This document shows positions 1-64,000 of a DNA stretch of 64,000 nt, one piece after another. Both the position numbers and the translations under genes were made by a program. Source of the stretch: Hypanus sabinus (lineage: Eukaryota); contig NC_082722.1 in assembly GCF_030144855.1 (NCBI RefSeq), forward strand, positions 21,328,001 to 21,392,000, written 5' to 3'. The notes below the pieces were generated by a model. It was not told the DNA's origin, did not search any database, and was given only the letters and a program-made list of their open reading frames with translations. Each line of letters starts with the position of its first letter. Position 1 is the first letter of the stretch.

Positions 1-377
1 TTAGAATCAGAAATCGAACAACGAATCTTCTCTGGATCAAGGCACAACATAACTTCAGGTAGCCATTGAACATGAGTGGGTGATCCTTCCACTTGAGCAA
101 GATCGCCCTCCTGGCCATCAGAGACATAAAGGCCAATACCCGCAAATTAGATGGCTTCAGTTTTGTAATGCTATACTCAGCAATACCAAACATGGCAGTC
201 AAGGGATTGGGCTTAAAAATCACATTAAAGAGTGCAGAAAAACTTTGAAATACACCTTTCCAACAATGTTCAAGGCTCAGACATGTTCAAAACATATGAA
301 TTAGTGTGGCCACTCCATTAGTACATTTTTCACAGTAGGGGGACATATCTGTATAGAAACAATAGAGCTTGTCCATT

Positions 378-1540
378 GACGTCATCGTCGAAAATGGCAG
401 CTTAAGTCGCTAGCTCCTCCGGAAAAACGCGTATTAAGCCCCGTTAACTCATCAAATATAATATATTTCGAAAAATGTTTGAACTGAAAAGAGGGGCAAG
501 ACTGGGGAAAAGGAATGGAAATTAAAAAAGCAACACTGTGGAGCCTGCGGCCGAGAAGAGTGCAGCGAGCGGCTCTCCTACCCGACCGCGTGCGAGCAAG
601 GCGGCAGCTGGGCCTCGTTCAGACAAAGCGGTGAATATCTTTGAAATCCTGAAAGAGATAAGGGAGTTCCAGAAAGAAATAGAACAGCAGCGCCATGATA
701 TTAAGGCAGAGCTCGCCAGCGTTAATAAAAAAAAAGCGGTGGCAGAAACTCGTATTGAGAAGGTGGAAGATTGCGTTCAAAACGTGGAATGGATACTGAG
801 TAAGACAATAAAAATCATATATCAACAAGAAGGTAAACTGCTTGACCTGGAGGGAAGATCACAGTGAAAAAATATCAGAATCTACAACGTTCCGGAAGGA
901 GCGGAGGGCTCGTCTATGACGGAGTTTGTCGGAACGTTACTGCGGATCTTCCCCCGGCTATGAAGCTGGAAGTCGAAAGAGCCCACCATGCATTAGTCCC
1001 AAAACCTACCCAGAATAGAAAGCCACATTCAATAATAATTAAATTCCTTCGGTACAGCACCAAGGCGGCGATTCTACGAAGGGCCTGGGGTAAGAAGAGA
1101 GTGTTTTTAGAGGCTAAATTAATATATTTCGACCAAGATTACCCCCCAGCAGTCCTCCAGAAACGCAAAGAATACTCTGAAGTAAAGCGAGTAATAAGGC
1201 AAAATACGATTAGATTTCAAACTCCATACCCTGCTAAACTTCGAGTATTTTATGACAATGGGATACAGTTGTACCAGACAGTGGAAGAGGCGACTACAGA
1301 CATGAAGGGCAGAGGGTTGCCCGTCAGCATGACGAAAACGAGGGAAAGCCGACTGAGGAATTATCCCGCTCCGCTTGGGAAATAATGCGAGAATCGAGAA
1401 GGCAGGAGACGGGAGGAGGCCAAGAGAAGTATATCAGGAAGAGACCAGAAGCTTCCCAAAGACAGTCCTCACCCACTTCAGAAGAGCCATAAGGTTTAGC
1501 TAACTTTAAAAATGTTGAGAAGCTAAACAGAAGCAAAAGT
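378..1540 (+). mobile_element. LINE-1-like 5' UTR and frameshifted ORF1p (coiled coil, RRM, CTD)
   Basis: ORFs 538..867 and 864..1385: LEGRSx-x-NIRIYNVPEG, ERAH, YFDQDYP, YPAKLRV. Confidence 0.88.
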
Positions 1541-1544
1541 ACAC

Positions 1545-1800
1545 AAAACTACATAAAAAAACAGCACAGTGAGAAAAAAAAACACACAACAACTACACTA
1601 GACTTCAGACCTACCCAGGACTTCATAAAGTGCACAAAAGAGCGCAGGCATTACAATAAATAATAAACAGGACAATAGGGCAAGGTGTCAGGCCAGGGGC
1701 TGGGTATTGAGGAGTCTGACAGCTTGGGGGAAGAAATTGTTACATAGTCTGGTCGTGAGAGCCCAAATGCTTCGGTGCCTTTTCCCAGACAGCAGAAGGG
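1545..1800 (-). mobile_element. Rex1/Babar-type LINE 3' fragment
   Basis: Minus strand reads LSGKRHRSIWALTTRLCNNFFPQAVRLLN, the conserved C-terminal motif. Confidence 0.75.
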
Positions 1801-2810
1801 ACTGAATGAAGTCACTGTTAGAATTGTTACCCTCTTCCACTCATGACCTCAGTATTTGAACTAGTACAAGGAGTCTCAGTTTACGCCAAGCTTGATCTCA
1901 GTAATGCCTATCATTTTGTCCACATCTGCGAAGGGGATGAGTAGAAGATGGCTTTCAACATACCTCAAGCCTTTATGAGTATCTGGTCATGCCATTTGGT
2001 CTCACCAATGCCCCTGCTGTCTTCCAAGCCCTGGTAAACGATGTTCTCTGGGACATGTTGAACCAATTTGTTTTTATGTATCTCCATGACATTTTGACTT
2101 TTTTCTACATCTCTCGCTGAGCACACAGGTCATGTCTGCAGAGTTCTCCAGCGCCTTCTGGAGAACCAGCTCTTTGTGAAGGCTGAGAAATGTGAGTTTC
2201 ATCGCAATACCGTCTCCTTCCTGTGGTTTGTAACTTCAGGCGGTTCCATTCAGATGGAACGACAGAAGGTTAAGTCGGTGGTTGAAAGGCCCCAACCCTC
2301 TACTCGTTGGGAGTTGCAACGCTTCTTGGGCTTCACTAATCTCTATCGCCGCTTCATCAGAGAATACAGTACACTGGCTGCACCACTCACTGCTCTTACC
2401 TCATTGGCTGTCAGATTCTCCTGGGCCCCGACTGCTGAAAAAGCATTCTCTGTCCTGAAGGAAAGTTTCATCTCTTCCCCCATCCTGATTCAACCAGCAG
2501 TTCATTGTGGAGGTGGATGCATCTGATGTTGGTGAAGGATCTGTTCCCTCTCAGCGCTCGGCCAAGGATGAGAAGGTACACCCCTGCGCCACCTTCTCTC
2601 ACCGCCTCACTCCCACGGAGCAGAATTATGATGTCGGAAACCAGGAGCAGCTGGCTGTGAAGCTAGTTCTGCAGGAGTGGAGGCATTGGCTGGAGGGAGC
2701 AAAGGTGCCACTCTTGGTGCGGACTGATCACAAGAATCTGGAATATATCTGTACGGCCATGCGTCTCAACTCCTGTCAGCTTCGTTGGTCCCTGTTTTCC
2801 CTCATCTGAG
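1800..2810 (+). mobile_element. Gypsy/Ty3 LTR retrotransposon pol fragment (RT, RNase H), degenerate
   Basis: [62 protein letters not shown]. Confidence 0.92.
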
Positions 2811-5119
2811 CCCCCTGAGGTAATTGATTCTGCAGTAACACTTAATGGAAGCCTCCAGAATTGACCCAAGTAGTGTCTGTGGAGAGGACGGAGGGACAAT
2901 TTGGCAAACTAGTGATGCTGTCACTTTATTGCAAGTTATTGTGACACCTAAACACCTCAGCCTTCAGCAGCAACCCATCCCTCTTCAAATAAACAAATTG
3001 AAATTAAAAAGCTCTTTGTGTATAAACTTTTCCCGGGCTTCCAGCCAGGTGCTGGTACAGGAAGCCCAAGAAGAGTTTATTTGTCATGTACACTGGGAAA
3101 GCAGAAGATCCTTTTTCTCTTTGAGTATTTACACATTGTTGAAGTGAACCCTGGCAATGGGATTCACATTCATCCTGCACCATTGCCAGCAATCACCAAC
3201 ACCCAACAGTGGTTGGTTGTCCGTTGTGTCCAATAACAACAGAGAACCTGTGGAGGAGAATTCTTAAAGTGGAAAAGCTGCTGCAGTGGGGCAGTTCTGC
3301 TTTCTTGACCTTTGGAGTCCATGTCCAGTGGTCATCACAAACTGGGGGCTTCCTTGGTTGCAATAGATGACCATGACTGTTTTGTGCTCTGTTACCTGCT
3401 TCACTCTCCATGATGCCTTGCAGCATTTCCTTCCCAGCCATTGGATCTCATCCATCCAGTCCACCAGAGGTGACTTCACATACTTGGATAGGCATGTCCC
3501 TATCTCTCCGGGGTACAAGGCCCACCGGCTACCTTCTCCTGGTTTAGCCCACCCATAGAAACAGTGTATCGGGGTGTGGCCACTGTTGCATGCAGACAAG
3601 TATTTGATGAGAACTGAGTGTCTGCTGGTGTCCAAAGGTGAGTGTGCTGCTCCAGAATAGTCATGACAAGCCCTCTCACCAGAGGTGCTATCCCTGAACA
3701 CCCCACACACACAAACACTCTAAACACCACTCTTAAATGGAACAGGAGCATCTGTTTGAGGGGCAACATGAGGTCAGCATCTTCATTGCAATTCCATCTC
3801 TGACGAGATCTACAGAAACTCACCATGAAACTCACTTCAGAATCCTGGCCCTTCCTCATTCCGGCCCTTCACTATAAGATTGCTGTTGCCACCTGTGGCT
3901 CAGCAGGTAGTGTACTACTTCACAGTTCCACCTACCCAGGCTCAGCCCTGTCCTGCAGTGCTGTCTGTGTGGAATCCGCACAATCTTCCAGTGACTGCTG
4001 GAATTCCTCAGGATACTCCCATTTGATCCCACATCCCAAAGAAGAGTACGTCTGTAGGTTATCTCGTCATTGGAAAATAGCCTACGGGAGCCGAGTGAGA
4101 AAGGAGTTGCAATAGCCTCGGTGTGATGGATGGGATTGAGGGAGTCCCAGGGTGACTGGGGCAGGAGTGATTGTTGCTGGGTGGGTAGGGGGGATTGAAG
4201 TTGCAAGAGCCTCAGTGAATGGGGTGGGAGCAAGGGAACCCCAGGGTGACAGGTACATGAATTTGGGAGTCCCAGGGTGAGAGTTACAGGAGGGATGGAG
4301 TTGCAGGGCTTCTCTGGGGAGTCTCAGAGATAACATCTGGGTTGGAATCCTTGCAGCACTGAGAAAGAAACAGGTCTGACATCAGGTCCGTTAACCTACT
4401 GCCACTAGACACCAACTGATCTTTTCCCTTCCCTCCCCTCACTGCCACTCACTGGGACAGAGTGTCGATTCTGTCAGCTGATGTTCCCTTAATTCACTCT
4501 TCAATGTAAATGTTACAGCAAGTTTGCGGAATAGTTACAATTACTGAACATAATCAGTACAATATAGGTTAGAATTGACACCTGTATGGATATAAAATTT
4601 CTTGTAAATGTTCTATATCCTGCAGAAATACATTCACCTGTCAACAATTGTAATAAACCACTTTTTTTAAAAAAACAGGGATGATTGTTTTCTAAAATTG
4701 CTCAAGTAAGTCAGAGGGTATATCACTCTGAAATAAGGAAACTGCTATGCCTTAGTTAGTGTTATATAATTTTCATTTTCTAGTACATTGGTTGTACTTT
4801 CTAATTCCACTCCGCTCAAGGTGGGATGCTCAAAGAGATGATTGTAGATGTCAAAACAAAGGGTTTTGGCCAAAGACTTTGACTTTATTTCCCTCCATAC
4901 ATGTAATCTGACTTGCTAAGTTCCTCTGGCATTTTTCATGTGTTGCACAAAAGTGTTGGCCTGCTTATGATTGACAAGGAAACCAACCTATAAGGAGAAT
5001 GCCGATAAAGATGGCAAAATTTCAACCAGATATTCTGACAACTGAAGGATACCTTTGCAAATTACAGTAGTGGGTGATTTTCGTAATTAACATGTACAAG
5101 TTGAACATTGAAATCATTA

Positions 5120-6780
5120 ACACTCACAAAATGCAGGAGGAAAAGAATCTAAGGAAAAGAGTACAGTTGACATTTCAGGCCAATATCCTTCATCAGGACT
5201 GGAGGAAAAACGTTGAGGAGTAGATTTAAAAGGTGGGGAGAGGAGAGGGTGATAGGTGAAACCCGAATTGGGAGGGGAGAAGTAAACAGTTGGGAAGTTG
5301 ATTGGTGAAAGAGATACAGGGCTGGAGTGATGATGGCACTAACTTTGCATCTTCGGAAACAGCTCTATTTCCATCTTTCATCTCTTTTTTCTCATTTTCA
5401 GGGTTCTTTTGAAGACCCTGACCTGGAGTTACACTCTGACTTTGGTGCTCTGCGGGAATGGGACCTGCTCTCACGGCCTCATTTTGATATCCCAAGGACG
5501 CAGCCTGGAAGACCAGTGCACCTTCAGGGTGTTGTATTTTTGTAGCTCTGGAAACATGCTGATTCTAGGCCGGTGCCCCTGACTGAGGCGCCGTGGGAGA
5601 ACACGGATCTTCGGGGTCAGCGGGTTAGCTGCCGTGGGTTGTGTGTCCAGAAATCTGCACCTTTCTAGGGCTGATTCTCTGGGCGCAGAGCTCAGAAAAA
5701 GCGACACCACAGACTTTAATATCGTAAATCAGTGAGTTGTTTGTTATGTCCCACCTCTCACTGTGAAATCGGGACACCTCTTGTTTCCCTCATTGGGGAG
5801 AGGGAGAGAGCCTGTGGTATATTGAATTACCTGGTGAATGAGTAGTTTTTGGGGGTACTGCTAGTCTGTGTCTTTATTGATGCTTGCTGTATGCTTGAGT
5901 GCTCGGTGGAGGGTGCTGATGCTATTTGCTGGTGGGGATGAGTGGGGGAGGTTGCTGCTTGTGTGTGGGAGGGGGAGCTGGGGGAGGGGGCTGTGGGGTT
6001 CTAAAGCTTAATGTCATTCATTGTTTGGGACACTCCTCTGATTTTGTGGATGTTTGTGAAGGAAAAGCATTTCAGGATTTATATTGTATACATTTCTGTG
6101 ACATTAAATGTACCTGTTGAGAAGGAGGAATGTAATAGGAGAGAACAGAAGGTCATGGAAGAAAGAAATGGGGGCAGGAGCACCAGAAGGTGGCAATGGG
6201 TAGGCAAGGAGGTAAGGTGAGAGAGGGAAAAGGAGATGGGGAATGGTGAAGGGGGGGGGGGAACATTATCAGAAGTTAGAGAAATCGATGTTCAGGCCAT
6301 CAGGTGGTGAGCTTCCCATTCGGAATACAAGGTGTTGTCACTCCAACCTGAGTGTGGCCCCATTGCGACAGTAGAGGAGGCTAGGGATAGACCTATCAGA
6401 ATGGGAATGGGAAGTGGAATTAAAATGGGTGGCCACTGGGAGATCGCAGTTCTTCCGGCAGATGGAGTGTAGGTGCATGGCAAAGCGGTCTCCCATTCTA
6501 AGCTGGATCTCACTGATATACAAGAGGCCATACGAGGAGCACCGGACACAGGAAATGACCCCAACAGACTCACAGGTGAAGAGTCGCCTCAGCTAGAATG
6601 ACTGTTTGGGACCCTGCAGGAGGAGCTGTAGGGGCAGGTGCAGCACTTGTTCCACTTGCAATGACAAGCGTTGGGGGAGATCAGTGAGGAGAGACGAATG
6701 GACAAGGGAGTCTTGTAGAGAGTGATCTCTGCAGAAAGCAGAAAGTGGGAGTGGGAGGGTGGGAAAAGTATGCTCAGCGG
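5120..6780 (-). mobile_element. Penelope-like element fragment (GIY-YIG and 3' region), interrupted at 5330-6118
   Basis: ORF 6338..6523 YISE..RMGDRFAMHL..LPVATHFN; homologous to 47490-49085. Confidence 0.82.
5330..6118 (+). mobile_element. About 790-bp non-autonomous element
   Basis: A reverse-complement homolog lies at 25290-26100; no coding capacity. Confidence 0.75.
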
Positions 6781-7022
6781 TGTTATTGACCTTGATTGTC
6801 CCATTGTGGCTCAGCAATTGAATACCTGAATAACCATTTAGGTCAACAAATTACTATTAGGCTGGTCTTCAAGTGCAAAATGCAAGTCACCCATGCAAAG
6901 AAAAATTAGAGATATTGGTTCTGATTTTTAAGGCAAGTTGAAATAATAAATGCTGCTCTTAATTAAAGTTTATAATCAGCGGGATCTTTTCCAGCAAATG
7001 CAGTTTCATTTCCATTTCTTCT

Positions 7023-7102
7023 TTACTTATCTGATGTATAATTTGTATTTTGCTCTTTGGATGGTCGTTTTATAGCATAGTACCACAAGAATATATAAAA
7101 CC
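7023..7102 (-). CDS. adgrg3: Last coding exon (G)[25 protein letters not shown]-stop
   Basis: ctttgcag| acceptor, QG-F-Y-I-F-L-W end of TM7, TAA at 7023-7025. Confidence 0.92.
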
Positions 7103-10100
7103 CTGCAAAGATTCAAGAAGAAAATAGCATTGAGATATTAAACATTTTTCAGAATTTGTCTACATCTACTAGTTAATATGCTAGTTATTTTAGTTCTGAT
7201 AAAATAAAACATATCAAATATACACTCTGGTGACCATTAACTTAAATAAACCTTTCAGTTAATTCCTCTCATTTCTAAAATAAGTAATTGAAACATTAAT
7301 AAGTTAATAAAATAGCAGAAATACTTCAAGATCTGTTACTATTTATGGTCATTAATTTATAATTGTTACAATATACCTGGTAAATCTCTCACTGACCTTG
7401 CAGGGAGTTTAAGATGCAAAACAGGTACGTTTGAACCACGTACATTGGTCCATGTAAAAAAAATGGCAAAGCCCACGTGATGCCCAGCAAAGAACTGAGG
7501 CCGAGGACCGTCCACAGATCCTTCCACACAGATCTGGACACAGAACCGAATCCTTTTCTCATCTGAGCTAGCTTGACACAGACGGTGATTAGCATTGTCA
7601 AGTTCCAAAGCCATATCATGCTGATAAAGCCACAGTTTGTAACATAATGCACTTCATCATTTGTTATCCAGCACCTGTGTAAAAATATATAAACCATGAT
7701 CACGTGTCTGTCTAAATGTCTCCAAAATCTTTCACCTTATCTACTTCCATCACCTCCCATGGCAGTACGTTCCAAACGTTCAACTCCCTGTGTCTGAAAT
7801 CTTACCTGGTAAATATCCATTAGACTTTCATCCCCACATCTTAAACCTATGCCCTCTAGTGTTAGACATTTCTACACCACGAAAACAGTTCTAATTATCC
7901 AGCCTATCTGTACCTCCATAATTTTATTTACTTCTATCAGGTTGCCTCTCAAACTCTGAGGCTTCAGAGAAAATAATCCGAGTTTGTCCAACCCCTTCTG
8001 AGAGTTAATATCCTATAATCCATGATACATCCTGGAGTACGTCTTTGCACCCCCTGCAAAGACTCGACATCTTTCCCGAAATGGGGCAATCAGAACAGCA
8101 CACCATTCTCCAAATGTGGCCTAACCAAAGTTTTACACCACTGCACACGACTTCCCAATTTTTTTTCCCCGCACTTCTTTCAGACCAAAGGGGTAGCCAT
8201 GGGCACTCGCATGAGTCTCAGTTATGACTGTCTGTTTGTCGGTTACGTGAAATAGTCTGTGTTCCAAGCCTACACTGGTGACCATCCCGCACTTTTCCAT
8301 GCTACATTGACGACTGCATTGGTGCTGCTTCCTGCACCAGTGCTGAACTTGTCAATTTCATCCAGTTTGCTCCGAATTCCACCGTGCCCTCAAATTCACC
8401 TGGTCCATTTCCGACACTTCCCTTCCCCTTCTCAATCTCACTGTCTCTATCTTTGGAGACAGCTTATCCACCAATCTCTATTATAAACTAATGGACTCTC
8501 ATAGCTACCTGGACTAGACCTCGTTACACCCTGCTACTTGAAAAATGCCATCCCCATCTCTTAATTCCTCCATCTCTTCTGCATCCCTTCTGGCACTGGC
8601 GCTTACCTTTGCAAGCAGAGCAAGTGCTACACCTGCCTCTACACCTCCTTCCTCACTACCATTCAGGGCTCAAACAGTCCTTCCAGGTGAGGCAACACTT
8701 CACCTGTGAGTCTGTTGGTGTTATTTAGTGTTCAGTGCTCCTGGTGTGGCCTCCTTTATGTCAGAGAAGCCCGATGTAGATTGGGAGACTGCTTTGCTGG
8801 CATCTACACTCCATCCACCAGAACAAGTGGGATTTCCCAGTGGCAACCCATTATAATTCCACTTGCCATTCCATTCCAATATGTCCATCCATGGCCTCCT
8901 CCACTGTCATGATAAGGCCTCAGTTTGGAGGAACGACTCCTTATATTCCATTTGGGCAGCCTGCAACCTGATGGCATGAAGATTGATTTCCCAAACTTCC
9001 AGTAATGACTGCCCCCACTACTTCACCATTTCCTATTCCCTTTTCCCTCTCTCATGTTATCTCCTTGATCACACATTGCCTCCCTCCGGTGCTCCCCTCC
9101 CTACCTTTCTTCTTTCTTCCATGGCCTTCTGTCTCTTATACCAATCAACTTCCTAGCTCTTTGCTTCATCCCTCCCCCTCTAAGTTTCACCTGTCACCTG
9201 GTGTTTCCCTTTACCCTCCTCCCACCTTTCAGATCTACTCCTCAGCCTTTTTTCTCCAGTGGTGCTGATGATTTTTGACCCAAAACGTTGACTGTACTTT
9301 TTCTGTAGATGCTGCCTGGTCTGCTGAGTTCCTCCAGTGTTTTGTGCGTGTTGCTCGGATTTCCGGCACCTGCAGATTTTCTCTTGTTTGTTCCCAATTT
9401 TTTATGTTCAGTACCCTGACTAATCACTGCAAAGTGATATCTAGTTCAAAAATGCACCTTGAACAGATAAAGCTTTAACTTAATCCTTTCCTTATGTTTC
9501 CTGTTCAGGTCCATGATTTGAGACAGGGGTGGGGAGGGAAGAAAATTAGTTTTTTGAACTGAACTCATGGAAAGTTGGTAAGTAACCTCCGCTGATAACA
9601 TGCCACACGCTGTTCCACATCTAAGTCACTGCAACCATTTATCTCCTTTGTCCACGGAAAGGAAATGGCAAACATAGTATGATGTTTCTCCAGCTAATAC
9701 CGAGTTGCTGAAGAATAAATACTAACTCTATCCAAAGGATGTTGATGCTTTACTGGCCTACTGGTCACCCTCCAGTGGCTCTCCATGATAAAAAGTGCCT
9801 GTGGAATGTTTCATTGTTGGGTACAACATAGCTAATCTGAACCTGTTCCCTGACAGATTTCACAGGGTGGTAACCTGGTCACCATCTAATGCCCAATGTC
9901 AGCTGACTCAGAACCTCGGAGTGCTCTTGCCTGTGTGACTCTACCTATACACATCTAGTTCAGCTGAAATTCTCGTCACAGACTGAGCAATGGAGATAAA
10001 TATCAACATTGTTTCTGTTGGCATGGTTAACCAGACCTACATGGAAACAGAGCTGTTATTGTCCTGCATTTTGATTTGAAACTGTCCATAATTGTCCTTG

Positions 10101-13100
10101 TCCACTGCAATGCACAAAGTCACCACCACAGCAGGGATGCCTGTCAATAGAAGAAAATGACATGTATTCATCCTGTGGTCATCACATATAATTCACTATG
10201 TACGCTGTTGAGAATGTTAAGTTGTAATTGATTTATCAATTAGAGATTTGGCATAGTGATAAATCATTTTCCAAATATTGCATTCACGCCATGTCCAGGA
10301 ATAGCAGATGAATGATGAAGAATAATGATGTTTAAAAACCATACTTTAAATGTATTGTTGATTCCGCACCAAACTTTGCAATTGGATTATTCTTGAAGAT
10401 TCCTCAGTGACAGTCATAACTCAGCCCCAATTACTGTTGAATGATGAACGTGATGCAGACCACAATCACAACAAAAATGTGTTAGATGTGCCCAAAACTG
10501 AGGGGAGGAGGGAGAGTGGGGTTGAGGGTACAGGGAGAGAGGGAGAGTTAGATAAATAAGGATCTCCACAAAGCAGTTTCAGAATCTCAGAAAGGAGAGA
10601 AAAAGTATTGACATGAGTGGAAAGCAGCTGAAATGCAGGACCCAAGGCAAGGATATGGTTGGATGATAACCAGGCAATGATGTCAATCGGTTTTCCTCTC
10701 TGAATATTGCACTATTACCAGTAATGATACAATGATGGGAAGCAAAATGCAGAATAAGAGAATGAATAACTAATATTTGAAACAACTCAGTAGCATCTTC
10801 CATGAAATGAAGTTAGTTTGGGCTTATAATTCTATAACTGTTACCAGCTTCAGAAATGGGACATACATAGGTTTCATGATGGTGCTGTTTTTAGGAGTAC
10901 CAATGCCCAATTGACATCAGGCACCTATCCATCCTGTATTCTTTAGAAAAAAATATTCTACTGGACCAACTGATGTCAAATGTGTTCAAGAGAAAGTGAA
11001 AAAATGATCCAATACTCACCCCAACCCATCAAAGCCAGTTTCTGTATGTAGCGTTTGACATAGGTGTTGAGCACTTTGATCAGCATCAGGTAGAGATGAA
11101 GTCCTTCAATTGCCATCCATGTGAAAGTGCACAGTAATGAATAGTGAAGGAGCACAGCCATCGTCTTACAGAGACCATCAATCATCAGCTTACTGATCCA
11201 CTCATTGGTCAGGAAGTTCATATTCAGTAGAAAGCAAGCAATGCAGAGGTTAATGTGGATCTGGGTGGTGTGATCACCTTTATTCTTCCTAAAACAAAGA
11301 GACAACTAGATACCAACATTGTGAACTAGTCATACTTCAAGAACCTTTCTGATCCTACAGAGATAATATCACATGGAAACAGGCTTTACGCACCCATTTT
11401 AGTCATTTTCAAAGGCTTGGTGACTGTCAGAACAAGAGGGAAGTTACTGTGGGAACGGTGGCGGCATGGAGAACCAGGATTCAGAACTGTGTTTACAGAA
11501 GGGAGAGTCTGAATTCCAGGCAGAAAACATCTCTCAGCATTGACTCGGAATGTCCCCTTTCTGCCAGTCTTCCCTTCTCCTTTTCCTCCCCTGCTTCTCC
11601 CCCGTTCCTCCTCTCCCTCCCTTGCTCCCTCTGCTCCTGTTCCCCAGCACTTTGAGACTCTGAATTGAGAGGCTGAGCTGCATTCTGTAGAGTGCAGTGA
11701 CTACGAGCCACTGTGGTGCCGAGCTCCTCCAGAGAGTTTCACACACTGAAACACTTCATCAGCGAGCCTGGAGCCATCACCGAGGCTTTTGTTGTGCTTG
11801 TGTGGGAGCCACACAGGAATCAGCAGCCAGGTGGTAAAGAAATCGATCACCCCTTTGGTTTAACAGTGACTCAGGCAAGGGGGACACAGCTGGGTTACAG
11901 GCAGTGGCACACAAGGAGTATGCCATCGGCTGTAACCTTATTCCAGTGCAGATGTCCTCAATTAGCATTCTGCATCCAGTAAGTAATGAGCATTCAGCTT
12001 TTAACACTGAGGACACCACTGTCAACACCCTTGTGTTGTCAAGGAATCAGCTTAGCCATCAACTGGTTTGTAAAGTAGTGTCAGAGCTGGGTAATCTGTA
12101 GTTAGTGCCAGGGTCATTGTTGGGTAATTTATACAGAGATAGTTAGTGACAGTGTGAGTGATGGATAATCAGAGTCCATTTCTTTAACGCTCCATGGAAA
12201 GATAATTAGAAGGTTCACAGCAGAGACTGATCTGTGAAACACACAAGCTCCTGTGTGGGCTGAGGTTATGACAAGGTGCAGTTTGATCAGTGATTCTCCC
12301 ACAGAACTCACTGGATGGGGTCACTCACCTCACCACACAGTAAAGGAATACTGTGATGACAGAGAAGACGGCAGAGATCGCACAGCCAATCACAGTGATG
12401 TAGGATAATGATATCACATCTTTTTCATCCAACGTGTTGTTGTCCAAGCGTAAGTCCTTTGAGAAATAACGGTGATTGTTGAGCAATGATTAAACCTGTA
12501 CTCAGTCTGATTTGTCTATTCCTGGAGGTCATTTAAATTTTTGAAAATAAACTTTGTTGAAAATTAACAATGCCTGAAATGCGCCTGATGTAAACTTGAA
12601 CTGTTCCCAGGAAACAGGCGTCCCAGACAGCAGATCTGAACACATCTGCTGTTCATGCTGAAATGAGGCCACACCTCCCACCCAGTGAGTAGTTTGGTCA
12701 CACATGGAATCTGTCACTGCCATCTGGTGTAGTGTCTACAGATACATCCCAATCATGTTGCTGCTCGCTGTTGCACCAGTCAGAAATCACTAGTTGAATT
12801 CCAGACCCAGACAAGGCTCACACTGGTTGTTAGACTACATTGATTTCAAGGGGGATTGTACATCAATGGGTTTGGAGGCAAACAAGAAGTTGAGTTACTT
12901 TTTACAATGATTCTGTTTTCCTCCCAACATATTTAGTGTCAGTATTATGAAGCACAGAAAAGGTACAGTGGGGAGATTACCATGTCAACCCTCAATGGGA
13001 GCTGATCCAAAATGGGATCAGGGTAAATGGGTGCTTGACGGTGAGCATGGTCAGTGCACCGATTGACGGTTTCCTTGCAGTATGACCCCATGATGATCAC

Positions 13101-16100
13101 TGCTGTCCCCATTACTGAACAGCAGGTGGAAGTTCCAAGGCAATACAAATTCCAGTGGCTATTCTGCCTTATGTCATTGTAGGTCACCATTAGTAAAATG
13201 GTGCCTTCGGCTGGACCTTGTTGGTATTCATGTCTTCTCTTGGAGTGGCACAGAGCTGCTCATGTCTATGGCCAAGTGCGTACATTTGCTGTATCATTAA
13301 CCATGTGGGTGCCAATTCTCGGTACCGGAACGACTCCATCCTGACCAGGGGTGGGAGATTGGATGGCTGATTACTGTGTGGGTGGACATATTCAGGTCAG
13401 CATATTTCCACAGGGTGATTTGGTGTAGCAGCTGACTTTGAGGGGTGAGCAGGACCGGCTGAAGAAGATGAAGAGTTGAAAAAAGGAAAGAGGGAAGCGG
13501 GCAGCTCAGTGGCAGAGCTAGTAGATCCTCTGTCCCATAGCTCCAGTGACACAGATGAAATCCTGACTTTGGTAACAGTCTCTGCGAAGTTTACATGCTG
13601 TCCTTGAGGCCACATGTGTTTCCATTGGTTCCTGTGGTTTCCTCCCATATTCCAAAGTCCTGCAGGTGGTAGGTTATTTGTAAATTTCCCCAATGTCCGG
13701 GTGAGTATTGAGGACCTGGGGAGGGGGGAATGTTTGTGGGAGAATCTGACGGGATGAGGGGGTTAGGGGGAGAATATTATGAGATTATAATAGGTTGGTG
13801 TAAATGAGTTCTGGATGGTTAAATCAGAGTTTGGCTGAATGGCCTGTTGTGTGCTGGAAAAATCAACGATATAACTCAATGAAAGGGACAGACAGCTACG
13901 CCTTCTACAGGTGATCGACGCATCTTTATTGGGAGGTGGGGGGAACAAATTTAAAACCTACCAGCAGCACAGCAAAGAAGGTTAGATGGTCACACACACA
14001 AATGGTTTGATGACCCTCAACTGTTGTCTTACAGCCTGTGGAATTCCAGGAGTCTGAGATGTTTTCTGTAACATCAATTCAGGGTTTAAAGATTACACTG
14101 TGAGGTTTCCAACACTGACTGAAATATTTAAACTGGTTTTCAGCTTACCATTGTCACTTTCAAACAAGAATACACATCGATATGATCCTTTCTGAAATAT
14201 ATGGATTTGTTTAGTTAGTTTGTGTGTTACCAGAAACATGTTGCAATGACTGTTCAGCAATGTATGCATGTACCATTGTGGGCATCAAGGGTCTGTATAA
14301 AAGAGTCCGACTGGTACAACAGAACTAAACTGCTGATTAATAAGACTGTACACCTGAGCTGTCCCACTTGTCTGCTTAACCCTTTTTAGACTGATGTAAA
14401 CATCAGCAATAATGTCACTTTCTGATGTTGTTTAAAGACAGAAAACAAATTCAGAAAAGTCTCAAGAAATTGGGAGATGCTCTCAAAATATTGATGGTGA
14501 ATCTCAGAGTTGGATTTCTACCAGAGCTGGCACAGTAGAGCTGCTGACCCACAGCACCAGATACCTGGGTTTGAATCTGGCCTCAGGTACTCTCTGTGTG
14601 GAGTTTGCAGGTTTCTTCTGTGACCATATATATTTCCACCAGGTGCTCTGGTTTTCTCCTACATTCCAATCACATGCTGGCTGGCAAATTAATTGGCCTT
14701 TGTAAATTTACTTGGTCTTTATGCGTGTTGCAGAATCTGGAGGTTGTCAGGAAATGTAGTGGAGGCTTGACCCAAAAGCAGAGCAGTGGAGACGAGTTAG
14801 CAGTAAATAATACTTTATTAATATACTGTAAAATAACAAGACATGAGGGGCCACAAAACCAGAGAGAACTAATACTTAATACACAATGGTAACAGAAGTT
14901 TGAGAGCAACTGGATGAGGTTGGCTAGTTCAATGGGTGAACAAGGACTGGGGATGAGTGTTGGGTTTAAATAGGTTGCATGTGATGAGTTGGAAACAAGT
15001 GACAGGTGAGTCCTGTCAGCTGGTTGGAGACTGGAGGTGCAGGCCAGATGGGTGTGAGCTACTGTGAATGTGGGGAGGACAAAATATAGAAGAAACATGG
15101 AATCGTGATGATTGGTGCAGACATGGTTGGACAAAAAGCTTGTTTCTTTGATGTATCTCTCTAACCTCATTCCACCCAATGCGATTATAAAGTGGAATTA
15201 GATGTCTTGTTCAGTGCTGTCATATTGATACTGCTTTACTGCACAGAAGTCTGATAATTGGAGCCTCAAACTGCACCCAAACTGATTCATATCAATTAGA
15301 TTATGTTAATGTTAATAATGCATCAACAATAATGTGCACAGATAGAAATGAATTTAACAGCTCGATTTATGGGAATTAAATAAAACCATCAGACCATAGG
15401 ACATCAGACCATTTGGCCCATCCAGTCTGTTGCAGTATTGCATCATGGTTGATTTATGATCCCTCTCAATCCCATTCTTTTGCCTTCTTCATGTAACATT
15501 TGACACCTTGGCTAATTAGGAACCTAACAACCTCTGGTTTAAATATACTAAATTACTTGGCCTCCACAGCGATCTGTGACAATGAGTTCCACAAATTCAC
15601 TAGCGTCTGGCTAAAGAAGTTCCTCCCAGTCTCTTTTCTAAATGGACATCCCTCTGTTCTGTGGCTGTGCCCTCTGGTTTCAGATTCACTCACTGTAGGA
15701 AACATCCTCTCCATATCCTATTTAGGCTTTTCAATGTTTGATAGGTTTGAATGTGATCCTCCCTCATTCTTCTAACTTCCAGTGAGTACAGGCCCTGCTC
15801 CAGCACACTGTGCTCATGTGTGTAAACTTTCATTCCCAGGTTCATTATAGAGAACCTCCTTTGAACATTTTCAATGCCAGCAGATCTTTTCTTAGATAAG
15901 GGGCCCATAACTGCTCACAGTACTCCAAGTGCGGTCAACCAATGCCTTGTAAATGCTCAGCATTACATCCTTGCTCTTAGCTTCTGATCCTCTCAAAATG
16001 AATACTAACATTGCATTTGCCTTCCTTACTATAGACTCAATCGCAAGATTATCTTCAGGGAATGCTGCACAAGGACTCCTAAATCCCGTTTTCAACTTTC

Positions 16101-19100
16101 TCCCAATTAGAAAATATTCTACACCTTGAGTCTTTCTACTAAAGTGCATGATCATACACTTTCCTACACTATAGTTCACTTGTTACGTTGCCTACTTTTC
16201 CAATCTGTCTAAGATTTCCTGTAGAATCTTTGTTTCCTCAACTCTCACTGTCCCTCCACCTATCTACTTATCATTTGCAAACCTGGCCACAAACCATCAA
16301 TTCCATCATCCAAATCACTGACATGTAATGGGAAATGAAGCAGTCCCAACACTGACCCCTGCAGGAAACCATTAGTCATAGGGAGCCAATCAGAAAAGGT
16401 GTCCTTTATTTCCATGCTTTGCTTCCTTCCAGTCCCTCAATCTTCTGTTCATTCTAATATCTTTCCTGTAATACCATGGACTACAATCTCTTATCGTGTT
16501 AACCAGCCTCATGTGCAGCTGCTTGTCAGAGCCCATTTGAAAGTCCAGGAAGACAACATCCACTGACTCTCATTTTTCTATCCTGCTTGTTATTTCCTCA
16601 AAGATTTGTCAGACAAGATTTCCCCTTAAGTAAACTGTGCTAACTTTGGGGTATTTTATCATGTGCTCCAGGTACCCTGAAACCTCATTCTTAACAATAG
16701 ACTCCATCATCTTCCCAACCACTGAAGTCAGGCTAATTGGCCTATAATTTCCTTTCTTCTGCCTCCCTCCCTTCTTGAAAGATAGAGTGGCATTTGCAAT
16801 TTTCCTGTCCCCCAGAACCTTTCTAGAATTTAGTGATTCTTAAAAGATCAACCTCTTTCATAACCTTTGGGTGTAGTTCACCTAGTCCAGGTGACTTATC
16901 GACCTTCAGTCCTTTCAGATTCCCAAGCACTTTCATCTGAGTAGTAACAATTACACTCACTTATGCCCAGACGCTTTTGAACTTAAGGCATTCTGCTAAC
17001 AGCTTCAACAGTGAAGAATGATGCAAAATACTTGTTAAGTTTGTCTGCCATTTCTTTGTCCCTCAGTCCTACCTCTCTAGCATCAGTTCCCAGCAGTCTT
17101 ACATCCACTCTTGCCTCTTTTACACTTTATATACCTGAAGAAGCTTTTGGAGTTCTCTTATCTTATTAGCTAGTTTTCCTTCACTTTCCATCTTTTCTCT
17201 TCTTATGGCTTTTTAAGTTGCATTTTCTTGGTTTTTATGAGCTTTCCAATCCTCTAACTATACACTAATTTTTTGATATATTATATACCCTCTCTTTTAC
17301 TTTATGCTGTCTTTGACTTCCCTTGTCAGCTAGGGTTGTGGCATTCTCCCTTTACAGGACTTCTTCATCTTTGAGATGTATCTTTCCTGTGCCTTCTGAA
17401 TTGACCCAGAAACTCCAGTCACTGCTGTTCTGCTGTCATCCCTGCTAGTGTCCCCTTTCAATCAACTTTGGCCAGCTGGTTTCTCATAGCTCTGTAATTC
17501 CCCTTACTCCACTGTAATACTGATACATCTGACTTTATCTTCTCCCTCTCAAACTGCAGGGTGTATACCATTATATTACAAGACTTTAATAGGGCCGTTT
17601 ATTGATACAAAGGAGCTGATTACAGGTGATTTTCATAGAATGAACTAATGTGTAAATTAAATGTTAGCCAGGGTGGTTAGTGTTTTGAATTAGTTGACAA
17701 TTCTGAGTAGAAAGATGTTACTACACCAAGTGATTTGTTACAATCTGTGTCTGGGTAATAAAGGGATAAATTTTAATTGACTTATAGACCTTTCATCATT
17801 CTGGAAAGATCTTGTTTTGAATTATTGTCAAAATACTTACTTTCATATTTTTGCCATGATTAACCTTAATAGTCACACCTTCCATTAAGTTCTGAATGCT
17901 TGTGTTTCCCACAGTAATTCCAAACACTTGGTCATTTAATAGTGTGCTATTATTTTCATCCTGCAGAGAAATAAACCAAGAGTCCTTTCAGCAAGGTGCA
18001 GTGTTGAAGAACACAGCATCAGAACTATATTTTGCCCAAAACATCTGGCCAAGTTTGCTCCTCTGCCTCTTTGGTGGACCATCACAAATTAGACTGGGAT
18101 CTACATTCACCTGGTTCCAGCACTGTTTCAGAAATTACTTCTTCCCAGCCCAACCAGGAACCACAGGGAAAGGCCTTAACATGGGAGATGGCGAGGTCAG
18201 GGTGGAAAATCATTCAAACTGAGGACTGACCACCACAGGCACCTGGTCCTTTTCGACTGAATGGTAGCAATGTAGGCTGACAAAAATCTCATTTCATGTG
18301 TACATTTATACAGGCTACAATGACACTTTTGAACAATTTACCTCAAATAGTTCGGTGTCATTAAATACGGTGAAAATGATCCTTGAAAGGTCATTCTGTT
18401 GCTCTTCAGCTCTCTCAGATAGCTCAGCTGGAAGGATCACCTCAACATCAGCATCCTGATTATCAGTGGTTTGTTCACCCACCTATACAAGTTAAAGGGA
18501 AACAATTTCACCATTCACTCCGTGTTCTGTTGATAATAGGTACAGATTTATCACTATCTGATCTGATTGTAAGGTAGGAAAGTCTTATAATCATGGAGTA
18601 ATACTGCACGCAAACAGGAACTTTGACTCAACTTGTCCAAGCTGACCAGTAATTAGTCTCAATTTCTCACAATGGTCCGAAATCCCTCTAAACCCCCATA
18701 TCCATATACTTACCCAAATGTCTTTTCGATGTTGTTATTGTACTTGCCTCAACCACTTTCTTTGGTGGTGGTTTAGTCCATAAATGTATCACCTTCTGCA
18801 TGAAAAAACTTGCCCCTCCGGTCCCTTCCAAATATTTCAATTCTCAACTTAATCCCATGCCCTCTGATTTTTACTTCCCTTTCCTGGGTCAATTACTGTG
18901 TGTTCACCCTATGAAAACCCATCACAGTTTTATCTAACTCCATAAAGTCTTCTCCTATATTCCAAAGGAATAAAGTCCTAGCCTGTCCAATTTCTCTCTG
19001 TAGCTCAAGTCCTCCATTACAAAAAAAAACACATTGACTTACCTTGACAGAAACATTGAAAATGACACATAAACATCATCTGTTGCTTCTTTTAGGCAAA

Positions 19101-22100
19101 TTTCCTTTCCGCATTGTTAGTCCAAGAGACGTTTAAAGAGTGATCTAAAGATTGGTTGTATACGTAGCTCCAGCATAAGTGGACAATTTTTAAATATCTT
19201 GTACTTACCCATGATGAATTAGCAATCAGTCTTATTTGTTTTCTGGAGATTTCCTTTTTTCTGAAAACTTTATATTCTGTGTGTATTTCCATGGCATCAT
19301 TCTTTAAATCCTCACATAATAACAACATTTCCAAGCATTTCCTTCTGGGTCTGTGAAACCAGAAGACATGAAAATGTACAAACAGTAATGTAATGAGAAA
19401 TTACAGCTGACTCCATGGACGGGAGAGTAATTTACGTCATCTCAATTCAGTCTTTTCCTCTTTACTCCCTTTCAATATTCTCTCTGCCTCACCCAAACCT
19501 TCATCAGTCATATTGATGAAAGCATCTAGAACCATGTGATTGAAAGGGCAGGTGGGTCCTAGTGATCAGTGCATAATGAACAAGTAAAGTTTAACAACAC
19601 ATCCTCACCACTGATGCTGCTACATTCACACACATACAAGCATGCAGCAGACATACACACGCAAGCATACACCACATATAGATACACACACCACATGAGC
19701 ATATCAAGTACATACATGCACATACACAAATGTATACACATTTGTAAGCACGTGTACACACACACATAACACACCCATCATCAGGACAGATCAATAATTG
19801 TCATGGATCTTAATGTAACACGACTATGCGGCAGAATTACCAGATGCCCTCATCCAGTCAAGGACCAGTAGATCTGCGCACAGAACTAAAATCCTCCCCT
19901 CTCTACAGATGAGTGTTTACACTCCCACACTGATACTTTGATGGAACATTCACACAGAAATGTAGATACACAAATGCCTTGTCAGATCAGGCGACTATTT
20001 CCAACATCACCATCACTACTCCTCAGATGATTCGGTTGTTCTATCTCGTGTGCTTGAAGAAATTAGATCTTTACACTTTGGATAACATAGGCTGATGTAA
20101 TTGAAATGATTTCAAATCCAACAGAATTAGAAGATGTTGAGATGTTTCCGCCAGTGGAAGAGACTGCAATATGCGGATATGTAAGATTAGTGAATGGTTA
20201 TTTGAAACTGAATTACATAGCAATGTTTTCTTGTAGAAGATATATATCTCCGGAATGCTCTATCCTAGAGCTTGGTAGAGACTGAATTCCTGGGGATACT
20301 TAAAGAGGATGTAGATACATTTTTGAGGGAATGGGAAACTATGAGGAACTCGCTGAGAAGAAGAGGCAGATTAATCATGTTCATATTGAATGGTGGGGCA
20401 ATCCTCAGGGTCTGAATATCCAATTGCGTCCCTTATGAGAAAAGTGAGAGCATTTGTATTTTCTGCACTGGCACAATTGCATTTCTGCAGCCTACCAAAG
20501 GCAATTCTCTCCTCTCTATTGTTCTGTGAGAAAACATATACTAACCACAGGTGACATGGGTACCTGGGGTTTGGTCAAATGTCCTCTTCCACTGGCCATC
20601 AATTTGGATATGTGTGGAGCAGGATCCCACAACAATTTATTTCAGTGCTATCCTACTGCTTAAGATTGAAAGAGTCTCCATATCTATGAATCCTAGCAAG
20701 CTGCTACTCCCACTTTTTGCCATACTGTGTTAATTGAGGCAGTGTCAAGAGGTCGTTTGAAGGTAAGGCTAATTGTGCTGAATTCTCTTGATGTGCAATT
20801 TCCATTAAGGTTCTGTGAGCAGCTATGAGTAAGCTGATGAATGATCTTTGTCCACCGCCACCTGGAGCAATGGGAGTATCTGACCAACTCAGGCTGATAA
20901 AAGATCCTTCTTGTAATGTATCATCGAGAGACTCATCCCAGTGTATTGGTCATTTGGATGATGAATAATCTGAGTATTGTAAACAAGGGACAAAATACAT
21001 CATACATTATGAGAACACAATTTTGAAATTCTTCTTTCCTGATTACAACTTTTTCAGCTGTAAATCTTTATACTTCATATCTAACATCAGTGAAAAAGAT
21101 AGTTCAATTATAACATACTTCTTGAGACATTTATTTTTTGAACTTGTTTGTTGATTGGTCACATTTAGAAAACCTGAAATGAAATGGTAGAAAAAATTGT
21201 TGTAAGTACTTCAGAAATAATTTGTGTTCCTGTGGCTTTATCTACCCACACTTCACTCCTTTGTTAGCCAGTGATTAAACAGGTCATCAGTTCTGTAGAG
21301 GAAATCAATATGTTGTACTTGGCAGTGAGGACAGGTTTACACAGAGTGCAATCTGTGCCAACTGCAAGGAATTGGAATTTGTTGGACAGAGAGCAAGAGA
21401 ATTCAGTTACTGAAAGAGAGGTAAGTGTTACACCAAAATTATACTGGTAAATTAAGCAGAAATGATCAAGTATTTAATCACTAACCTAGAATCTAACACA
21501 ACAATGACAAAGAAAGAGTGGATCAGTTCAGGATACAAATGGAAGATCAGTATCTTTATGAAAGAGAAAGGAGAGTAAAATATTTCTTAGATCATGACTG
21601 GTAACTGTGGACTATTCCTGAAGATATGGGAATTTCTGCTCCTTGTGTCTCCGGATGTCACGCTGCACAGGCTCTGCCTCTGATTGATCACACTCAGGTT
21701 TAAGATTTCAGAAGTCTCCGTGGAGCATGAGGGAAATTGAATTTCCAGGATTGTACGTTCCAGGACGTAGACTAAATGATAAATGAGTGGTCATTTGAAG
21801 AAACAGCATGGGTAAAACAGCAGCAAACATTCTCAAATCAGTACCCAACATTAGAGACTGATGGAGATGAGTCCAGAGGGCAGTCCAGATCATGGCACCG
21901 TGGAGAGTGAAACTACACAGGGAGCACCACAAAGGGTAAAACTGCAGCTGTATGCAGAAATGCAGTGAGAATTCATTTAACTGAAAAAAACAAATGTATG
22001 TAAAGTGTCTGACAGTTGTAGTGAAAAATGGCCTTACTACATACAGTGGTTGCTGAAGTCATCTGTATCCTTCTCTGAGCCCCTGCAGTATGATCTACCC

Positions 22101-25100
22101 ACAAAGTGTAGAAATCCACAGAGAACCAGCCACATGGTTCTACTGAGTTTGCATTCATCCCTCAATGCTCAGACCTTACCTGGAGTGAAACTATTCATCA
22201 GCCTTTTACAATCCCAATGAACCCAGAACATTTCTTATGGTCAAACCACCAAACAGGGTAGCGTTGCCTCAAGAACATATTTCACTGGGCTGGCTGGTAA
22301 AGTAACAGGATGGATAATGGAGAGTGATAATTGATTACAGATTATTAAATCAGGTCATTCCAGTGAATGGCCCAACAGTCTGCTGTAATAGACAGCAGAG
22401 AATCAGCAGTGACAAATATTCTCCAGGAAGAAATTCATTGGATCGAGTAGGTTCTGTTGGGACAAAGGACTGATGCAGCTATTAACTTTATCTGAGAAGT
22501 GAAAATGATTCCTGGGAAGGAAGATTCTCCTATGCTAAGGCACTCTGTGCAAGACTCATTAATTCAAAACTTGAGAGATAATCTCTTTGGGATGTGTGAA
22601 ATTCTGGAATGACATGCCATTGTAGAGGAAAACAACAAACTGCTACAACTGGGATTCCCAATGTTTATATGGCATGGACTCCTATCATTAACCGAAAGAT
22701 CCGCGGACCCCAGTTTGGGAACCCCTGTGGAAGAAGAACTCAGCAGATCAGGCAGTATCTGTGGAGGAAAATGGATAGTTGAAATGTTGGGTTGAGATCA
22801 TTTTGAACTGAAAAGGTACAGGGGAGATAGTTGATACAGAGGGGTGAGGGGAAGGGGTAGAGCAAAAGCTGGCAAGCAATAGGTGGGTCCAATTGAGATG
22901 AAGCAATTAGCACATGGAGGAGGCAAGAGTACATAAAACAGAGCTTGAAGGGAGCAGTTGATAGAATCTGACAGGAGAGGCAGGTGGAGCATAGAACTCA
23001 ATAAGGAAGGTGGGGAGGTCAGGTGGGAACAGTGGGGATGGGGAACCACTGGGAGGAGTGCGTACATGATGGGCAGATGGAGTGGACAGGGAAGAGGAAA
23101 AAAACAAGGTGAAAGGAGACAGGTGAGTGTAGAATAAAAACAAGTTTCCATCACTTTCTGATTTTATTCCAGATTTCAGAGAAACATCAGCAGTCTTTTT
23201 TTTATTTTAATTGGCAGCAGGAGTAACTGCTGGAAGTTGCATCTGGAGCAGTCCAGGAAGGAATTCCATGTGCTTATCTGATTTGTTAAAATTAATATTC
23301 CATTGATTAGAACTACAGCTCTCAAACAAAATAGTAAATGGTGCCTAACACACTCCTCAAGACTCCAATGTTTTTGTGAACATAATGATTTACTCTAGCA
23401 CAAAATGAGGACATTTGGCTATTGGGTAAATACTAACTCTCAAGGAAACAATGGTGGACACCGGGGTTATAAATAGTGGACTTACGCATGTGGGCTAATT
23501 GCAAATTAAAAACTGGCAACTTTCTTGGTTCCAAAGAAAGTGACTGAGCAGAAATATTAATTTCATGGATCTCTTCACAGGAAATGTCCCTCCTGTTGGC
23601 CAGTATTTTCTGATTTTATTTCTGCTTTCCACCACCTGCAGCATTGTGGTTTTTTGGTTCAGATCCAGACACTCTGGTTAAGGATTTGGGAACGAGAGAG
23701 GCCCAGAGTTTGCTGGGACTGTAGCAGCCATCTTTGGTCATGTTGTGCGACAGTGGGAGGAGATCAGTGTTAGAGTAAATCAATGATGATATGCTACATT
23801 ATAGGAAAGATTCAGCACCTTACATACATGGTCCCAGTTGGTGAGCAGATGGATCCCACCTGCCATCCAGAGCACCACTGACCTCACATGTTCTGCACCA
23901 TACACCAAAATGCCTGAGGTGGGATCTTACTGTACAAATATAGAGGTCATTTTCCCCAGAATGCAATCACTTTCAAAAGTATTTCATTCTGATTTACTTT
24001 GATAAAAATCTGTGGCTGAGAAAAGATATTCATAACAGCAAGTTACCTGAACTTTCCTGAATCTGTGAGTTGGTATTCATCATTAATTTGGTTAAAAGGG
24101 AAATGGAACTGAAAGGATTCAAAGCGGTGAAAGATTCTCATGATGTTAAAAATTTAAGTTACTGACCTTGGCACTCCGTCTTCATACATTGATATATGCA
24201 ACAAATACCTGCAGAGACAGAATTAAAGAGTCAATGTTATGGTGTTAGTGCAGCGATTATGGCCCAAGTGCAGAGGGAGAGACACTGAAGCTGATGAATA
24301 GTTCACTGACATAATAAGGCTACAAACAGCTAAAGGAAAAACAATAAATGCTCAGCCAATAGGTCTATTAACCAAAACTCACAAACTGAAAGCTAATGCT
24401 GACATTGCAATGAATTAATGACTTAATACTAAATGAATACTGCTCCTTTACAGTGTCAGTCAAGCAGTAGACTTCTTTCCCAGAACAAGGACAGAGGTAA
24501 GCAGGGAGCATAGACTTTGCTGTGCTTTTGGTAAAGTCTCAACAAGACTGGAATGAGAGGCAGGGAGTTAAATACCACCACAATGAAACACTAATTGGCT
24601 GGAACTTGCATATTCACGAGGGTGATTGTTGAACCCATTTCACAATCCACTTGTGCAGGTACAGAGACCCTGCAAGAGAGTCCATGGTTTCAACAGGGTC
24701 CCCCTCCCTTGGCGCAGTTCTCAAGGTGCTAGAGACCTGTCCCTGCTGCATTTAAAGGGGGACATGCCAGTGGCAATAACTGGAGGTGATTTTGGGCAAT
24801 CACTCCCCAACTAATTGGGAGCTCCCAGGATATAGAGATGAAAGAGAGAAGGAAGTGCAGGGATGTCTCCAGCTTCTGATTCACTCTCTCAATCTGTCCA
24901 TTAGACTGGGTGTGGAAACCCGATGGGAGGCTGGCTGTAATTCCCAGAAGATTACAGAAGGCCTTCACAAAACTGTGGTCCTTGATCAGACACTCTAACC
25001 ATGTGGGTAGCAGTCACACAAGCCAACGGAAGCTTTGGGAGAGCAATGAAGTGGGCAGCCTTGGAGAATTGATCCACAACCACCAGAACATTAATGTTTC

Positions 25101-28100
25101 CATCAGAGGGGTTCAAACTAGTGATGAAAACCACCGAGAGTTGGGACCAGTGGCTGTGAGACACAGGTTGCAGACACAGAAAACCTGCTGAAGGGTTTTG
25201 ACCAGAAACATTGACTGTACTCTTTTCAATAACTACTGCCTGGTCTGATGAGTTCTTCCAGCATTTTATGTGCGATAGCAACCAATAGGTTTGATAGGTA
25301 CATTTAATGTCCTTGGATTGTATACAATATATATCGTGACATTCTTTTTCTTTGCAAACATCCACAAAAAACAAAGGAGTGCCCCAAAGAATGAATGACA
25401 GTTAAACGTTAGAACCCCAAAGCCCCCCCTCCCCACAGCTCCCTTTCCAACGCACGAGCAGCAGCAAGGCAACGACCCCTCCCCCACCAGCAAATAGCGT
25501 CAGCGCCCTCCATGGAGCACTGGAGTATGCAGCAAGCATCAATAAAGACACAGACTTGCAGTACCCCAAAGACTACTCGTTCACCTGGTAATTCCACATA
25601 CCACAGGCTCTCTCTCTCCCTAATAAGGGAAAAAGAGAAGACCCTGTTTCACAGCGAGAGGGGAGACATAACAAACAACTCGCTGATTTACGATATTAAA
25701 AGTCTGTTGTCTTGTTTATTCTGAGTTCGGCTCCCAGAGAGTCGGCCCCAGGAAAGTGCAGATCTCTGGACACACATCCATGGCAGCTAACCCACTGCCC
25801 CCAATGTTCCATGTTCTCCCACGATGTTACTGTCAGGGGCACCGGCCTAGAATCTGCAGTCTACAGACCCATGAAAATCTGAAATCCTGAAGGCATGCTA
25901 ATATTCCAGGCCGTGTCGTTAGGATATCAAAAAGCGGCCGGTCATGAGACCGAGAGCAGGTCCATTCCTGCAAAGAACTGAAGTCAGAGTGTAACTCCAG
26001 GTCAGGGTCTTCAAAAGAACCTTGAAAATCAAAAAAACAATTAAAATAGAGCTGTTTCCAAAGATGCAAGCAAGGGGTCGCCGTTTACCACCATCTTGAC
26101 GTATGCAGGCATGACGTCAAGGGTGCAGCTGGTTTTCCGCAGTTGGGAGAGTACAACTCTCATAATGACATCTGATGCATCTATCTTGACACTGAATGGC
26201 CAGGATGGGTCTGGGTGTTGCAGCACTGGGGCAGTGGTAAAGCGTTATTTTATCTCTGAGGATGCTCGATCTGCTTCACTTGTCCAATGGAATCCTGCAA
26301 AGGACTTCTTGGTGAGTGCAGTTATGGGGGCTGTGATGGAACTGAAGTTTCTAATGAAGCAGCAATAAGTTAGCAAAGCCCCATGAAGCGCTGCACCTGT
26401 TTGACTGCAGATGGTTTGTGCCACTCTGTGACTGTCATGGGTCCATTTGAACACTGGAAGGGGTGAGTATATAATCCAAAAACGACATCTGCTCTTTATG
26501 CAACTCACACTTCCCTGGTTTACCTTAAAGGTCATTCTCAAGGAGTCATCTGATAATCCTTTGGGCATGCTGGATGTGTTCCTGGCGAACATGGGAATAG
26601 ATAAGAGTATAATCCAAATACACAAGCACAAATAGATTCAACATGTCTCAGAGCACATTGTTGACCAGGACCTGAAAAACAGCAGGGCAGAGAAAGAGCT
26701 TGCCATTGAACTTACTCCCAAAAGAGAAGCTGCCCTCTGCAGGCAAGTTTGAGGGATGGGTAAATCCTAAGACCAATGCCTCCTTTATGTATTCTTCCAT
26801 GGCCTGCATTTCTGGATGAAAGAGGGGAAAGAGCCATCCCTGGGCAGGACTAATACCAGCTAAGAGGTCAATGGCACAGTTGTATGGCTGGTGTGGTGAG
26901 AGGAAGATGGCTGTCCTCTTATTGAAGACTTCAAGAATGTTAACATATTCAGCCAGAACAACAGACAGGTCCACAGTAGCAGTTGGCATAGAAGGGAGCA
27001 GGGTGACAGGGGCTTGAGCTGGACCTAGAAAGTTAGACATGTCAATGCCCACTCTTGGAGCGCCTTTAGGGACCAATTGATCTATTGTGGGTCAAAATAG
27101 CTAAAGAAGGCCAAACGCCAGCGGCAGTTCATGTAAATCACCAAGCTAGAAGGAGACCTGTTGACTATGTCCAGTGGCCCTGACCTCAGACATCATGAAA
27201 ACCCAAGAAAAGTTGGTTCTGGCTCACCTCTGACCCCTGGTTATCTTCCACAAGCACAGAGTCAACAATGCTGTCATCTACCTGTTGAATAGAGCTTATT
27301 CCCATTTGGATAAGCAGGGTACTACTGTGAGGATCATTTTTTAAAATTTCTCAAATGTCTTCAATACCATACAGCCCTCATTGCTGAGGGGGGGGGGGAG
27401 GGCGGGAGGGTGGGAGGGTGGAAGCTCCATTCATTGCAGATTGGCACCAATTTTATCCTGGATAATGGACTACCTGACTGGCAGACCACATTTTGTGCAG
27501 CTTCAGAGCTGTGTATCAGACATGGCTATAAGCAGCACTGAGACCCATCAGGGGATCATATTGGCTCCCTTCCTGCTTACCCTGTATACCTTGGACTTTA
27601 GATATAACACTGAGTCATGTCATCTGTAGAAATTCCCTGACGTCTCAGCAATAGTTAGGTGTATAAAGAGAGGATGGCAGATGAATACAGGGCCCTAGTG
27701 GTGGAATTTGTCAAATGGTGCAAACTGATTATCAGTAAGGCAAAGGAGAAGGTGATGGATTTTGGGATCACTAAACCTGTACTACTCTCTGTTACTGTTG
27801 ATGGGGAGGATGTGGATGTGGTGAGGACCACAAGTAACTGGGGCTACACCAGGATGACAGGCTTGAGTGGAGCACCAACACAGAGGCTATATACAGGAAG
27901 AGTCAGAGTCGCCTCTACTTCCTGAGGAGACAGAGGTTCTTTGGAGTATGCAGGCATCTCCTTCACATGTTCTACTAGCCTGTTGTCGCTAGTTCAGTAT
28001 TCTATGCGGTGGTGTGCTGGGTGATGCCAACAGGCTAAATAGACTGATTAGAAAGGCTGGCTCTGTTATAGGAGTTAAAATGAACACACTTGAGGCTGTG

Positions 28101-31100
28101 GTAGGAAAAAGTATCCTACGGAAAATCCTGGTAATTCTGGACAATGTTTCTGGACAAAAGTGGATCTTGCTGGAGCCCAGAGGTTGTCCAGCCAGAGCCA
28201 TAACATTGATATTCTCTCTCGATTGCTGAATTAGAACTCTACGTCACTGAGTCAGAGAGATATCCATGAGGTTCCCAGCTGCCTCAGACACAAAAATTGC
28301 CTGAACCTCATGGTCTGGGATGCCCACAACAAGGAAGCTAGGAGCATTCTGTAGTTAGGGGAAGATGCTTGCAGGGAACACTAATTGGCTGGAATGTGTA
28401 TACTCATGATTGCTGAACCAATTCTGCAGCCCGCCAGCGAGAGAGCACAAACTCTCTGGCAGTAGTTGTGACAGCAGCACTGTGACTCATTGGGAGGGTC
28501 ATGGATGTCCAGTTGCTACGTAGATTAAGTTCACAAACTGTACCGGGGGATGTGGGGAAAAGAAAGGAAGTCTGGCATTGAGCTGGATGGTCAATGATGA
28601 TCTCAATTACAGGCAGAACATGGTTTGGGGAGGAGTAGACTTCCCCTGTTGCTCACACTCCGTTTTCAATACATTCTATGTTGTACAGCAAGTACCCATG
28701 TGTGCTGTCAGGTGAGGTGTCCTGGGACTGAACTTGTATTTGGTTCTGTTTAAATTCAATTCTTGCAATTGCAGAGCACAATACACATTTTTATAAAGCT
28801 ACCAAATTTTTGGAATTGTTCGGCGTATCAAAAGATTGTGAGAGCTCATTTGCTCTAAATATTCAACGTACAATATAAGCACGAGTTTAGATTTCAGCAG
28901 AACAGGATATATAGGTAGTAGTCAAACCTAGTATTGAGATCAAACATCAGCTAGGTCTCACTGATTGTTAGGAGAGTCCCAAAGTGAGGAGCAAGCTTTT
29001 CCTACTCCTAATACTTAGTCCTTTCTTTTCTACGTTGTACATCAGGTACCCACCGACACTGAAGTAATCCTGTGTTTCCACTCAAGGATAAGTGTGGCAT
29101 TGTTTTGACCTTTAACCACATCCAACATCATATACAATGGGTTTGAAAAAATGCACCCAACAGGCACAGGCAGGTCTGTCACTGTGTTACACTGGGCACA
29201 GTACCAGTGGACAATCTGTTGTACATCACTTGGGCATCGGACTGGTGAAAACAAATCAATCTTTAAATTCGGATTCACTACGGATGGACATGGGTTGTTG
29301 CTGTATAACAAGTGTATCCAGTACTGGTAAGTACAGGTTAGAATCTGTACACAAACAAGACAAAATCTGCAGATGCTGGAAAACAAAACAAAACACACAA
29401 AATGCTGGAAGAGCTCAGCAGACCAGGCTGTACCTAAGGAAATGGGTAAACAATTGACGTTTCGGGCTGAGACCCTCCATCAGGACCCTGAAGTAGTTTA
29501 AATCTTTCTGATTCAGAATCTGTACGATACAGATATACAGTATTGACGAATCTGGTTCCATTAGATAATGTGTACGAGCTATCACTGTATATAACTAGGT
29601 ACAGTATTGACGAATCTGGTTCCATTACATAATGTGTACAAACTATCACTGTATATAGCTAGGTACAGTTCAGGGAGATTCTGATGAACATCAAGTACGT
29701 TTCAGGATTCATTTAAGGAAGCAGGGTGGAAAAACAATGGGAATGTCAATAAAAGGATGATCAAGAGAGACATCTGAGTGAGGATGTTGAAGGTTTGCTA
29801 ATCCTTTCTCCTCCTTATCGCTGACATTTCCTTTGTTCCCCAACCATCAGGGAAGTGGCTGACAAGTGGCAAATAGATTTCATCAGAGTTAACTGCGAGG
29901 TTATGTATTTTAAGGGGCACATGGGTATGGATGTACCCTTCAAAAGGAGTCACACAATCAGCTTAGGAAGCACCCTCAACTGCAAGCAGCCTGGATCTGT
30001 GAATGTTCACCTTGACAAATACATTGTGAATGACTGGGTCTCTGTATATCATTGCATTGTGGGAATTCAGTTACTCATACATACAGTGCACAAATCAATA
30101 AGAAAAAATATCTCAGCAGAGCCAGCGAATATGTGAGAATGACACATGTATTGAGGTCAGGAACCAGCTATGACCTCACTAGATGTGAAAAAAAGAAGTA
30201 AGCTTCTCCTGCTCCTAATTCTTTTCTATGTTGTACATCAAGTACCCACTGACACTGAACTAATCCTGTCTTTCCACTCAAGGATGAGTGTGGCATTGCT
30301 TTATCCTTTATCCACATCTAACATCATAGACGATGGGTTTCAAACAATGCACACAACAGGCACAAACAGGTCTGTCACTGTATTACACTGGCCACAGTAC
30401 CAGTGGACAATCTGTTGTACGTCACTTGGGAACCAGACTGGTAGAAACAAATCAATCTCTAAACGCAGATACACTGCGAACAGACATGGGTTGTTGCTGT
30501 ATGACAGGTGTATCCCGTACCGGTGAGTACAGGTCAGAATCTGTACGCAAACAAGAGAAAATCTGAAGATGCTGGAAAAGAAAACAACACAGACAAAATG
30601 CTGGAGGATCTCCACAGCCCAGGCCGCACCTATGGAAACGAGTAAACTGTTGATATTTCAGGCTGAGACCCTTCATCAGGACCCTGAAGATGTTTAAATC
30701 TTTCTGACTCAGAATCTATACAACACAAATGTACAGTATTGATGAATGTAGATCTGGTTCCATTAGATAATGTGTACACAAACTAAGTTCTGGGAGTTTC
30801 TGGTGAACTTCAAATAAGTTTCAGTGAAGGAAGTAGGGTAGAAAAACGATCCGAATGTCAATAAAGGGCTGAACAAGGGAGACAGCTGAGTGAGGATTGT
30901 GAAGGTTTGGAAATCGCTGACATTCCCTTTGTTCTCACAAGCACCAGGGAAGCATACTGACGAGTGGCAAATGGATTTCATCAGAGTTAACTGCAAGGTG
31001 ATCTATTTTGGAAAGTCAAAGAAGTGTCGGACTTTTAGTAATAATTGTAACGACCTGGACTACCAGACCAAACACCCAAACTTGAACGCAAATCTCACAT

Positions 31101-34100
31101 TACAGCAGTGGATTAACATGCAGTCAATACTTAAAGATGATATCAAAACTTAGTAAGATGTAACTCAATGCTATTGGTTTTACCATGAAAGAACATGACT
31201 GAGCTGAAACACTAATCCCATGTCTCTTCCTTCATAAACATTACAGCTCCTGCTAATCATTGCCACCATTTTCTGTTTTTATTTCAGATTGGCAGCATCA
31301 TCAGCATTGTGAAATTTGGTGTGTGTGGTGAACTACGTGTGCCTGTCTGGACATGCCCCCTGCTGACTGCTCCTGTGGCTCCTCCCACAGGCCCCTGTAT
31401 AAAGGCGATCTGAGGCCTGGTGCTCGGCCTCAGTCTCCAGGACTTAGTATGATGGTCACTCACTCCTGGTTACTTCTTCCAGTCAATAAAAGCCGATATC
31501 TCGCCTTACGTCTCAGAGTGAGTTATTGATGGTGCATCAGTGTTGATCCGGACACTCTGGTCACGGAGTTGGGAAGGAGAGGGGCCCAGAGTTTGCTGGG
31601 TCAGTGTCAGCCATCTTTGCTCATGGAGAGAGACAGTGGGAGAAGATAGCTAGTGGGATCAGTGGTGGAGGAAAGCACTGAGGACATGGTGCATCATATA
31701 ACCATATAACAATTACAGCACAGAAACAGGCCATCTCGGCCCTTCTAGTCCGTGCTGAACGCTTACTCTCACATAGTCCCACTGACCTGCACTAAGCCCA
31801 TAATCCTCCAATCCTTTCCTGTCCATACACCTATCCTTTTTATTAAATGAAAGTATCAATCCTGCCTCTGCCACTTCTAATGGTAGCTCGTTCCACACAG
31901 CTACAACTCTCTGAGTAAAGAAGTTCTCCCTCATGTTACCCCTAAATTTTTACCCCTTAACTCTTAACTCATGTCCTCTTGTTTGAACTCCTGTACTCTC
32001 AATGGAAAAAGCTATTCAAGTCAACTCTATCTATCCCGCTCATCATTTTTGATACCTCTATCAGGCCCCCCTCAACCTACTATGCTCCAAAGAATAAAGA
32101 CCTAACTTGTTCAACCTTCCTCTGTATCTTAGGTGCTGAAACCCAGGTAACATTCTAGTAAATGTACTCTCTCTATTTTGTTGACATCTTTATTATAATT
32201 CGCTGACCAGAACTGTACACGATACTCCAAAGTTGGCCTCACCAATGTCTTGTACAATTTTAACATTACATCCCAAATCCTATACTCATTGCTCTGAATT
32301 ATAAAAGCTAGCATACCAAAAGTTTTCTTCACTACCTATCCACATCAGATCCCACCTTCGGGGAACTATGCACCATTATTCCTAGATCACTCTGGTCTAC
32401 TGCATTCCTCAATGCCCTACCATTTACCATGTATGTCCTATTTTGATTAGTCCCACCAAAATGCAACACCTCACACTTATCAGCATTAAACTCATCTGCC
32501 ATTTTTTAGCCCACTCTTCTAACTGGCCTAAATCTTTCTGCAGGCTTTGAAAACCTACTTCATTATCCACAACACCACCTATCTTAGTATCATCTGCATA
32601 CTTACTAATCCAATTTACCACCCCATCATGGGTAAGATTCAGTCACCTCACACACATGGTCACAGCTGGTGATCAGTTTGTAGGAACCCACCTGACAACC
32701 AGAGCACCACTGGCCTCACACTCTGTCTGGACCATGCACCATAATGCCCGAGGTGGGATCTTACTGCACAGATATACGTCATTTTCTATCTACATTGCAA
32801 TCACTTACAAATGATTTCACTCTGATTTACTTTATGTAAACATGTAGCTTGGGAAAGAGGTAAAGATTTGCAAGTTTGTGAACTCTGAACGTTTTCTCAA
32901 TGTACATATTGGTATTTCCCATCGATTTTGTAAAAAGGAAAATTTTCACATAGCTGGAACTTCTTCCTGATATTGAAAATGAAATAACTGCCTTTCACTT
33001 GTTTACATTTGGCTTTGCAACTCTTCCCTGCAGAGAATAAAAAGAAAGAATCACTGTTTAGAGTTGTTCCAGCACTATCAATCCTTTCCTTTCCCCTTTA
33101 AGAGCAGGTTTATTTATTGATTACATCACATTATTACAAGTCTACAATATTTCACCTTTCACGCTATTTACAAGTTAATAGATTGCAATTAAAAATCTCT
33201 TATCTCAATCCAGAATTTATTTGGGATTTGTGACAGCCATCAGACCCAGAAGCTGCCCAATTAGACATGGATGTCACATTTTTCTTTTTAAGGGGCACAT
33301 GGGTATGGACACACACTTCAAAAGGGGGCACGCAATCAGCTTGGAAAACACCCTCAACTGCAAGCTGCCTGGATCTGTGAATGTTCACCTTGACCACTAC
33401 GTTGTGAATGCCTGGGTCTCTGTGTAACATTGCATTGTGGGAATTCAGTTACTCATGCATACAATGTGCAAATCCATGAGAATTTATATCTCAGCAGAGC
33501 CAGCGAATATGTGAGAAGGGGATTGTGGTGAACTACATATACCTGTCTGGACACGCCCATCCCCCCCCCCCCCCCCCCCCCGCTGACTGCTCCTGTGGCT
33601 CCTCCCACAGACCCTTGTATAAAGGTGATTGGAGGCACTCCTCCTCCCTCAGTCTCCAGGATGTTGTGTGCTGGTCTCTTGCTGTTGACAGTGCTTTCTT
33701 CCAGCTAAAAAAAGCCTATCTCGCCTCACATCTCTGAGAGTTATGGATGATGCATCAGGGATGCAAGTTGGTATTGTCAGGAACCAGTAATGACCTCACT
33801 GAACGTTAAAGTGAGGAGTAAGCTTCTCCTGCTCCTAATTCTTTTCTAAGTTGTACATCAAGTACACACTGACACTGAGGTAATTCTGTGTTTCCACTCA
33901 AGGATGACTGTGGCATTGTTTTATCCTTTATCAACATCTAACATCATAGACGATCGGTTTCAAACAATGCACCCAACAGGCACAGGCAGGTCTGTCACTG
34001 TGTTACACTGGGCACAGAACCAGTGGACAATCTGTTGTACGTCACTTTGGGCACCAGACTGGTGGAAACAAATCAATCTCTAAACTCGCATGCACTGCGA

Positions 34101-37100
34101 ACGGACATGGGTTGTTGCTGTATAACAGGTGTATCCCGTACTGGTGAGTACAGGTCAGAATCTGTACGCAAACAAGAGAAAATCTGAAGATGCTGGAAAA
34201 GAAAACAACACAGACAAAATGCTGGAGGATCTCCGCACCCCAGGCCGCACCTATGGAAACGAGTAAACAGTCGATGTTTCAGGCTGAGACCCTTCATCAG
34301 GAACCTGAAGATGTTTAAATCTTTCTGACTCAGAACCTGTAAAACACAGGTGTACAGTATTGATGAATGTAGATCTGGTTCCGTTAGATAATGTGTACAC
34401 AAACTATCACTGTATATAACTCAGTACAGTTCTGGGAGGTTCTGATGAACTTCAAATATGTTTCAGTGAAGGAAGTAGGGTGGAAAAACAATCCGAATGT
34501 CAATAAAGGGCTGATCAAGGGAGACTGCTGAGTGAGGATTGTGAAGGTTTGGTAATCTCATTCTCTTCTCTATCGCTGACATTCCCTTTGTTCTCACAAG
34601 CACCAGGGAAGCGTACTGACGAGTGGCAAATGGATTTCATCACAGTAAACTGCAAGGTGATCTATTTTGGAAAGTCAAAGATGTGTCAGACTTTTAGTAA
34701 TAATTGTAACGACCTGGACTGCTTGACCAAACACCCAAACTTGAATGCAAATCTCACATAACAGCTGTGGATTAACATGCAGTCAATATTTAAAGTTGAT
34801 ATCAAAATGTAGAAAGATGTAATTCAATGCTATTTGTTTTCACCACGAAGAACATGACTGAGCTGAAATACTAATCCCATGTTTCTTCCATCACAAACAT
34901 TCCAGCTCCTGCTACTCATTGCCAGCATTTTGTTTTTATTTCAGATTGGCAGCATCATCAGCATTGTGAAATTTGGTCTGGATCCGGACACTCTGGTCAC
35001 GGAGTTGGGAAGAAGAGCGGCCCAGAGTTTGCTGGGTCTGTGGCAGCCATCCTTGGTCACGTTGAGAGACAGTGGGAGAAGATTGCTCGCGGGATCAGTG
35101 GTGGAGGAAAGCACTGAGGTCATGGTGCATCATGGGTAAGATTCAGTCACCTCACACACACACGGTCACAGTTGGTGAGCAGTTTGTAGGATCCCATCTG
35201 CCAACCAGAGCACCACTGGATCACGCTGTGTCTGGAGCATGTATCATAATGTCTGAGGTGGGATTTGACTGCACAGATACACGTCATTTGCATCCACATT
35301 GCAATCACTTACAAGTGATTTCACTCTGGTTTATTTTAGCTAAACATGTCGCTTAGAAAAGTGGTAAAGATTTGCAAGAATCGTGAACTGAGCACATTTT
35401 CTCAACGGACACATTGGTATTTCCTAACTATTCAGTTAAAAAGGAAAATTTTCAAATAGCTGGAATTTCTTCCTGATATTAAAAGTAAAATAACTGACCT
35501 TTGTCTTTCACCTGTTTACATTCGGCTTTGCAACTCTTCCCTGCAAGAATTATAAGAAAGAATCACTGTTTAGAGTTGTTACAGCACTATCAATCCTTTC
35601 CTTTCCCCTTTAAAAGCCAGTTTATTTATTGATTACATCACATTATTACGTCTACAATATTTCACCTTTCACACTATTTACAAGTTAATAGATTGCAATT
35701 AAAAATCTCTTATGTCAATCCAGAATTTAACTGTTACCCTGTGACAGCCATCAGACCCAGAAGCTGCCCAATGTAGACATGGATGTCACATTTTTCTTTT
35801 TAAGGGGCACATGGGTATGGACACACACTTCAAAAGGGGCCACGCAATCAGCTTGGAAAACACCCTCAACTGCAAGCTGCCTGGATCTGTGAATGTTCAC
35901 CTTGACCACTACTTTGTGAATGCCTGGGTCTCGGTGTAACATTGCATTGTGGGAATTCAGTTACTCGTACATACAATGTGCAAATCCATGAGAATTTATA
36001 TCTCAGCAGAGCCAGCGAATATGTGAGAAGGGGACTCAAGTTGGTATTGAGGTCAGGAACCAGTTATGACCTCACTGAATGTTAAAGTGAGGAGTACGCT
36101 TCTCCTGCTCCTAATTGTTTTCTATGTTGTACATCAAGTACCCACCAACACTGAATTCTGTGTTTCCACCCAAGGATGAGTGTGGCATTGTTTTGTCCAT
36201 TATCTACTTCTAACATCATAGACGATCGGTTTCAAACAATGCAGCCAACAGGCACAGGCAGGTCTGTCACTGTGTTACACTGGGCACAGAATCAGTGGAC
36301 AATCTGTTGTACGTCACTTAGGGCACCAGACTGGTGGAAACAAATCAATCTTTAAACTCGGATGCACTACAGAAGGACATTTGTTGTTGCTGTATAACAG
36401 GTGTATCCCGTACTGGTGAGTACAGGTCAGAATCTGTACACAAACAGGAGAACATCTACAGATGCTGGAAAACAAAGCAACACACATAAAATGCTGAAGG
36501 AGCTCAGCAGGCCAGGCTGCATCTATGTCAATGAGTAAACTGTTGATATTTCGGGCTCATCACAGTTAACTGCGAGGTGATCTACTTTGGAAAGTCAAAG
36601 AAGAGTCGGACATTTAGTATCAATGGTAACGACCTGGACTGCCAGACCAAACACCCAAACTTGAATGCAAATCTCACATAACAGCTGTGGATTAACATGC
36701 AGTCAATATTTAAAGATGATATCAAAATGTAGTAAGATGTAACTCAATGCTATTGGTTTTACCATGAATGAACATGACTGAGCTGAAATACTAATCCCAT
36801 GTTTCTTCCTTCATAAACATTCCAGCTCCTGCTACTCATTGCCAGCATTTTGTTTTTATTTCAGATTGGCAGCATCATCAGCTTTATGAAATTTGGTCTG
36901 GATCCGGACACCCTGGTCACGGAGTTGGGAAGGAGAGGGGTCCAGAGTTTGCTGGGTCTGTGGCAGCCATCCTTGGTCACGTTGAGAGACAGTGGGAGAA
37001 GATTGCTCGTGGGATCAGTGGTGGAGGAAAGCACTGAGGACATGGTGCATCATGGGTAAGATTCAGTCACCTCACACACATGGTCACAGTTGGTGAGCAG

Positions 37101-40100
37101 TTTGTAGGATCCCACCTGACAACCAGAGCACAACTGGATCACGCTGTGTCTGGACCATGTATCATAATGTCTGAGGTGGGATTTGACTGCACAGATACAC
37201 GTCATTTGCATCCACATTGCAATCACTTACAAGTGATTTCACTCTGGTTTATTTTAGCTAAACATGTCGCTTAGAAAAGTGGTAAAGATTTGCAAGAATC
37301 GTGAACTGAGCACATTTTCTCAACGGACACATTGGTATTTCCTATCTATTCAGTTAAAAAGGAAAATTTTCAAATAGCTGGAATTTCTTCCTGATATTAA
37401 AAGTAAAATAACTGACCTTTGTCTTTCAACTGTTTACAATCGTCTTGGCAACTCTTCCCTGCAAGAATTATAAGAAAGAATCACTGTTTAGAGTTGTTAC
37501 AACACTATCAATCCTTTCCTTTCCCCTTTAAAAGCCAGTTTATTTATTGATTACATCACATTATTACAAGTCTACAATATTTCACCTTTCACACTACTTA
37601 CAAGTTAATAAAATGCAATTAAAAATCTCTTATGTCAATCCAGAATTTAACTGTTACCCTGTGACAGCCATCAGACCCAGAAGCTGCCCAATGTAGACAT
37701 GGATGTCACATTTTTCTTTTTAAGGGGCACATGGGTATGGACACACACTTCAAAAGGGGCCACGCAATCAGCTTGGAAAACACCCTCAACTGCACGCTGC
37801 CTGGATCTGTGTATGTTCACCTTGACCACTACTTTGTGAATGCCTGGGTCTCGGTGTAACATTGCATTGTGGGAATTCAGTTACTCGTACATACAATGTG
37901 CAAATCCATGAGAATTTATATCTCAGCAGAGCCAGCGAATATGTGAGAAGGGGACTCAAGTTGGTATTGAGGTCAGGAACCAGTTATGACCTCACTGAAT
38001 GTTAAAGTGAGGAGTAAGCTTCTCCTGCTCCTAATTGTTTTCTATGTTGTACATCAAGTACCCACCAACACTGAATTCTGTGCTTCCACCCAAGGATGAG
38101 TGTGGCATTGTTTTGTCCATTATCTACTTCTAACATCATAGACGATCGGTTTCAAACAATGCAGCCAACAGGCACAGGCAGGTCTGTCACTGTGTTACAC
38201 TGGGCACAGAATCAGTGGACAATCTGTTGTACGTCACTTAGGGCACCAGACTGGTGGAAACAAATCAATCTTTAAACTCGGATGCACTACAGAAGGACAT
38301 TTGTTGTTGCTGTATAACAGGTGTATCCCGTACTGGTGAGTACAGGTCAGAATCTGTACACAAACAGGAGAACATCTACAGATGCTGGAAAACAAAGCAA
38401 CACACATAAAATGCTGAAGGAGCTCAGCAGGCCAGGCTGCATCTATGTCAATGAGTAAACTGTTGATATTTCGGGCTCATCACAGTTAACTGCGAGGTGA
38501 TCTACTTTGGAAAGTCAAAGAAGAGTCGGACATTTAGTATCAATGGTAACGACCTGGACTGCCAGACCAAACACCCAAACTTGAATGCAAATCTCACATA
38601 ACAGCTGTGGATTAACATGCAGTCAATATTTAAAGATGATATCAAAATGTAGTAAGATGTAACTCAATGCTATTGGTTTTACCATGAATGAACATGACTG
38701 AGCTGAAATACTAATCCCATGTTTCTTCCTTCATAAACATTCCAGCTCCTGCTACTCATTGCCAGCATTTTGTTTTTATTTCAGATTGGCAGCATCATCA
38801 GCTTTATGAAATTTGGTCTGGATCCGGACACCCTGGTCACGGAGTTGGGAAGGAGAGGGGTCCAGAGTTTGCTGGGTCTGTGGCAGCCATCCTTGGTCAC
38901 GTTGAGAGACAGTGGGAGAAGATTGCTCGTGGGATCAGTGGTGGAGGAAAGCACTGAGGACATGGTGCATCATGGGTAAGATTCAGTCACCTCACACACA
39001 TGGTCACAGTTGGTGAGCAGTTTGTAGGATCCCACCTGACAACCAGAGCACAACTGGATCACGCTGTGTCTGGACCATGTATCATAATGTCTGAGGTGGG
39101 ATTTGACTGCACAGATACACGTCATTTGCATCCACATTGCAATCACTTACAAGTGATTTCACTCTGGTTTATTTTAGCTAAACATGTCGCTTAGAAAAGT
39201 GGTAAAGATTTGCAAGAATCGTGAACTGAGCACATTTTCTCAACGGACACATTGGTATTTCCTATCTATTCAGTTAAAAAGGAAAATTTTCAAATAGCTG
39301 GAATTTCTTCCTGATATTAAAAGTAAAATAACTGACCTTTGTCTTTCAACTGTTTACAATCGTCTTGGCAACTCTTCCCTGCAAGAATTATAAGAAAGAA
39401 TCACTGTTTAGAGTTGTTACAACACTATCAATCCTTTCCTTTCCCCTTTAAAAGCCAGTTTATTTATTGATTACATCACATTATTACAAGTCTACAATAT
39501 TTCACCTTTCACACTACTTACAAGTTAATAAAATGCAATTAAAAATCTCTTATGTCAATCCAGAATTTAACTGTTACCCTGTGACAGCCATCAGACCCAG
39601 AAGCTGCCCAATGTAGACATGGATGTCACATTTTTCTTTTTAAGGGGCACATGGGTATGGACACACACTTCAAAAGGGGCCACGCAATCAGCTTGGAAAA
39701 CACCCTCAACTGCACGCTGCCTGGATCTGTGTATGTTCACCTTGACCACTACTTTGTGAATGCCTGGGTCTCGGTGTAACATTGCATTGTGGGAATTCAG
39801 TTACTCGTACATACAATGTGCAAATCCATGAGAATTTATATCTCAGCAGAGCCAGCGAATATGTGAGAAGGGGACTCAAGTTGGTATTGAGGTCAGGAAC
39901 CAGTTATGACCTCACTGAATGTTAAAGTGAGGAGTAAGCTTCTCCTGCTCCTAATTGTTTTCTATGTTGTACATCAAGTACCCACCAACACTGAATTCTG
40001 TGCTTCCACCCAAGGATGAGTGTGGCATTGTTTTGTCCATTATCTACTTCTAACATCATAGACGATCGGTTTCAAACAATGCAGCCAACAGGCACAGGCA

Positions 40101-43100
40101 GGTCTGTCACTGTGTTACACTGGGCACAGAATCAGTGGACAATCTGTTGTACGTCACTTAGGGCACCAGACTGGTGGAAACAAATCAATCTTTAAACTCG
40201 GATGCACTACAGAAGGACATTTGTTGTTGCTGTATAACAGGTGTATCCCGTACTGGTGAGTACAGGTCAGAATCTGTACACAAACAGGAGAACATCTACA
40301 GATGCTGGAAAACAAAGCAACACACATAAAATGCTGAAGGAGCTCAGCAGGCCAGGCTGCATCTATGTCAATGAGTAAACTGTTGATATTTCGGGCTCAT
40401 CACAGTTAACTGCGAGGTGATCTACTTTGGAAAGTCAAAGAAGAGTCGGACATTTAGTATCAATGGTAACGACCTGGACTGCCAGACCAAACACCCAAAC
40501 TTGAATGCAAATCTCACATAACAGCTGTGGATTAACATGCAGTCAATATTTAAAGATGATATCAAAATGTAGTAAGATGTAACTCAATGCTATTGGTTTT
40601 ACCATGAATGAACATGACTGAGCTGAAATACTAATCCCATGTTTCTTCCTTCATAAACATTCCAGCTCCTGCTACTCATTGCCAGCATTTTGTTTTTATT
40701 TCAGATTTGCAGCATCATCAGCATTGTGAAATTTGGTCTGGATCCGGACACTCTGGTCACGGAGTTGGGAAGGAGAGAGGCCCAGAGTTTGCTGGGTCTG
40801 TGGCAGCCATCCTTGGTCACGTTGAGAGACAGTGGGAGAAGATTGCTCGTGGGATCAGTGGTGGAGGAAAGCACTGAGGACATGGTGCATCATGGGTAAG
40901 ATTCAGTCACCTCACACACATGGTCACAGTTGGTGAGCAGTTTGTAGGATCCCACCTGACAACCAGAGCACAACTGGATCACGCTGTGTCTGGACCACGT
41001 ATCATAATGTCTGAGGTGGGATTTGACTGCACAGATACACGTCATTTGCATCCACATTGCAATCACTTACAAGTGATTTCACTCTGGTTTATTTTAGCTA
41101 AACATGTCGCTTAGAAAAGTGGTAAAGATTTGCAAGAATCGTGAACTGAGCACATTTTCTCAACGGACACATTGGTATTTCCTAACTATTCAGTTAAAAA
41201 GGAAAATTTTCAAATAGCTGGAATTTCTTCCTGATATTAAAAGTAAAATAACTGACCTTTGTCTTTCAACTGTTTACAATCGTCTTGGCAACTCTTCCCT
41301 GCAAGAATTATAAGAAAGAATCACTGTTTAGAGTTGTTACAACACTATCAATCCTTTCCTTTCCCCTTTAAAAGCCAGTTTATTTATTGATTACATCACA
41401 TTATTACAAGTCTACAATATTTCACCTTTCACACTACTTACAAGTTAATAGATTGCAATTAAAAATCTCTTATGTCAATCCAGAATTTAACTGTTACCCT
41501 GTGACAGCCATCAGACCCAGAAGCTGCCCAATGTAGACATGGATGTCACATTTTTCTTTTTAAGGGGCACATGGGTATGGACACACACTTCAAAAGGGGC
41601 CACGCAATCAGCTTGGAAAACACCCTCAACTGCACGCTGCCTGGATCTGTGAATGTTCACCTTGACCACTACTTTGTGAATGCCTGGGTCTCGGTGTAAC
41701 ATTGCATTGTGGGAATTCAGTTACTCGTACATACAATGTGCAAATCCATGAGAATTTATATCTCAGCAGAGCCAGCGAATATGTGAGAAGGGGACTCAAG
41801 TTGGTATTGAGGTCAGGAACCAGTTATGACCTCACTGAATGTTAAAGTGAGGAGTAAGCTTCTCCTGCTCCTAATTGTTTTCTATGTTGTACATCAAGTA
41901 CCCACCAACACTGAATTCTGTGTTTCCACCCAAGGATGAGTGTGGCATTGTTTTGTCCATTATCTACTTCTAACATCATAGACGATCGGTTTCAAACAAT
42001 GCAGCCAACAGGCACAGGCAGGTCTGTCACTGTGTTACACTGGGCACAGAATCAGTGGACAATCTGTTGTACGTCACTTAGGGCACCAGACTGGTGGAAA
42101 CAAATCAATCTTTAAACTCGGATGCACTACAGAAGGACATTTGTTGTTGCTGTATAACAGGTGTATCCCGTACTGGTGAGTACAGGTCAGAATCTGTACA
42201 CAAACAGGAGAACATCTACAGATGCTGGAAAACAAAGCAACACACATAAAATGCTGAAGGAGCTCAGCAGGCCAGGCTGCATCTATGTCAATGAGTAAAC
42301 TGTTGATATTTCGGGCTCATCACAGTTAACTGCGAGGTGATCTACTTTGGAAAGTCAAAGAAGAGTCGGACATTTAGTATCAATGGTAATGACCTGGACT
42401 GCCAGACCAAACACCCAAACTTGAATGCAAATCTCACATAACAGCTGTGGATTAACATGCAGTCAATATTTAAAGATGATATCAAAATGTAGTAAGATGT
42501 AACTCAATGCTATTGGTTTTACCATGAATGAACATGACTGAGCTGAAATACTAATCCCATGTATCTTCCTTCATAAACATTCCAGCTCCTGCTACTCATT
42601 GCCAGCATTTTGTTTTTATTTCAGATTTGCAGCATCATCAGCATTGTGAAATTTGGTCTGGATCCGGACACTCTGGTCACGGAGTTGGGAAGGAGAAAGG
42701 CCCAGAGTTTGCTGGGTCTGTGGCAGCCATCCTTGGTCACGTTGAGAGACAGTGGGAGAAGATTGCTCATGGCATCAGTGGTGGAGGAAAACACTGAGGA
42801 CATGGTGCATCATGGGTAAGATTCAGTCACCTCACACACACACGGTCACAGTTGGTGAGCAGTTTGTAGGATCCCACCTGCCAACCAGAGCACCACTGGA
42901 TCACGCTGTGTCTGGACCATGTATCATAATGTCTGAGGTGGGACTTGACTGCACAGATACCCGTCATTTGTATCCACATTGCAATCACTTACAAGTGATT
43001 TCACTGATTTACTTTAGGTAAACATGTAGCTTAGAAAAAAGGTAAAAATTTGCAAGAATTTTGAACTGTAAACATTTTCTTAATGTGCATATTGGTATTT

Positions 43101-51019: not shown

Positions 51020-54000
51020 CTAAACGTCAATCTCACAAACCACACATCTTCCCTCTTATTGCTTCCCAAAAGGTGTCTCCCCTGAACTGATGGAAACAGA
51101 TTGTAATACCACCTCCCTGACCCATTCCTATCATATAATTTCTACCATTTCCCAATCCCAGCCAACCTGATGCAAAATTTGGTTTCATACTTTCCCACAT
51201 TAACTATAATATCTACCTCTGACTTAATAAGTGTCTGTTTTTGCTATCACATCTTCTCTTTCATTACCTGATACACCCACTTGTGCAGGTCCCCCCCCAA
51301 AAAAAAAACTGTTCTACTATTCCCAAACTTTACAGAACATAAAAATATAGAACACTTGCATCAACAGATCAGGTCTACTTGAACACTTCAATTACAAACT
51401 CTGCAATATCGAGGCAGATTCTGAGTAGATCAGGACTCTATTTGGCTTAACTTCTTCGACCCTTTGCAAACTGATGCCATAAATTCTGCTATGCAGACAG
51501 ACAACCCATCTGTCAGCCTTTTCCCCACCTCAGCATTAAACCAGGGGATAAATATCCCAGAGCTCACCTGGTTACTAACTGGGTCTTTATACCATTTATA
51601 AAGACAGGCAAAAAGGAAAAATACTGCTGCCATAAATGACCAGACACCCTCTCACCACGCATGAGATCCTGTCTGTCTCCCAGTAACATCAAATCTACTC
51701 CCACATCAGGAAATTTCAATGGTGGAACTCCTAGCCAGGCTATAGTTGGGCTAATCTGCAAATCCCCAACACCATACTCCTGCAAGTATTCCCCAATTAT
51801 CTGCCCAAATCATTGACGAAACCTTTCAGCATTCCTAACAACTCTCCCTGCTATCACTCTTTTCTGAAACTTCAGCAAAGCTTCTTGCATTAACCTGTGT
51901 TTGAAAACACAAACTGCCTGTCTCCAGTCTCTGATGGGTTCTGTACATTCCCCTGTCCACCAAGGAACACATTTCTTACCAGCTCTCCAAGACACCAAAG
52001 GAATAGCTTGACGGGTGACCCCACGCAAACCAGAAATTATACTCTGATATTCTTCTTCTATGGTACCACCTAGAGACAATTAATTTCTCCCACTCAATGG
52101 AAAATTTGCCCCAGTTTTCCCTCTTAAAACACCATCTAGTACCTGAACTCAAATTCTAACAGTGAATCTTCAGCCCTACAATACATAAGACTGGGAAATG
52201 ATCACTCCCCACACAATCAGTCGTTACATCCCAACTCTGAAGTCCAGCAAGTGGAGCGGAGCTAAGAATCAAGTCCAGGCGCAAACTCCAGCTTTGGTGA
52301 TGTCTACACTTGTCTCTTTTCCATCATTTAAATCAAATTCTTCCAAAAACTATTACTGCCCCATTAGCATCTGTAGTCTTACCACTATGTGCATTAAAAT
52401 GATTTTGTCATAATAAGTTTCTACCATTCTTCTCAACCCTTCCACAAACAGCTTCAGACCTGGAATACAAAAGTTCACAATTTTGATCCAACGCTGTGGA
52501 TGTAACAGTTTAACAATTAAGCACTAAGTATTCTATGGAGAAGGCAGAATTTTGTGTAATAAACCCTCCTTCACAAAGGCGGCACAGAATCTCCTATTGC
52601 TCTAAGTCTATCATATTTCACAACCTCATAACGCAAAATCTTGAATGATAATGTGATCGCAACCACGTTTCTTGTACACAAATAACTTGCAGGGGATTAC
52701 CAAAACCTGAAACATATGCTTTAAATTCCTGTTCATTGTCTAACAAGCTTCGCTCATTCCAATGAAGAACTGTAAATTGATTGGAAAAGCACCCTGTATA
52801 CAATCACACTCCACCAGCAGCCCATTCCCTCTACTATCATACCCCAAATCTGCTCTCCTTTAGTACTTCATGTACCTGTTCTGCAGTAATTCCCACTAAT
52901 CCCAGATATCTTGATGCTGCATCCACCACCATTCTGAGTCTGTCAGATTTTGTTCCCACCTGTACTGTTCCACTTACCACAGCATAAAGAAATGGAAGAA
53001 AATCTAATTTTTAAGAATCAATACCTCACTAGATGTCTCACCTCCCACGCTCTCCGCCTGTACAATTTCATTTCGTGGTTTCCTCCATCTGGATCCCTAT
53101 GAGTGTCCGTTTTAACCTGACACACAAACTCCATTCCACACCATTACTTTAACTCCCCAACTTGTATTTTGCATGTCACAATTTCCCCCTGCAAGAAGCA
53201 ACAACATCTCCCGCTCGTTGTCATTGAAAACACAAGGTTGGAGGGTCATACATTCTGACCGAATAACTAATGCAGACTTAAGGAATTTTTGACAGTAGCA
53301 CTTCATCAGAGAAATACAACAGAACAAACTATCACATTTCCCCCTTCTCTCCAAGTCTGTATTCTGTTAAACAAAACTGCCTTTCCCCCTCTCAGGTTGT
53401 CTCCAATATACACACAGAGGTGCACCTGAAATAACACACCAAACCTTCATTTGTCCCCCTATCAATGTATTCTCTCGTTTTAAATCAAATCGACATATTG
53501 CTGACTTTGCTCTACCAATGTCCTTCTTAATACCCTTCTTCAATCTAACCGCGTTAAGATTTTTTGTCACAATTAGATATGAAATTCATTATCTTGAATT
53601 CGACATCATCTTCTGTTCCAGTCCTACTGCCCTTCAGCGGGCGACCCTCCTCATCCGAACCACCCTCACCCCCGACTCATGTTCGCTTTCTTTCTTGCCC
53701 AACTCCATTCCACACCAACTCCCCGCCATTGTCTTCCCTCAGTCACATCACATCAGGCGATGCAAACCGCGCGCCCCCGACTCTCGCACCAGCACTCCGC
53801 GGTTCCGGTCAAGGCGCGCACCCCGACACTCTAGCGCCAGCACTCCGCGGTTCCGGTCAAGGCGCGCGCCCCCGACACTCTCGTGCCAGCACTCCGCGGT
53901 TCTGGTCAATGCGCGCGCCCCCGACTCGCGCCAGCACTCCGCGGTTCCGGTCAAAGCGCGCGCCCACGACTCTCGCGCCAGCACTCCGCGGTTCCGGTCA

Positions 54001-55260
54001 AGGCGCGCGCCCCCGACTCTCGCGCCAGCACTCCGCGGTTCCGGTCAAAGCGCGCGCCCACGACTCTCGCGCCAGCACTCCGCGGTTCCGGTCAAGGCGC
54101 GCGCCCGGACTCTCGCGCCAGCACTCCGCGGTTCCGGTCAAGGCGCGCGCCCCCGACTCTCTCGTGCCAGCACTCCGCGGTTCCGGTCAAGGCGCGCACC
54201 CCGACACTCTAGCGCCAGCACTCCGCGGTTCCGGTCAAGGCGCGCGCCCCCGACACTCTCGCGCCAGCACTCCGCGGTTCCGGTCAAGGCGCGCGCCCCC
54301 GACTCTCGCGCCAGCACTCCGCGGTTCCGGTCAAAGCGCGCGCCCACGACTCTCGCGCCAGCACTCCGCGGTTCCGGTCAAGGCGCGCGCCCGGACTCTC
54401 GCGCCAGCACTCCGCGGTTCCGGTCAAGGCGCGCGCCCCCGACTCTCTCGTGCCAGCACTCCGCGGTTCCGGTCAAGGCGCGCACCCCGACACTCTAGCG
54501 CCAGCACTCCGCGGTTCCGGTCAAGGCGCGCGCCCCCGACACTCTCGCGCCAGCACTCCGCGGTTCCGGTCAAGGCGCGCGCCCCGACTCTCGCGCCAGC
54601 ACTCCGCGGTTCCGGTCAAGGCACGCGCCCCCGACTCTCGCGCCAGCACTCCGCGGTTCCGGTCAAAGCGCGCGCCCACGACTCTCGCGCCAGCACTCCG
54701 CGGTTCCGGTCAAGGCGCGCGCCCCCGACTCTCGCGCCAGCACTCCGCGGTTCCAGTCAAGGCGCGCGCCCCGACTCTCGCGCCAGCACTCCGCGGTTCC
54801 GGTCAAGGCACGCGCCCCCGACTCTCGCGCCAGCACTCCGCGGTTCCGGTCAAGGCGCGCGCCCCCGACTCTCGCGCCAGCACTCCGCGGTTCCGGTCAA
54901 GGCGCGCGCCCCGACTCTCGCGCCAGCACTCCGCGGTTCCGGTCAAGGCGCGCGCCCCCGACTCTCGCGCCAGCACTCCGCGGTTCCGGTCAAGGCGCGC
55001 ACCCCGAAACTCTCGCGTCAGCACTCCGCGGTTCCGGTCAAGGCGCGCGCCCGCGCCCTAGCCTTTCAGACGCTCCGATTCTGCGGCTGGATTCAGGGCT
55101 GCGCTCCCTCTGCTTTCTTCAACGATTCACCAGTCACATGCGCCTCCAAAACAGGCGAAAAGCAGCTCGGCGGGAACAGTCCTCGGTGAACTCGCAGTTA
55201 AAACACAAATGCTCGTCAATACGGTGACGCTCTGGAGAGAGCGCGCAGTCAACAGTCCGC
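51020..55260 (-). mobile_element. Highly degenerate Nimb/I-clade-like LINE (APE endonuclease; RT largely deleted)
   Basis: VLHWNERSLLDNEQEFK..VICVQETWL, VPWWTGEC; GC-rich putative 5' end near 55260. Confidence 0.65.
53768..55050. repeat. GC/CpG-rich minisatellite, about 27 copies of a ~47-bp unit
   Basis: Consensus GCACTCCGCGGTTCCGGTCAAGGCGCGCGCCCCCGACTCTCGCGCCA with small length variants. Confidence 0.97.
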
Positions 55261-55469
55261 CCCTGCATTTCTAATAACCAGTACTGTTTATTGTTCTTGT
55301 GTTACAAAACCTCTGTGGCATTATGCTGGGAAGTTCCAGATAATTTATTGTTGTACTTTAGCTTGGGTTATACAGTTATTTGCTTGTATGTATTTGTGGG
55401 TCACACTATCTGTAACCGGGCTATATGATGGTCACTCCTTTGTCTGTGTGAGACTGGGTTCATTCTCCG

Positions 55470-58400
55470 GGTCCATAAGACCGGAAGATATAGAAACAAA
55501 AGTAGGCCATTTGGCCCATCAAGTCTGCTCTGCCATTCAATCATGGGCCGATCCAATTCTTCCAGTCATCCCCACTCCCCTGCCTTCTCCCAGTATCCTT
55601 TGGTGCCCTGGCTAATCAAGAACCTAGCTATCTCTGGCTGAAATGCACCCAATGACTTGGCCTCCATAGCCGCTGGTAGCAACAAATTCCACATATTTAC
55701 CACCCTCTGACTAAATTAATTTATCTGCATCTTTGTTCTAAATGGACATCCTTCAATCCTGAAGTCATGCCCAATGATCTCAAACTTTCACTGTTTGATG
55801 TCTCTACCCACTTACGGAGAAGGCTTCAGGAGTAAACCCTGAGGAAAAATCCAGAGCTGGAATCCCTAAGGCAGTCCCTACATCAGTTCAACACTGACTG
55901 GCAACTCCTGCGATGTCACTGGGTGCCAAACTGTATCTGTCTTTGCCGTTCCTTTGGATTCATCTGTTGCGTGGAGAGGCGGAGCCTGCTTGCTGCATGG
56001 ACAACAGCTTGCTCTCCTTATCCTAGACTCCCCTGCCATGGGAAATAATTATGCCATATCTAATCTGTTCAGGCATTTTAACATTGGGAATGTTTCTATG
56101 AGATCCACCATCATTCTCCTGAACTCCAGGGAATACAGCCAAGAGCTACCAGACCTTCCTCAGACAGTAACCCTTTCATTCTTGGAATCATTCTCCTGAA
56201 TCTTCTCCTGAAACCTCTCCAATGTCAGTACATCCCTTCTTAAAAAAAGAGCCCAAAACTGCACACGACACTCCAAGCGTGGTCTCACGAATGCCTTCCA
56301 GTGCATTAACATCACATCCCTCCTCTTACGTTCTGTACCTTTAGAAATGAATGCCAACACTGCATTTGCCTTTACCACTGATTCAACTTGGAGGTTAACC
56401 TTTAGGATAACCTGCACAAGGACTCCCAAGTCCCTTCGCATCTCTGCATTTTGAATTTTCTCCCCATCTAAATAATAGTCTGCCCATTTATTTCTTCCAC
56501 CAAAGTGCATGACCATCCACCTTCCAACACTGTATTTCATTTGCCACTTCTTTGCTCATTCGCGTAAACAATCTAAGCCTTTCTGCAGGCTCTCGGTTTA
56601 CTCAACACTACCTGCTCTTCCACCTATCTTTGTATCATCAGCAAATTTAGCCACAAATCCATTAAACCCATAGTCGAAATCATTGACATACATTGTAAAA
56701 AGCAGTGGTCCCAACTGTGGAACTCCACTGGTAACCAGCAGCCAGCCAGAATAGGATCCCTTTATTCCTGCTCTCTGTTTTCTGCTGATCAGCCAATGCT
56801 CCACCCATGCTAGTAACTCCCCTGTAATCCCATGGGCGCTTATCTTGCTAAGCAGCCGCATGTGTGGCACCATGTCAAAGGCCTTCTGAAAATCCAAGTA
56901 CACCACGTCTACTGAATCTCTTTTGTCAACCCTGCTTGTTATTTCCTCAAAAAATTGCAGTAGGTTTATCAGGCAGGATATTCCTTTCAGGAAGCCATGC
57001 TGGCCTTGGCCTATCTTGTCATGTGCCTCCAGGTACTCCATAATCTCATCCTTAACAATTGATTCCAATAACTTCTCAGCCACTGCTGTGGGGCTAACTG
57101 GTCTATAGTTTCCTTTCTGCTGCTTCCCACCCTTCTTAAATAGCGGAGTAACATTTGCCATTTTCCAGTCATCAGGTACAATGGCAGAACCTATCGATTC
57201 TTGAAAGTTCATTGTTAATGCCTTCGCGATCTCTCCAGCTACTTCCTTCAGAACCCAAGGGTGCTTTCCTTCAGGTACAGGAGATTTATCCACCCTCAGA
57301 CCATTAATCTTCCTGAGCACCTTCTCAGTCATAATTTTCACTGCACATACTTCACTTCCCTGACACTCTTGAATGTCTGGTATACTGCAGATGTCTTCCA
57401 CTGTGAAGACTAATGCAAAATACGCATTCAGTTCCTCTGCCAGCTCTGCATCTCTCATTAAAATATCTCCAGCATCATTTTCTATTGGTTTTATATCTAC
57501 CCTCAACTCTCTTTTACCCTTTGTATACCTAAAAAAACTTTTAGTATCTTCTTTGATATGAGACTCCAGCTTCCTTTCGTAATCATCTTTTCCTTCCTAA
57601 TGTCCTTCTTAATTTCCTTCTGTAAGTTTTGAAAAGCTTCCCAATCCTTTATCTTCCCACTAGCTTGGCTTCCTTGTATGCCCTCTCTTTTGCTTTTACT
57701 TTGGCTCTGACTTAACTTGTCAGCCACGGCAGTGTCCTTCTTCCATGTGAAAATTTCTTCCTTTTTGGAATATTTCTGTCTTGCACTGCTCTAATATTTT
57801 GCCCGAAATCCAGCCATTACAGCTCTGCTGTTCTTCCTGCTAGTGTCCTGTTCCAGTCAACGTTGGTCAGTTCCCCTCTCATGCTATTGTAATTTCCTTT
57901 ATCTCACTGAAATACCGATACATTGGATCTTATTTAACCCTATCAGATTTCAATCTGAATTCAATCATACTGTGATCACTGTTCCCTAAGGCGCCTTAAA
58001 CATAAGCTCTCTTACCACCTCTGGATCTTTGCACAACGCCCAATCCAGCACAGCTGATCCCCTAGTGGGCTCAACAACAAGCTGTTCTAAAAAGCCATTC
58101 TACAAATTCTCTCTCTTGAGGTCCAGCACTGAGCTGGTTTTCCCAATCCACTTTCATGTTCCCCAACGATTATCATGACATTGCCTTTCTGACATACCTT
58201 TTCTATCTCTTGCTGCAATTTGTAATCTACATCCCAGCTGCTTTTTGGAGCACTGTATACAAGTGCCATTAGGGTCTTTTTACCCTTGCCCTTTTTAACT
58301 CAACCTGTACAGGCTCTACACTTTCCAATCCTATGTCATCTCTTTCTACTGATTTAATATTATTTCTTATACACAGAGCCACACCACCCCCTCTGCCTAC

Positions 58401-58770
58401 TAACCTATCCTCTGGATACACCGCATATCTATGGACATTCAGCTCCTAATGGCAGTCATCCTTTAGCCAAGTTTCAGAGATGACCACAATATCATATTTG
58501 CCAATCTGTAGCTGAATTTCAAGACCATCCATTTTATTTCTTATTCTGTGTGCATTCAGGCATAACAGTTTCATTTCAGTATTTGTTGCTCTCTGTTTTA
58601 ACTGCACCATACCTCTATTGCACTGTAACTCATGCAACTGGCTGTGATTACACCTCATCTCCTGCTCGTTCTTTCTATAATCTCTGTTGCAAGCTATATT
58701 TGATTTATTTCTGCTTTCCCCTTCCTTAACACTATCCCTCCATTCCCACCCCCTACCTAATTAGTTTAGA
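55470..58770 (-). mobile_element. CR1 LINE ORF2 (endonuclease and RT), fragmented, with an unrelated insert at about 55780-56020
   Basis: ORF 56598..57506 NYRPVS, YLDFQKAFD, SGVPQ, KFADDTK; endonuclease LNAHRIRNK..ISETWL. Confidence 0.95.
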
Positions 58771-59449
58771 TTGAAGAAGATGGGAGAAGCTGGGAACAGG
58801 AGACTGAGGTGGATCAGACACACTCATGTTGGATGGTGAACAACTTCTGTTTCTTCATTTCCCTAATTTTCTGAGCCTCCACTGTGCACAAACCACTCAG
58901 CCTCTCACCACAGCACATGGTGTCACCCTGGGGAACCTGCCAGGAACACAGATACAAGGGGAATGTAACCCAGTCTCTCTCCTTCCGATACTACACAAAA
59001 CTTGTTCCTCAAGCTTTTATGTGTGAAGTGATCTTTTCCACACGTTTGAAGCCCAGCTGATCAGATTTAAAGATATTTCACCCTGCTGACCACAGAAGCT
59101 GAAGAAGCGGCTGGGGCAGGACATGGAATTGGGAGGAGGGTTATCCGGTTCCTGGTAGGATTTGGAGAACACCAGCCCACACACCTTGGGCTACAACAGA
59201 GCTGTGAAACCACTTACCGGGTGGATCTGACCACCCTTGCCATCAGTAACCTGACAAGCAACCCAAAATCAGGAAAACCGGGTATGGTAGGACTGAAGCA
59301 CACAGAAGGAGGCCTATAAACTGCCTGACAGATTCTGAGAGTGTATAAATGCCTGCCTGCAATCTCATTATTCCTAAAAACTGGAATTTAAAACAACTTC
59401 CTTGTTTGCCTGTGCCCCAACACCTCCATCAACAACCGTTAGAGGGACT

Positions 59450-59468
59450 CTGGCGCCTCCTAGTGTCT
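59450..59468 (-). promoter_or_regulatory. Candidate CTCF site
   Basis: Minus strand GACACTAGGAGGCGCCA resembles the CTCF core CCAC(T/C)AGG(T/G)GGCGC; motif match by eye only. Confidence 0.35.
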
Positions 59469-59769
59469 GCCCACAGTTTGTGTCTCAGGCACCAATGGTG
59501 CTCCAGACTTCTTGGTTTTAATATTTAATTTCAAAATGAAAGAACTTACAGTACATCTGATTACAAGAACCAGGACAGACCTGAAAGAAATCTATAAAAT
59601 TCTGAGAGGCATAGACAGAGTATAGCTCAGGTATCTTTATCCTCAGGGGCAAACTATATTTTAGGTGAGGGGAGTGGGGAAGTACAAAGGAAATGTGTGG
59701 GGCAAATACTTATTTACTCCACACAGAGAATGCTGAGTGCCTGGAATGCGCTGCCTCGGATAGCAGTGG

Positions 59770-60540
59770 GGGCTCCTGCTGACATCTCCCAAACCTGCAC
59801 ACGTAGTCATCCCCCCAGTCTCCACCCAGATAATAGAATCAGCTGCCGCTCATCCCAGATGCATCACCTGCAGCCTATTTAACCCCAATTCTCATCCACA
59901 GTCCTTGTTCACTTATCAAACCAGCTGGCCTCAACCAGTAGTCCTAGGTTTCATTCTCCCTGCCTGGCGTTTATTTAGTTTCTGTTGTGTTTAGTTAATG
60001 TTTTGTGGCCCCTTGTGGCTCATTACTTTGTGATTATCATTCACTGCTAAGTCGTCTCCATGGCTCCGGTTTTGGGACAAGCCTCTTCTACATTTGTTGA
60101 GTGACCCATCGATTGACCCAGCAGAGTATGCTCACCTAAATGAAGTCATCCACTGACACAAGCACATGATCCAAAGAAAGAGCAGGAAGCCATTGGCTAT
60201 CTGTCTGCAACTCTCTTCCGAACTCTCGCCCCTGTTGTAGCATCTCTGCTCCGGTCAACCTCCTCCATCTGAGCCCCAGATGTGGTGCCAGTGCCAGGAT
60301 TCCCTTCCTCATCTCTCTCTTGACTGGGCGTGCTCTGATCTTTGTCACTGCTATCTGGAATGATGAAACTATCACCTGCATCAAATCTGAGGTCTTCACA
60401 ACTGAGATGCGTTGGGTTTGTGACCATCTGGGAAATGGAACGGAAGCAGCAGAGCATATACTTTGTCAAGCTCACACTCTCTTCTGGATTGCACCAAGGA
60501 ATTCAGGACCCTCGTGTTGGAGAGTGGTTAGAATGCAGAA
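59770..60540 (+). mobile_element. LTR-like segment and start of Gypsy-like internal region
   Basis: cacctgcagcctatttaaacc TATA-like motif followed by a gacccagcag gag-start-like sequence. Confidence 0.4.
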
Positions 60541-60549
60541 GCACTGATG

Positions 60550-63500
60550 GGTCATTAGCATCACACCCTCTCCGAGTGCTTGAAAGATGAACTGTATATT
60601 TGGGTGGTGCCCATCAGCATCGAAATACTGAACAGGGAGACTTTCATCTGCAAGGTTTTGATCGACTGGTGTAAATTCAAGGTTGAGGATATCGACTGCA
60701 TCCCGGACTTCAGCGGGTTCTTCGACATCACCTTTAACTGGCTATGTAAAATGTGCGAAGTATAAAGAGTACTGTGCCGTGCGTCAGAGCACTCCGGTGC
60801 ATGGACAATGTGACTTTCCTTCAGGAAAGCGGGCTACCACACCTCTGCTACGACCGAAGGTGGTTGCAGCGGTGACCCCAGGGTTTCTCAGTGTGGTCAG
60901 TGGGATAAAGATTGTCATGCTTCCAGCCCGGGGTTTCTGCTGCGGGGACGCAACTTGTCAACCTCCCAAGTTAAGGAGGTGGTTGCGGGGCCCCTCCTGG
61001 TGGCAAATGTCAAATAGCGAACAACTCCGCTCCGGCTGATCAAGGTTTACGCCTCCCCCGAGCGGAGCGAGCGGCTCCCGCCGCTGCTGGTGACGTCCCG
61101 TCCGGACACTTCACCTGCACCATCAATGCGGCTGGACAATCCGACAGCGCCGACGGCAGGCTGGACAGTACCTCCGGACTCCTGATGGAATGGTTAAGTC
61201 AGCCAAGCTGCGCGACGCCTTTGGCACCCCCAGGGGTGGAGCTCAGCCGCAAGCCACTTGACACGACCGGACGGCTCAGGCCGCTCCCGGATCGACTTGC
61301 TCTTCCTCTCAGAGCCCCTCACATCAGATCCACCGACGTCACGCCGCTGTTCTTCTCCGACCACTGCATTCTGCGAGCCACCTGTCACGGGAGGATCAGC
61401 AAGCAGGCAGGGGGTGTGGAAGCTGAACGTTAAGCTGCTGACCCCCGAGAACATTAATGAACTAGAGAGGGCGTACATAGGGTGGAGAACCTTGAAAGCC
61501 TTCTCTGATTCCGCTGTTCGCTGATGTGAAGTGTTACAAACCCCGTAACTGGGTCACTTACCAGCACAGAAGCCACCAAGGAGAACATCAAGAGGATCTT
61601 CATCTGCAAGGGGATCCAGAAAGCAACGCAGAGGCAGAGGGAACTGCATAAACTCCACACAGAGACGCAGCAACTCCTCCTTCTGCAGTCGAAGGGGGTA
61701 GATGTGAGGGAGGAATTATGACAGGTGAAGAGCCGGCAAATCCAGCACGTCGATACTGAATCCTCCAAGGGCATCTTCTGATCAAGGGTCCAAACTGTGG
61801 AACAGGACGAGACATACTCATGTTTCTCCTTCCAAAACGTGCATGGAGGACCTCTGTGATCCACAACCTTAAGGAAGAGACCGCTCAGTCACGTCCTCGC
61901 AGACAGACATATTGAGGTTCTGTAGGTCCTTCTATGCCAGACTGTGTGACAAAAAGGCCACAGATGCCACAGCCTCCCAGAACTTCCTGTCGTCTATTAT
62001 GCAGGTCTTAGACAATGGCAAGCAGAGAGTCTGGACCACCACTGACCCTCGGCCAGCTGACAGGCTCCATCTGTTCCTTTGAGGCGAATAAGACTCCCAG
62101 AAGCGACCGCTTGCCAGTCGAGTTATTTTTGGCCCTGTGGAACTGGACGGGCCCTGACCTACTGGAAGTGTACAACATTAATGCTTCCAGCTGGCAACAT
62201 GTCGGAATCCATGAGGAAGGGCATCATTACCCTCATCTACAAGCAGAAGGGGGAAAGGGATGACATTAAAATTTGGAGGCCCATATCACTCCTGAATGTG
62301 GACTACAAGATCCTGTCCAAGGCTAATGCCAACAGGGTCAAGTCTGTTCTGGGACAGGTGATCCACCTGGACCAAAGCTGTGCTGTACCGGGCAGGAAGA
62401 TCTCAGATAGCCTCTCGCAGCTGAGGGACACCATCACTTCTGTGCAGGACAGGGGAATGAACGACTGTCTAGTCAGCTTGGTCTGGGAGAAAACCTTTGA
62501 CAGGAAATCACAGACGTACATGACTGACCTACTCTCCAAAATGGGATTTGGGGAGGAAATCAGGAATTGGATCAAACTGCTCTGCACAGGCATCTGTAGT
62601 GCAGTCCAGGTCATTGAATGGGAAACAGACAGCTTCCCCATCAAGTCTGGAGTCAGGCAGGGCTGCCCACTCCCCCCTGACTTGTTTGTGTGTTTGTATA
62701 AAACCCTCTGCTGAAGCCATCAGGAAGGATGAGGGCATAAGAGGAGAGACGCTGCCAGGCAGCAGAGGGGCCCAAGTAAAAACTTCCCTGTTCATAGAAA
62801 ATGTCTCCATCTTCTGCTCTGATCCAAGGTCAGTTCACAGGTTTATTAGCATCTGCAACTAGTTTGAGCTGACATCGGGGCCAAGGTCAACCGCATGGGG
62901 TCAAAGATGTTGGCCGCTGATGTCCAGTGTCCCCTTCACCATCAGGTCCAATTATGTGAGGTGTTGGGGATCTGATTTGGAGGGGCACAGGTGAGTAATA
63001 AGAATTGGATGAAGTGGACTGCTAAGGTAAAGCAGAAACTGGGTCTGTGAGGAGGGCAGTCCCTATCAATAACAAGGAAGAACCTGGTTGTCAGGTGTGA
63101 GGTGCTGTCAGGGCTGCTGTACTTGGCGCAAGTGTGGTCCATCCCCCATTCCTGCAGCTCGGAGATCACTGGCGTTGTCTTCAAGTTCATCTGGGGATCT
63201 AAAATGGAGCAAGTCAGATAGGTCACTATGCTCAAGTCTCTGGACATTGGGGGCAAAAATGTTCCCAATGTCGCTCTCGTCCTGATGACCAGCTTCATAA
63301 GTGGCTGCATCAGGTTGTGTGTGAATCCCAAATATGTGGAGACCAAGTACCTCGACATAGCCAGGTTCTACCTGTTGCCCTGGTTACGAAGGATGGGTCC
63401 AGCTCCGTCCCCATGCAACGCCCCTGTCCGCTGGACTTTGCCGCAATACCTGTTCTTCATGGAAGAGTTCTTTCAAAACAACACCTTTGACCACAGAGCC

Positions 63501-64000
63501 ATCAGGCAGTGGTCAACACGGAATGTCCTGCAGACACTGTAGGAGAAGGAAGCGAGAGAGTCAGTGGGGTGGTTCCCTGAGCAGACTTTCCAGGTCATCT
63601 GGCAAAATGCTTCAATGTCAGACCTCGCCAACAGGCACCAAAACCGAGCCCGGCTGGTGGTGAGAGGGGCCCTCCCAGTCATATCCCTCCTGTGTGCCGG
63701 AACATCATCTCCACAACCTGCCCATGGGAGCATTGCAGTGGGCACGAATCAGTAATCCATCTCTTTGCACACTGTGGGTTCACTGGGAAGATGTGGAGGA
63801 GGATGAAAGGGCTGGTGTCACACTTCATCCCCAGCAGCTGTGTAACAGAGGAATCTCTGATCTACTGCAAGTTCCCAGGGACGCACACAGAGATAAACAT
63901 TAGGTACTGCTGGCAGATTATCAGCTCAGTGAAAGACGCTCTTTGGTCGGCCTGAAACTTTGGCCTACAGCACATCGAGATGTCCGGGGCGGAATGCTGC
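60550..64000 (+). mobile_element. Tx1-like (L1 clade) non-LTR retrotransposon, degenerate, running off the window end
   Basis: SRIDLL, FFSDHC, WKLNVKLL, WRPISLLNVDYKILSK, SGVRQGCPL, C-terminal CPWEHCSGHESVIHLFAHC. Confidence 0.92.

Follow-up and report, generated by a model that had tools for sequence, protein, structure and literature searches.

A 64,000-nt stretch of the Hypanus sabinus genome (contig NC_082722.1, positions 21,328,001 to 21,392,000, hereafter the window) contains repeated 42-nt pieces that an earlier note on this DNA described as microexons encoding an exposed, ligand- or pathogen-facing protein tip, with differences between copies that all change amino acids and are denser than those in the adjacent introns. 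The questions raised by this locus are to which gene these pieces belong, whether they are exons at all, and what drives the divergence of their copies. Judged from the sequence, they are probably optional small exons that form the outermost tip of an adhesion receptor, and these cassettes change fast, with counts too small to prove selection for diversity.

The host gene and the position of the microexons

By the domains that it encodes and by its closest relatives, the host gene is an ADGRG-subfamily adhesion GPCR. Protein searches were run with single window exons or database proteins as queries. All exons lie on the minus strand, starting with coding exon 1 (45078-45159, ATG at 45159), which encodes a signal peptide or anchor of 27 residues plus 1 nt, ends in phase 1 at the donor G/gtaaga (score 8.9), and is 70-76% identical to the N-termini of two stingray proteins, P0001 and P0263 (tblastn). 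Toward the 3' end, the gene continues with a 55-nt exon (21119-21173; 17 residues, phase 1 to 2, weak donor GAA/gtatgt) that is absent from the RefSeq model P0282 (Hypanus sabinus XP_059849431.1), the last N-terminal exon before the GAIN domain (19209-19350, ending in IANSSW, 100% identical to P0282), two GAIN-domain exons (18342-18482 and 17841-17960, from sequence and tblastn), the GPS exon (13962-14066; Pfam GPS, 9e-11 on 13929-14078) with the cleavage motif CDHL/TFFAVLL, and the 7TM exons (12329-12456, 11020-11288, ~10037-10140, ~7397-7674, and 7026-7103; Pfam 7tm_2 and tblastn). The HL/T autoproteolysis site of the GPS motif, just before TM1, is readable directly in the sequence. The 7tm_2 profile matched window exons with e-values of 6.5e-17 and 3.2e-08 and P0282 with 8.6e-38, and P0282 is 100% identical to nearly all window exons within its coverage. 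The closest solved relatives are ADGRG6, G2, G3, G4, G1, and G5 (1e-55 to 1e-86), versus 1e-21 to 1e-34 for ADGRL, ADGRE, and ADGRD; the names given to relatives are inconsistent between sources (G1-, G2-, G3-, and G5-like). ADGRG5 (GPR114), ADGRG3 (GPR97), and other ADGRG members likewise combine a 7tm_2 core, a GPS with HL/T, and a short GAIN region, and ADGRG relatives have similar total lengths of ~500-600 residues and a short N-terminus.

On the same strand, the microexons follow the signal-peptide exon and precede the GAIN/GPS/7TM exons, which run from 19350 down to 7026. Exon 1, five splice-competent array copies, an older copy at 24167, and the exons at 21.1k and 19.3k join in a single frame into the GAIN/GPS/7TM exons. 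Modules are annotated in the same place in other rays and sharks, and the terms "microexon" and "exposed tip" are, at the level of sequence, well supported by this context and by the homologous annotated modules.

The tandem microexons and their homologues

The six 42-nt copies in the window start at 32986, 35499, 37417, 39337, 41257, and 43177, and further copies were found at 24167 and 44562. Unit alignment delineated a tandem array of ~1920-bp units (34600-44650) that comprises U2 to U6 and a remnant, U7; every unit also contains a plus-strand LINE reverse-transcriptase fragment, and the window is free of N runs and was nowhere flagged as resembling human sequence. All copies are 42 nt long, in phase 1-1, and each microexon is open in one frame only. 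The array copies are bounded by the acceptor cag/GG and the donor AG/gtcagt, except that U1 is missing the donor and U7 the acceptor. A cassette contributes 2 nt at its start and 1 nt at its end, the junction codon G+GG encodes Gly, and the frame is kept for any copy number, each cassette adding Gly and 13 residues that are rich in Lys, Asp, Glu, and Gln and contain a CxxxC motif. Splice sites are competent in U2 (35499-35540), U3 (37417-37458), U4 (39337-39378), U5 (41257-41298), U6 (43177-43218), and the older paralogous microexon (24167-24208), which also has the same phase and an intact CxxxC and is annotated in relatives as GMCCIYQCIKTECQG. The exons of U3, U4, and U5 are identical and share one 13-residue peptide, and the second Cys of U6 is replaced by Ser. 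The copy at 32986-33027 (U1) lost its donor through a 7-nt deletion and is dead as an exon; the degenerate copy at 44562-44603 (U7) retains its donor, with the acceptor changed from AG to TG and the second Cys gone. Microexon splice scores (acceptor 8.8-13.2, donor 7.8-8.4) fit the range of the confirmed exons of the gene (acceptor 6.7-11.4, clear sites only; donor 5.0-11.8). The net charge is +3 in U2, +1 in U3, and 0 in U6, so that the basic-to-acidic shift described earlier is roughly right and, as counted here, runs from basic to neutral or acidic.

Two plus-strand candidate exons (36865-37056 and 35794-35938) that look spliceable were rejected, as they have no Pfam match and the unit is partly LINE reverse transcriptase; a Pfam search with the minus-strand ORFs of the array unit found no protein family.

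Annotated 12-14-residue CxxxC modules occur at the equivalent position in related sharks and rays, including the stingray proteins P0001, P0261, and P0263, the Mobula proteins P0161 (five copies of ETCCIEQCIENK) and P0267, and the Pristis protein P0155. CxxxC motifs are spaced ~9-16 residues apart. Isoforms differ in length by exactly 14 residues in Heterodontus and by 28 and 13 residues in Chiloscyllium. Pfam searches with the N-terminal regions of shark and ray relatives matched no family, and P0001 was the only match to a query of its own N-terminal 75 residues, with no annotated protein containing the array of the window. An AlphaFold2 model of the Mobula N-terminus places one short helix in each 14-residue module, at low confidence (mean pLDDT 52).

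Divergence of exons and flanks

The explanation that we hold to be somewhat probable takes the 42-nt units for cassette microexons in phase 1-1 that encode the extreme N-terminus of the ADGRG protein, are hardly constrained outside the cysteines and splice sites, and are reshaped by unequal crossing-over and conversion. The 1.92-kb units would have multiplied recently through unequal crossing-over and may swap short patches through gene conversion, with constraint presumably confined to the splice sites, the initial KSC, the first Cys, and usually also the second; because coding constraint would be so slight, the exon would change no more slowly than the intron. Within the N-terminal fragment, the tip would vary in length and charge and would serve for tethering or for ligand contact.

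Short gene-conversion patches, which the earlier note had offered as one option, receive some support from conflicting sites and a chimeric contig, in small numbers. At 35525 and 35529, U2 shares the state of U1, and U3-U5 share that of U6, in conflict with the tree of the flanks. Five conflicting sites were seen versus ~1 estimated by chance; by pattern, 3+2 sites conflict versus 29 for the main split, with 3 and 7 singletons on the young branches. The four differences between 35499 and 37417 probably consist of two substitutions specific to the young trio and a two-site patch (35525 and 35529, ~5 nt apart) whose states recur in the older neighbouring units. In a relative, one contig contains an apparent 55-nt 43177-type patch within a 41257-type unit, with joints 41465>43389 and 43443>41522 at the same depth.

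A tip that faces a ligand or pathogen might be under diversifying (positive) selection at the residues between the two cysteines of each cassette and after them, but we consider this rather unlikely. The counts that first suggested this hold: copies 35499 and 37417 differ at 4 of 42 nt (K/Q, A/D, E/D, and V/L, all nonsynonymous), copies 41257 and 43177 differ at 7 of 42 nt in six codons, none silent, and the ~6 events in ~320 nt of adjacent intron are borne out by six events within 160 nt on each side of exon 35499 (35427, 35584, an indel at 35649, 35677, 35691, and 35693). The claim of a higher density than in the flanks stands for the young pair 35499/37417 only (exon 9.5% vs 16/1383, or 1.16%, in the flanks; Poisson P = 0.0016, Fisher P = 0.002, or Fisher P = 0.02 with the flank count of the earlier note) and falls for the older pair 41257/43177, which shows no excess (16.7% vs 16.5%, P = 0.54). 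In the flanks of the young pair, 2 of 1301 sliding windows reach 4 differences, both in the same cluster (35196-35238), and under uniform placement the chance of at least 4 in some window somewhere is 0.21, so the excess in the young pair counts only insofar as the exon was specified as a unit beforehand. Tree-wide, the exon rate of 0.71 steps per site exceeds the 0.48 of the flanks ~1.5-fold (P 0.02-0.03), but P becomes 0.11 once the old 24167 copy is removed. The exon/intron rate ratio is thus ~8 in the young pair, 1.0 in the older pair, and ~1.5 tree-wide, whereas relaxed constraint alone would give a ratio near 1, compatible with most of these comparisons.

Selection would also fit the exon of the 24167 copy, which is ~50% identical to the array units vs ~66-70% for the flanks over ~720 nt, the four states at codon 6 (K, E, and D in the window, N in relatives), the 8 of 9 changes among U2, U3, and U6 that fall at first or second codon positions (our own tally), and the N-terminal modules, in which species differ far more than in the GAIN and 7TM parts. 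Against it, two of the four differences of the young pair resemble an imported patch rather than new mutations, and the sole change seen in relatives, C>T at 41281 in U5 (Asp to Asn), is a CpG transition. That all changes are nonsynonymous is correct as a count and fails as evidence: synonymous sites number only 5-9 among the 39 of the coding part, and the codon composition (K, D, E, Q, and C codons) accounts for the lack of silent changes, the probability of seeing only nonsynonymous changes by chance being 0.34-0.57 for four changes and 0.15-0.38 for seven. dN/dS is not estimable because dS is zero on these 5-9 synonymous sites. As evidence of selection, the present finding is only suggestive.

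A further possibility, which we likewise consider improbable, is that the array copies are unused as exons and represent neutral DNA in a long first intron or upstream region, the cluster of four differences being chance or a conversion patch. The gene models point this way: P0282 begins inside the 24167 exon in a different frame, and P0151, the nearest model from Hemitrygon akajei (88-100% identity per exon), has its initial Met in that exon, both models starting downstream of the array and omitting exon 1. A search of sequencing runs found none recorded as RNA, no splice joints at microexon borders were seen in the contigs aligned to the locus, and the one possible RNA run yielded low-depth intronic contigs, none covering the microexons. 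Equally good pseudo-exons of 27-60 nt occur ~6 times elsewhere in the window, exon conservation is not above that of the intron, as would also be seen for a non-exon, and three edge copies are broken or degenerate (the U7 acceptor, the U1 donor, and the U6 Cys). However, the exon 1 ATG, signal peptide, and donor are intact with all links in frame, and copies that have diverged down to 50% identity still agree in phase, in their 42-nt length, and in the first Cys codon. Furthermore, the homologous 24167 exon lies within annotated coding sequences, paralogues and other species use such cassettes, and the truncated models could stem from the failure of short-read mapping on identical 1.9-kb repeats.

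That the identical units are an assembly artefact that makes the copy comparison meaningless is highly improbable: U3 and U4 are identical over 1920 nt at a spacing of exactly 1920, with 12 differing sites in U5, but the informative pairs (U2 vs U3 and U5 vs U6) are distinct sequences, and summed contig depth over the unit, a weak measure, is several-fold that of the unique flanks in three relatives.

Known systems and implications for the receptor family

A literature search on the ADGRG subfamily found no description of an N-terminal CxxxC microexon array. In ADGRE receptors (EMR/CD97), the N-terminal tip is built from tandem exons, one module each, used in variable number. CD97 has 3 to 5 EGF domains (PMC8191316). 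The stingray array resembles the ADGRE arrangement in that an adhesion GPCR tip is made from tandem one-module exons in variable number, and differs in its modules (14 residues with 2 Cys vs EGF domains of ~45-50 residues with 6 Cys) and its subfamily. The human IGHG3 hinge exons, the TRGC2 exon 2 copies, and the FCER2 (CD23) stalk repeats are also short in-frame tandem exons in variable number that lengthen an extracellular stalk or hinge, and those of IGHG3 contain Cys; these proteins, unit sizes, and sequences are different, and the likeness is one of exon organisation, with no homology claimed. By analogy with the twin CX3C helix-loop-helix of small Tim proteins, CxxxC motifs could pair neighbouring helices by two disulfides; the small Tim proteins are mitochondrial rather than extracellular and have no sequence relation; this is pure analogy, and the helix model is unreliable. 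Exon divergence equal to or above that of introns is known from the PLA2 genes of snake venom and the micro-exon genes of Schistosoma, the latter with symmetric microexons in combinatorial use, whereas the effect in the stingray is weak (~1.5-fold overall) and concerns a receptor tip, not a secreted toxin or parasite protein.

New here are the placement of the microexons in an ADGRG-type gene, the copies at 24167 and 44562, and the homology of shark and ray modules. The CxxxC cassette tip has apparently been amplified differently in each lineage examined (stingrays, devil rays, sawfish, horn and bamboo sharks), and the array would be a clean case of exon birth and death via unequal crossing-over. 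A wider, doubtful reading is that shark and ray ADGRG5-like genes carry an N-terminal CxxxC array in which selection maintains diversity in copy number, in splicing, and in the residues between the cysteines, forming a combinatorial, germline-encoded recognition or tether tip. If so, the stingray array would be a snapshot of that process, with its three new units of identical sequence, older units of shifted charge, and dead copies at the edges, and the variable tip would sit on a mechanosensitive receptor. Activation of adhesion GPCRs is generally attributed to force on their N-terminal fragment, and to our knowledge the partners of G-subfamily members with short N-termini are poorly known. 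Cassettes of 14 residues that can be duplicated or skipped would be a natural experiment in the tuning of a receptor by the length, charge, and disulfide content of its tether.

Microexon copies and their repeat units

A mismatch-tolerant search detected six copies of the 42-nt element, starting at 32986, 35499, 37417, 39337, 41257 and 43177 and named here by these positions, in surrounding units that repeat with a period of 1920 bp. Copies 37417, 39337 and 41257, the central ones, are identical; units 37417 and 39337 are also identical over 1920 nt, and unit 41257 differs from these at 12 sites. On the minus strand, each copy possesses a single open frame, a pyrimidine-rich acceptor (cag, with GG opening the exon) and a donor (AG, then gtcagt), except that in copy 32986 the donor is removed by a 7-nt deletion. 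A degenerate copy at 44562-44603 carries TG in place of the acceptor AG and has lost the second cysteine. A splice-site scan identified another 42-nt candidate, with nearly array-like flanks, at 24167-24208, in a 720-nt stretch that is approximately 66-70% identical to the array units; its peptide has kept the two cysteines as well as length and phase.

Two partial older unit copies without the microexon segment, 1196 bp apart, lie at 28950-31280, with a 64-bp tandem duplication (29536-29669) roughly at the expected place of the exon. Each 1920-bp unit includes a plus-strand LINE reverse-transcriptase fragment (36540-36680 and equivalents; 42070-42457); in relatives, contig depth over this fragment exceeds the unique level by a factor of hundreds to thousands. 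In the intron that separates the array from the 24167 exon, pol-like ORFs of retroelements (24900-27100, minus strand) include an integrase-like piece.

Substitutions in the exon and its flanks

The earlier note held that substitutions between copies are denser in the exon than in the adjacent introns and all change amino acids, and its counts were reproduced: copies 35499 and 37417 differ at four positions (K/Q, A/D, E/D, V/L) and copies 41257 and 43177 at 7 nt across six codons, none silent in either pair, with about 6 events in 320 nt of sequence flanking exon 35499. The greater density holds for the young pair, 35499 and 37417, which differ at 4/42 exon positions (9.5%) vs 16/1383 (1.16%) in the recently shared 1.4 kb (Poisson P 0.0016; Fisher P 0.002), with a chance of about 1 in 5 of encountering some four-change window when the window is not fixed beforehand; against the 6/320 flank changes counted originally, Fisher P is 0.02. 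Elsewhere in the flank of this pair, four changes per 42 nt are reached at only one place, 35196-35238. The density claim fails for the older pair, 41257 and 43177, in which exon divergence (7/42, 16.7%) falls inside the intron distribution (16.5%; P 0.54). With all six copies placed on a tree, the exon accumulated 0.71 steps/site and the flank 0.48 (P 0.02-0.03), and the exon count is reached by 7-8% of flank windows; after removal of the oldest copy, the values are 0.31 and 0.20 (P 0.11). Thus, the exon is more conserved than the introns in no comparison, clearly faster in one, and about 1.5 times faster overall; the observation in the earlier note is real but small.

The absence of silent changes, by comparison, is uninformative. 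Because K, D, E, Q and C account for almost all codons, the number of synonymous sites among the 39 coding sites is only 5-9, varying with the assumed transition bias, and under neutrality four changes would all be nonsynonymous with probability 0.34-0.57 and seven with probability 0.15-0.38. One synonymous difference (CAA/CAG) is present in copy 32986. In a tally from the codon table, 1/9 changes among 35499, 37417 and 43177 is at a third position, which leans toward amino-acid change non-significantly (P about 0.14, binomial estimate).

Part of the excess has the appearance of patchy conversion. Two of the differences between 35499 and 37417, at 35511 and 35521, are changes that first appear in the young trio (37417, 39337, 41257); the other two, at 35525 and 35529, 5 nt apart, group 32986 with 35499 vs 37417 with 43177, in conflict with the flank tree. 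In a four-copy comparison, that tree is backed by 29 sites, with 3+2 sites in conflict, vs about one expected by chance as estimated from the site counts; singleton changes on the young branches number only 3 and 7. A contig of a relative (sequencing run X2) passes from 41257-type to 43177-type sequence for 55 nt and back, in register (joints 41465>43389 and 43443>41522), which hints at short-tract conversion between units, with the caveat that low-likeness joints of this kind can be repeat artefacts. In relatives, C>T at 41281, a CpG, converts Asp to Asn in codon 6, so that this codon occurs in four forms (K, E, D, N).

A receptor gene with probable N-terminal modules

Splice-like sites taken alone prove little, and about six unrelated 27-60-nt pseudo-exons in the window score equally well with a simple splice-site measure. 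Farther downstream on the minus strand, candidate exons encode parts of an adhesion GPCR, among them a GPS motif (Pfam GPS, 9e-11) and Secretin-type 7TM segments (Pfam 7tm_2, 6.5e-17 and 3.2e-08). Relatives were collected in two steps, first by an exhaustive profile search that used one 7TM exon and then by a word search that started from its best match; "adhesion G-protein coupled receptor G1/G2/G5-like" proteins were matched in stingrays, devil rays, sawfish, skates and sharks, and the best relatives with solved structures are ADGRG6, G2, G3, G4, G1 and G5. The Hypanus sabinus protein XP_059849431.1 (P0282) is 100% identical to nearly all the window exons that it covers. Upstream of the gene, at 53768-55052, a 47-bp unit is repeated about 27 times in a GC-rich minisatellite that also shows higher-order periods of 140 and 286 bp.

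Exon 1, from 45159 down to 45078, resembles the N-termini of the paralogues P0001 and P0263 and ends with one extra G, followed by gtaaga; this G and the GG opening each microexon form a glycine codon. Because every microexon opens with GG and closes with one G, the frame is kept with any number of cassettes. The chain continues in frame through the 24167 exon, a 55-nt exon (21119-21173) and the 19209-19350 exon into the GAIN, GPS and 7TM exons, and the microexon splice scores fall within the range of the confirmed exons of the gene.

Annotated proteins of relatives carry modules of the same kind directly after the signal peptide. These are GKQTKDKCERRRVK followed by GMCCIYQCIKTECQ, which corresponds to the 24167 exon, in Hemitrygon akajei (P0001); DMSCRKSCGADSDK, ETYCKEQCKKNEVK and five identical copies of ETCCIEQCIENK in Mobula hypostoma (P0161); 12-residue repeats of the CCNENRQKDKDK type in Pristis pectinata (P0155); and nine CxxxC motifs at intervals of 13-15 residues in Chiloscyllium punctatum (P0279). 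Some isoforms differ by whole modules, exactly 14 residues in Heterodontus and 28 and 13 in C. punctatum, a pattern expected from cassette splicing of exons of this kind. The N-terminal regions matched no Pfam family. A low-confidence structure model of a Mobula N-terminus suggests one short helix per module, and disulfide pairing of neighbouring CxxxC motifs is a speculation. In several notothenioid relatives, the signal peptide is followed by long Gly/Ser/Asn-rich short-repeat arrays, with many annotated isoforms: ADGRG5-like proteins of Trematomus and Eleginops (P0226, P0223, P0247) carry GSN(K/T)GS(D/V)E-type arrays of several hundred residues, and at least 47 isoforms are annotated in Trematomus bernacchii. 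Arrays of repeats at this end of the receptor may thus be a recurrent feature of the wider group, and a wider fish theme.

Use and evolution of the array

Several observations speak against the array being used by this gene. Among runs matching the array stretch, none is on record as RNA, and the contigs over 41100-46900, which are genomic-DNA-like, about 2% diverged and derived from three related organisms, contain no joints at microexon borders. The N-terminal search found no annotated protein carrying the N-terminus of this array, and exon 1 and the array are absent from both P0282 and the closest H. akajei model, P0151, which starts at a Met in the 24167-type exon. P0282 takes as its coding start an ATG that lies within the 24167 exon but out of its frame (MYEDGVP...), and it skips the intact 55-nt exon, which has a weak donor; the model consequently has no signal peptide. 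Truncation or misframing during annotation, or a non-productive isoform, is the probable explanation. Such truncated models could be explained by short-read mapping defeated by the near-identical 1.9-kb repeats.

The substitutions are consistent with weak constraint on residues other than the cysteines together with patchy conversion, and diversifying selection on the cassettes is possible. The setting is the new result: a tandem array of probable phase 1-1 microexons with CxxxC motifs, coding for the very N-terminal end of an ADGRG-type adhesion GPCR. Units of this array were duplicated very recently, copies at both of its edges are dead, and counterparts exist among sharks and other rays.
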